This document shows, one piece after another, positions 1 through 32,000 of a stretch of 32,000 nucleotides of DNA. Positions within the stretch are counted from its first letter, which is position 1. Each line of letters begins with the position of its first letter. Both the position numbers and the translations under genes were made by a program. This DNA comes from Candidatus Saccharimonadota bacterium. GTDB taxonomy: Bacteria > Patescibacteriota > Saccharimonadia > Saccharimonadales > Saccharimonadaceae. The DNA is taken from contig CP075337.1 in the NCBI GenBank assembly GCA_025349965.1, forward strand, positions 1 to 32,000, read 5' to 3'. The notes beneath the pieces are model-generated. The model was given only the letters and a program-made list of their open reading frames with translations. It made no database searches and was not told the origin of the DNA.

Positions 1-537
1 TTTTAGCGGTCAGGGGATGCGCTTGCTTGTGGTGACTATCTTTTTTGCGGAAGTGGCTACCGAAGTGACGAAGCGGCCCAGAAATTTGCAGCCGACACAC
101 TTGGATATACACGCATTCAGCTTCAGACAGTTCCTCAGCGTGACGCAGCAGGAAATCCAGTCGTAAATCCAATTTCAGGATGGGAAGACAGTTTTTACTA
201 CGACATCGACCTTGCGCTTTCAATCCTACGTGCGCCTACAGCCGATACACCCGGCCTCATCGCCTACTGCAAAGAAGCATTCACAGAAGAAAGCCAGCGA
301 ATACTTGCCGTCTTCCAAGCGAAGCATTTGAAACAATTCTGATTAGTGAAGAAGAGGCGCGCGAAGCGTTTGCTGCCAACCTGGTGTCTACAGGGACGAG
401 TTGTTGTTATGAGTAGCACCGCACCAGAGCTCAAGGCAGCACTTGAGAATCGCGGCTTTACCGTTCACACTCCTGAGATTAGCGAACTCTCAAAAGGTGG
501 TGGTTACATTCGTTGCACCAGCCTTAGCCTTGTGTAG
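1..537 (+). pseudogene. Disrupted amidinotransferase / guanidino-group-modifying enzyme (DDAH / arginine deiminase superfamily), 3' portion
   Basis: Frame 1 (7-339) reads GDALACGDYLFCGSGYRSDEAA...SFYYDIDLAL, has no start codon and follows an in-frame TAG at 4-6. The family-like reading continues in frame 3 (about 321-398, FETILISEEEAREAFAANLVSTGT). It then returns to frame 1 (400-537, VVVMSSTAPELKAALENRGFTVHTPEISELSKGGGYIRCTSLSLV*). The C-terminal GGG-x-x-RC block is the catalytic-Cys end typical of this superfamily. Confidence 0.5.
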
Positions 538-1828
538 CACGCTCGCGTAGAAGTGTCCGTGCCACTTCAGTCTCATTCCAGTCGTGCTCGCCATCAGCGC
601 GTTCAATGGTTCGTTCGTGACCCTTGCCAAGGAGTACAACCGTATCGTCTTCGGAAGTTGCAAGGTCAAACGCTTTTCGGATTGCTTCTGTACGGTCAAG
701 TACCTTAAATAGTGTTGTATCATCCACAGCACCCTTTTTTCGTGCACCTTCGGCAATTTGCTCAAGAATTTCATTGCCATCAACATCACGGTCGTCCTCT
801 TCTGTAATAACAAGCGTGTCGGCATACTTTGCGGCAATTCCACCCTGCACGGCCCGCTTTGCCTCATCGCGGCGTCCTGCCGAGCCAAATACTGCAATAA
901 GTTTCCCCTTGGTGAGCGGACGAACGCTTGAAAAGAACTGCTCAAACCCATCTGGTGTACTAGCGAAGTCCACAATTACTCCAAAAGGTTGCCCCTCATC
1001 AACCGTATTCATGCGTCCTTCAACCATACGGAGGGCCGCAAGGCCATTCTCAATCTGCTCTTTCCCGAGGCCAACATGACGTCCAACTGCAATTGCGGCA
1101 AGGCTATTGCTGACATTAAATTCACCGGGAATATTGAGCGTAATATTGTACGTCTCATCATTGGTGGTTGCGATATATTTTGTATGCGTGCTTGAAAGCT
1201 CTAAGTCACTTGCTTGGAGTTCCCCGCCCTGAATGCCATAGGTTACGGCGCGCTTCACGTCACTCGCAAAAAGATTAGCATTCTTGTCGTCATAGTTGAC
1301 CACCCCTAGACCATTTTCGTTACGATTGGCGATCTTAAAGAGTTTTCGCTTGGCATCACGATAGTGCTCAAAAGTGCCGTGATAGTCAAGATGGTCACCT
1401 GTAACGTTTGTCATTACAGCAACTTCATACGGAATACCCCAAACACGATGCTGGGCGAGCGCATGGCTTGAGGTCTCAACGACAATCCACTTTGCGCCTC
1501 GTTTGGCATATTCACGCATGCGACGCTGCAGTACGAATGCACGAGCTGTCGTTGCATGCTCCTGTTGCGTCTCAATTTCTGCCCCCATGCCATTCGCAAC
1601 TGTACTCATAAGTGCAACCGGAACGCCAGCCTCGTGCAACATGCGGTGAATAAAGAATGAAGTGGTCGTTTTGCCGTTTGTACCAGTCACACCGATAATA
1701 CGGAGTTTCCGCGCAGGGAAGCCGTATCGAATATTCGCCAGCACGGCCTCGATAAGATGTCCAAATGGTTCAATTTTTCTGAAAAGATTTTTGGGGATTA
1801 TAGATTTTACAATTTTACGGATATTCAT
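524..1828 (-). CDS. murE: UDP-N-acetylmuramoyl-L-alanyl-D-glutamate--(DAP or Lys) ligase, MurE-type Mur ligase with a short N-terminus
   Basis: MurE-type motifs: P-loop GVTGTNGKTTT, ETSSHALAQHRV, NVTGDHLDYHGTFEHY, TEEDDRD (at the DNPR position) and GKGHE. I prefer the ATG at 1828 (MNIRKIV). A GTG at 1852 would overlap the upstream gene by 17 nt. Confidence 0.8.
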   Translation of the reverse strand: MNIRKIVKSIIPKNLFRKIEPFGHLIEAVLANIRYGFPARKLRIIGVTGTNGKTTTSFFIHRMLHEAGVPVALMSTVANGMGAEIETQQEHATTARAFVLQRRMREYAKRGAKWIVVETSSHALAQHRVWGIPYEVAVMTNVTGDHLDYHGTFEHYRDAKRKLFKIANRNENGLGVVNYDDKNANLFASDVKRAVTYGIQGGELQASDLELSSTHTKYIATTNDETYNITLNIPGEFNVSNSLAAIAVGRHVGLGKEQIENGLAALRMVEGRMNTVDEGQPFGVIVDFASTPDGFEQFFSSVRPLTKGKLIAVFGSAGRRDEAKRAVQGGIAAKYADTLVITEEDDRDVDGNEILEQIAEGARKKGAVDDTTLFKVLDRTEAIRKAFDLATSEDDTVVLLGKGHERTIERADGEHDWNETEVARTLLRERATQG

Positions 1829-1835
1829 ACTTTTA

Positions 1836-4403
1836 TTATACCTCGTCACCACCTTTCTTTACCCTTCTCGCTAAAAACCATAGCGCGCCCATCAAGGTGC
1901 ATAGCGTGAAACCTGTGGCTACAATTAACACCAGCATGTCCCGCAGATTCATCTTTATCGGCGAACGTAGCCGTGAATCGCTTGCTAGCACACTACTACT
2001 CCCCCTTTCTTGTATCGGCGCTGGTACAAAAGGCGTCGATGAAAACACACTCGGTAAAACCTGTTGCGTATTCTTTTGCTGCGCAGTTGAGAAATAATCC
2101 GCAAAAGTATTCGACGAATTCACATATTCACTTCGGGTATCCACCCCCTCAGACAAAGACCCGTCACTGTATTCAATCATTGTATAGGCGGATATTAGCT
2201 CATTTGACGGAGTGACACCTTTAATATATATCGCGTACACACCTGACTGGTACTCTGGAAGCACCAGCTCACCCTCAAACCCTCCGTTCAATCCCACCAT
2301 AAAGGTGTGCTCAATACTTGAATTTTGGTAGTATACAGAGATCTTTGAATTGGGCATGAACATACCCTTAGGTATGGTGAGTTGATAGGCGCCATCACCC
2401 CTAGAGTACTTGCGAAGATCGGGATGCAACAATACATATCTAAACCCCTCCTCTTTGGGGTCTGCCCGCCAGTAAGTCTCATCTGTCGTAAAGGAGTCCG
2501 TTCTTAGACCGTGCGTGGCACTATTGTGATATTGAGCAATCTGCTGTGCCACCAGTTGATGCCCAAAAGCCGTAGGGTGAAAAGATTCTGCACCTAATAG
2601 TTTCAACCCGCTTAGTGTCGCAATAGGGCTAAAGTCATCTCCGAATCGAACCCCATTCATAGCGGGACTTTGCGTAGATTCACACAACCTATGCCCCACG
2701 TACGCATCTTCCACTGACACATACTCAACCTCCGCTTCATGAGCCGCTCGCCGTATAGCGCTATTAAGCCGAGAGATAGAGCGTGCCATAAATATCCGCT
2801 CTTCATAGCTAAGTAGCATGCCCAACACAAGCCCACACGACACATCCCTCTCATCACTGATAATCTGTGGGTATCCAATTACTCGCACTGTTGTATTGGC
2901 ACTTTTTTTCACTCGGTGAATCATCTCCTTAAGCCTCTCGTGAAGCGCATCAATTTCTCTGGCAATCGCACTCCGGTGAGGCCCTTCGCGTGCCCATTCA
3001 CAGACACCGGGCGCAACACAACTCTTTAATTTATTCATGAAGCCGGCATCATTTCCACCAATACCAATAGTTACCTGTCTTGGTTGATACTTTTTTACAA
3101 AAGAAAGTTGCGGAATGATACCTCTTTTATCTAACGCGAGGGCTTCTTCCTTAAATGAACTCTGCGCGGCGCTGTCTAGATAGGCTATTCTACCCCCTTG
3201 ACCCGTATATTCCTCTGAATTATTTGTAATATCCGCCATCACAGCTCCAGAGCACGCCACACTTAGGACTTTCGTTCCATACACCTCTCCCATAAGCGGT
3301 ATTTGCAACAAGGCGTATGGATATGAGCGATTACTTAAATGGCAGTTATGTGGAGGGTTATTTGTTCCCAAGAGGTAATATGCATCACTCGCCTCACCTT
3401 CCCCACTAGTAAATGAATCACCGAGGGCGACATAGTCGATTATCCCCGTAGCAGGCGGTGGACCGCTGCTATACACAACATCCCACGACCCAACAGAGGT
3501 TGTTACGAGATAATACAATCTGTCATCGTCGAAAAAATAGGGGCGTTCCGCTGAATAAAAATACGGGAAGTTTCTAGAGATATCCAGCGGCACCTCTGGA
3601 CACGTTCGTACATATGGAGGAAATTGCTCACCAATCTCTCTCGCCGGTCTGTCTCCGCACGTTGCGTCAACAGTAAACAGACGTGCGCCACCCTGTTCAT
3701 TACCAACAGCTATTGCCTTGCCGTCATCGGTAATGGCAAAATTATTCCGATCTCTCGTAGAGAGGGTTGCAACTCGCCGCTGCTCACCGGAAGTCACATT
3801 AAGTCGTATGAGTCCCAGTCCTCTATATTCCACTGCGGCCCATTTGCCATTTCTTGAAATAGCCACCCTCCCAAGCGGAAGGTTTACCCCCACCGCTTCA
3901 TTCACAGCGCGAACTTGTGCCTCTGTAGTGAAATAGTAATTTGCAACAGAAGGGTCAAACCGCGACCGAAGCATGCGCGAGAGATTATCGTAAGCCAAAA
4001 GCCTATCATTATACAGACCCGTCAGGAGTGTATCGCTCGCTTGGCTGTAGACACAAATATACTCGTACCCACACAAGATATCACGAACAACATAAAATTG
4101 GCGGTCAAGCGCATAGCTTGCGAGAAGTTGAATTTTTCCCTGATTATTCAGATATTGAGCCATCCGGAAAGCACCGACTTTACCAAATACACAAGCGTGC
4201 TGAGGTGTAATTTCACCCGCGACTTGTATCTGCGCCACATCCCCACCACAGTAAAACGGAAGATAGCGTATACTATTGGATTTTTCACGAGACACGACGT
4301 AAGGCTCCCCAGCCCAGCCCCTTGAATCCGCAGCAGCCACACTAAAGCTATTCATTATCATTACTATACATACCCCTACTATCACCTTAAGAACCCACCG
4401 CAT
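1836..4403 (-). CDS. Secreted, C-terminally membrane-anchored SGNH/GDSL hydrolase (SEST-like lipase/esterase) with a large N-terminal domain
   Basis: Start at ATG 4403 is preceded by AAGGGAGGG, and the N-terminus MRWVLKVIVGVCIVMIMNSFSVAAA looks like a signal peptide. SGNH blocks are present: ALGDSFTSGEG, ACSGA, IGIGGNDAGF, ESFHPTAFGH. The C-terminus has a hydrophobic helix plus a basic tail (LVLIVATGFTLCTLMGALWFLARRVKK). Confidence 0.8.
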   Translation of the reverse strand: MRWVLKVIVGVCIVMIMNSFSVAAADSRGWAGEPYVVSREKSNSIRYLPFYCGGDVAQIQVAGEITPQHACVFGKVGAFRMAQYLNNQGKIQLLASYALDRQFYVVRDILCGYEYICVYSQASDTLLTGLYNDRLLAYDNLSRMLRSRFDPSVANYYFTTEAQVRAVNEAVGVNLPLGRVAISRNGKWAAVEYRGLGLIRLNVTSGEQRRVATLSTRDRNNFAITDDGKAIAVGNEQGGARLFTVDATCGDRPAREIGEQFPPYVRTCPEVPLDISRNFPYFYSAERPYFFDDDRLYYLVTTSVGSWDVVYSSGPPPATGIIDYVALGDSFTSGEGEASDAYYLLGTNNPPHNCHLSNRSYPYALLQIPLMGEVYGTKVLSVACSGAVMADITNNSEEYTGQGGRIAYLDSAAQSSFKEEALALDKRGIIPQLSFVKKYQPRQVTIGIGGNDAGFMNKLKSCVAPGVCEWAREGPHRSAIAREIDALHERLKEMIHRVKKSANTTVRVIGYPQIISDERDVSCGLVLGMLLSYEERIFMARSISRLNSAIRRAAHEAEVEYVSVEDAYVGHRLCESTQSPAMNGVRFGDDFSPIATLSGLKLLGAESFHPTAFGHQLVAQQIAQYHNSATHGLRTDSFTTDETYWRADPKEEGFRYVLLHPDLRKYSRGDGAYQLTIPKGMFMPNSKISVYYQNSSIEHTFMVGLNGGFEGELVLPEYQSGVYAIYIKGVTPSNELISAYTMIEYSDGSLSEGVDTRSEYVNSSNTFADYFSTAQQKNTQQVLPSVFSSTPFVPAPIQERGSSSVLASDSRLRSPIKMNLRDMLVLIVATGFTLCTLMGALWFLARRVKKGGDEV

Positions 4404-4511
4404 GCGACCCTCCCTTAAAATAAGCTTAGTATCTACTGATAATTCTAAGTTTATTCTCAGCAAACTACAAGATAAAACGTACAAAGCACAACACGTGTTA
4501 CAATATAACAG

Positions 4512-5594
4512 ATGAGAATACTGGGAATTGAGAGCAGTTGTGATGAAACTGCAGCGGCAATCGTTGAGAACGGCACACACCTTGTGTCAAATGTTGTACG
4601 CACTCAAATCGACATACACAAACAATACGGCGGCGTCGTTCCAGAGGTAGCAGCCCGCAGTCATATTGAAGTTATCAACCCAGTAATTGACGAGGCGCTC
4701 AAGCAGGCAAATATGACATGGAAAGATATTGATGGTATTGCCGTCACCTACGCACCTGGTCTTTCCGGCTCGCTCCTTGTGGGTACACTCACCGCGCGTA
4801 CCATTGCTTTAAGGCAAAATATTCCACTCTACCCTATTCATCACGTAGAAGCACACGTATACGCAAACTTTATCACCTCTCAGGCCGATACTACCCAGCT
4901 TCAACTCCCCTCAACCCAGCCGAAATTCCCAATGCTCGCCCTCATTGTGAGTGGTGGCCATTCGCAACTCGTCCTCTTTAAGAATCACGGTGACTATGAA
5001 CTACTTGGGCAAACACAGGATGATGCTGTTGGCGAAGCCTTCGATAAAGTAGCTAAAATCATCGGACTCCCCTACCCTGGCGGCCCCTCAATCGCCGAAG
5101 CCGCACTAAAAGGCAACCCAAATAAATACACGCTACCAAAAGCAAGGCTCCAAGGCGCTTATGATTTTAGCTTCTCAGGCCTTAAGACGGCCGTTCTGCG
5201 CGCCGTACAGCACGAAGTGGGCGTGGACACGTCTTTCCCGTCATTCAAGCTTGCAGCGCTCCTCAGTGAGACACAACGTAATGACTTTGCAGCTAGCTTC
5301 CAGAAGACAGCCGTTGAAACCCTGGTGGATAAAGCCTATAAAGCCTTCTTAGATCACTCACCCGCTTCAGTTGTTATTGCTGGGGGAGTTGCCGCCAATA
5401 GCGAACTTCGCCGCCAGCTCAGTGAGCGCATCCCTCTTGCAATTGAATACGCCCCAATGCAACTCTGTACAGATAACGCTGCTATGATTGCCAGTCTTGG
5501 CTACTTCTACGCACAAAAAGCAGCGCCAGCTGATCCACTAGCGCTTGAGATTCAGCCAAGCCTCTCTATGACAAAGACAGCTTGGGCAAAATAA
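4512..5594 (+). CDS. tsaD: tRNA N6-adenosine threonylcarbamoyltransferase TsaD
   Basis: The N-terminus MRILGIESSCDETAAAIV and the full-length 360-aa Kae1/TsaD pattern (HHVEAH, SGGHSQL, GGVAANSELR) are present. Confidence 0.93.
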   Translation: MRILGIESSCDETAAAIVENGTHLVSNVVRTQIDIHKQYGGVVPEVAARSHIEVINPVIDEALKQANMTWKDIDGIAVTYAPGLSGSLLVGTLTARTIALRQNIPLYPIHHVEAHVYANFITSQADTTQLQLPSTQPKFPMLALIVSGGHSQLVLFKNHGDYELLGQTQDDAVGEAFDKVAKIIGLPYPGGPSIAEAALKGNPNKYTLPKARLQGAYDFSFSGLKTAVLRAVQHEVGVDTSFPSFKLAALLSETQRNDFAASFQKTAVETLVDKAYKAFLDHSPASVVIAGGVAANSELRRQLSERIPLAIEYAPMQLCTDNAAMIASLGYFYAQKAAPADPLALEIQPSLSMTKTAWAK

Positions 5595-5599
5595 CTCCC

Positions 5600-6580
5600 C
5601 TACCGCTTCATGACGCTGCGCAGTTTCTGTGCAGTTTTTTTCGCAAACGGAAGTGCGTGACTCCAGAGAATATACAGAGGCGAAAGCGGTTTATCATAAG
5701 TGCCGGCGAAGAATGTCGTGTCACTCACCCATCCCTGCTTAAAAGTTGCGACACCGCCAGCTACAATGCCACCAAAATCGTACTTTGTCAAACCCCACTG
5801 CTTTACCTTTGTTATGGCGTGCCATTTTAGGGCGTAGTTAGCCCGAAGCTGCTGACCAATACCGTTCATACCGCCGTACAGCTCATAGGCTGTCGCTCCA
5901 CTTATAGCCAGCCATAAAAACGCCACCGGTTGACCATCCTTATAAGCAGCAAAAACGGGGGAGTGGTCAGCCAGAAGTGTGAAAACGTCCTTATAGTAGA
6001 CTTCGTCATGCAGTGCGAAGCCTGCCCGTTTTGAGGTTTCTTTATATAAATCCAGACATTTTTCCAGCTCTTCAACAGAAGTGACTTGACGAATCTCTAC
6101 CTCTTTCGCAGATTTACGGATATACTGCCTCGTCTTCTTAGCCATGACAGACTGAAGCTCTTCCTCGGAGTGTGAAATATCAAGAAGTACTGTTTCAGCA
6201 GGAAGGATTTTATTCGTTGCTCGCACCCATCCTTCGGGTTTATCAAAAGCAAGTGCATCTGGCTCAATCGAAAGCGCAATCCCTTTATACTTACTTTTTA
6301 TGTAATTTGCAGCGGAATTAAGAATTTCCTCATTTTTCACGTGAAATATTTGTCCGCGCGGAACATACGAAAAAGCACGAAAGGGGAGTGGCAGTTTCTT
6401 TGTAAGTACTTGAAGTCCTCCAAGCAGTTCATCGCCCTCCTCAAACAAAAGTCGGTCAACAGACCATCCGTGACGTTGCTTCACCTCGCCCCAACCCCAA
6501 AGCTGAAGCGGGTGGCCCTCACCATCCACTACACACTCGTCCCAATCTTGGGCATTGTTACATTCACGCACAGTAATCAT
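5600..6580 (-). CDS. FemAB-family peptidoglycan interpeptide-bridge aminoacyltransferase (FemX-like)
   Basis: 326 aa. It begins with WDECVV..HPLQLWGWGEVKQRHGW and continues with FRAFSYVPRGQ, AYELYGGM, and YALKWHAI..K..G...YDFGG, which is the FemAB family layout. Confidence 0.75.
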   Translation of the reverse strand: MITVRECNNAQDWDECVVDGEGHPLQLWGWGEVKQRHGWSVDRLLFEEGDELLGGLQVLTKKLPLPFRAFSYVPRGQIFHVKNEEILNSAANYIKSKYKGIALSIEPDALAFDKPEGWVRATNKILPAETVLLDISHSEEELQSVMAKKTRQYIRKSAKEVEIRQVTSVEELEKCLDLYKETSKRAGFALHDEVYYKDVFTLLADHSPVFAAYKDGQPVAFLWLAISGATAYELYGGMNGIGQQLRANYALKWHAITKVKQWGLTKYDFGGIVAGGVATFKQGWVSDTTFFAGTYDKPLSPLYILWSHALPFAKKTAQKLRSVMKR

Positions 6581-6685
6581 ATCCTTAGTATACCATTACA
6601 CCCCACAGGGGCGTTGTGCTATACTAACAGTAGTCATATCGCATAAAAAGAGCTTGCGAAAAGAGTGTAAGAACAGGAATTTCAC

Positions 6686-9235
6686 GTGAAACTATCAAAA
6701 ACATACGAGCCAAATCAGTACGAGCCAAACGTTTACGCGCTCTGGGAAACCAGCGGTGCTTTTAGCCCGAAGGGGAGTGGACCAACTTTTAGCACCATTA
6801 TGCCCCCACCAAATGCCAATGGAAACCTCCACCTTGGACATGCCCTTGATATGGGCCTCAAGGACATTCTTGTACGCTACAAGCGCATGACCGGCCACGA
6901 CACTGTCTACATTCCTGGGGCAGACCACGCCGGCTTTGAGACATGGGTTGTGTATGAAAAAGAGCTTCAGAAAAAAGGCCAAAGCCGTTTTGACTTCTCG
7001 CGCGAACAACTCTACAGCCAAGTATGGGATTTCGTAAACGGCCAGCGCGGCAACATGGAGCTTCAGGTTCGCGCTCTTGGTATTAGCGCCTCATGGAATG
7101 ACCTTGTTTTCACACTTGATAAAAAAGTTATTGATACCGTCTATGGTACGTTCAAGAAGCTCTGGACTGAAGGCCTCATCTACCGCGGTGAACGCATTGT
7201 TAACTACAGCACCAAGTACCAAACGAGCTACGCCGATATTGAAGTAGATTACAAAACAGAGAAGGGGACCCTCTGGCATATTGCTTACCCGCTCATTGAT
7301 AAGATTGGTGAAATCGTTGTCGCAACTACTCGTCCCGAAACGATGTTTGGTGACGTAGCAGTTGCTGTGCACCCAGAAGATCCACGCTATAAAGAGTTCA
7401 TTGGCTCTCATGTAGTACTTCCGCTTACGGGGAGGGAAATCCCTGTTATTGCCGACGAGTACGTTGACCAAGCCTACGGCACAGGTGCTGTAAAAATTAC
7501 ACCAGCTCATGACCCGAATGACTTTGAAGTAGGGAAGCGTCACAACCTTCCACGCCTTCAGGTTATCGACTTTGACGGCAAAATGATAAACGCACCAGCT
7601 CAGTTCAACGGCCTCGAGGTAGAAGACGCCCGCAAGCGCACTGTTGCAGCCCTCCACGCCGAGGAAAGTATCCGCAAAGAAGAAGAAATTGAACACTCAG
7701 TAGGCTACGACTACAAGAGCGGTCTTCCAATTCAGCCACTCATCAAAGACCAGTGGTTCCTCAGCATGAAGCCACTCGCAGCGAAGGCAATTGAAGCACT
7801 TGAGCGTGGCGACATCACCTTCCACCCAGCTGGTAAAAAGAATATTCTCATTCAATACCTCAAGAATATTCACGACTGGAATCTTTCACGGCAAATCCCA
7901 TGGGGCATTCCAATTCCAGCTTTTCAGAACGTAGATGACGAAAACGACTGGATCTTCAATGAAAATGTTGATGAAAAGACCATTATCGTAGACGGCAAAA
8001 CCTATGTCCGCGAAGAGGATACCTTTGATACCTGGTTCAGTAGCGGTCAGTGGCCATTTATTACCACTGACGCGCTTACACAAGGCGACCTCTCTCGCTT
8101 CTTCCCAACCGACCTCATGGAAACCGGCACCGACCTCTTAGACCGCTGGATTGCCCGTATGATCATGCTCAGCCTCTACATGACTGATCAGATTCCGTTT
8201 AAGGACGTATACCTCCACGGGATGGTGCTCGATGAAAATAGCCAAAAAATGAGCAAGAGTAAGGGTAATGTTATCAACCCTATGGAACTTGTTTCCGAGT
8301 ACGGCTCTGATGCGCTTCGTCTCGGCCTCATTGCGAGCCGTAGCCCAGGACAAAACCAAGCGTTTAGCGTTGATCGAGTTATTGCAGGCCGCAACTTCTG
8401 TAATAAACTCTGGAACATCTCTCGTTTCATTCAAAGCACGCTTGGCGAGGACTACACCCCGGAAACACCAGCCGTGGTTTCACTGGCAGATCACTGGATT
8501 GTTCGTGAATTGACCAAGGCGCAAAAGGCAATTGAAACCTCACTCGCAAACTACCGCTTCGCTGAAGCAAGCGAAGCGCTTTACCACGCCATTTGGGACA
8601 GCGTCGCTGACTGGTATGTGGAGGCTTCAAAGGAAGAGCGCAACCCAGACCTTCTTGCATGGGTGCTCGAGACTTCTCTTAAACTTGCGCATCCGTTTGC
8701 ACCATTTGTCACAGAAACCATCTGGCAAACACTCCCATGGCGCGCAAATTTACTCATCGCAGAGTCATGGCCAGAAATGCCTGAATATAGCGATATCGCC
8801 GCCGGGCAATTCAAGCAGATTCAGAAGATTGTTAGTGAGGCACGCTTCGTAGGCAGCTCACTCCCTGGAAATGACCGCTACTCACTTGTATACACTCAAG
8901 ATTCACTGCTTGATGAAGCAGGAGAGTTGGTGCGACGTCTTGCCAACCTTTCTGAAGTCCGACAGACCGAACAGCCCCAAGGGCTTCGTCTCGCGCTTGC
9001 TAACCACGACGCATGGCTTGACGTCCCCGCAAAGACGCTTGAAGAGCACAAGCAAAATCTTGAAGTGCGCATTGCAGTAACGCACAAAGAAATCCAAGGA
9101 CTTGAAGGCCGCCTCTCTAACGAAAACTACGTTGCAAAGGCGCCGGCCACACTCGTGGAAGAAACCAAACTCCAACTTGAAGAAAAGCAGGCACTTGTTG
9201 AACGCCTCCGGGGTGAACTCACACTCTTAAGCTAA
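6686..9235 (+). CDS. valS: Valine--tRNA ligase
   Basis: Class I HIGH motif (PPPNANGNLHLGHAL) and KMSKS motif (KMSKSKGN), plus a C-terminal coiled coil. GTG start at 6686 with AGGAA 6 nt upstream. Confidence 0.95.
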   Translation: MKLSKTYEPNQYEPNVYALWETSGAFSPKGSGPTFSTIMPPPNANGNLHLGHALDMGLKDILVRYKRMTGHDTVYIPGADHAGFETWVVYEKELQKKGQSRFDFSREQLYSQVWDFVNGQRGNMELQVRALGISASWNDLVFTLDKKVIDTVYGTFKKLWTEGLIYRGERIVNYSTKYQTSYADIEVDYKTEKGTLWHIAYPLIDKIGEIVVATTRPETMFGDVAVAVHPEDPRYKEFIGSHVVLPLTGREIPVIADEYVDQAYGTGAVKITPAHDPNDFEVGKRHNLPRLQVIDFDGKMINAPAQFNGLEVEDARKRTVAALHAEESIRKEEEIEHSVGYDYKSGLPIQPLIKDQWFLSMKPLAAKAIEALERGDITFHPAGKKNILIQYLKNIHDWNLSRQIPWGIPIPAFQNVDDENDWIFNENVDEKTIIVDGKTYVREEDTFDTWFSSGQWPFITTDALTQGDLSRFFPTDLMETGTDLLDRWIARMIMLSLYMTDQIPFKDVYLHGMVLDENSQKMSKSKGNVINPMELVSEYGSDALRLGLIASRSPGQNQAFSVDRVIAGRNFCNKLWNISRFIQSTLGEDYTPETPAVVSLADHWIVRELTKAQKAIETSLANYRFAEASEALYHAIWDSVADWYVEASKEERNPDLLAWVLETSLKLAHPFAPFVTETIWQTLPWRANLLIAESWPEMPEYSDIAAGQFKQIQKIVSEARFVGSSLPGNDRYSLVYTQDSLLDEAGELVRRLANLSEVRQTEQPQGLRLALANHDAWLDVPAKTLEEHKQNLEVRIAVTHKEIQGLEGRLSNENYVAKAPATLVEETKLQLEEKQALVERLRGELTLLS

Positions 9236-9245
9236 TTCAGCGCAA

Positions 9246-9280
9246 TAAAAAAATCCCCAGCATTTCATTGGGGATTTTTG
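9246..9280. terminator. Bidirectional intrinsic terminator hairpin
   Basis: Stem ATCCCCA (9253-9259) pairs with TGGGGAT (9269-9275). It is flanked by an A-tract on the left and a T-tract on the right. It sits between the convergent ends of valS and ORF 9288-9620. Confidence 0.75.
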
Positions 9281-9287
9281 ATTGGCT

Positions 9288-9620
9288 TTATGTTGATGGC
9301 CAGATAATTCCGTTATCGGCTCCGAAGTGAAGTTGGACCTTCTTGCTCGTATTTTTACGGTGATCATCACGGGGTGCCTGCATATTAGGCATAACACGGA
9401 CTGAATGACGCTTAGGTGCTTCGACTGTGTGAACATGCGTATGGGCGTGTCCCTTTTTAAGAAGTGCGTCAGCCGCGGCCGTTCCAGCAATCGACGTCGC
9501 AATCACGGGAATTCCAAGGGCTAGTTGAGTAGCACGGTCAAGGTGCATATCATGAAACAAGATGCCGAAGAGTGTTGTAGTGCTCATTAAAACGGCAGTG
9601 ATGTTTAATAGTGGTGTCAT
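9288..9620 (-). CDS. Hypothetical small membrane protein (two hydrophobic segments, His/Lys-rich tail)
   Basis: 110-aa ORF with no recognizable family and no clear Shine-Dalgarno sequence. It is bracketed by a canonical promoter (9674-9702) and the 9246-9280 terminator, and it fills an otherwise 470-nt gap in a compact genome. Confidence 0.45.
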   Translation of the reverse strand: MTPLLNITAVLMSTTTLFGILFHDMHLDRATQLALGIPVIATSIAGTAAADALLKKGHAHTHVHTVEAPKRHSVRVMPNMQAPRDDHRKNTSKKVQLHFGADNGIIWPST

Positions 9621-9673
9621 GTGTAAGGTGCTCGTATCTCGTTTTGTTTGTTTTTAACTGGTCTACGTTTTAA

Positions 9674-9702
9674 ATAGTAGCATAAGCTTGATAAATTGTC
9701 AA
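9674..9702 (-). promoter_or_regulatory. Sigma70-like promoter (TTGACA-17 nt-TACTAT) reading toward ORF 9288-9620
   Basis: On the - strand, TTGACA lies at 9702-9697, followed by a 17-nt spacer and TACTAT at 9679-9674. Confidence 0.55.
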
Positions 9703-9706
9703 GTAT

Positions 9707-10165
9707 CTATTCGTGATGGTATCCAGAACCGCGACTAATCTGTTGCGCCCTATAGATCTGTTCGGCCACTATCAACCGGACAAGCTGGTGAGGGAAGACG
9801 AGCTTTGAAAGCGACCAAACAAAGTCTGCTCGAGCATGAACTCGTTCATCCACCCCATACGCACCACCAATGATCAATACAACCTTCTTTCCAAAAGAGA
9901 ATTGCTGCTCAAGCATAGCTGAAAGGGTAGGGGATTCAATATTACGGCCACGCTCATCAAGCAGCACCACAAAAGCATCGTCGGCAATGCGCCCGAGTAG
10001 CCGGTCCGACTCTTCCTGGCGCGCTCTGTCGGCTTCATAGCTTGAATGTGGAATCATCTCCCACTTTATATCAAAAGGTTGCCGTAAGCGCGTTTCATAG
10101 CGTTGTACGCCCACTTGGATCCAATCCTCATGCTTCTTGCCAACCGCAAGTACTACGACACTCAT
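9707..10165 (-). CDS. rlmH: 23S rRNA (pseudouridine1915-N3)-methyltransferase RlmH
   Basis: 152-aa SPOUT pattern: IIGGAYGV, SLSKLVFPHQLVRLIVAEQIYRA, and a C-terminal GYHHE. The start overlaps the HIT gene stop (ATGA at 10162-10165). Confidence 0.9.
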   Translation of the reverse strand: MSVVVLAVGKKHEDWIQVGVQRYETRLRQPFDIKWEMIPHSSYEADRARQEESDRLLGRIADDAFVVLLDERGRNIESPTLSAMLEQQFSFGKKVVLIIGGAYGVDERVHARADFVWSLSKLVFPHQLVRLIVAEQIYRAQQISRGSGYHHE

Positions 10166-10569
10166 GAAAAGTGCAATTTCTCCGCTAAGGTAGCCAGCAC
10201 AGCGTGGTTGGGTTCTTTTTCGTCACGCCCCTTCATAGATACAACAGCCTTAATGTCACTAACGGTCTCAAACGGCACCACATGAACATGAGCGTGGGGC
10301 ACATCAGTACCAATCACCATCGTGCCCACATAGTGCTTGCCAGTGACTTCACGAAGCCTTTTTCCTACCTTTTGAACAGAGTGCATAAGTGTGGCATACT
10401 CTTCTTCGGGTAAGTCCCAGATAAATTCAACTTGCGTCTTCGGGACTACAAGTGTATGCCCTTCGGCTGCTGGAAAAATATCAAGAAAAGCGAGGGTATG
10501 CTCGTCTTCATAGATTTTATGAGAAGGGATTTCCCCTTTGATAATCTTCGTAAAAATTGAATCTTCCAT
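10162..10569 (-). CDS. HIT-family (histidine triad) nucleotide hydrolase
   Basis: CIFCKI-like N-terminus (SIFTKIIKGEIPS) and the histidine triad HAHVHVVP. Confidence 0.9.
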   Translation of the reverse strand: MEDSIFTKIIKGEIPSHKIYEDEHTLAFLDIFPAAEGHTLVVPKTQVEFIWDLPEEEYATLMHSVQKVGKRLREVTGKHYVGTMVIGTDVPHAHVHVVPFETVSDIKAVVSMKGRDEKEPNHAVLATLAEKLHFS

Positions 10570-10576
10570 ACCACCC

Positions 10577-10584
10577 AGTATACT
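10577..10584. promoter_or_regulatory. Palindromic AGTATACT, readable as a TATACT -10 box on both strands
   Basis: It lies in the 21-nt spacer between two divergent ATGs (10569 and 10591). It sits 7 nt from one ATG and 6 nt from the other. Confidence 0.4.
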
Positions 10585-10590
10585 AGAAGT

Positions 10591-11043
10591 ATGAAGACGA
10601 ATGTGAAAGCAACCCTTTTAGCCGTACGTGCTATTGGTGTTGTATTTGGAAAAAAGATTTGGTGGACAGTAGTATTAATTGCAGCCGCACTCGCCGTAGT
10701 ACTGATAGCGCTTTGTGTATGGCTTACCTCCTTGAGTGGATGGTGGTGGATATTGGCCGTGATTGTTGGAATGGCAATCTCTATTGCGTTCGTTATTCTG
10801 GCGGTATTCCGCGCACTGCTTGCGTATATAAACCCAACTCAGACCCAAGAACAAAAGACCGCGGTCAAAGACTTCGTGGAAAAATTGCAGTTCGTACAAG
10901 AACTCACGCAGACGCCAAAATTTATCATCCTCTTTAGGGTAATTCGTAGCGTGGCTGCACCGTCTTCAGAGAAGTATCTTGAGAATATCTTTGAGTCGCG
11001 GAAGTTGAAGGCGGATTTTGAAAGAGTGGTGGGGTTATTTTAA
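10591..11043 (+). CDS. Hypothetical membrane protein
   Basis: 150-aa ORF with three hydrophobic helices (including LSGWWWILAVIVGMAISIAF) and a soluble C-terminal tail. It is followed by the terminator at 11074-11104. Confidence 0.65.
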   Translation: MKTNVKATLLAVRAIGVVFGKKIWWTVVLIAAALAVVLIALCVWLTSLSGWWWILAVIVGMAISIAFVILAVFRALLAYINPTQTQEQKTAVKDFVEKLQFVQELTQTPKFIILFRVIRSVAAPSSEKYLENIFESRKLKADFERVVGLF

Positions 11044-11073
11044 ACCCCACACCTATTGCGTGAATAACAAAAT

Positions 11074-11104
11074 AAAAAAGACGAGCGAAAACTCGTCTTT
11101 TATT
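11074..11104. terminator. Bidirectional intrinsic terminator hairpin
   Basis: Stem AGACGAG (11079-11085) pairs with CTCGTCT (11092-11098), with an A-tract before and a T-tract after. Confidence 0.7.
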
Positions 11105-11116
11105 CTAATTACAACA

Positions 11117-11193
11117 TGGTACACCCGACAGGATTCGAACCTATGGCCTTCGGCTCCGCAAGCCGACGCTCTATCCAGCTGAGCTACGGGTGC
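11117..11193 (-). tRNA. tRNA-Arg, anticodon GCG
   Basis: 77-nt cloverleaf folded by hand. Acceptor GCACCCG/CGGGTGT, D arm GCTC-AGCTGGATA-GAGC, anticodon arm TCGGC-TTGCGGA-GCCGA, T arm ATAGG-TTCGAAT-CCTGT. The 3' CCA is encoded. Confidence 0.9.
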
Positions 11194-11302
11194 ATATGAT
11201 AGCCCCCACTATTACTAATGAGTACTATCACTGTAACTAGAAGGTGCTTTCATCTTTTGCAAGATGAACAGAGGTTAGTATAGCACAAATTCAGCAGAGA
11301 GT

Positions 11303-11992
11303 CTACAGCCGAAGCTTACGAACAATGATATCAACAGCGTCGAGCTTGAGCTCTTCCATCGGAAGACGGCTTCCGAGAATATCAACAATCTGCTCACCGG
11401 CTTCTTCCGGGAAATACACCGACACCCCAGGAGCGAAGCGTTTACGTGGAACGAGCATAATAGAATTGCTTCCATCTGCCGTAATAAGACCAAAAGACTT
11501 AAATTCTTCAAACGGGTGAAGTTGCTCGCCAACATAGAGCCCCTGAGTGGAGCTCAATGCATAGGTGAGTGTGCGCGCAGGACGACGAATGTATACGATT
11601 ACAGCAATCGCCATGACCAATACAAGGGCCGAAAACGTCCATGAGCGCAAAAAGAAAATATCAACTGCGACAAGTGCTATAGCGACAAACCCAAAGAGAA
11701 TATACCAAATTGGTGTCTTATCTGGGTGAATATATTCTTGAGCAGACCAGGTAATTGAGGCCTCTGGCGTGGCCTCTACAGGTGGCTCTGCTGGTACTGG
11801 AGAAAATTCCGTAGCAACAGGTGCTTCCACGGGGGCTTGAGTTTGCGGAGCCGCCTCAACAGGAGGTTGCGGAGCGGGTATAGCTACCGGTGCTTGAGGC
11901 ATAGCAGGCTGCACTGGCGCAATTGGCTGAGCACCCACTTGTGGTTGTGGTTGATTTTGAGTTGGGTCTACTTGCGGAACCTGGTTATCCAT
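11303..11992 (-). CDS. Hypothetical membrane protein with a P/Q/A-rich N-terminus
   Basis: 229 aa. About 85 low-complexity P/Q/A/V residues come first, then two TM helices (IWYILFGFVAIALVAVDIFF and FSALVLVMAIAVIVYI), then a globular C-terminal domain of about 90 aa. Confidence 0.7.
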   Translation of the reverse strand: MDNQVPQVDPTQNQPQPQVGAQPIAPVQPAMPQAPVAIPAPQPPVEAAPQTQAPVEAPVATEFSPVPAEPPVEATPEASITWSAQEYIHPDKTPIWYILFGFVAIALVAVDIFFLRSWTFSALVLVMAIAVIVYIRRPARTLTYALSSTQGLYVGEQLHPFEEFKSFGLITADGSNSIMLVPRKRFAPGVSVYFPEEAGEQIVDILGSRLPMEELKLDAVDIIVRKLRL

Positions 11993-12070
11993 AACTACTT
12001 TCAGTATAACACGACGCTTTTCTTCTTTTAGAATGCAAAATAAAAAAACACCTCCGTGGTGCTCTTTATT

Positions 12071-12163
12071 TGGCGGAGGAGGGGAGATTCGAACTCCCGC
12101 TCCAGGTTTCCCCAGACTAACGATTTAGCAAACCGTCCCCTTCAGCCACTTGGGTACTCCTCC
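12071..12163 (-). tRNA. tRNA-Ser, anticodon GCU
   Basis: 93-nt class II tRNA. Acceptor GGAGGAG/CTCCTCC, anticodon loop TTGCTAA, long variable arm, T arm GGGAG-TTCGAAT-CTCCC. CCA is encoded. Confidence 0.9.
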
Positions 12164-12297
12164 GTATATTAGGCCGATGTTTTGCGAGTATTTAGTGCTC
12201 GCTAACTGTTTGATTGTACCATAAAACAGAGGGGTGGGCTAGCATTATGTTAAAATATTTGCTATAATGAAGATATAATTATATGATAGGTTATTTT

Positions 12298-12696
12298 ATG
12301 AAGAAACTTACCCTCCTCAGTACAATTCTTTTCACAGTCGTCGCAACATTTTTAGCGATATCTACCCCCGTTTCCGCACAAGGAAGTATTCAGCAGGGTG
12401 TTGAAGCGGCGCATGGCAATGGTCAACCAACACAACTCTTCGGTGATGCAGGTGTAATCACCTCAGTCACTAACATTCTTCTTTTTATCGTGGGTGCACT
12501 TGCGGTGATTATGATTATTTGGGGCGGCATCCGCTACGCCATCTCTGGTGGCAATAGCTCGGCCGTCACTTCAGCAAAAAATACCATTATGTACGCACTT
12601 ATTGGGCTTATCGTTGCTTTCCTCGCCTTTGCAATGGTCAACTTCGTTCTATCAGCTATTGCGCCCGGTGGAAGCAGCGGCTTTACCAACGTTTAG
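12298..12696 (+). CDS. VirB2/TrbC-like T4SS pilin-family protein (orphan paralog P1)
   Basis: Signal peptide MKKLTLLSTILFTVVATFLAISTPVSA, then two hydrophobic helices around the loop IRYAISGGNSSAVTSAKN. About 75% identical by hand alignment to the core of ORF 15077-15499. I prefer the ATG at 12298 over the one at 12283. Confidence 0.8.
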   Translation: MKKLTLLSTILFTVVATFLAISTPVSAQGSIQQGVEAAHGNGQPTQLFGDAGVITSVTNILLFIVGALAVIMIIWGGIRYAISGGNSSAVTSAKNTIMYALIGLIVAFLAFAMVNFVLSAIAPGGSSGFTNV

Positions 12697-12704
12697 ACCT
12701 AAAT

Positions 12705-12736
12705 AAAAAAGAACCTCATCAGCGAGGTTCTTTTTT
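12705..12736. terminator. Bidirectional intrinsic terminator hairpin
   Basis: Stem GAACCTC (12711-12717) pairs with GAGGTTC (12724-12730). An A6 tract precedes it and a T6 tract follows. It lies between convergent genes. Confidence 0.8.
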
Positions 12737-12748
12737 AATAGCTTGAAG

Positions 12749-13426
12749 TTATCGAGAAAGGCTCTCGGCGCGAGCACGCGCTTCTTCCATTTGCTTATTT
12801 ACGCGGTCTCGAGCAGCCTGAATCTCCTTCATCGTATCCGATGAGCTAGTTGAGGTGCTGTTTGAGCTACCACTTTGTGTTGACGGAGCGGTGAGCGACG
12901 AAGAGCTGCTACTATCCGCAGAAGGAAGTTTTAAGTCAGTCTTAAGCTTTTCCATCTGTGCTTTTGTGCGTTGTTGTAAAATAGCGCTCTGTGTAAGCTG
13001 GCTGAATCCCATTACTGCGGCGATAGAGCCAAATACGATGCCTGCCAATACGATCGCTTTAAGCGCTTCTGACTTCTGCATCACCATTACTCCAAGCACA
13101 ACGCTTGCCAACCCTAGGATAAGCGGAATAAGCAAAAGCCAGATTGCTCCAGCTGTAGTACCAAAGCCGGTGATAAGTGGATGGGCAATAATAGCTGCGA
13201 CCGCTAGCCCGAGTGACACGAATCCGAGAACGGGCGTTGAAGTCACTGGCGACTGAGGCGCTGCAACATGTTGGACTGGAGTAACCGGCTGCACGGGTGC
13301 AGCTGGAGCCTGCGGCTGTGGCTGAAATTGCGGTTGCATCATTTCTGGTTGAGGTGGCTGCACAGGAGCCATTGGCGCTTCGTTAAATTCGTTATTTGGC
13401 GCCGAAGCATCTTGATTTGGATTCAT
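12749..13426 (-). CDS. Hypothetical polytopic membrane protein with a P/Q-rich N-terminus and a Ser-rich, charged C-terminus
   Basis: 225 aa. The N-terminal 60 aa are P/Q-rich, followed by about four hydrophobic helices, a poly-Ser tract and a charged helical tail. AGGA lies 7 nt upstream of the ATG. Confidence 0.7.
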   Translation of the reverse strand: MNPNQDASAPNNEFNEAPMAPVQPPQPEMMQPQFQPQPQAPAAPVQPVTPVQHVAAPQSPVTSTPVLGFVSLGLAVAAIIAHPLITGFGTTAGAIWLLLIPLILGLASVVLGVMVMQKSEALKAIVLAGIVFGSIAAVMGFSQLTQSAILQQRTKAQMEKLKTDLKLPSADSSSSSSLTAPSTQSGSSNSTSTSSSDTMKEIQAARDRVNKQMEEARARAESLSR

Positions 13427-13491
13427 AGTATTCCTATTTCATTTAAACTAATACTGGTTATGCTTTAGTATAGGGGAGTGCTTAAGGCAAT

Positions 13492-13527
13492 AAAAGACCC
13501 GAGATATTTTATCTCGGGTAATCTTTT
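13492..13527 (-). terminator. Intrinsic terminator downstream of tRNA-Ser(UGA)
   Basis: Stem ACCCGAGAT (13497-13505) pairs with ATCTCGGGT (13511-13519). On the - strand it is followed by CTTTTATT. Confidence 0.65.
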
Positions 13528-13530
13528 ACT

Positions 13531-13620
13531 TGGCGGAGAGGGAGGGATTCGAACCCTCGAAAGCTTTTACACTTTGCCGGTTTTCAAGACCGGTGCCTTC
13601 AACCGCTCGGCCACCTCTCC
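13531..13620 (-). tRNA. tRNA-Ser, anticodon UGA
   Basis: 90-nt class II tRNA. Acceptor GGAGAGG/CCTCTCC, anticodon arm CCGGT-CTTGAAA-ACCGG, long variable arm, T arm GAGGG-TTCGAAT-CCCTC. CCA is encoded. Confidence 0.9.
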
Positions 13621-13697
13621 TGATGGCATCCCGTATCCTTGTGGGATACTTTTGGGTACTCGTGTATTTTAGCAGAATTTACAGAGAAAATAAAGGC

Positions 13698-14384
13698 TTA
13701 TATCGGATGTGCTATCGCCATGACGTACACGCGCACCACACCTACCTGGCGCAGTACTTTCGCAACCTCATTAACTGTTGCGCCCGTGGTGATAATATCG
13801 TCTATTAAAATAACCGTCTCGGGTATTGAAGTGTTTGCTTTAATAGTGAACGAACCCCGCACCTGACGTTCGCGCTGAAGGCGACTTTCCGTATCATGTT
13901 GCACAAAAGACCCACTTCGCTCAACCAACCTTCTCATTTCGAGACCCCTCCTGCGGGCAAACGCTCGCGCAAGCAAGAACGCCTGGTCATACCCACGTCT
14001 TCTAATGCTCGCGCGAAGCGTTGGAATAGGTGTAACCACGGCGTCCGTAGGAAAAAATGGCGCACGGATTGCCAAAAGCTCGGCAAGTGGCTCGCTTACA
14101 AACCTATCATTACAAAACTTGAGTCCTTCAAGCGCCTTTTTAAGCCCATCCTCATAGCTTCCAATCATAATAACCTGTGTAATGTATGTGTCATGCTTCG
14201 CGCATACGCCGACAGGGGAGGGGGCGTTGCACCGAAAACAAACCGACAAAGAATCATATGTGATGTCATATTTACAATACTCGCAAAATGAAGCGCCTAT
14301 TTTCCCACAGAAATAACAGAGGTCTGGAGCAATCATTTGCAACAGTCGCTGAAGTATTGTAATTTTTACGTTTTCACCACCCAT
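13698..14384 (-). CDS. comFC: ComF-family phosphoribosyltransferase (ComFC-like competence protein)
   Basis: N-terminal Cys-rich zinc-finger-like region (CYFCGK..CEYCKY..CFRC) and a C-terminal PRTase motif VILIDDIITTGATVNE. Confidence 0.8.
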   Translation of the reverse strand: MGGENVKITILQRLLQMIAPDLCYFCGKIGASFCEYCKYDITYDSLSVCFRCNAPSPVGVCAKHDTYITQVIMIGSYEDGLKKALEGLKFCNDRFVSEPLAELLAIRAPFFPTDAVVTPIPTLRASIRRRGYDQAFLLARAFARRRGLEMRRLVERSGSFVQHDTESRLQRERQVRGSFTIKANTSIPETVILIDDIITTGATVNEVAKVLRQVGVVRVYVMAIAHPI

Positions 14385-14388
14385 TTAG

Positions 14389-14417
14389 TTGATTATACTA
14401 TGGAACACCGTTATAAT
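14389..14417 (+). promoter_or_regulatory. Sigma70-like promoter for hsp20 (TTGATT-17 nt-TATAAT)
   Basis: TTGATT at 14389-14394, a 17-nt spacer, and TATAAT at 14412-14417. It overlaps the divergent comFC -10 box (TATAAT on the - strand, 14397-14392). Confidence 0.55.
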
Positions 14418-14466
14418 ACGAAGGACTAATTTGTCAAATGAGCCTAGAGAAAAGTGGAGGATATCA

Positions 14467-14925
14467 ATGGCCCGTAAACAGAATGAAGATTTACTTATGG
14501 AAGACGAGCTTGCAGCTGCATTCCTAAGCGACGACGACCTAACGACCCAGCCTTCAGCTCCTGTAGCAGAAGAAGAATGGGACGATAGCCAAGACGATCT
14601 GCTTGGACAGCTCGCTGTAGACGTCTACGAAACAGAAGATAAGCTTGTTGTAAAAGCTCGCACCGCAGGTGTAAACAAGGAAGACCTTGATGTAAGCATC
14701 AGTGACGGTATTCTTACTATCAGCGGCACACTCAATAGTGGCGATGATGCTGAGGCTACTAACTGGCACATCCAAGAATGTTACTGGGGAGAGTTCAATC
14801 GTACACTTGCACTTCCTGTAACTGTAAAGGAAGACGAAGTAGAAGCAGTTCTCAAGGACGGCGTTCTCACCGTAAGCTTCAACAAAATCAAGCAAGAGCA
14901 GGCTAAGCGAATTCAGATTCAATAA
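14467..14925 (+). CDS. Hsp20 / alpha-crystallin family small heat-shock protein with an acidic N-terminal extension
   Basis: ATG at 14467 with GGAGG 7 nt upstream. The alpha-crystallin domain runs LAVDVYETEDKLVVKARTAGVNKEDLDVSI..GILTISG...FNRTLALP..V....VEAVLKDGVLTVSF. Confidence 0.88.
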   Translation: MARKQNEDLLMEDELAAAFLSDDDLTTQPSAPVAEEEWDDSQDDLLGQLAVDVYETEDKLVVKARTAGVNKEDLDVSISDGILTISGTLNSGDDAEATNWHIQECYWGEFNRTLALPVTVKEDEVEAVLKDGVLTVSFNKIKQEQAKRIQIQ

Positions 14926-14943
14926 GGCCTACCAAGCAAACAT

Positions 14944-14971
14944 AAAAGAGATACTATACAGTATCTCTTTT
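14944..14971 (+). terminator. Intrinsic terminator after hsp20
   Basis: An 11-bp stem, AAAAGAGATAC (14944-14954) pairing with GTATCTCTTTT (14961-14971), and a 6-nt loop. Confidence 0.65.
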
Positions 14972-15024
14972 ATGTTTGCCATCATCTTCCAAAGGCTCAG
15001 CGGTCCTCAGTCGGAAGATTAAAT

Positions 15025-15060
15025 AAAAAGCACCCCCGCTAGGCAGGGGTGCTTTTTATT
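15025..15060. terminator. Bidirectional intrinsic terminator (ends the pilin transcription unit on the - strand)
   Basis: Stem GCACCCC (15030-15036) pairs with GGGGTGC (15046-15052). An A5 tract precedes it and a T5ATTTT tract follows. Confidence 0.8.
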
Positions 15061-15076
15061 TTAGCTAGGCGACTGC

Positions 15077-15499
15077 TTATGCAGCCTTACCAACTTCGCC
15101 AAGCACCCAGTTCACAATCGCGAACGCAAGGAAGGCTACAACGAGACCAATAATCGCATACATGATAGTGTTCTTAGCAGACGTTACCGCGCTACTTGAG
15201 CCACCAGAGGTTGTGTAGCGAATACCACCCCAGATAAGCATGATCACACTAATCGCACCAATGATGAAGAGGAGGATGTTAACAACTGTCGTGAAGATAG
15301 AACCACTACCAAAGAGAGTAGTTGGTACATTGTCGTTCTTTGAACAGTCGATACCAGCGGCAACTCCACCTGTAGGGCCTGTGTCGCATCCGGTGCTGGT
15401 TGACTGCGCGCCTACAACACCCGCTGGCGTAAATGCCATAGTAACAGCAAGCGCAAGTACCGCTACAACACCTGCAAACTTTTTAATAAATGCTTTCAT
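15077..15499 (-). CDS. VirB2/TrbC-like T4SS pilin-family protein (paralog P2)
   Basis: Signal-peptide-like N-terminus and a Cys-bounded loop (GCDTGPTGGVAAGIDC). Two hydrophobic helices flank IRYTTSGGSSSAVTSAKN, and the C-terminus carries AFLAFAIVNWV. It has its own promoter and a strong terminator. Confidence 0.85.
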   Translation of the reverse strand: MKAFIKKFAGVVAVLALAVTMAFTPAGVVGAQSTSTGCDTGPTGGVAAGIDCSKNDNVPTTLFGSGSIFTTVVNILLFIIGAISVIMLIWGGIRYTTSGGSSSAVTSAKNTIMYAIIGLVVAFLAFAIVNWVLGEVGKAA

Positions 15500-15536
15500 G
15501 ATTATTTTATTTCCTTTCTTATAGAATCTACCGTTA

Positions 15537-15565
15537 TTTATACCATAATATTGCCACCCTGTTAA
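15537..15565 (-). promoter_or_regulatory. Sigma70-like promoter for P2 (TTAACA-17 nt-TATAAA)
   Basis: On the - strand, TTAACA lies at 15565-15560, followed by a 17-nt spacer and TATAAA at 15542-15537. AAGGAAA lies about 10 nt upstream of the ATG at 15499. Confidence 0.45.
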
Positions 15566-15588
15566 CCCTTTTGGGGTATTTTAGGGCA

Positions 15589-15969
15589 TTACTTAAACTG
15601 TGTAAGCACCCAGTTCACAATCGCAAAGGCAATGAACGCCACTACTAGTCCTACGATTGCATACGTGAGCATATTCTTCGCCTTTGAGACGCGACCACTA
15701 TCACCACCAGAGATGGAGTAGAGAATACCCGCAACTATAATCATCACGACAGACACAGCGCCTACTATATAAAGAAGTACGTTTACTATAGTGGTAAGAA
15801 TCGGCTCGACTTTTTCATCTTTCTTTTTACATACCTCACTTGTAGCATTTCCGCTACAAGCACCATCAAGGGGGTTGATCGCAGCCACCTCAGTAGCCGG
15901 TACTATTGCAGCAACCACACCAAAAAGAGCTATTGCGGCAGTTATTATATATGCTTTAATGTATTTCAT
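15589..15969 (-). CDS. VirB2/TrbC-like T4SS pilin-family protein (paralog P3)
   Basis: Signal-like N-terminus, Cys pair (ACSGNATSEVC), and the conserved core ILYSISGGDSGRVSKAKN...AFIAFAIVNWV. It starts 0 nt after the P4 stop. Confidence 0.85.
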   Translation of the reverse strand: MKYIKAYIITAAIALFGVVAAIVPATEVAAINPLDGACSGNATSEVCKKKDEKVEPILTTIVNVLLYIVGAVSVVMIIVAGILYSISGGDSGRVSKAKNMLTYAIVGLVVAFIAFAIVNWVLTQFK

Positions 15970-16257
15970 TTAAAATTTCCCTATAACAAAGTTAGTAATA
16001 GCAAATGCAGCCAGAACGATAATGAGCCCAACAACTGAATACAGAATCATATTCTTAGCCCTCGTTATACGACCCGCATCTCCACCAGAAATGGTGTACA
16101 TGAGGCCGGCGACGATAATCACAATCACCGCGACCGCGCCAGCAAGGAAATACACGATGTTAAGGACGTTTGTAAGCACTGAATCTCCACCTGTTGTTGG
16201 AACGCCCACCGTACCGGCATCTATTTTCTGCGCAACTTGTAGTAAAAAGTAGTTCAT
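15970..16257 (-). CDS. VirB2/TrbC-like pilin-family protein lacking a signal peptide (paralog P4)
   Basis: 95 aa. It has the same two-helix core (LMYTISGGDAGRITRAKN...AAFAITNFV), but no hydrophobic leader and no Cys pair. An upstream in-frame stop prevents any 5' extension. Confidence 0.8.
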   Translation of the reverse strand: MNYFLLQVAQKIDAGTVGVPTTGGDSVLTNVLNIVYFLAGAVAVIVIIVAGLMYTISGGDAGRITRAKNMILYSVVGLIIVLAAFAITNFVIGKF

Positions 16258-16259
16258 AT

Positions 16260-16691
16260 TTATTTAATAACCCCAAATATAAAGTTAACTATCGCGATTG
16301 CAGCCATGGCAATAACAAGCCCGATCACTGCATTGAGTATACTCTTGCGCGCCTTCTCAACAGTTCCCGGGTTACCACCACCGCTAATAAAAAGGAAGCC
16401 ACCATACAATATAAAGCCGACTGCAATATATACAACTACTACGAGAACCATTTCGATGATATTAAGAGCAAGTTTCCATACGAAGCCACCAATTTCATCG
16501 CTTCCACCGGAAGGCATTTCAACTGTACAGTCAGCGCCAGTCGTCAGCCCCCTGTACCATGTCGGCACCCCCAGGAGTCGATCCGTACATGCTGCAGATG
16601 CAGTAGGTGCAGGAGAGATAGTTGCCGCAAATGGCGCAGCGACAAAGAGCGCAAAAAAGCCAACTGCGATATATGCAATAAATTGTTTCAT
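16260..16691 (-). CDS. VirB2/TrbC-like T4SS pilin-family protein (paralog P5)
   Basis: Signal-like N-terminus, Cys pair (ACTDRLLGVPTWYRGLTTGADC), and core FLFISGGGNPGTVEKARKS...AAIAIVNFI. Its start overlaps the P6 stop by 1 nt (TAATG). Confidence 0.85.
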   Translation of the reverse strand: MKQFIAYIAVGFFALFVAAPFAATISPAPTASAACTDRLLGVPTWYRGLTTGADCTVEMPSGGSDEIGGFVWKLALNIIEMVLVVVVYIAVGFILYGGFLFISGGGNPGTVEKARKSILNAVIGLVIAMAAIAIVNFIFGVIK

Positions 16692-17110
16692 TAGTTAAAT
16701 ATACCCCCAGGAATAATAAAGTTGAGAAGTACATACATACCCGCAAAGGCTATGACACCTATAGCGACATTTGTAAATATACCGACAGCCTTCTTGACCT
16801 GTTCAGGATTACCCCCGGCAGAGGTGTAAAGGACTGCACCCCAGACGATACCACCAAGAGCGGCCACGCCGACACCAGCAGTAAGAATAGTAATTGCCAT
16901 GAGCAGGAGAGACCAGATGGCGCTTTTTTCAACACCACCCTTACCATCGTCATCGCCACAGCTAATAATAGCCGTCTCCTGTCCACCACACGTCTCCTGA
17001 GCAGAAACATATGCACCCTGGAAGACAGATATAGCCATAATCCCCGTTAGTGCTATTGTAATCGCGAGCGATTTTACTGCAAATCTGTTGATTTTTTGTT
17101 TTATCTTCAT
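16691..17110 (-). CDS. VirB2/TrbC-like T4SS pilin-family protein (paralog P6, most divergent)
   Basis: Signal peptide ending VSAQE, Cys pair (TCGGQETAIISC), and core VLYTSAGGNPEQVKKAV. It is the first gene of the - strand pilin operon. Confidence 0.8.
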   Translation of the reverse strand: MKIKQKINRFAVKSLAITIALTGIMAISVFQGAYVSAQETCGGQETAIISCGDDDGKGGVEKSAIWSLLLMAITILTAGVGVAALGGIVWGAVLYTSAGGNPEQVKKAVGIFTNVAIGVIAFAGMYVLLNFIIPGGIFN

Positions 17111-17117
17111 AATTACC

Positions 17118-17149
17118 TATATAGTATGATGTTTTAGCGTTTTCTGCAA
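17118..17149 (-). promoter_or_regulatory. Putative promoter of the pilin operon (TTGCAG-17 nt-TACTAT, or TATATA 7 nt from the ATG)
   Basis: On the - strand, TTGCAG lies at 17149-17144 and TACTAT at 17126-17121. The overlapping TATATA (17123-17118) ends 7 nt before the ATG at 17110. Confidence 0.45.
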
Positions 17150-17177
17150 TAACTTGGCTTAACTTAAGCGATATAAC

Positions 17178-17206
17178 TTGCAAAAATCAATATTATATGC
17201 TAAAAT
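17178..17206 (+). promoter_or_regulatory. Putative promoter of the T4SS machinery operon (TTGCAA-17 nt-TGcTAAAAT, extended -10)
   Basis: TTGCAA at 17178-17183, a 17-nt spacer ending in TGC, and TAAAAT at 17201-17206. It lies back-to-back with the pilin promoter. Confidence 0.5.
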
Positions 17207-17322
17207 AAAATTACCAATTCAGCATTTTCGAGTTAAGAAGCTCGAAGGGCAAGCTGACGCGGTTGTTATTACGCCCAAGCCGACAGTGCTTTAATGTCGC
17301 CAAGTGCGAGAGGAACACCAAC

Positions 17323-18357
17323 GTGTCCGAACTCCCCAAAGAAACACCTATCAATCCTGGCATTTCGTCAGTAACTTCGCGTGAGCAGGGTGGTAGTAGT
17401 GTAACCGAACAAACAATGCCTCATTCCGGAGGCCGTAATGTACCAGAGCAACTTCGCGAACAACCAGTTCGTGAGTTTGACAACACCTCTTTAGGAGAGG
17501 CTCTCGATCAAGGGTATCTAGAAGTACCAACCTCACCATCACCAATCCCAGAGGCACAGCCAGCTGTCACTGCACCTGAAAAAAAGAAACGCAATAAGCT
17601 TCTTATAGGCGCCTCCGCAGGACTTGCCGGCGTAGCTATTGTCGCAGCTTCAGTTATCGGAATTAACGCCGCAAACTCAAACACCTCAGGTGAGGATCCT
17701 GAGGGTCCAAAAGCTGATCCAAAGGGAACAACCGAAGTTACTCCTGAGCCAAAACCCGTCGAAACAGAGAAGTCTTTTGAACAGCAGGTTAATGAACTTA
17801 AGATTGAGGCGGGTCTTTCGCCAGAAGAATACGTAGATACATTAATTGCAAAGCGAATGGTAGACTGGGAGTTTGCAGGTAAAGAACAGTACTGGAAGGT
17901 GGCGGGTGATGGCAGTAATAGCGTTGATGATATCAATACAGCGCGCAAAGCTATCGTAGCTGAACAAAACCGCGTCTTCGCAAATGCTTTATTTATTCCA
18001 GGATGGGAAAACACCGAACTTGCAAGTATAGCCGAGCGCCGAAAAATTAACCAAGAAGCAACTCTAGATACATGGGGTCGCACAAAAGCAAATATTGAAT
18101 TTGCCGGCGACACACGTGAAGAATGGCAGACCGGCATGGTTATTGAAAGGGTTGAACTTCTTGAAGAAAACCCCGATACCGGAACTCGAAAGTTTTTTAT
18201 TGCAGGGTACGAGACAAATAATGGCGACAGGGCGGCATATCAAAGCGTAAACGCTAAAAATAACGGAGCACCATGGAGCTTCACCTTCACGACGCAAGTA
18301 GTTGACGGAACGGAATATATAGCTGAGTGGTCGAACACAGAATCGCCAGCTCATTAG
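17323..18357 (+). CDS. Hypothetical bitopic membrane protein, first gene of the T4SS operon (positional candidate for a VirB8/PrgL-like component)
   Basis: I prefer the GTG at 17323, which has GAGGAA 7 nt upstream; the ORF track starts at a TTG at 17263. The protein has a disordered N-terminus of about 95 aa, one TM helix (LLIGASAGLAGVAIVAASVIGI), a P/E/K-rich linker and a globular C-terminal domain of about 190 aa. Confidence 0.7.
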   Translation: MSELPKETPINPGISSVTSREQGGSSVTEQTMPHSGGRNVPEQLREQPVREFDNTSLGEALDQGYLEVPTSPSPIPEAQPAVTAPEKKKRNKLLIGASAGLAGVAIVAASVIGINAANSNTSGEDPEGPKADPKGTTEVTPEPKPVETEKSFEQQVNELKIEAGLSPEEYVDTLIAKRMVDWEFAGKEQYWKVAGDGSNSVDDINTARKAIVAEQNRVFANALFIPGWENTELASIAERRKINQEATLDTWGRTKANIEFAGDTREEWQTGMVIERVELLEENPDTGTRKFFIAGYETNNGDRAAYQSVNAKNNGAPWSFTFTTQVVDGTEYIAEWSNTESPAH

Positions 18358-18376
18358 GATTGGCTACAGTTTACAC

Positions 18377-18416
18377 TGCATAATGTCTATGCTTAAATAA
18401 GCATAGACATTATGCA
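18377..18416. repeat. Perfect 19-bp inverted repeat (TGCATAATGTCTATGCTTA-aa-TAAGCATAGACATTATGCA)
   Basis: Read directly from the sequence. The right arm contains the ATG (18412-18414) of the VirB6-like ORF. There is no flanking T-tract on either strand. Confidence 0.9.
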
Positions 18417-21231
18417 AAAACAGACCAAACCCTTACGAGATGAAAATCCACATTTATCAAAGGTGGGTTTTCTTGTTTCTTCTTTGCATAGAAAGAAATC
18501 ATTACTTAGTCGCATCAAGATTAGTATACTTCTTGTAATATTCTCTCTCGTTACAACAATTTCTTTTTCTTCCCCAATTCATGCAAAACCATATACTGAT
18601 GAGGATATCTCAACACGAGCCATGGCATATGAGAGTGTCCTTATTCTTCGTCAGTGCCTTGCAAATAACAGTATCCATACAAAGAACACCAAATCCAACT
18701 TAAGTGATGAATCTCCACTAGAAACCGGCACGGGAAGGATGTATGTCTCATGGGACCCTGCGGTAGTAAAATACCACCCTACGCTCAAGGAAGACAACGA
18801 AGGCGCATGTGGAGAAGGAAAGGGCGCCACAAGAGGAGCGCTAAAGCGTCTCGGTATTAATGAGGTTGAGTTTATTTGCCAACTTGGCGGAAAGCGTACA
18901 TATTACGATCGAGATTCTCAGAAAACCACCACTACCGACTGTTTAGAGGGTTCGGGTAATGTTACGGCTTCAAATATTACAGACAAGCAAATCAATGAGG
19001 CTGTAAAAAAACTTACAAAATTCACAGGGTTTGACCCAGCAAACCCCGGCGATGCGGTGCGCTACCAACGTAGTTTTAATATTCTTAAAAACGGTTGCTT
19101 CGGTGGAAGTTCAATAACTAAAGAAATTTACGACAAAGAACCTAAGGGGAAGCGCTGGTCAATTAACGTATACCCGGATGGTAAGGAGTATTACAGGGGT
19201 GAACCCGGAGGGGGGAGTAATCATAACCAAAAACCTCGCGGCGCAAATGGCGACGAAAAAGGTGAAGTTAACTGTATAGAGTACTGGAATCGAACCAATA
19301 CATACTTTTCAGCATATGTGGCGTATAAAAATAACTTATCACCAGAGGAGCGAGCTGCCGAGGAGGCGAAAGAGAATATAAGTCCTGAAGCAGGAGATGA
19401 CGGACAAACGTCGTGTCGCATCGAGGGTGTGGGGTGGATTATTTGTCCAGTCCTTAATTTCCTTGGTGGCGTCACGGATGCTGCTTATGGCGGTGTTAAA
19501 GAACTTCTAAAAACACCTGCAATGGTAACTACCGCAGGCAGTAGCACAGAAGGTGTATATATCGCATGGCAAACCATGAGAAGTGTTGCCAATGTAGCTT
19601 TCGTAATCGCCTTTCTTATAATTATATTCTCTCAACTTACTTCAGCAGGGGTGAGTAACTATGGCATTAAGCGAATGCTACCGCGTCTTATTGTTGCGGC
19701 CATTCTAGTGAACGTTTCATTCTTTATCTGTGCAATAGGGGTAGACTTGTCAAATATTATTGGTTCAAATATCGTCAATCTCTTTGATGGAATTGCCAAA
19801 AGTATGCCGACACCACAGTGGAAGGATACAGGAGATTTCGGTGGCAGTGCTACTGGAGAGGGATGGCTTGGAATTATTGGTATCATCATTGCAGGTGGTG
19901 CTATAGCTATCACCACTGTATACATAGGCCTTGCAGCACTATTACCATTCCTTTTGGCAGCAATTCTTGCTATCTTAACAGTGTTTATCGTACTCACACT
20001 GCGTCAAGCGCTCATTATCCTACTTATTGTCATATCCCCACTTGCTTTTGTCGCTTACCTTCTCCCTAATACCGAAAGCTGGTTTAATCGCTGGAGAAAG
20101 TTATTCACCACCCTGCTCCTCATGTTTCCAATTATTGGAATTATCTTCGGCGCGTCAGCACTTGCATCTCAGGTTATCATGAGCTCTTCGGATAATATTT
20201 TTGTTCAACTATCTGGGGCAGCAATCGCAATCATCCCACTTGCACTCACGCCGGTTGTTATGAAGACTGCAGGAGGCGTACTTGGGCGAGTAGGCGCCTT
20301 TGTTAATAACCCAAACAAGGGGCCGTTTGATCGAATGCGAAAAGGTGCTGAATCATTAAGGAAAGATCGGCAAAACATCCGCAATATGCGCGCACTCAAC
20401 GGAAAAGGCCTGCCGGGAAGGACTGGTTTTACTCGATGGAAGGCACGGCGAGGCGCAATCACGGCTGGCCGAGAAGGTGAACTCAATAGGGCTAGATCTG
20501 AATACATTAGCGATGCTATGCAGAATAGCGCAACTTTCGCTAACTCGGTAGCTGGTGGCACCTCTGCCTTTGGCCAGATTCGTAGCGGCGCCGGTGCTGA
20601 CGCCACTCAACGAGCTCTTGCAAGTGCAATCAACACCACCTCAAAACTTGAGCTTGAAGAAATCACTGCAGCTGGAGTTGTTCTGAAAAATGCAAAGCTT
20701 GACCAAGCTCAAGTTAGAAGCTTATCAAACGGGGGAAGCGCAACAACATCTAGTGGCATGCAGCTCAACGGCAGCGGTGCGATGCGGGCAGCTGCAGTCC
20801 AGCAAGCGGTTGCATCAAATGACATATCTCAAATCAATGACCTATGGGATCAGTCTCGATCATGGGGTAATGATAAAGAAGGTAATACCTTGAGGCAAAC
20901 TCTCGCTGACAGCCTTGCATCGTCGTCATCTCGACCAGGATACATCGGTCAGGGCGCTCTTGCCGGTTTACGCACAGGCAGTAACGATAGTATTGAAAAT
21001 ACTATAAAGGAAGCTGTAAAGGCGAATGCCTACTCTCCGGAAAAAATTGCCACTGCAGATAAGGATGAATTAGCAATGGTTACCAAGACAATTAGTGGAG
21101 ATTCAGGACTCACCGACGACCAAAAGCAATCCTTCATGCTTAATGCTGAGAAGGCGCTTACTGACGAAAACCTTAATGTTAAAATATCTAAGAACCGTGA
21201 TGAGATCAAAAAGATATTGGATATTTCATAA
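18412..21231 (+). CDS. VirB6/TrbL-like polytopic T4SS membrane protein with a large Cys-rich ectodomain and a long C-terminal tail
   Basis: 939 aa. A signal/anchor segment (ISILLVIFSLVTTISFSSPIHA) is followed by an ectodomain of about 300 aa with 8 Cys. A block of at least 6 TM helices spans about aa 390-610, followed by a polar tail of about 330 aa. The start codon is uncertain because the ATG lies inside the hairpin. Confidence 0.7.
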   Translation: MQKQTKPLRDENPHLSKVGFLVSSLHRKKSLLSRIKISILLVIFSLVTTISFSSPIHAKPYTDEDISTRAMAYESVLILRQCLANNSIHTKNTKSNLSDESPLETGTGRMYVSWDPAVVKYHPTLKEDNEGACGEGKGATRGALKRLGINEVEFICQLGGKRTYYDRDSQKTTTTDCLEGSGNVTASNITDKQINEAVKKLTKFTGFDPANPGDAVRYQRSFNILKNGCFGGSSITKEIYDKEPKGKRWSINVYPDGKEYYRGEPGGGSNHNQKPRGANGDEKGEVNCIEYWNRTNTYFSAYVAYKNNLSPEERAAEEAKENISPEAGDDGQTSCRIEGVGWIICPVLNFLGGVTDAAYGGVKELLKTPAMVTTAGSSTEGVYIAWQTMRSVANVAFVIAFLIIIFSQLTSAGVSNYGIKRMLPRLIVAAILVNVSFFICAIGVDLSNIIGSNIVNLFDGIAKSMPTPQWKDTGDFGGSATGEGWLGIIGIIIAGGAIAITTVYIGLAALLPFLLAAILAILTVFIVLTLRQALIILLIVISPLAFVAYLLPNTESWFNRWRKLFTTLLLMFPIIGIIFGASALASQVIMSSSDNIFVQLSGAAIAIIPLALTPVVMKTAGGVLGRVGAFVNNPNKGPFDRMRKGAESLRKDRQNIRNMRALNGKGLPGRTGFTRWKARRGAITAGREGELNRARSEYISDAMQNSATFANSVAGGTSAFGQIRSGAGADATQRALASAINTTSKLELEEITAAGVVLKNAKLDQAQVRSLSNGGSATTSSGMQLNGSGAMRAAAVQQAVASNDISQINDLWDQSRSWGNDKEGNTLRQTLADSLASSSSRPGYIGQGALAGLRTGSNDSIENTIKEAVKANAYSPEKIATADKDELAMVTKTISGDSGLTDDQKQSFMLNAEKALTDENLNVKISKNRDEIKKILDIS

Positions 21232-21234
21232 CCC

Positions 21235-22239
21235 ATGGCCTCCTACAAAGTACCCCAAGACGTCGAAGCAGATGATAAACTCATTGGCCCGTTTAGCTTT
21301 CGCCAGTTTATCTACCTGATCATTGTTGCGCTCGCGATTGCGCTTGCATGGGGATTGGCACAGCTTTTTATTGGACTTGCCGTTATTCCACTCCCGATCA
21401 TCCTTCTTTTTGGAGCACTCGCACTTCCGTTAAGGAAGGATCAACCGATGGAAATCTACCTCGCGGCAATGGTTTCCTTCTTTCTCAAGCCGCGAAAGCG
21501 CCTATGGGATCCTGAAGGGATGGAATCAACTATTGAGATTACTGCTCCAAAAACAGTGGAGGTAAGGCGCACAAAAGATTTATCCGAAGGTGAAGCGGTT
21601 GAGCGGTTGAGTTATCTTGCAAACCTTGTTGATACGCAAGGCTGGTCAATTAGGGGAGTACAGGGAGCTCAGAATATTGCCATGAACACAGATGTTGTTC
21701 TGGAAGCGCAAGGCGCAGAAGATGTGCTTGATACTAATACATCAATTGCCAATAACTTCAGCCAGATGATGCAGGCAAGTACGCAGCGCATGCGCGAAGA
21801 GGCGAAGGAGCGAATGATGGCAGCGACTTCAATCCCAGAACCTCAACAAACAGCACCGCTCGCACCCACTCCAACTATTGCCACTGTCCAAAATGCAGTC
21901 ACAGCAGCCTATAATACACCCGCCCAGCCCCAGCAGGTCACGCCAACTCAACCACAGCAAATCGAAGCACCTGAAGTCGTGCCAGTATTCAACCCGTATC
22001 CAAATATCCAGCAGTCGGTTATTCAGCCGTTAAGCGAAGAGGATAGAGTGTCGGTGCCAGCAGAAGCGCCAAAAGAAGAGCCAACTCCCGCAAGCACTAG
22101 CGAAACAGCGCCTTCTACTGATATAATAGAACTTGCAAATAACTCTGATTTATCAATTCAGACTATTGCTCATGAGGCAAATCGTCTAAAAAAGAAATCA
22201 GAGGAAGAATCTGACGAAGTCGTTATTTCGCTTAGATAA
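21235..22239 (+). CDS. PrgI/VirB3-like T4SS membrane protein with a C-terminal extension of about 220 aa
   Basis: The N-terminus YKVPQDVEADDKLIGPFSFRQFIYLIIVALAIALAWGL plus a second TM helix matches the PrgI-family signature as I remember it (VP-x-D...DK-x-x-G-x-x-x-x-RQ plus a TM hairpin). The rest is charged and P/Q/T-rich. Confidence 0.7.
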   Translation: MASYKVPQDVEADDKLIGPFSFRQFIYLIIVALAIALAWGLAQLFIGLAVIPLPIILLFGALALPLRKDQPMEIYLAAMVSFFLKPRKRLWDPEGMESTIEITAPKTVEVRRTKDLSEGEAVERLSYLANLVDTQGWSIRGVQGAQNIAMNTDVVLEAQGAEDVLDTNTSIANNFSQMMQASTQRMREEAKERMMAATSIPEPQQTAPLAPTPTIATVQNAVTAAYNTPAQPQQVTPTQPQQIEAPEVVPVFNPYPNIQQSVIQPLSEEDRVSVPAEAPKEEPTPASTSETAPSTDIIELANNSDLSIQTIAHEANRLKKKSEEESDEVVISLR

Positions 22240-22274
22240 ACAGTCAAACTAAAGGGGTTGGGCGCACATAGGGT

Positions 22275-23204
22275 ATGCAACCAGATAATTCACAGTATAA
22301 CCAACCGGGTGTTCCTGCAGGACAGCCCTCTATACCTGATATGACAGGTGGTGCTCCTTCATACCCACAACAGGGAGTTCCCCAGCAACCTCAAGCGTAC
22401 CCTCAGCAGGTAGTACAACCTCAACCAGTAGCACCTCAGCCTGTCGGTGCTCAAGGAGCAGCAACTACTGCTGAAGAAAAAGAGACACCTAAAAATCCTA
22501 ACTCTACTCAAAACTCATTACAGCTCTCTGAAATTCGCGACAGTATGGTTATTATGAATGACGGCTCTTTTCGCGCTGTCATTGCTTGTAAATCCATTAA
22601 CTTTGACCTCATGAGCTCACGCGAGAGAGAAGGGGTTGAGTACAGCTACCAGAACTTTATTAACTCTCTTAACTTTCCTGTTCAGATTCTCGTCCGCTCT
22701 CAGCGCGTAGATATCGGACCCTACATTGAGAAATTGGTTGACACACGCCGCTCTCAAGACAATATGCTTCTTGGTGTATTGATGGATGACTATATAAACT
22801 TTATTGACACCCTTGCAGAAGAAGCAAACATTATGGAGAAGTCATTCTACATCACCGTTCCGTTCTTTCCTGAAGGAGATTTACAGAACCTTAAGGCACA
22901 AGCTGTCGGCTTCTTTGGTAAGCTTTTTGCTAAGCCACAAAATACGGTTACAAAAATTGACTCTGCTGCATACCAAAAAGCCAAAGATGAAATCGCCAAC
23001 CGTGTAAATGTCGTACAGGCAGGGTTATTCCAGATTGGCGTACAAAGCGCACAGCTCGACACTCGGGCGCTTGGTGAACTTTATTACAGTTACTACAACC
23101 CGGACACAGCACTACGCCAGCCACTTGGTGATTTTGAAAATATCGCAACCACCTTTGTCAAAAAGGCAGAACCGACACAAGGTCCTACAGGAGGAGTTCA
23201 GTAA
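22275..23204 (+). CDS. Hypothetical protein with a P/Q-rich N-terminus and a domain patterned like a VirB4 N-terminal domain
   Basis: 309 aa, no TM helix and no NTP-binding motif. Its stop overlaps the VirB4 ATG (TAATG at 23202-23206). Its motif order runs parallel to the pre-ATPase region of the downstream VirB4 (hand comparison only). Confidence 0.7.
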   Translation: MQPDNSQYNQPGVPAGQPSIPDMTGGAPSYPQQGVPQQPQAYPQQVVQPQPVAPQPVGAQGAATTAEEKETPKNPNSTQNSLQLSEIRDSMVIMNDGSFRAVIACKSINFDLMSSREREGVEYSYQNFINSLNFPVQILVRSQRVDIGPYIEKLVDTRRSQDNMLLGVLMDDYINFIDTLAEEANIMEKSFYITVPFFPEGDLQNLKAQAVGFFGKLFAKPQNTVTKIDSAAYQKAKDEIANRVNVVQAGLFQIGVQSAQLDTRALGELYYSYYNPDTALRQPLGDFENIATTFVKKAEPTQGPTGGVQ

Positions 23205-25024
23205 TGGCTAAAAAACGAAGCGCTATTGATATTGCAGCCGAGCAACGCGCTCGCGAGCAAACCGAGGTAGAACAGGCGTTTCTTAAGGGTGTATCAACAC
23301 TCCGTGATTTAATTGCGCCGAGTAGCCTTGAAATCCATTCATCCCACTTTAGACTTGGTACAAAATACGGGCGAACGCTGTATGTGTACGGATATCCGCG
23401 CGAAATCTACACCGGCTGGCTTAGTTCGATTATTAACATTGACGAAGTACTCGACGTCAGCATGTATATTTATCCTGTTGAGAGTCAGGTGGTACTTAAT
23501 AACCTCCGCAAAAAGGTAACTCAGCTTGAAGCAAGTTACGCTATTAATAGTGAAAAGGGTAAGGTTCGCGACCCAGCGCTCGAAGCCGCCATTAGTGACG
23601 CGGAAGAACTTCGCGACAAGATCCAAATCGGAGCAGAGCGCTTTTTCCGTTTTGGGCTCTATGTCACACTTTGGGCCGACAGTATGGACGAGCTTAACTT
23701 TGTTCAACAAAAAATTGAAACTATTTTTGGTCAGCAAATGGTGTTTAGTAAGGTTGCGTCCTCACAGCAAGAACAGGGACTTAACAGTACTGTTCCGCAA
23801 ATGTCTGACGAGCTTCAGATTCGTCGCAACATGAACACCGGAGCTATCAGTACAAGCTTCCCGTTCACTAGCGCCGACCTTACAGATAACTCAGGTATTC
23901 TCTACGGTATTAATATGCATAATAATGGACTTGTTATCTTTGATCGCTACCGTCTTGAAAACGCAAATGCGGTCGTCTTCGCAAAGTCTGGTGCAGGTAA
24001 GTCATTCACAGTGAAACTTGAAGCACTCCGCAGTATGATGATGGGTACAGAAATTATTATCATTGACCCTGAAAACGAATACCAAAAACTTGCCGAAGCA
24101 GTAGGGGGCGCGTACGTCCGGCTCAGTCTCAACTCACAGGTGCGCATTAATCCATTCGACCTACCGCGTGTCATTGACAGTGACGAGGCTGATGATGCAC
24201 TACGAGCAAACCTTGTAACACTTCACGGGCTCTTCCGCCTCATGCTTGGTGGTTCGCAAACTACCGCTAATGGTTCGGTTATGTCCGGCCTCACCCCTGC
24301 GGAAGAGGCGGATCTTGACCAAGCGCTTATCGACACCTATGCACGCGTAGGAATTACAAGCGACCCGCTCACGCACAACTCACCACCGCCAACCATCGCC
24401 GATCTTTACGACACCCTTCTTCATATGGGCGGGAGCGGACCAGCCCTTGCACAGCGTCTTCGTAAGTACACGACTGGTACATTCGCTGGTATTTTCAGCC
24501 AGCAGTCAAACATTGATATCAATAACCCAATGGTTGTATTTAATATTCGCGACCTTGAAGACGAACTTCGCCCTGTTGCGATGTATATCGTCCTGAGCCA
24601 CATATGGAATATTACTCGCACCATTCAGAAGAAACGTATGCTTATCGTCGATGAAGCGTGGCAACTCATGAAATACGAAGACTCTGCTAACTTCCTCTTT
24701 AGCCTTGCAAAGCGTGCTCGTAAATATCACCTTGGACTCACAACCATCACACAAGATGTCGAGGACTTCATTAGCAGCAAGATGGGCCGTGCCATTGTCG
24801 CCAATAGCTCAATTCAACTCCTCTTAAAGCAATCTTCAAGTGCCGTTGATGTCCTCTCTGATGTATTTAAGCTTACTGAAGAAGAAAAAAAGCGTCTTTC
24901 AAACTTCCCAATTGGGCAAGGACTATTCTTTGCAGGACAAAGTCACGTTCATATCCAGATTCAAGCAAGCGCAACAGAACACCAACTTATCACTACTAAT
25001 CCGAATACTAAAGCCGGCTCGTAG
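23204..25024 (+). CDS. virB4: VirB4-family T4SS ATPase (TraE/TrsE/PrgJ-like)
   Basis: 606 aa. N-domain GTKYGRTLYVYGYPREIYTGWL, Walker A FAKSGAGKSF (about 23981-24010), IIIDPENEY, Walker B MLIVDEAW (about 24638-24661), and TTITQDVEDF. Confidence 0.88.
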   Translation: MAKKRSAIDIAAEQRAREQTEVEQAFLKGVSTLRDLIAPSSLEIHSSHFRLGTKYGRTLYVYGYPREIYTGWLSSIINIDEVLDVSMYIYPVESQVVLNNLRKKVTQLEASYAINSEKGKVRDPALEAAISDAEELRDKIQIGAERFFRFGLYVTLWADSMDELNFVQQKIETIFGQQMVFSKVASSQQEQGLNSTVPQMSDELQIRRNMNTGAISTSFPFTSADLTDNSGILYGINMHNNGLVIFDRYRLENANAVVFAKSGAGKSFTVKLEALRSMMMGTEIIIIDPENEYQKLAEAVGGAYVRLSLNSQVRINPFDLPRVIDSDEADDALRANLVTLHGLFRLMLGGSQTTANGSVMSGLTPAEEADLDQALIDTYARVGITSDPLTHNSPPPTIADLYDTLLHMGGSGPALAQRLRKYTTGTFAGIFSQQSNIDINNPMVVFNIRDLEDELRPVAMYIVLSHIWNITRTIQKKRMLIVDEAWQLMKYEDSANFLFSLAKRARKYHLGLTTITQDVEDFISSKMGRAIVANSSIQLLLKQSSSAVDVLSDVFKLTEEEKKRLSNFPIGQGLFFAGQSHVHIQIQASATEHQLITTNPNTKAGS

Positions 25025-25043
25025 CGTATACTAAAAGGTAGTT

Positions 25044-27851
25044 ATGGCGCTATTATCACCAGACGCAGACCAAGATGAAGCACTGAATAAAGGTCAACAG
25101 AATTATGATGACCGTTTTGCTTCGATTGCACACGCGGAAGAAAATGCCACTTCTAGTAGAGCTGACGGCGAATTAGATAAACCCACAAGCTTAGATGACG
25201 AGGCCGGAGATTGGAACTCTACTTTCGGAGAGAAGAAAGAAAGTGCCACATCAAAAGGGCGTCGCTTTTTTAGTAAAAACTTCTTAAAAAAATCCTCCCC
25301 TCTACTTGGTGCTGGGGGTATTATTGCATTGCTTGGATTTGTATTCACAGGACTAACCGCGCCTAGTCTTCTTTTTGTTCAAATGAAAGAGACGATGGTG
25401 GATAGATTCAATACCCAGCTCGCAACCATGGAGGCTCGGTCTAATAAACTTCTACACTCAAAGGTTAACAATTCCACAAAGGGATACTGTGGTGCAAAGA
25501 TTACTATACGCTGTAAGTTTAGCAGCCTTCCTGAAAGGCACTTAAAAAAGCTCAAAGCTGCAGGTATTACATTTGCAAATGAATCAAAAAATGCCCTTGG
25601 GAGAACAACGTTTACTGCATACATCATAGACGGCAAGGAAATACCCGCCCAAGACTTCAATAGAGAAGTTGCATCAAATGCAAAACTAAGATCAGCCCTC
25701 CGACAAGCTTATAACCCAAAATTTGGTGGTTTTATTGGTAAGGGCTGGCAAAAAATTGCCTCCCGGTTCAAAATAAAAAAACAAATGCCCGAATTTGACG
25801 CAGAGAAAGATCCGAAGGGTGCACAAACAAAGCTTAATAAGGTGGGCAAAGAGGGTGTTGCTGCGATCAACGCCAACTCAAAACTAAAAGCAGGCGAGTC
25901 GACACCACTGGGTTGTGACGGCGACTGCAACACGCTCTCAGACGACAACATAAAAGCAATTGATAATACATCAAAGTCTATCGAGGAAGCAGGTAAAAGC
26001 GGCCAAGCAGCTCAAGTCGCCCGGAAGACCCTGAGTGGTGTAGGTCTAAACAGTGTGACGTCGGCTATTAAAATTACTGGGCCCATGGATAGTGCTTGTA
26101 TGGTTTATGGCACAGCAAACACACTGTCGTTTGCTATTAAAACAATAAGAAATGCACAGATGATCCGCTTCGCAATGGTCTTTCTTTCCACTGCCGATAC
26201 TATCAAAGCCGGTCAAAACCCAGATCCTAAGAATATAGAATTCCTAGGAAAAAATCTCACTAATACAATAAAAGACCCTGACAACCCAAGCAAAACTCTT
26301 GTAGGTAGTGCAACAGATTCCTTTGGATATAAATACGCCGCCTACGGTGATGCGACAGCATCTAACAAAAGTCTTAATATATCAAACAGGTTTAAGGCAG
26401 GTGGAGGCTTCTCTGGTGATATCGACGCAACACTTAATACGATCTACTCTTTTGTACCTGGTGGAAAATCATCGTTACGTGGAACTTGTGGTGTACTAGG
26501 TAACCCATTTGTACAAGCCGGATCCCTTATTGTAGGTATTGCTTCACTATTTGTTCCGGGCGCCAATGTTGGAAAGATTATAGTCTCTGGAGTTGCAGCT
26601 GCAGCTGTTGGCGTTGCGATGGCTATATTACCAGATCTAATAGCGGACACTCTAGCAGGAAGTGTTACCGACGATATTTCAGGTGAAGAGTCTGGAAACG
26701 CCATCGCCTCAGGTTCGGGCGCGATGATGTCTTCTCTCGCCACTAGTAATGGTGTCGGTTATATGAACAAAGACCAGGCTCTTGCATACAACGGCACACT
26801 TACAGAAACCAAGAATGACTATATTGCGATGGAACGCTCAGAAAAAAGTCCATTTGACCCAACAAGTCCGCACACTTTTGTCGGGTCGATGGTTTCAAAC
26901 GTCATACCTATTATTAATTCAGCAGATAGCAACCCGGTCACGGTAATTGGAAGCTTTTTATCCAGTTCACTTCAAGGCATCCTCCCTAAGGCTTCAGCTC
27001 TCACCAACGAACAGTACTCTAAAGTGTTAGATAGCTGCTCAGACTTAGATCTTATCGATGCAGGCGTTGCTACAGACCCATTCTGTAATACCATTAACGG
27101 AATTCCGCCTCAGTATCTCGGCAAAGATCCTATTAAGGTTATCGATGAGCTTGGAAGTGATATCAGCGAGGATGGAAAACCTCAAGGTGAATATAAAGAA
27201 TTTGTAAGTAAGTGTATAGAATCAGAAGATCCTTTCGGATACCATGACGGCGGGAGTGGTATGTCTTTCGACCCAGATCGCGCAAAGGAATGTATTATTA
27301 ACGACTCAAATGCAAATTACTACCTCAACTACGTAGATAGTCGAATAGAAGAAAATATGGACTATGAGAGTAAATCTCAACAAAAAACAAGCTCTGGAGA
27401 ATGGGTTAACCCTCTATTGAATACTGTCCCCTGGGGAACTTACACAAGTGGTAGAAGTCATGGAAAGGGGGCGATTGATATGCAAGCAACTACCGGTACG
27501 CCAGTCCACGCAGCCTCTTCGGGAACTGTTATTGCAGCAGGCGAGGACTCGAGTTACGGAAACTTTGTGACTATTCAACACAGTGATGGCTCAGTAACTC
27601 ATTACGGTCACTTCGACAAGACACCTTTAGTTAAAACGGGTGACACGGTTGCGACCGGTCAACAAATAGGTGTAGCGGGAAATACCGGTGACTCAGACGG
27701 GGCTCATCTTCACTTTGAAGGAAGAACTTCCCCTGAATGGGGTTCAATCGTACCAACATACACGTTTATGAAAGAGCGGGGTGTTGATCTCGGACCATGT
27801 AGTGTAACATCTTACTGGGAAGGTCCATGTAGCCTCTCCGGATACCAGTAA
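25044..27851 (+). CDS. Large membrane protein with a C-terminal M23 (LytM-type) peptidoglycan endopeptidase domain; presumed T4SS wall hydrolase (VirB1/PrgK role)
   Basis: 935 aa. Acidic N-terminus, a TM helix (LLGAGGIIALLGFVFTGLTAPSLLFV) and internal hydrophobic helices (SLIVGIASLFV, IIVSGVAAAAVGVAMAILP). M23 motifs HGKGAID and GDSDGAHLHFE lie near the C-terminus (about 27440-27725). Confidence 0.85.
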   Translation: MALLSPDADQDEALNKGQQNYDDRFASIAHAEENATSSRADGELDKPTSLDDEAGDWNSTFGEKKESATSKGRRFFSKNFLKKSSPLLGAGGIIALLGFVFTGLTAPSLLFVQMKETMVDRFNTQLATMEARSNKLLHSKVNNSTKGYCGAKITIRCKFSSLPERHLKKLKAAGITFANESKNALGRTTFTAYIIDGKEIPAQDFNREVASNAKLRSALRQAYNPKFGGFIGKGWQKIASRFKIKKQMPEFDAEKDPKGAQTKLNKVGKEGVAAINANSKLKAGESTPLGCDGDCNTLSDDNIKAIDNTSKSIEEAGKSGQAAQVARKTLSGVGLNSVTSAIKITGPMDSACMVYGTANTLSFAIKTIRNAQMIRFAMVFLSTADTIKAGQNPDPKNIEFLGKNLTNTIKDPDNPSKTLVGSATDSFGYKYAAYGDATASNKSLNISNRFKAGGGFSGDIDATLNTIYSFVPGGKSSLRGTCGVLGNPFVQAGSLIVGIASLFVPGANVGKIIVSGVAAAAVGVAMAILPDLIADTLAGSVTDDISGEESGNAIASGSGAMMSSLATSNGVGYMNKDQALAYNGTLTETKNDYIAMERSEKSPFDPTSPHTFVGSMVSNVIPIINSADSNPVTVIGSFLSSSLQGILPKASALTNEQYSKVLDSCSDLDLIDAGVATDPFCNTINGIPPQYLGKDPIKVIDELGSDISEDGKPQGEYKEFVSKCIESEDPFGYHDGGSGMSFDPDRAKECIINDSNANYYLNYVDSRIEENMDYESKSQQKTSSGEWVNPLLNTVPWGTYTSGRSHGKGAIDMQATTGTPVHAASSGTVIAAGEDSSYGNFVTIQHSDGSVTHYGHFDKTPLVKTGDTVATGQQIGVAGNTGDSDGAHLHFEGRTSPEWGSIVPTYTFMKERGVDLGPCSVTSYWEGPCSLSGYQ

Positions 27852-28889
27852 CTATAGCTCTATATGTAAAAATCCGTCATACGTCAGCTTTGTCGCTGAA
27901 CTAATAATCACCTGATTATCCTTAAAATAATCAATGATATAATCCTGCCTGTCTTTATCAAGCTCAGAAAAAACGTCATCCAATAAAATAAGTGGACGTT
28001 TTCCGGTAGACTGCGCAATCATAGACTCTTCTATGCGCTTCAACGCCAGAAGGATTGTCCGCACCTCGCCACGCGAGGCAACGGAAAGAGCAGGGGAGTT
28101 ATTGAAGTTGAATACAATATCATGACGGTGCGGGCCAACACTGGTATGTTTCACAACTCTATCGTAAGCAAACTTACCCTCTAGCTCGCGGAGTAGTTTT
28201 TGTGCCGAATGATCAATAATTGTATGCGAGTAGTGCACAGTCACCTCATCGTCAGTGTGTGCAATTTCGTGGTAGTAATTATTTAATTCCTTATTAATAA
28301 GCTCGACAGCCTGGACGCGCTGTTCAATAATTTTTGCACCGTATTCACTTAACGAGATATTCCATGCAAATAAATCTTCATTAGATATGAATTCTTTTTT
28401 AAGGAGAGTGTTTCGCTGCTTAAGAGCTCGCTCATACTTCCGAAGTGTCATTCCGTACGTTGGATCTATTTGCGTAATAAAACGGTCAATAAAGAGCCTT
28501 CTACGCGCCGGGGAGCCGTGAAGAAGCCGTAGGTCTTCAGGTTCAAATAGGACAATTGGATATTTGCTTCGTGGCGAGAGTCTATACGAAGTCTTATCAT
28601 CAACAATAAAGCGTTTTTTGCCACTCGCACGAGAGGGATCAAAAGTAACAGATCGAGAGGCGTCATCATCAAGCCCAAGATCAATTCTATACCACGGCGC
28701 ATTTTGCTGAAGAATATCAGCGTCCACGCCCTTAAACGAGGTGCCCTGAAGTGCAACATACACCGCTTCCAGAAGTGTCGTCTTTCCGATACCGTTCTTG
28801 CCTGTGATTACAGTTACGCCCGAAGAAAGGGTAACTTTCTTATTCTCGTGCGAACGAACATTTAAAACAGAGAGGCTTTTGATAACCAT
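27852..28889 (-). CDS. recF: DNA replication/repair protein RecF
   Basis: Walker A GKNGIGKTTLLEA, SMC-like signature region and Walker B LILLDDVFSELD. It lies immediately downstream of dnaN. Confidence 0.92.
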   Translation of the reverse strand: MVIKSLSVLNVRSHENKKVTLSSGVTVITGKNGIGKTTLLEAVYVALQGTSFKGVDADILQQNAPWYRIDLGLDDDASRSVTFDPSRASGKKRFIVDDKTSYRLSPRSKYPIVLFEPEDLRLLHGSPARRRLFIDRFITQIDPTYGMTLRKYERALKQRNTLLKKEFISNEDLFAWNISLSEYGAKIIEQRVQAVELINKELNNYYHEIAHTDDEVTVHYSHTIIDHSAQKLLRELEGKFAYDRVVKHTSVGPHRHDIVFNFNNSPALSVASRGEVRTILLALKRIEESMIAQSTGKRPLILLDDVFSELDKDRQDYIIDYFKDNQVIISSATKLTYDGFLHIEL

Positions 28890-28890
28890 A

Positions 28891-29991
28891 TTAGCTCTTA
28901 AGTGGCATAATCACGTGGTAGTAATTAGTATTCTCATCTGTGGATTTTAATATACATGGAGAAAGTTTGCCGCTGAAGTTAAAACTAATCGTTGTAGCAT
29001 CAACAACATTTAACGCTTCCGATAAGTACCGTGAGTTAAGCGTAATCTGGCCATCGCCAGTTACCTCAGCTTCAAGTTCCGAAGTGTTTTCACCGAACTC
29101 AGAGGCAATAGAGTGGAGTGAAACATTCTTCGCCTCACTGTCCACAGTTACCGTAACACTTCCGCCTGATTCACGAGCAAAGAGCCCGGCCACCTTGGTG
29201 ACACGGCTAAACTCTGCTTTATTCATTACAGCTACAATGTCTGAATTTGCTGGTATGAGCTGACGATAGTCTGGAAAATTACCATCGATAAGGCGACTAA
29301 TCACCTCAGCCTCATCAATCCTGAAGCGCACCTGGCTTTCATCAAAGAGAATATCAACTGTTTCAGCGCTATCAGGGATGGTTCGAAGTACTTCCTGAAG
29401 CGTCTGGACGGGAATAATTGCTGCAACTTCACTTTTAGTCTCCACGAGACGTCGCTCAGAGAGCCGATAGCCATCTGTTGCAGCCAGATAAATCCATCCT
29501 TCATGTGAATGCCAATATACACCAGTAAGTACCGGGCGAGTTGCATCAGAGCTTGCCGTAATGACGGTTTGTGCAACTGCTTGCTTGAACTCTTCAGCGT
29601 TAATAGCGTAACTGACTGACTTATCTTCTTCGATAACAGGAAGTTCAGGGAAGTCATCAGCGATAACTCCATTGATAACTGAACGATACTTTCCACTAGT
29701 GATGTGAATAGTATCGCCAACACCTTTTAGCTCTATTTGCCCCTTTGGCAGACTGCTAACAAATTCCGAAATAAGACGAGCGGGAACGGTAATTGCTCCT
29801 GGTTTTGCAATATTCGCGCCAATATACTGGGTGGTTGCAATCTCAAGGTTTGTTGCAGCGATAAGTAGTCTATTTCCATCCGTCCTAAGGAGGATGTTTC
29901 CCAAAATAGGGAGCTGTGTCTTTGTACTTGCTACTCGCCCTACGGCAGATAGTGCTTTGGAGAGATTTTCCTGGGTTACAGAGAGTTCCAT
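28891..29991 (-). CDS. dnaN: DNA polymerase III beta sliding clamp
   Basis: 366 aa. N-terminus MELSVTQENLSKALSAVGRVASTKTQLPILGNILL, the three-domain clamp length, and position between dnaA and recF. AAGGA lies 11 nt upstream of the ATG. Confidence 0.93.
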   Translation of the reverse strand: MELSVTQENLSKALSAVGRVASTKTQLPILGNILLRTDGNRLLIAATNLEIATTQYIGANIAKPGAITVPARLISEFVSSLPKGQIELKGVGDTIHITSGKYRSVINGVIADDFPELPVIEEDKSVSYAINAEEFKQAVAQTVITASSDATRPVLTGVYWHSHEGWIYLAATDGYRLSERRLVETKSEVAAIIPVQTLQEVLRTIPDSAETVDILFDESQVRFRIDEAEVISRLIDGNFPDYRQLIPANSDIVAVMNKAEFSRVTKVAGLFARESGGSVTVTVDSEAKNVSLHSIASEFGENTSELEAEVTGDGQITLNSRYLSEALNVVDATTISFNFSGKLSPCILKSTDENTNYYHVIMPLKS

Positions 29992-30267
29992 TATTATTAG
30001 ATCCTTTCTTATTTTTCTTTCGCTTTAGTAATAGTAGGGTATGTGGATAATGTGTAAAACTGTCGATTGTTCAGAGGTGAAAAGAGGGTTTTAAGCTGTG
30101 TAAATACCTGGTGGAATTCTGCTGAAAAAATGAGGAATACTGTGTGGATATACCCAGCTTTCTTGAGCTTAGTGAGGTGCTGGCGTAGAGCTGGGGATGA
30201 GTATCCACCTGTTTCTACAGTAGGTATACCCAAGTTGTACACATTTTTTATCCAGTTATAAACAGCC
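29992..30267. other. dnaA-dnaN intergenic oriC segment with DnaA boxes, a DnaA-trio-like run and an AT-rich tract
   Basis: Perfect box TGTGGATAA at 30042-30050, with a tandem degenerate box TGTGTAAAA at 30051-30059. TAG-TAA-TAG-TAG at 30026-30037, then GG. AT-rich tract at 29992-30025. Further boxes: TGTGGATAT at 30143-30151, and 2-mismatch boxes at 30192-30200, 30201-30209 and 30248-30256. Confidence 0.7.
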
Positions 30268-31740
30268 CTATGCATAGAGGCGCTCCTTAATGGTTTCCAC
30301 TTGCTGACGCAATACCTGGTCAAGTTTCATGGCCTTCTCAATCTTTTCAACAGAGTGGATAGCGGTTGTATGGTCTTTGCGGCCAAGTTCACCTGCGATC
30401 TTAGGGAAACTTAAGTGAAGCTCGCTCCGTAAGAGGTACATAGCTATTTGGCGCGGAGTAACGATATGCTTGTCGCGCTTGCTACTGCAGATCTCCTCGA
30501 CCTTTAACTGAAAGTGCTTAGCTGTTTTGTCTATAACCTGCTTACTTGTGATATGTTGCGGACGTGAACGACGCGCATTACCAAGAAGTCCTTCAGCGGT
30601 TGCAATATCTGGTTCTGCACCATGAAGCTCAGCGTAGGCGAGGAGTTGATTGAGTACACCTTCAAGCTCACGAATATTCGTCTTGACGTTATTTGCAAGG
30701 AATTCAACTGTTTCAGGGCTGAGGCTCACGCCGGAAAGTCCGGCCTTTGCATTAATGATGGCACAACGAGTTTCAAAGTCTGGCATTTGAATATCAATAC
30801 TCATTCCCATCTCAAAGCGACTACGAAGACGTTCGGTGAGGGTTGGAATACTCTTTGGTGGTTTGTCGCTTGAGATAATAATCTGCTTATTGTTCTGATG
30901 AAGGAAGTTGAAGGTGTGGAAGAATTCTTCCTGAGTCTTTTCCTTGTTAGCAATAAACTGCATGTCGTCAACAATCAATACGTCAACATTGCGGTACTTG
31001 TCCGAGAAGCCCTTTTTCTTAAAGCGAATATAGTCAAGGAACTCATTTACGAACGTTTCAGAGCTGATGTACATCACTCGAGCATCTGGCGAATTCTTAA
31101 GAATCTCATTGCCAATTGCCTGCATAAGGTGAGTTTTACCTAGACCAACGCCGCCGTAAAAATAGAGGGGGTTGTATTTTACGCCCGGGTTTACAGCAAC
31201 TGCTTGACTCGCAGAGTAGGCGAGGTCGTTACTGGAGCCAACAATGAAGTTGTCGAATGTGTAGCGGGGATTGAGATTTCCGCGCGCAGCAAGAGGGGAG
31301 ACTGCTGGCGTATGAACTTGATAGGCGGCCGCAGGGCTGGCGCTACTCATCGTACCGACGGTTGCAATGTGATTCGCGGAGGAGCGTGGGTCTTGAGGTT
31401 CAGTCATTTGCTGAGGAAAGGCGAGTGAAGTTTCCGTGGTTGTTTCACGGCTAATGCGAGGGCGTTTACTGCTAGAGGGGATAGTGAATGTAAGCTTAGG
31501 GGCGTTGACACCATTCTTGGTAAGGAGCTCACGAAGAGTGGGGTTGAGTTTTGTTTCGAACTGGCGACGGATGAAAACATTCGGCACTTCAAGTACGGCC
31601 TCTTCGTCATTAAATTGCACCAAAGTTGTCTTTTCCCAGAACACTTTATAGTTAGGCCCCGATTTTAGCTCCATTTCTCCGGCAATGCTATGCCAAATTG
31701 AGCGTGCATCTTGCTGCATGAATCCCCTCACTTCACTCAT
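30268..31740 (-). CDS. dnaA: Chromosomal replication initiator protein DnaA
   Basis: AAA+ Walker A GGVGLGKTHL, Walker B LIVDDMQF, and a C-terminal DNA-binding domain (HTTAIHSVEKI). The start is ambiguous. ATG 31740 has TACTAT 6 nt upstream, ATG 31719 has GAGGGGA upstream, and the longest ORF reaches 31797 but would then cover a DnaA box. Confidence 0.9.
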   Translation of the reverse strand: MSEVRGFMQQDARSIWHSIAGEMELKSGPNYKVFWEKTTLVQFNDEEAVLEVPNVFIRRQFETKLNPTLRELLTKNGVNAPKLTFTIPSSSKRPRISRETTTETSLAFPQQMTEPQDPRSSANHIATVGTMSSASPAAAYQVHTPAVSPLAARGNLNPRYTFDNFIVGSSNDLAYSASQAVAVNPGVKYNPLYFYGGVGLGKTHLMQAIGNEILKNSPDARVMYISSETFVNEFLDYIRFKKKGFSDKYRNVDVLIVDDMQFIANKEKTQEEFFHTFNFLHQNNKQIIISSDKPPKSIPTLTERLRSRFEMGMSIDIQMPDFETRCAIINAKAGLSGVSLSPETVEFLANNVKTNIRELEGVLNQLLAYAELHGAEPDIATAEGLLGNARRSRPQHITSKQVIDKTAKHFQLKVEEICSSKRDKHIVTPRQIAMYLLRSELHLSFPKIAGELGRKDHTTAIHSVEKIEKAMKLDQVLRQQVETIKERLYA

Positions 31741-31787
31741 TGTTAGATAGTATTGAGTACTGCTACCACTATACGCCGAGACGATAC

Positions 31788-31901
31788 TTTTCCACAACCA
31801 TAAAAGGGTTATTTATGTAGTTGAAGTATAAAAGAGGACTTATCCACAATTCGGTATTACCTCTATGAAATTGTGGATAACCTATGCTGATTTGGGGATA
31901 A
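31788..31901. other. DnaA-box cluster upstream of dnaA (second oriC segment and dnaA autoregulatory region)
   Basis: Perfect boxes TTATCCACA at 31840-31848 and TGTGGATAA at 31872-31880. One-mismatch boxes TTTTCCACA at 31788-31796 and TGGGGATAA at 31893-31901. Confidence 0.7.
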
Positions 31902-32000
31902 CCTCTATTGCCAGGCAATGTAATGGAATTAAAATCAAACGTTGTATTTTGCGGCACGATTGATTTATAGGGGTAAATAGTGTATACTAACGAAGATATG

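Follow-up and report, generated by a model that had tools for sequence, protein, structure and literature searches.

A chromosomal T4SS locus with a pilin gene array beside the replication origin of Saccharibacteria strain TM7i

Introduction

The origin-proximal region of Saccharibacteria strain TM7i carries a known chromosomal T4SS together with an array of pilin genes, a locus conserved among Saccharibacteria. We consider it probable that the TM7i region is a compact form of this system, fixed in the chromosome, and the evidence argues against a mobile element. An initial annotation had singled out the combination of machine and pilins; it was already described, as were the missing relaxase and coupling protein, the proximity to dnaA and the idea of a conduit (PMC7427843, PMC10633639, PMC12102498, PMC12857230). 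A survey across Patescibacteria reported pilin arrays, absent relaxase and dnaA proximity (Quinonero-Coronel 2025, PMC12102498), and a FEMS review treats the same system (2025, PMC12857230). Because these works and a Tn-seq study of Southlakia epibionticum ML1 (Wang 2023, PMC10633639) already cover the system, the interpretation first proposed for this DNA repeats published hypotheses. What is new here is modest: the compact version of the locus in TM7i, the assignment of two ORFs previously called unknown (one VirB8-like, one like TrsD or the VirB4 N-domain), the construction of the post-VirB4 protein from a conserved 785-aa module and a swappable hydrolase head, and a T4CP-less look-alike locus in a Firmicute.

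Locus organisation and conservation

The 32-kb stretch of DNA analysed here (the window) belongs to Candidatus Saccharibacteria bacterium TM7i. As first annotated, ORF calls give six + strand genes with junctions of 54, 3, 35, −1 and 19 nt (Table 1), and the last of them, encoding the hydrolase protein, ends at 27851, directly against the recF stop at 27852 (distance 0 nt). The identities of recF, dnaN and dnaA were verified by Pfam/NCBIfam search, and DnaA-box clusters lie on both sides of dnaA. On a near-identical contig (L001), rnpA, yidC and jag continue beyond this side. To the left of the locus are tRNAs and core genes, and GC content is even throughout. Housekeeping ORFs of the window encode a Mur ligase, TsaD, FemAB, ValRS, RlmH, a HIT protein, ComFC and Hsp20, alongside three tRNAs and a 914-aa GDSL lipase-like protein; among the window ORFs tested, 9288–9620, 10591–11043, 11303–11992 and 12749–13426 have no Pfam match. 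Profile searches (Pfam/NCBIfam) of the 32 kb found no T4CP, relaxase, integrase, Rep or Par genes, which bears out the original statement that the window holds no VirD4-type ATPase, relaxase, integrase or replication/partition gene, and a repeat search of the locus found no flanking att-like direct repeats.

Among the Saccharibacteria species compared, dozens have the same chromosomal site and gene order: pilin, comF, hsp20, pilin array, virB6 (one or two copies), prgI, trsD, virB4, hydrolase protein, (recF) dnaN-dnaA. The block virB6-prgI-trsD-virB4 was found in all 51 loci longer than 20 kb, in which the flanking genes, too, occur wherever the fetched stretch extends to them. The best-conserved gene of the locus is virB4 (79–91% identity in 80 other Saccharibacteria genomes, 79–100% across syntenic loci). 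As in ML1 and the patescibacterial T4SSs surveyed, the cluster is adjacent to the origin, near dnaA, and has no linked relaxase or coupling protein gene.

Table 1. Features of the TM7i T4SS locus; coordinates count from the first base of the window
Feature	Coordinates	Strand	Evidence
pil0, outlying sixth VirB2-like pilin	12298..12696	+	PF18895 45.2 bits; signal peptide + two hydrophobic helices
ComFC/GntX-like gene, between pil0 and pilin array	13698..14384	−	TIGR00201 comF E 1e-25
Hsp20 small heat-shock protein, conserved pilin-array neighbour	14467..14925	+	PF00011 72 bits
GC-rich hairpin, T-runs on both strands	15016..15066		Inverted repeat I2
pil1, last array gene	15077..15499	−	PF18895 46 bits; weak TrbC match
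pil2	15589..15969	−	PF18895 46.7 bits; TrbC 23.2 bits
pil3, short class, 95 aa, no signal peptide	15970..16257	−	PF18895 40.5 bits; TrbC 27.1 bits
pil4, distinct orthologous class	16260..16691	−	PF18895 37.8 bits
pil5, promoter-proximal, distinct class	16691..17110	−	PF18895 25.3 bits, just below cut-off
Divergent intergenic control region, pilin operon/machine operon	17111..17322		Promoter-like match
VirB8-like bitopic protein	17323..18357	+	Topology, AF2 + Foldseek
Perfect 19-bp palindrome/RNA hairpin over virB6 start codon	18377..18416	+	Inverted repeat I6
Extended VirB6/TrbL-like polytopic protein, 939 aa	18412..21231	+	Topology, orthologue profiles, BLASTP
PrgI/VirB3-like membrane protein	21235..22239	+	PF12666 46.1 bits, residues 5–90
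TrsD-like protein (VirB4 N-terminal domain as separate polypeptide)	22275..23204	+	Weak NCBIfam, PF26593, BLASTP
VirB4 ATPase without N-terminal domain	23204..25024	+	NF045971 384 bits; PF19044 104 bits; PDB 4AG5 E 7.8e-51
Membrane-anchored Cys-rich ~785-aa module + C-terminal hydrolase head, 935 aa	25044..27851	+	PF01551 92.7 bits

The pilin genes and their neighbours

The five tandem genes called pilin-like and the sixth at 12298 all encode matches to PF18895 (T4SS_pilin), five of the six above its gathering score (37.8–46.7 bits vs 26.6). Their matches to TrbC (PF04956) score 18–27 bits, under the cut-off of 27.9, and no PDB sequence match was found for them. They share 25–57% pairwise identity, and each of the six has a hairpin of two helices whose conserved loop reads Y-x2-S-G-G-(D/N/S)-x3-V-x2-A-K. 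The profile match, the two hydrophobic helices and the leader (which pil3 lacks) point to the VirB2/TrbC family. pil0–pil3 are mutually similar and only weakly separated from one another. In the closer genera pil4 and pil5 stand in the same order and can be told apart by their motifs. The pil4 motif is C-x2-R-L/F-L-G-x-P-x-W-Y/F-R-G-L...D-C, and the position of this class is constant across species, with large bit-score margins; pil5 carries CGG...C and a C-terminal LNFIIPGG(I/L)FN, and has orthologues in loci L003, L004, L007 and L011. The short pil3 class recurs in L003, L007 and L082. A spacer of 89 nt with a promoter-like TTAACA-17-TATAAA sets pil1 apart (83 nt ahead of SEML1_0019 in ML1), and pil1 is a candidate for the major pilin. 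A + strand pilin beyond comF-hsp20 is kept in ~20 loci; the positional orthologue of pil0 in ML1, SEML1_0024, is non-essential.

The ComFC gene is a conserved neighbour and probably not a part of the machine, its ML1 orthologue (SEML1_0021) being non-essential; that of hsp20 (SEML1_0020) is essential. A perfect 20-nt hairpin lies downstream of hsp20 (14936–14979), and the GC-rich hairpin after it reads as a putative bidirectional terminator ending the pilin operon. Between the divergent operons there is a promoter-like TTGCAA-17-TAAAAT with TG (17178–17206), a consensus match only. The hairpin over the virB6 start codon has a fold energy of −30.2 kcal/mol (z = −7.7), and its L001 version carries a single compensatory change, T>C/A>G.

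The machine operon

The first of the two ORFs left as unknowns encodes a bitopic protein with a disordered N-terminus, one TM helix (~94–112) and an NTF2-like C-terminal domain (150–340), over which the AF2 model has pLDDT >90. Its best Foldseek match in the PDB is TraH of pIP501 (5AIW, E 6.7e-4, prob 0.97), with PrgL (7AED) at rank 5 and CagV at rank 50, though TM-scores are low (0.33–0.46) and many generic NTF2 folds are comparable. The family evolves fast, lies immediately 5′ of virB6 in most of 14 loci, and has an NTF2-like counterpart in ML1 (SEML1_0012, e4ec6D1) that is non-essential. From the model and topology, we regard the protein as putatively VirB8-like. The other of the two ORFs for which a structural check had been suggested, at 22275–23204, gave a poor model (pLDDT 45).

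That second ORF is instead placed by sequence comparison. It has weak NCBIfam matches to TrsD and to N-terminal parts of VirB4, at corresponding positions (NF041427 and NF045975, E 7e-4; TIGR00929, E 0.033), a precomputed PF26593 TraC-like match, >7,700 homologues, and BLASTP matches to a Streptomyces PrgI-TrsD fusion (8e-14) and to a separate Pontibacillus protein (2.7e-26). Its stop shares 1 nt with the start of virB4. The VirB4 ATPase itself matches the CD1110 family profile above its cut-off of 325 bits, with profile positions 174–735 of 752 aligned, and Walker A (GAGKS) and Walker B (LIVDEAW) are legible in the translation, as had been claimed; these matches place it in the MPF-FATA/CD1110 type. 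Profile searches therefore leave the ATPase inside VirB4 and the small proteins inside the pilin family. The PrgI/VirB3-like call likewise holds, and this protein ends in a low-complexity tail of ~240 aa. To judge by these assignments, the PrgI/VirB3 and TrsD-like genes adjoin virB4 as expected of a patescibacterial T4SS.

The 939-aa protein has a signal anchor, a ~340-aa extracytoplasmic domain, 5–6 predicted TM helices (residues 392–624) and a ~315-aa hydrophilic tail. It has no direct match of its own in the Pfam copy searched, while a 91%-identical orthologue has a precomputed PF19590 (TrbL_3) match. When 33 positional counterparts were aligned (30 of them saccharibacterial, the other 3 from Streptomyces, Embleya and Pontibacillus loci), four matched PF04610 (TrbL) and one TrbL_4, and BLASTP links the protein to the VirB6-position proteins of the Streptomyces and Pontibacillus loci. 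Orthologue, counterparts and topology lend indirect support to the original call of a protein like VirB6/TrbL.

The 935-aa hydrolase protein has TM segments at residues 87–114 and 489–530, the first preceded by a positively charged stretch, and ends, as reported, in a Peptidase_M23 head (residues 810–894) with an HLH motif. Homology to an M15-headed relative covers residues 4–784 (47% identity) and ends there. Head families differ among the homologues, with Exo_endo_phos in 2/32, and the alignments indicate that the head is exchangeable on a conserved ~785-aa module. With its membrane anchor and a gene that lies in the operon 19 nt past virB4, this predicted peptidoglycan hydrolase would be the VirB1-like component of the T4SS.

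Correspondence with the ML1 system

The TM7i locus corresponds gene for gene to SEML1_0007–0024 of Southlakia epibionticum ML1. Common to both are dnaA-dnaN-recF, the hydrolase protein, VirB4, TrsD-like, PrgI, VirB6 and NTF2/VirB8-like proteins, and then, continuing in order, the pilin array, Hsp20, ComF, tRNA-Ser and the outlying pilin. The T4SS described for ML1 spans SEML1_0006–0019. Tn-seq found SEML1_0007–0011 and 0013–0019 essential, but neither comF nor the outlying pilin (Wang 2023, PMC10633639); polar effects of the insertions could exaggerate how essential the single pilin genes look. In ML1, then, the T4SS orthologues are required for growth on the host bacterium; a VirD4-like gene exists far from virB4 and is non-essential, and TM7i may have one outside the window. 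TM7i has one VirB6 where ML1 has two, and five arrayed pilins against six. The head of the essential counterpart SEML1_0007 is M15B, that of the TM7i protein M23. TM7i also has no counterparts of SEML1_0004–0006 (prealbumin-like, PEGA and double-lysozyme/Cys-protease proteins), which is why its hydrolase gene runs directly up to recF.

Proposed mechanism and alternative explanations

Taken as a whole, the locus is probably a Patescibacteria-clade T4SS, related to monoderm MPF-FATA systems, that builds a contact tube to the host. By analogy with R388 and pCF10, most pilins, in several differentiated orthologous classes, would be inserted into the membrane by Sec, with pil3 lacking a signal peptide. 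PrgI/VirB3 and the detached TrsD-like N-domain would hold VirB4 at the membrane, where it would pull pilins out and stack them on the extended VirB6 platform, with the VirB8-like protein as a wall-side scaffold. The product would be a VirB2-type tube across the cell wall. The large outward-facing protein may open peptidoglycan with its hydrolase head, whether in its own wall or that of the host, and the tube could then attach the cell to its host bacterium, or connect the two as a conduit, in a contact-dependent way. The locus has neither a coupling protein nor a relaxase linked to it, and conjugative DNA is therefore an unlikely cargo; proteins or host-derived molecules seem more likely. We infer a filament-forming, non-conjugative nature for the TM7i locus. 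Of the first interpretation, a chromosomally fixed pilin T4SS that lacks a conjugation module and serves an episymbiont is favoured by evidence and literature, but the combination is not new and the premise about Gram-positive pilins does not stand.

The main alternative retains a genuine T4SS in which the pilin-like proteins, instead of an extended filament, would form just a short stalk across the wall or line a channel, as may be ancestral in monoderm conjugation systems, the machine mainly injecting Sec-independent effectors or toxins into the host. Conjugative actinobacterial loci do have single PF18895 genes, effector or toxin T4SSs without a T4CP are known (Ptl, Brucella VirB), and the polymorphic enzymatic heads (Exo_endo_phos in 2/32) resemble polymorphic effectors. 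We nevertheless think this unlikely, given that the locus has no linked effector candidates and no recruitment ATPase, that 3–7 differentiated pilin genes are hard to account for by lining alone, and that the models of ter Beek favour true pili. In another reading, the small proteins are Sec-secreted subunits of a toxin that the T4SS would export in the way Ptl exports pertussis toxin (McLean 2020, PMC7427843). The ptx/ptl-like gene arrangement and the signal peptides on most of the proteins fit it, but every one of the six falls in the T4SS pilin family, with its two-helix hairpin and conserved loop, and identity to pertussis toxin S1 is just 11%, so that we give it hardly any credence.

It is also very improbable that the locus is a DNA-uptake machine like Helicobacter ComB or archaeal Ced, working with the adjacent ComFC. 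Natural competence occurs in Saccharibacteria, comFC is kept inside the locus and VirB4 matches CedB and CedD, but only at 33–43 bits against cut-offs of 600–700. Moreover, comF of ML1 is non-essential where the T4SS is essential, deletion of comEC ends competence while viability is kept, and competence needs type IV pili. An ordinary ICE, with coupling protein, relaxase, integrase and att sites just beyond the window, would suit the nearest plasmid-borne relatives, which are conjugative-type: in Streptomyces and Embleya a T4CP gene directly follows virB4, with a relaxase-like gene in the Embleya locus and a serine recombinase in that of Streptomyces. In Saccharibacteria, however, that slot is taken by the hydrolase protein, core genes adjoin both edges (recF-dnaN-dnaA, then rnpA, yidC and jag on L001, to the right; tRNAs and others to the left), position and order are the same in dozens of species, GC is uniform without flanking repeats, and few Patescibacteria relaxase genes lie near virB4 (15/109; Quinonero-Coronel 2025, PMC12102498). 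Core-gene synteny across species and the lack of linked mobility genes or att repeats largely refute an ICE, to which we assign almost no probability.

Comparison with known systems

Monoderm conjugative T4SSs, both the MPF-FATA systems (pCF10 Prg, pIP501 Tra, CD1110-type ICEs) and two actinobacterial loci, L083 and L084, share with TM7i a CD1110-family VirB4, PrgI/VirB3, VirB6, VirB8-like NTF2 proteins (TraH, PrgL; putative in TM7i), a wall hydrolase anchored in the membrane and, beside virB6, a small protein of VirB2 type (PrgF, or a PF18895 protein in the Streptomyces and Embleya loci). The assumption that VirB2-type pilins are absent from Gram-positive systems is outdated: pCF10 has an essential VirB2-like protein, PrgF, VirB2 candidates occur in ~95% of the Gram-positive conjugative plasmids analysed, and pilus assembly on VirB6 in a Gram-positive system is backed by high-confidence AlphaFold models, mutagenesis and lumen labelling (ter Beek 2025, preprint). 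PF18895 pilins are found in related Streptomyces, Embleya and Pontibacillus loci, and the nearest plasmid-borne relatives of TM7i VirB4 have such genes too. Conjugative T4SSs have a coupling protein right after virB4, a relaxase, a recombinase, a mobile-element location and usually a single functional pilin, whereas the Saccharibacteria locus has no DNA-processing genes, is chromosomally fixed and has multiplied its pilin gene. In L083 and L084, PrgI and the TrsD-like part are fused, unlike the separate genes of TM7i.

A look-alike locus lies on an 898-kb replicon of Pontibacillus sp. ALD_SL1 (L085). There a tandem pair of PF18895 pilins is followed, in order, by a protein like TrbL/VirB6, a small one like VirB3, a TrsD-like protein encoded on its own, a VirB4 of the CD1110 family (36% identity) and a hydrolase protein of 1050 aa with M23 at its end; within 12 kb neither a T4CP nor a relaxase was found. 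It differs in belonging to a free-living Firmicute, in lying beside flagellar genes and away from any origin, and in the N-terminal part of its hydrolase, which has NlpC/P60 and no detectable homology to the Saccharibacteria module.

Among diderm systems, Bordetella Ptl and Brucella VirB are alike in having no coupling protein, and Bartonella and Anaplasma in having tandem divergent virB2 paralogues. All four differ in their VirB7/VirB9/VirB10 architecture and in not being needed for viability. Variation among diderm VirB2 paralogues is credited to immune evasion, whereas Saccharibacteria pil4 and pil5 are distinct orthologous classes across genera and the ML1 pilin genes are each individually required by Tn-seq, the outlying SEML1_0024 excepted.

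A conserved chromosomal locus

KI440_00120 and KI440_00135 of Candidatus Saccharibacteria bacterium TM7i match two proteins encoded in the window at 100% identity. TM7i, with a genome of 780,698 bp, is grown in culture as an episymbiont of Leucobacter. The initial annotation had described here a minimal monoderm-type T4SS with VirB2-like pilins, and the ORF coordinates and junctions that it gave (54, 3, 35, -1 and 19 nt) agree exactly with the ORF map. VirB4 scores 384 bits against the CD1110-family profile (cut-off 325), has Walker A and Walker B motifs visible in its translation, and matches the solved VirB4 C-terminal domain 4AG5 (E 7.8e-51). Profile searches likewise recovered the PrgI/VirB3-like protein, the M23 peptidase domain at the C-terminal end of the hydrolase protein (the product encoded after virB4) and all six small proteins (PF18895, T4SS_pilin), placing small proteins and ATPase inside the pilin-like and VirB4 families. 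As had been claimed, the ORFs tested in the window include no coupling ATPase, relaxase, integrase, Rep or Par gene, the remainder being housekeeping genes or ORFs without a Pfam match; searches for long direct repeats flanking the locus and for a compositional anomaly across it found neither.

Features of the locus and its surroundings, with counterparts in Southlakia epibionticum ML1 and their Tn-seq outcome (PMC10633639)
Feature	Coordinates	Strand	Position	ML1 counterpart	Tn-seq in ML1
GDSL-domain protein	1836-4580	-
First membrane protein	11303-11992	-
Outlying pilin	12298-12696	+		SEML1_0024	non-essential
Second membrane protein	12749-13426	-
comFC-hsp20 pair	13698-14925		between outlying pilin and pilin array	SEML1_0021 (ComF); SEML1_0020 (Hsp20)	ComF non-essential; Hsp20 essential
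Hairpin with T-runs	15016-15066		after last pilin gene
Five arrayed pilins	15077-17110	-	divergent, upstream of machine operon	SEML1_0014-0019	essential
Last pilin gene of array	15077-15499	-
Pilin spacer	15500-15588		before last pilin gene
VirB8-like	17323-18357	+	first gene of machine operon	SEML1_0012 (NTF2-like)	non-essential
Palindrome	18377-18416		in 54-nt spacer
VirB6-like	18412-21231	+	54 nt after VirB8-like gene	SEML1_0011, 0013	essential
PrgI/VirB3	21235-22239	+	3 nt after virB6; profile match	SEML1_0010	essential
TrsD-like	22275-23204	+	35 nt after prgI	SEML1_0009	essential
VirB4, CD1110 family	23204-25024	+	1-nt overlap with trsD-like gene; profile match	SEML1_0008	essential
Hydrolase protein, C-terminal M23 peptidase domain	25044-27851	+	19 nt after virB4; profile match	SEML1_0007	essential
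recF	27852-28889	-	stop touches stop of hydrolase gene; then dnaN, dnaA
DnaA-box clusters	30042-30151; 31788-31901		dnaA-dnaN spacer; upstream of dnaA

A scan of one genome per species returned at least 582 relatives of VirB4, the best 80 of which are 79-91% identical and nearly all labelled Saccharibacteria. Gene order was compared over 51 loci longer than 20 kb, all of which carry virB6-prgI-trsD-virB4 (51/51). Where the fetched stretch extends to the flanking genes, the synteny comparison proposed in the initial annotation gives a conserved order of pilin(+), comF(-), hsp20(+), three to six pilins(-), one or two virB6, prgI, trsD and virB4, followed by a hydrolase protein of ~800-1000 aa, some further genes, (recF) dnaN and dnaA. 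Conservation declines from VirB4 through the TrsD-like protein, PrgI, VirB6 and the hydrolase protein to the VirB8-like protein.

Several neighbouring features were also recorded. The comFC-hsp20 pair keeps its position in more than 20 Saccharibacteria species. DnaA boxes (TTATCCACA), perfect and with one mismatch, form two clusters marking the replication origin; their total in the window is not above chance, the clustering being local. On the near-identical contig L001, a small uncharacterised ORF is called between dnaN and dnaA. The GDSL-domain protein (914 aa) has hydrophobic segments at both ends and a split lipase/acylhydrolase domain (residues 383-681); it matches nothing in NCBIfam and is possibly an envelope enzyme for lipid scavenging. 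No family match was obtained for two membrane proteins whose N-termini are rich in Pro and Gln; the first of them also lies beside the outlying pilin in seven other loci, and the second is detectable solely in the near-identical contig.

VirB8-like and TrsD-like proteins

Two ORFs of the operon had been listed as unknowns, a status that was not borne out: one is now called VirB8-like and the other TrsD-like. In the VirB8-like product, a disordered N-terminal part and a single TM helix precede a C-terminal domain (residues 150-340), which AlphaFold2 models at pLDDT >90 as helices on a four-stranded sheet. In the Foldseek comparison that had been suggested, its top PDB match was TraH of pIP501 (5AIW, E 6.7e-4, probability 0.97), with the VirB8 domain of PrgL (pCF10) fifth and CagV lower, amid many generic NTF2-like folds; because TM-scores were low, the call is made with moderate confidence. 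Its ML1 counterpart, SEML1_0012, is annotated as NTF2-like (ECOD e4ec6D1) and is non-essential (PMC10633639). The family is fast-evolving, with just 10 homologues in 5.8 billion proteins. Direct tblastn with the 344-aa product found it in only 2 of 51 loci, hence the use of an iterated profile, which detects it immediately before virB6 in the majority of 14 related loci, with some drift possible as the profile was still expanding at the fourth round.

The TrsD-like product gives a weak TrsD match (NCBIfam) and, at matching positions, further weak matches to N-terminal portions of VirB4 models (NF041427 and NF045975, E 7e-4; TIGR00929, E 0.033), and the window VirB4 aligns to its family profile from position 174 onward only. 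Further alignments link it to a Streptomyces PrgI-TrsD fusion, in the C-terminal half of that protein (E 8e-14), and to a separate Pontibacillus protein (E 2.7e-26), and a PF26593 (TraC-like) match is precomputed in databases for it and its homologues. These alignments identify it as a detached VirB4 N-domain, as TrsD homologues have been described (Quinonero-Coronel et al., PMC12102498). An AlphaFold2 model built from a 32-sequence alignment was unusable for fold comparison (mean pLDDT 45.5), and PDB profile searches with the TrsD-like and VirB6 alignments gave nothing meaningful. The precomputed PF19590 and PF26593 matches were not reproduced in our own Pfam search, even at E = 5, and so the evidence for naming these proteins VirB6 and TrsD-like comes from orthologues, NCBIfam and BLASTP links.

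A perfect 19-bp palindrome spans the virB6 start codon (-30.2 kcal/mol as RNA, z = -7.7). In L001 a compensatory T>C/A>G change preserves it, and at aligned positions in more distant loci it is not recognisable. In loci L043-L082, which come from rumen, gut and oral lineages, VirB6 is a single, longer protein (1120-1190 aa), and virB6 is not preceded by a separate ~300-aa ORF.

The pilins

Five of the six small proteins score above the curated PF18895 cut-off, the product of 16691-17110 falling 1.3 bits under, and several give sub-threshold matches to the TrbC/VirB2 profile. Hydropathy analysis indicates a leader peptide and two hydrophobic helices in each except the 95-aa pil3, which is leaderless; this short type recurs in related loci as a conserved class. 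An inter-helix loop, Y-x2-S-G-G-(D/N/S)-x3-V-x2-A-K, is conserved in the alignment, with which a PDB profile search gave nothing meaningful. The array members pil4 and pil5 each form a clearly distinct orthologous class, recognisable by its own motif, and hold their positions in closer genera; the outlying pil0 and pil1-pil3 resemble one another and are weakly separated. In ML1, each of the six arrayed pilins is essential in Tn-seq, with transposon polarity as a caveat (PMC10633639). Given these distinct, position-keeping classes and the individual essentiality, differentiated pilin roles fit better than simple antigenic variation.

The last pilin gene of the array is set apart from its translationally coupled upstream neighbours by an 89-nt spacer containing a promoter-like TTAACA-17-TATAAA, and is followed by a strong hairpin; its product may be a major, separately expressed pilin. 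The last ML1 pilin gene is preceded by a similar spacer of 83 nt. Promoter-like and terminator-like elements cited for the locus were read by eye, and a promoter/terminator scan of the window performed no better than on shuffled sequence. In four of the six pilins, two Cys residues 11-20 residues apart occur in a variable segment between leader and first hydrophobic helix; judging from solved pili, this segment would be exposed on the outside of the filament. In L043-L082, the promoter-proximal pil4-class pilin is enlarged to 220-380 aa.

A hydrolase protein with swapped heads

Compared with an M15-headed relative, the hydrolase protein shows unbroken homology over residues 4-784 (47% identity, Cys positions kept), which then ends sharply. 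The Cys-rich N-terminal module of ~785 aa is conserved in the window, in loci L003, L007, L022, L024 and L060 and in the database homologues P0131-P0208, and the protein is modular. Among 32 positional orthologues, the heads are VanY/M15 (8), M23 (6), C39-like (3), Exo_endo_phos (2), CHAP (1) and C70 (1), with no head detected in the remainder. In every case where its position was checked, the head lies at the extreme C-terminus, and the same swapping is seen among the 78 database homologues. Head type may correspond to the peptidoglycan of the host.

Related loci in Actinomycetota and Bacillota

Among plasmid-borne relatives of VirB4, the nearest belong to Actinomycetota and Bacillota and are 36-38% identical. 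Loci of Streptomyces sp. BHT-5-2 p1 (11580-21170) and Embleya sp. NBC_00896 (7595-18438), with VirB4 38% identical, are of conjugative type: a coupling protein (T4CP) gene follows virB4, a relaxase-like gene or serine recombinase lies nearby, and PrgI and the TrsD-like part are fused in one protein. In each, the VirB6-like gene is immediately preceded by a single pilin gene with a strong PF18895 match (71 bits in Streptomyces). Pontibacillus sp. ALD_SL1 (NZ_CP062975.1, 7477-17030), a free-living Firmicute, has the same layout as the window locus, with two PF18895 pilins, TrbL/VirB6-like, VirB3-like and separate TrsD-like proteins, a CD1110-family VirB4 and a 1050-aa NlpC/P60-M23 protein; this locus is flanked by flagellar and chemotaxis genes, with no T4CP or relaxase within 12 kb. 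Taken together, the three loci suggest that the pilin came by descent with a monoderm T4SS and not by borrowing from diderm systems, and that versions without a T4CP also occur outside episymbionts.

Proposed function and alternatives

The best-supported reading is a non-conjugative, VirB4-driven tube or pilus for host contact. VirB4 would drive assembly of VirB2-like subunits on VirB6 into a wall-spanning tube or pilus, and the hydrolase would open peptidoglycan, with no conjugative DNA transfer. Pilin polymerisation, transport direction, cargo and hydrolase target are what we infer here; the locus itself is fixed in the chromosome. That it is an ICE is effectively excluded by its genomic context and synteny, and a competence machine is disfavoured by ML1 genetics. 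A pertussis-toxin-like identity for the small proteins is superseded by their assignment as pilins. A short-stalk effector injector is a real alternative to the tube or pilus.

A further reading, which we consider unlikely, joins an outward-facing 785-aa module bearing an interchangeable, host-matched head to a heteropolymeric pilus, the two making up a feeding tube that crosses two Gram-positive walls. The hydrolase protein could then be a device for breaching the host wall, its head (M23 in TM7i; M15/VanY, C39-like, CHAP or EEP domain in relatives) suiting the peptidoglycan chemotype of the host bacterium, and the pilus would comprise several non-redundant pilin classes. If so, the T4CP-less Pontibacillus look-alike would mean that non-conjugative pilus machines exist outside episymbionts too.

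Comparison with known systems

The system is already known, having been described, found essential in a related strain and reviewed; it is real and biologically important, and the initial annotation observed it correctly and with care. McLean et al. 2020 had shown the conserved region (PMC7427843), and Wang et al. had pointed to a composition like that of Gram-positive systems, to the unusual pilins and to the absent coupling protein and relaxase (PMC10633639). A survey of Patescibacteria reported TrsD, PrgI, VirB6 and 441 pilin arrays of 2-11 genes, with relaxases rare and the T4SS near dnaA (Quinonero-Coronel et al., PMC12102498); TM7i is not named in the supplementary files searched, and the TM7i isolation paper makes no mention of a T4SS. 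A 2025 review presents the T4SS as a possible pilus conduit (PMC12857230). The premise that Gram-positive systems lack VirB2-type pilins is removed by a December 2025 preprint, which reports that pCF10 PrgF is VirB2-like and essential and that VirB2-like candidates occur in ~95% of the Gram-positive conjugative plasmids analysed (ter Beek 2025).

This is the only T4SS reported to be essential to its bearer, as demonstrated for ML1 only, and one of the foremost candidates for the means by which ultrasmall episymbionts exploit hosts, a significance already recognised in print. The present analysis adds assignments for two unannotated ORFs. The head swap and the homologous pilin loci in Actinomycetota and Bacillota, neither found stated in the published accounts compared, are modest leads that bear on pilin origin and, with one locus lacking a coupling protein, on whether loss of conjugation is episymbiont-specific. 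The TM7i locus maps gene for gene onto that of ML1 and is more compact, with one VirB6 and five arrayed pilins against two and six, and without the lysozyme, PEGA and prealbumin-like genes that ML1 and most other loci have between the hydrolase gene and recF. Cultivable on Leucobacter and with the most compact locus among those compared, TM7i offers a convenient minimal model.

Follow-up and report, generated by a model that had tools for sequence, protein, structure and literature searches.

Five tandem genes on the minus strand of the Saccharibacterium TM7i chromosome, labelled A to E in transcription order, are the VirB2-like pilin set of a chromosomal, origin-proximal T4SS. Judging by sequence comparison, their products are probably VirB2-like T4SS pilins that act as non-interchangeable subunits of a heteromeric tube, with E as the abundant shaft subunit. 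Saccharibacteria, which live attached to other bacteria, are unable to synthesise amino acids, nucleotides or lipids for themselves. Their T4SS is essential, its role has been described as completely unknown (PMC11665869), and nothing sets it apart from other monoderm T4SSs as strongly as the pilin array.

Arrays of this kind have already been published, with 441 counted in Patescibacteria (Quinonero-Coronel 2025, Microb Genom; PMC12102498). These consist of 2–11 PF18895/PF04956 genes in tandem near virB4, with ~25% identity between members; they are abundant in Saccharimonadia and lie near dnaA with no relaxase nearby, a description that the TM7i array fits. A 2025 FEMS review also discusses such pilin arrays. 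The novelty implied by an initial annotation of this DNA therefore falls away, and TM7i is a well-characterised example, not a discovery. What is added here is the fixed orthology of A–E across 49 loci, the B–C fusion, the E-specific signals together with the most conserved core, and evidence of purifying selection. Fixed, non-redundant positions with E as the likely shaft guide which gene to tag, deplete and image, and since TM7i is cultivated, the subunit roles are open to experiment.

The array and its neighbourhood

The window analysed, the first 32,000 nucleotides of contig CP075337.1, contains the following features.

12298–12696, plus strand: sixth paralog F (KI440_00070), 132 aa, with an E-like core and no Cys, unlinked from the A–E array
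15016–15066, minus strand: intrinsic terminator hairpin 3′ of E, lying between an A-run and a T-run; 75-nt stretch at −37.9 kcal/mol
15077–15499, minus strand: pilin paralog E (KI440_00095), 140 aa
15518–15512, minus strand: E Shine-Dalgarno site GAAAGGA, downstream of the E promoter-like element
15537–15565, minus strand: E promoter-like element, TTAACA (15565–15560), 17-nt spacer, TGg-TATAAA (15545–15537)
15589–15969, minus strand: pilin paralog D (KI440_00100), 126 aa
15970–16257, minus strand: pilin paralog C (KI440_00105), 95 aa, a short N-tail and the two-helix core
16260–16691, minus strand: pilin paralog B (KI440_00110), 143 aa, its start overlapping the A stop by 1 nt
16691–17110, minus strand: pilin paralog A (KI440_00115), 139 aa, first gene of the operon
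17121–17149, minus strand: A (operon) promoter-like element, TTGCAG (17149–17144), 17-nt spacer, TACTAT (17126–17121)
17263–27851, plus strand: T4SS core operon, divergent to the A–E array
27852–31797: recF-dnaN-dnaA, beyond the T4SS core operon

In the ORF list, the five minus-strand frames of 139, 143, 95, 126 and 140 aa are separated by −1, 2, 0 and 89 nt (A/B, B/C, C/D and D/E), exactly as the initial annotation had described them; its inventory of five genes was right for the array but overlooked F. An HMM built from the six paralogs found no further pilin copy in the window, and three plus-strand frames (15240–15524, 16194–16694 and 16306–16698) were set aside as antisense shadows of the pilin genes. 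The T4SS core operon encodes a 364-aa unknown protein, a 939-aa VirB6/TrbL_3-like protein, a 334-aa PrgI/VirB3-like protein, a 309-aa TrsD/TraC-like protein, a 606-aa VirB4 ATPase and a 935-aa M23 peptidase. The virB4 gene lies ~6 kb from the five tandem pilin genes, with F another 2.4 kb away.

The locus resembles that of Ca. Southlakia epibionticum ML1, a member of the same class, in which VirB4, PrgI and VirB6-like genes likewise lie on one side of the array and Hsp20 and comFC on the other. In both organisms the array is close to the start of genome numbering and the tandem genes are accompanied by one separate convergent copy, all of them encoding PF18895 proteins. Southlakia has six tandem genes (132, 185, 103, 126, 127 and 138 aa) whereas TM7i has five; gene lengths and order suggest that the additional one is a second copy of the D/E type. 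All six tandem Southlakia pilins (SEML1_0014–0019) were essential, while the separate pilin SEML1_0024, in the same position as F, was non-essential (Wang 2023, Cell, Table S1; PMC10633639). Polar effects may explain part of the Tn-seq essentiality seen for the upstream genes.

The promoter-like element and terminator that had been ascribed to E were both located in the sequence, and both are conserved in relatives. A TTAACA-N16-18-TAYAA pattern occurs in 23 of 27 distinct D–E spacers of related species, the GAAAGGA site recurs in most of the relatives' D–E spacers when inspected by eye, and a hairpin with a U-run lies 3′ of E in nearly all related loci. With its flanking A-run and T-run, the E terminator could also serve the convergent HSP20 gene. 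The promoter-like element of A ends 10 nt upstream of the ATG, with no Shine-Dalgarno site, and inspection by eye indicates that a cTTGCa-N17-TAyyyT motif is conserved at this spacing from A in most loci. Cross-species conservation was used to judge these expression signals because a simple promoter/terminator scanner missed both E elements, the promoter having a −10 that ends in A and the terminator a loop called as longer than 8 nt; the counts from this scanner were no higher than in shuffled sequence.

Family membership and predicted fold

Alignment of A–E bore out the proposed shared two-helix core, consisting of a helix, a Y-x-x-S/A-G-G...A-K/R loop and a second helix ending in N-F/W-V, with five invariant residues (G99, G100, A108, G118 and N130). 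A aligns colinearly with every other array paralog, at 23–33% identity to the four (33% for A–B). The outer N-terminal segments, including the Cys loops, are unrelated between paralogs in the same alignment, again as the initial annotation had it. It was likewise correct that four paralogs carry exactly two Cys: these are A (Cys41/Cys51), B (Cys35/Cys55), D (Cys38/Cys47) and E (Cys38/Cys52), which enclose 9, 19, 8 and 13 residues, respectively. C has no Cys and no signal peptide.

Leaders and TM helices were judged from hydropathy, AXA sites and loop charge. By these measures, five of the six paralogs (A, B, D, E and F) have a signal-peptidase-I-type leader followed by two predicted TM helices, with predicted signal peptides ending in VSA before QE in A, ASA before A in B, VAA before I in D and VGA before Q in E. 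About half of the mature chain consists of two long hydrophobic helices (Kyte-Doolittle peaks of 2.3–2.9), and K/R was present in every helix-joining loop that was scanned, namely those of A, B and E. The AF2 model of E is a confident helical hairpin (helices 68–96 and 102–139, pLDDT above 90), and the model of a B–C fusion is a leader followed by four long helices (pTM 0.64).

The assignment to a T4SS pilin family, which the initial annotation had put forward together with a profile search against TrbC/VirB2 and T4SS-pilin models, was upheld by the PF18895 scores, the VirB6/PrgI/VirB4 neighbours, the leaders in five of six paralogs and the AF2 hairpin. Against Pfam PF18895 (T4SS_pilin, gathering cut-off 26.6 bits), B, C, D, E and F scored 37.8, 40.5, 46.7, 46.0 and 45.2 bits, all above the cut-off, and A scored 25.3 bits, just under it. 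Against Pfam PF04956 (TrbC/VirB2, gathering cut-off 27.9 bits), C reached 27.1 bits (E = 4.9e-6), D 23.2 and E 18.1, all below the cut-off, and A and B had no match in this search. These near-threshold scores suggest a distant relationship to TrbC/VirB2 rather than formal membership. An hhalign comparison with seven annotated plasmid VirB2/TrbC proteins was colinear over both helices but weak (P = 0.004–0.006, probability 7–8%), and tblastn of C against 72,556 plasmids gave no matches, indicating that close plasmid relatives are absent from that set. A Foldseek search of the PDB with the E and B–C fusion models returned nothing at E <= 0.001 and the A. pernix conjugative pilus only at E = 4.7, and an HMM profile of E homologs found nothing among PDB sequences up to E = 10; a bare helical hairpin, as modelled here, is not discriminating in structural comparison.

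The diderm VirB2/TrbC/TraA pilins (PF04956) have a cleaved leader, two hydrophobic helices and a short basic loop, and their genes sit in T4SS loci beside VirB3/VirB4/VirB6 homologs. A, B, D, E and F have a predicted leader, the helices and the short basic loop, C has the helices but lacks the leader, and the array lies in a T4SS cluster with VirB4 and VirB3/VirB6 homologs. Unlike the organisms with these pilins, TM7i is monoderm and has six paralogs instead of one, one member being without a leader, and their mature N-terminal segment is longer, with a Cys pair in A, B, D and E. A monoderm parallel is the Mbov_0395-family pilin-like conjugal transfer protein of Mycoplasma ICEs, an 80-position two-helix T4SS protein encoded beside an Mbov_0397 VirB4, although the family name denotes one conjugation protein. 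Its model, NF045849, was the sole NCBIfam model matched by B–F (22–31 bits, E 1e-7 to 1e-4), and since all scores are below the 40-bit cut-off, the array genes are not members.

Two other assignments were rejected. The Pfam side matches that would fit a holin or small transporter (MatE, DctQ and TctB) all fell far below their cut-offs. Type IV (T4P) pilins are recognised by a class III leader with a prepilin peptidase site between G and F/M-x-x-x-E (PF07963); the array proteins had no match to PF07963 N_methyl, and their leaders end in AXA-type sites.

Orthology, fusion and selection in related loci

The array was compared with 49 Saccharimonadales loci, 26 complete and 23 partial; VirB4 is 83–97% identical in the 80 genome-collection loci. 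The A-B-C-D-E order and position-specific best matches were found in all 49, with zero violations and no gain, loss or shuffling of A–D, and some loci have an extra tandem E/F-type copy. A single fused B–C protein occurs in 8 of the 26 complete arrays and, among the 120 best clusters of B homologs, in 81; C is the counterpart of the second half of these fusion proteins. Mean pairwise identity in the core is highest for E, at 70.5% versus 49–60% in the others. The Cys pair is absent from 8 of 27 E orthologs, which implies that the E disulfide is dispensable for the role of E.

A comparison of dN/dS between outer segment and core, along the lines of the loop-versus-core test that the initial annotation had raised, gave no sign of diversifying selection. 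Core values were 0.03–0.09, obtained for C, D and E with each of the two relatives and for A with L009 alone, and outer-segment values were 0.02–0.39 where estimable, pointing to purifying selection in all regions for which dN/dS could be estimated. The fixed order and orthology, the B–C fusion, the E-specific signals and the purifying selection favour a heteromer of fixed roles with E as the major subunit, and the same facts argue against both interchangeable variants and secreted effectors. Two ways of explaining the five genes had been offered at the outset. That of major and minor subunits with E as the major one gains support from the orthology, the B–C fusions, the E signals, the E core and the essentiality in Southlakia, but that of exchangeable surface loops does not.

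Proposed assembly and competing explanations

In the proposed heteromeric tube, each pilin would start as a two-helix hairpin in the cytoplasmic membrane, with A, B, D, E and F entering by their Sec/SPase-I leaders and the short N-tail of the leaderless C needing some other translocation route. The positively charged S-G-G...A-K loop would point toward the cytoplasm and the variable N-terminal segment would lie outside, where a disulfide would staple it in A, B, D and E. Pilins pulled out of the membrane by the VirB4/VirB6/PrgI machine would then be stacked by it into a short hollow tube that traverses the cell wall in the direction of the host. A–D, whose overlapping or abutting frames are expressed from one putative promoter on a nearly leaderless mRNA, would be low-copy subunits, each with a set place in a base or tip/adaptor complex and with B beside C. 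E, with its own conserved promoter, strong Shine-Dalgarno site and terminator, would be the abundant shaft subunit, its expression signals being the only basis for ranking it as most abundant, and F would be a dispensable E-like spare.

In another Saccharibacterium, cryoET has revealed a barb-tipped tube that is ~9 nm wide, measures 61–70 nm in length and extends from the inner membrane to the host (PMC11880426). It is possible, and we put it forward only tentatively, that the A–E products build this barbed lance or conduit as a heteromeric VirB2-type tube, with E as the shaft and A, B–C and D in fixed tip or base positions; what links the pilins to the cryoET tube is matching size alone. The heteromeric pilin tube may likewise account for a tube-like structure that has been reported where TM7i meets its host (PMC9894109). 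If true, a T4SS pilus would be shown for the first time in a monoderm, and for the first time as an assembly of several pilin species that are all obligatory; the tube would, as proposed, serve to take material from the host, not to export DNA.

The pilins may instead form no extended pilus and be parts of a channel spanning the membrane and cell wall, a short stalk or a pseudopilus, with the paralogs lining successive layers. Related MPF-FATA monoderm T4SSs work without pili (PMC12102498), a T4SS filament has not been recognised in imaging of TM7i or N. lyticus, and the fixed order and stoichiometric coupling of A–D and the B–C fusion fit a defined complex as well as a filament. We nevertheless consider such a channel unlikely, as separate high-expression signals such as those of E are typically found with a major subunit that polymerises rather than with a part present in fixed copy number, and the ~9-nm-wide tube seen by cryoET in a Saccharibacterium extends 60–70 nm past the inner membrane (PMC11880426).

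It is quite improbable that the paralogs are alternative, interchangeable major pilins whose variable outer loops widen host range or evade host defences. This has been proposed for the VirB2 families of Anaplasma and Bartonella Trw and suggested for Patescibacteria, where the array members were regarded as variable copies with a possible role in adapting to different hosts (PMC12102498). The outer segments of A–E are indeed unrelated between paralogs and have only 28–34% pairwise identity versus 49–70% in the cores, and the extra tandem E/F-type copy in some loci could be read in the same way. However, the Anaplasma and Bartonella families are marked by lineage-specific amplification and diversifying selection, a combination that the TM7i array does not share, and the Saccharimonadales arrays compared here have fixed orthology at every position, with A–D never gained, lost or shuffled, outer-segment dN/dS below 1 wherever estimable, and Cys spacing that is specific to each paralog and kept across species within each orthogroup. 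The tandem genes are, moreover, individually essential in Southlakia (PMC10633639), B and C are often one polypeptide, and C alone has no leader peptide.

That the pilins are Sec-secreted effectors delivered to the host is scarcely credible, since the signal peptides of five of the six paralogs are followed by two long hydrophobic helices suited to membrane anchoring or filament packing rather than soluble release, the proteins match the PF18895 family and, near threshold, TrbC, and C has no signal peptide at all. The equivalents in TM7x were first labelled a 'Sec secreted array' or 'effector gene cluster', and our analysis argues against the 'effector cluster' label, which some papers of 2023–2025 keep.

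The pilin array and its genomic setting

Re-analysis of the window reproduced the positions, lengths and spacings of the five tightly coupled minus-strand ORFs proposed in the initial annotation (A to E in transcription order; intergenic distances of -1, 2, 0 and 89 nt). That description holds for A-E and was incomplete, as a sixth, unlinked plus-strand paralog, F, had been overlooked; a search of the window with an HMM of the six paralogs found none beyond A-F. All six were matched by exact sequence to proteins of Candidatus Saccharibacteria bacterium TM7i, where they are annotated as "hypothetical protein".

Features of the array and its surroundings
16691-17110, minus: pilin A, 139 aa, KI440_00115
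16260-16691, minus: pilin B, 143 aa, in the series KI440_00115 to KI440_00095
15970-16257, minus: pilin C, 95 aa, same series
15589-15969, minus: pilin D, 126 aa, same series
15077-15499, minus: pilin E, 140 aa, KI440_00095
12298-12696, plus: pilin F, 132 aa, KI440_00070, no Cys, E-like core, PF18895 at 45.2 bits
17263-18357, plus: T4SS operon gene 1, 364 aa, without a family match in Pfam or NCBIfam
T4SS operon, plus: VirB6/TrbL_3-like protein, 939 aa
T4SS operon, plus: PrgI (VirB3-like) protein, 334 aa
T4SS operon, plus: TrsD/TraC-like protein, 309 aa
T4SS operon, plus: VirB4 ATPase, 606 aa
T4SS operon, plus: M23 peptidase, 935 aa
27852-31797, minus: recF, dnaN and dnaA, directly downstream of the T4SS operon
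11117-11193, 12071-12163 and 13531-13620, all minus: tRNAs Arg-GCG, Ser-GCT and Ser-TGA, on the same side of the array as F

Alignment of A-E showed a common core of two helices, the first hydrophobic and the second with N-F/W-V at its end, joined by a Y-x-x-S/A-G-G...A-K/R loop; B, C, D and E are 23-33% identical to A. PF18895 (T4SS_pilin) matched B, C, D and E at 37.8-46.7 bits against a cut-off of 26.6 and A at 25.3, below that cut-off. Exactly two Cys were present in A, B, D and E, enclosing 9, 19, 8 and 13 residues, respectively, and none in C, as expected from the earlier count of four in five. The A-E pattern is not attributable to chance, and the pilins are secure members of PF18895, which bears out their identification as T4SS pilins.

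The plus-strand T4SS operon runs divergently from the array and, because recF, dnaN and dnaA adjoin it, the whole T4SS lies next to the replication origin. The locus corresponds to the origin-proximal chromosomal T4SS already known from Patescibacteria, other members of which are reported to carry an origin-adjacent T4SS as well. No coupling protein or relaxase was found among the ORFs scanned, which were part of those in the window. The start of operon gene 1 is uncertain, the mechanical ORF from TTG giving 364 aa versus 344 aa called for its homolog in locus L001. The other flank of the array holds HSP20, a ComF-like phosphoribosyltransferase, the three tRNA genes and paralog F, which lies 2.4 kb away past HSP20, the ComF-like gene and one tRNA-Ser.

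TM7i, for which the name Leucosynbacter cicadicola has been proposed, is grown in culture as an epibiont of Leucobacter aridicollis (PMC9894109). VirB2 arrays, 441 of them with 2-11 genes each and a mean identity of 25%, have been catalogued in 383 Patescibacteria assemblies, and their variation was suggested to help adapt to different hosts (Quinonero-Coronel et al. 2025, PMC12102498). The array is thus a correct rediscovery of a known feature, its observation confirmed and its interpretation largely right. What this analysis adds is the orthology by position, the fused B-C proteins, E's own promoter signal within the array and the selection estimates; they refine the published picture and leave it unchanged.

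Protein architecture and resemblance to VirB2

A basic and hydrophobic N-terminal leader ending in an AXA-type site was found in A (VSA|Q), B (ASA|A), D (VAA|I), E (VGA|Q) and F (VSA|Q), followed in each by two long hydrophobic stretches; C lacks the leader and consists of the two stretches only. An AlphaFold2 model of E from 125 aligned sequences placed helices at 68-96 and 102-139 with pLDDT >90, and its outer segment, the variable mature N-terminal part, was of low confidence. Because the inter-helix loop carries K/R in A, B and E, the three scanned, the positive-inside rule suggests that it should be cytoplasmic, which would leave the N-terminal segment and C-terminus outside.

The array proteins resemble VirB2 in architecture and genomic context, whereas all those scored fell below the PF04956 (TrbC) cut-off of 27.9 bits, C narrowly at 27.1 (E = 5e-6), D at 23.2 and E at 18.1. 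Against an alignment of seven annotated, plasmid-borne VirB2/TrbC proteins adjoining VirB1/VirB3 genes, hhalign gave a weak match with both helices colinear (P = 0.004, probability 8%). Foldseek and PDB sequence searches with these pilins returned nothing informative. The single NCBIfam model matched by B-F was NF045849, the Mycoplasma ICE "Mbov_0395 pilin-like conjugal transfer protein", at 22-31 bits, below its cut-off of 40. The 309-aa operon protein weakly matched TrsD and a Mycoplasma VirB4 model. These matches give a hint that monoderm MPF-FATA-type systems may have a VirB2-like protein of their own, not one acquired from diderms; PMC12102498 leaves that question open.

Order, fusion and selection across relatives

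The array was compared with 80 Saccharimonadales loci fetched by VirB4 (83-97% identical) and eight metagenome loci, in which ORFs were called, searched with the six-paralog HMM and assigned to the best window paralog. The order was A-B-C-D-E in 14 of the 26 complete arrays and A-[BC]-D-E in another eight, where a single two-domain ORF stands for B and C (one of the eight has an extra E); the remaining four had a terminal extra E/F-type copy. A further 23 loci, cut by contig ends or redundant with another locus, fit the same order, so that none of the 49 departed from it. In a large protein collection, 81 of the 120 top-ranking clusters of B homologs were B-C fusions of 213-243 aa (fused loci include L003 8830-9534, L006 8711-9460, L011, L012, L016, L017, L023 and L061; proteins P0124-P0239), and one was modeled with a leader and four long helices (pLDDT 82, pTM 0.64). 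The fusion explains the absence of a leader in C, since the N-terminus of fused C would already be outside. The B/C split in TM7i is real and no sequencing error because the genes are 2 nt apart in different frames.

Within orthogroups A-E, pairwise identity was 49-70% in cores, highest in E (70.5%), and 28-34% in outer segments. The Cys pair is kept in A, B and D orthologs with paralog-specific spacing (~9, 18-21 and 8 residues); in E it is present in 16 of 27 and absent in eight. Nei-Gojobori dN/dS against the near-identical L001 and the more distant L009, for which dS was saturated, was 0.03-0.09 in cores where defined (both relatives for C, D and E, L009 only for A) and 0.02-0.39 in outer segments where estimable. 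No sign of diversifying selection was seen in cores or outer segments in these two comparisons.

In Southlakia, the tandem pilins SEML1_0014-0019 are listed as essential in Table S1 of Wang et al. 2023 (PMC10633639). A further pilin gene, SEML1_0024, stands apart from them on the far side of Hsp20 and comFC, in the position of F, and is non-essential by Tn-seq. The layout is the same as that of A-E plus F in TM7i.

Expression signals and a proposed heteromeric model

Candidate expression signals
15565-15537, minus: E promoter-like element TTAACA-N17-TGgTATAAA, within the 89-nt D-E spacer
15518-15512, minus: strong E Shine-Dalgarno site GAAAGGA, D-E spacer
15016-15066, minus: terminator-like E hairpin, GC-rich, then a T-run
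17121-17149, minus: A promoter-like element, ending 10 nt before ATG, without a Shine-Dalgarno site

The promoter-like element and terminator ascribed to the last gene were both found and are conserved in relatives: of 27 distinct D-E spacers from other species, which otherwise vary, 23 contain the promoter motif, and a GC-rich hairpin with T-run follows E in nearly all loci. These putative promoter and terminator elements are conserved at the level of sequence. Upstream of A, most loci carry cTTGCa-N17-TAyyyT ending ~10 nt before the ATG, which, with no Shine-Dalgarno site, suggests a nearly leaderless A-D mRNA. Adjoining the E hairpin, 11 nt past the plus-strand HSP20 stop, an AT-rich inverted repeat (14936-14979) with perfectly matched 20-bp arms around a 4-nt loop may be an HSP20 terminator or regulatory hairpin.

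A heteromeric assembly, in which A-D would be low-copy subunits each in a defined place, E the polymerising subunit and F a dispensable E-like copy, fits best with the fixed order, the B-C fusion, purifying selection, the essentiality of the Southlakia tandem genes and the separate high-expression signals of E. The initial annotation's heteropolymer with the last gene as major subunit agrees with these, its filament role being a proposal; the pilins may instead be parts of a non-filamentous channel. Its alternative of exchangeable surface loops gained no support, as interchangeable variants fit poorly with a fixed order and with dN/dS <1, in the outer segments too wherever estimable. Secreted effectors, as the same genes are still termed (putatively) in TM7x and activated-sludge papers, are contradicted by the two hydrophobic helices.

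Conjugative pili are similar in width to a tube seen in Mycosynbacter amalyticus. By CryoET, this tube starts at the inner membrane, measures 8.6-9.0 nm across and 61-70 nm in length, and has a barbed tip (PMC11880426). A link to the T4SS was not drawn by those authors or found elsewhere in the literature searched, and taking the tube as a T4SS pilin assembly on size alone is speculation. For TM7i itself, pili-like appendages with a width of ~8 nm have been reported, as has a tube-like structure where it meets its host, and type IV pili were said to be the sole filamentous appendage encoded (PMC9894109); the pilin array is present in the genome despite that statement.

Near paralog F, the minus-strand ORF 11303-11992 has no Pfam match, and its near-identical L001 homolog weakly matches N_methyl (type IV prepilin); in loci L004 and L005, the corresponding place is occupied by two N_methyl proteins. 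Type IV pilin-like genes may therefore lie beside F.

Follow-up and report, generated by a model that had tools for sequence, protein, structure and literature searches.

The window, by which we mean the whole 32,000-nt stretch of DNA that was analysed, comes from a single-contig genome of 0.78 Mb (relatives, 0.6–1.3 Mb) and carries, in this order, a PrgI-like gene, an open reading frame (ORF) for a TrsD-like protein and virB4. The features of this segment are the following:

21235–22239, forward strand: PrgI/VirB3-like membrane protein, 334 aa, with a long P/Q/T-rich C-terminal tail (Pfam PF12666, PrgI)
22275–23204, forward strand: TrsD-like ORF, a real ORF with an ATG start, 309 aa
22275–22499, forward strand: P/Q-rich head of the TrsD-like protein (aa 1–75), predicted to be disordered
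22500–23153, forward strand: globular domain (aa 76–293), TrsD-like, PF26593; very likely N1, the first subdomain of the VirB4 N-terminal domain
23189–23194, forward strand: AGGAGG, Shine-Dalgarno site for virB4, 9 nt upstream of the virB4 ATG
23202–23206, forward strand: TAATG stop/start overlap, a translational-coupling junction read from the sequence
23204–25024, forward strand: short VirB4 ATPase, 606 aa, without the N1 subdomain
23318–23926, forward strand: N2 subdomain of VirB4 (about aa 39–241)
23870–24997, forward strand: ATPase domain of VirB4 (aa 223–598)
23981–24004, forward strand: Walker A motif of VirB4 (aa 260–267)

A first-pass annotation made from the DNA letters had placed the ORF between VirB3 and VirB4, and the flanking genes bear this out. 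The upstream product matches PF12666 over residues 5–90 (E 7e-12) and has its hydrophobic maxima at residues 28–62; its gene is also found upstream of the TrsD-like ORF in relatives. The downstream product carries the Walker motifs AKSGAGKS (at residue 260) and MLIVDE (at 479), and its residues 223–598 match 4AG5, a crystal structure of the VirB4 C-terminal domain.

The TrsD-like protein itself consists of two dissimilar parts. Proline and glutamine make up 41% of residues 1–75 and 11% of the remainder, in agreement with the head of about 75 aa described in the first-pass annotation. This head is modelled by AlphaFold2 at low confidence (pLDDT 53–69), differs in sequence and length between relatives, aligns poorly in the family alignment and is missing from more distant homologs of 203–245 aa. 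The same annotation had also seen neither a transmembrane helix nor a Walker motif, and rightly so: a search for hydrophobic stretches in the ORF found none (maximal Kyte-Doolittle mean over 19 residues, 0.89), and neither Walker A nor Walker B was present. With 106 diverse homologs as input, AlphaFold2 modelled residues 80–290 with confidence. Residues 200–229 (window 22872–22961) form a poorly modelled insertion (pLDDT 61–79) that includes a GFFGKLF motif, nearly invariant in close relatives and not in distant ones; the insertion may be a lineage-specific amphipathic or docking helix.

The two reading frames meet in a TAA stop codon (23202–23204) whose last base, 23204, is also the first of the ATG of the 606-aa VirB4 (23204–25024), as the first-pass annotation had read it. 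The AGGAGG lies within the Thr-Gly-Gly codons close to the 3' end of the TrsD-like ORF. Its C-terminal tail, Thr-Gly-Gly-Val-Gln (window 23186–23204), thereby encodes the virB4 ribosome-binding site; Gly307 is invariant in close relatives and the rest of the tail is variable, so that the conservation of this residue is probably a trace of the RNA signal and not of the protein. Of 36 related trsD–virB4 junctions, 19 had GGAG or GAGG in the 25 nt that precede the virB4 start. The same –1 overlap was found in 8 of the 36 pairs, the window's own included, some overlap in 15, and a gap of at most 30 nt in 28.

To which part of which protein the globular domain corresponds was judged from structure and sequence comparisons. 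When the AlphaFold2 model was submitted to Foldseek, a comparison with VirB4/TrwK N-domains that the first-pass annotation had proposed, ranks 1 to 10 were all TrwK/VirB4 of plasmid R388. The ORF maps, with the same fold, to about residues 12–212 of TrwK, and residues 39–241 of the adjacent VirB4 align to TrwK 220–424. Because the N-terminal domain of TrwK spans residues 15–400 (PMC9259494), the TrsD-like ORF corresponds to its first half. A further guide was P0277, a 942-aa PrgI-VirB4 protein from a Vescimonas (Clostridia) plasmid in which the PrgI part leads. The family profile of the ORF matched its residues 126–314 with an hhalign probability of 97.3% (E 2.3e-11) and an hmmsearch E of 2.7e-20, and the ORF found it by direct BLASTP (E 1.9e-9); the adjacent VirB4 matched residues 337–925 (BLASTP 7e-64). 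The resemblance of the globular part to a VirB4 N-terminal domain, noted in the first-pass annotation, is thus upheld. Across the VirB4 references, the two neighbouring proteins took up the following ranges, where NF045975 is the Mycoplasma-type VirB4 profile and the NCBIfam matches to the ORF are weak but coherent:

NF045975 VirB4 profile (894 positions): ORF 97–233; adjacent VirB4 286–893
TIGR00929 VirB4 profile (792 positions): ORF 19–151; adjacent VirB4 238–728
NF045971 CD1110 VirB4 profile (752 positions): ORF not matched; adjacent VirB4 174–735
Vescimonas PrgI-VirB4 protein (942 aa): ORF 126–314; adjacent VirB4 337–925

Against TIGR00929 (VirB4/CagE/TrbE) the ORF scored 12.4 bits, with a cut-off of 643, and lies outside that family by this threshold; it is the equivalent of a VirB4 fragment and no VirB4 ATPase. 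Sequence searches of the PDB with the ORF or its family profile returned nothing useful. A weak match also joined residues 96–203 to positions 1–98 of PHROG 2666 (terminase large subunit; E 3.8e-5), which may reflect a VirB4/HerA-like N-terminal (N1-like) region inside that family.

We then considered how widely the arrangement is kept. The co-occurrence check proposed in the first-pass annotation gave a TrsD-like protein in 40 of 41 related genomes (36 of 36 of those of good quality), and at the level of the phylum, where VirB4 was present in 144 of the 151 genomes drawn, a TrsD-like ORF lay directly upstream of virB4 on the same strand at 36 of 42 loci examined. The order PrgI-like, TrsD-like, VirB4 (582–665 aa) is kept at order level, second divergent T4SS copies included. 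Identity at that level is 47–54% for N1, 74–76% for VirB4 and 32–36% for the PrgI-like protein; judged by these values, the faster evolution of N1 relative to VirB4 would also fit some functional independence. Two loci (L014, G031:C3:60000-66000; L015, G039:C2:11500-17500) hold a second, divergent TrsD–VirB4 pair that is likewise split, with a VirB4 37% identical and a TrsD-like protein of 203–221 aa without the P/Q head, which points to a mobile element or an additional T4SS.

At three phylum-level loci (L051, L052 and L056) virB4 has no adjacent TrsD-like gene; at L052 and L056, no TrsD-like ORF was found in the approximately 2.2–2.5 kb upstream of it. The VirB4 proteins of L050, L052 and L056 (G189, G124 and G047) carry a Q/N/P-rich, low-complexity N-terminal extension of 190–330 aa, and the contig of L050 ends about 140 nt upstream of virB4. 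That of L051 (G122) has a charged, E/K/A-rich N-terminal extension of about 106 aa together with a C-terminal extension. A search for longer homologs and the phylum loci yielded no TrsD–VirB4 fusion in Patescibacteria: long VirB4 frames at these loci had Q/N/P-rich or C-terminal extensions and no TrsD domain, and the search for longer homologs returned only two proteins, the PrgI–TrsD fusion P0121 and the read-through P0122. P0121 (metagenomic, 711 aa) joins, collinearly, a PrgI-like part (43% identical to the window's) to a TrsD-like part (57%), that is, VirB3 to N1 without an ATPase, a combination to be expected were N1 the piece nearest to VirB3.

The family as a whole is large, with more than 7,700 homologs of similar length and 2,091 representative clusters, and its nearest Atlas clusters are 100% PF26593, TraC-like. 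TraC is the F-type VirB4. Our own Pfam scan of the ORF, with a copy of Pfam without PF26593, gave no match; the precomputed assignments place PF26593.2 on the protein itself and on 120 of 120 homologs among the matches listed. The relation to TrsD/TraD is more distant. The ORF scored 19.5 bits against NF041427 (TrsD/TraD; E 7e-4; residues 78–193 on positions 15–140 of 201), far short of the curated cut-off of 200 bits, so that its link to TrsD is one of remote homology only; TraD of Staphylococcus aureus (P0275), with 227.6 bits, is a bona fide member. Between the family profile A2 and P0275, hhalign gave 89% (E 2.3e-6, 177 columns), and hmmsearch found two collinear stretches (E 2.1e-8; 23% identity over 137 residues). 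Judging from these scores, the ORF is a distant relative of plasmid TrsD, outside the family by its curated threshold, and belongs, distantly, to the TrsD/TraD group found in monoderm T4SSs (MPF-FATA, pGO1-type). In an S. aureus plasmid of the pGO1/pSK41 type, traD (227 aa) lies directly upstream of the gene for a 670-aa "DUF87" VirB4, and this partner, TraE, matches VirB4 profiles only from about position 172–267 onward (183–730 of 752 on one profile). The TrsD-like ORF has the same placement, with a VirB3-like gene before it and, after it, the gene for a VirB4 without N1 that aligns to 174–735 of 752.

Since the three gene products line up in order along a single PrgI-VirB4 chain, we consider it very likely that the ORF is N1 (about TrwK/VirB4 12–212) of a VirB4 motor made as two polypeptides, of which the 606-aa VirB4 supplies N2 and the ATPase. 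The first-pass annotation had instead proposed an additional cap or extension of VirB4, on the grounds that the motif order of the ORF ran parallel to the pre-ATPase region of its neighbour. In its general form, a free-standing N-terminal paralog that caps or extends a VirB4 whose N-terminal domain is already complete, this proposal draws on the roughly 220 pre-ATPase residues that the neighbour keeps and on the AlphaFold2 models of the two proteins, which have a common order of elements (three strands, helix, strand, two helices, strand, helix, strand, helix). The latter likeness, seen between predicted models, is weak, and the parallel in motifs did not hold up: no similarity between the ORF and the adjacent VirB4 was detected by BLASTP (E 6.2), between the family profile and that protein by hhalign (probability 0.26%), or between the family profile and a profile of 43 VirB4 N-termini (0.17%, E 0.35). 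These three comparisons led us to reject the ORF as a paralog of the neighbour's N region. Moreover, the two proteins correspond to adjacent, different parts of TrwK (12–212 and 220–424) and of the single PrgI-VirB4 chain (126–314 and 337–925), the ORF thus representing the very segment that its neighbour lacks, and we regard an extra paralog as highly improbable. Still harder to sustain is a recently broken virB4 (a pseudogene, or a frame shifted by a sequencing error), or else one full-length VirB4 made by programmed frameshifting. The one-base overlap of the frames would suit such a reading, as would P0122, a database protein of 564 aa in which the TrsD-like domain reads on into the first part of VirB4. 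However, the sequence of P0122 ceases to resemble that of any relative immediately ahead of the junction, and does so again at its end; a frameshift error would have this effect, and the protein looks like the product of assembly frameshifts and not a natural fusion. The two-gene state recurs at 36 of the 42 phylum-wide loci, and the same split is present in S. aureus plasmids. The junctions, too, differ widely, the frames overlapping by 8 nt at one extreme and lying over 400 nt apart at the other, and each virB4 has a start codon of its own; with a geometry so variable, neither a recent break nor a programmed frameshift that has been conserved is tenable. The chances of this reading are accordingly slight in the extreme, and both it and the extra paralog can be considered essentially excluded.

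Two further readings accept the fold and differ over what a separate N1 would be for. The N1-fold protein might be a dissociable adaptor or regulator that controls at what time or place the VirB4 ring becomes attached to the PrgI/VirB6 membrane platform, or that recruits substrates. Such a role would explain why the split has been kept phylum-wide, and it is in keeping with a split that is ancient and stable, with an N1 that diverges faster than VirB4, with the lineage-specific disordered P/Q head and with the literature, which gives TrsD no function (PMC12102498). Against it, the tight translational coupling in many lineages suggests fixed co-production, and simple complementation suffices for the data because the neighbouring VirB4 is without N1 altogether; we hold a regulatory role to be unlikely. 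It is likewise conceivable, if rather improbable, that N1 and N2 are ancient tandem duplicates with the trsD/virB4 boundary on the repeat boundary, in which case the free N1 could be a dissociable adaptor that sets the number of VirB4 subunits tied to PrgI/VirB3. This idea rests on the common element order in the AlphaFold2 models of the ORF and VirB4; if it were true, the phylum-wide split would gain a regulatory meaning and would not be a neutral fission.

Under the preferred reading, a VirB4 divided between two genes, several observations come together at this locus, namely homology to the VirB4 N-terminal domain, complementarity with the neighbour, a conserved PrgI–TrsD-like–VirB4 order and tight coupling of the cistrons. 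Of the motors of type IV secretion, VirB4 alone is universal. The overlapping stop and start codons would allow the TrsD-like protein to be made in step with VirB4, and its complementarity to the partner, taken with this coupling, suggests that it docks non-covalently on VirB4 N2 and so rebuilds a full N-terminal domain. In the central VirB4 subunits of the R388 system, the N-terminal domain has VirB3 wrapped around it, and it is through N-terminal domains that VirB4 dimers make the whole of their interface (PMC9259494); by analogy, the TrsD-like protein may serve as the link between the PrgI/VirB3 membrane anchor and the ATPase ring. A former VirB3–VirB4 linker seems to survive, as flexible remnants, in the P/Q-rich head of this protein and in the P/Q/T-rich tail of the PrgI-like one. 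Recognition of the ORF as the first VirB4 subdomain would remove a false mystery from the operon, and structural or biochemical work on VirB4 of Patescibacteria or of the pGO1 type must include the TrsD-like partner.

Saccharibacteria are reported to need their T4SS in order to grow on host bacteria. The T4SS locus of Ca. Southlakia epibionticum ML1, SEML1_0006-0019, is described as essential (Wang et al. 2023, PMC10633639), and the TrsD homolog of that strain is listed as essential by Quinonero-Coronel et al. (2025, Microb Genom, PMC12102498). According to the latter paper, TrsD outnumbers every other T4SS component in Patescibacteria, with 2,272 homologs, of which 1,664 adjoin VirB4, and has a remote homology to the N-terminal portion of VirB4. 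The main text of Guglielmini et al. 2014 does not mention TrsD by name. Since the gene, its position and its homology to VirB4 are reported in PMC12102498, the TrsD-like ORF is already known as to its family, its place and its relationship to VirB4. The first-pass annotation, which knew of no T4SS with a separate gene for a VirB4 N-terminal domain, had therefore overlooked two precedents, the TrsD/TraD and TrsE/TraE pair of the pGO1 type and the Patescibacteria TrsD as described in that paper.

Compared with these and other known systems, the present locus shows both likenesses and differences. TrwK of R388 (PDB 8RTD/7O41) is a single-chain VirB4, whereas the TrsD-like ORF is a separate polypeptide, 12% identical to TrwK; relative to single-chain VirB4 proteins (TrwK and the Clostridia PrgI-VirB4), it adds the disordered head and the poorly modelled insertion at about residues 200–229. 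The TrsD/TraD and TrsE/TraE pair of pGO1/pSK41-type plasmids (MPF-FATA) shares with the window a small Walker-less protein followed by a short VirB4 that starts at N2. However, the plasmid TraD is without the P/Q-rich head that the window's protein has, and the plasmid system is conjugative, whereas that of the window is a chromosomal locus, the corresponding Patescibacteria locus being relaxase-less according to the literature. Closest is the chromosomal TrsD of Patescibacteria and Saccharibacteria, which belongs to the same family, lies directly upstream of virB4 and comes from the same kind of organism, with no difference of substance from the window's protein. That the partner VirB4 is without N1 is not said in the available portions of PMC12102498, and the mapping of the two proteins to TrwK 12–212 and 220–424 makes this complementarity explicit.
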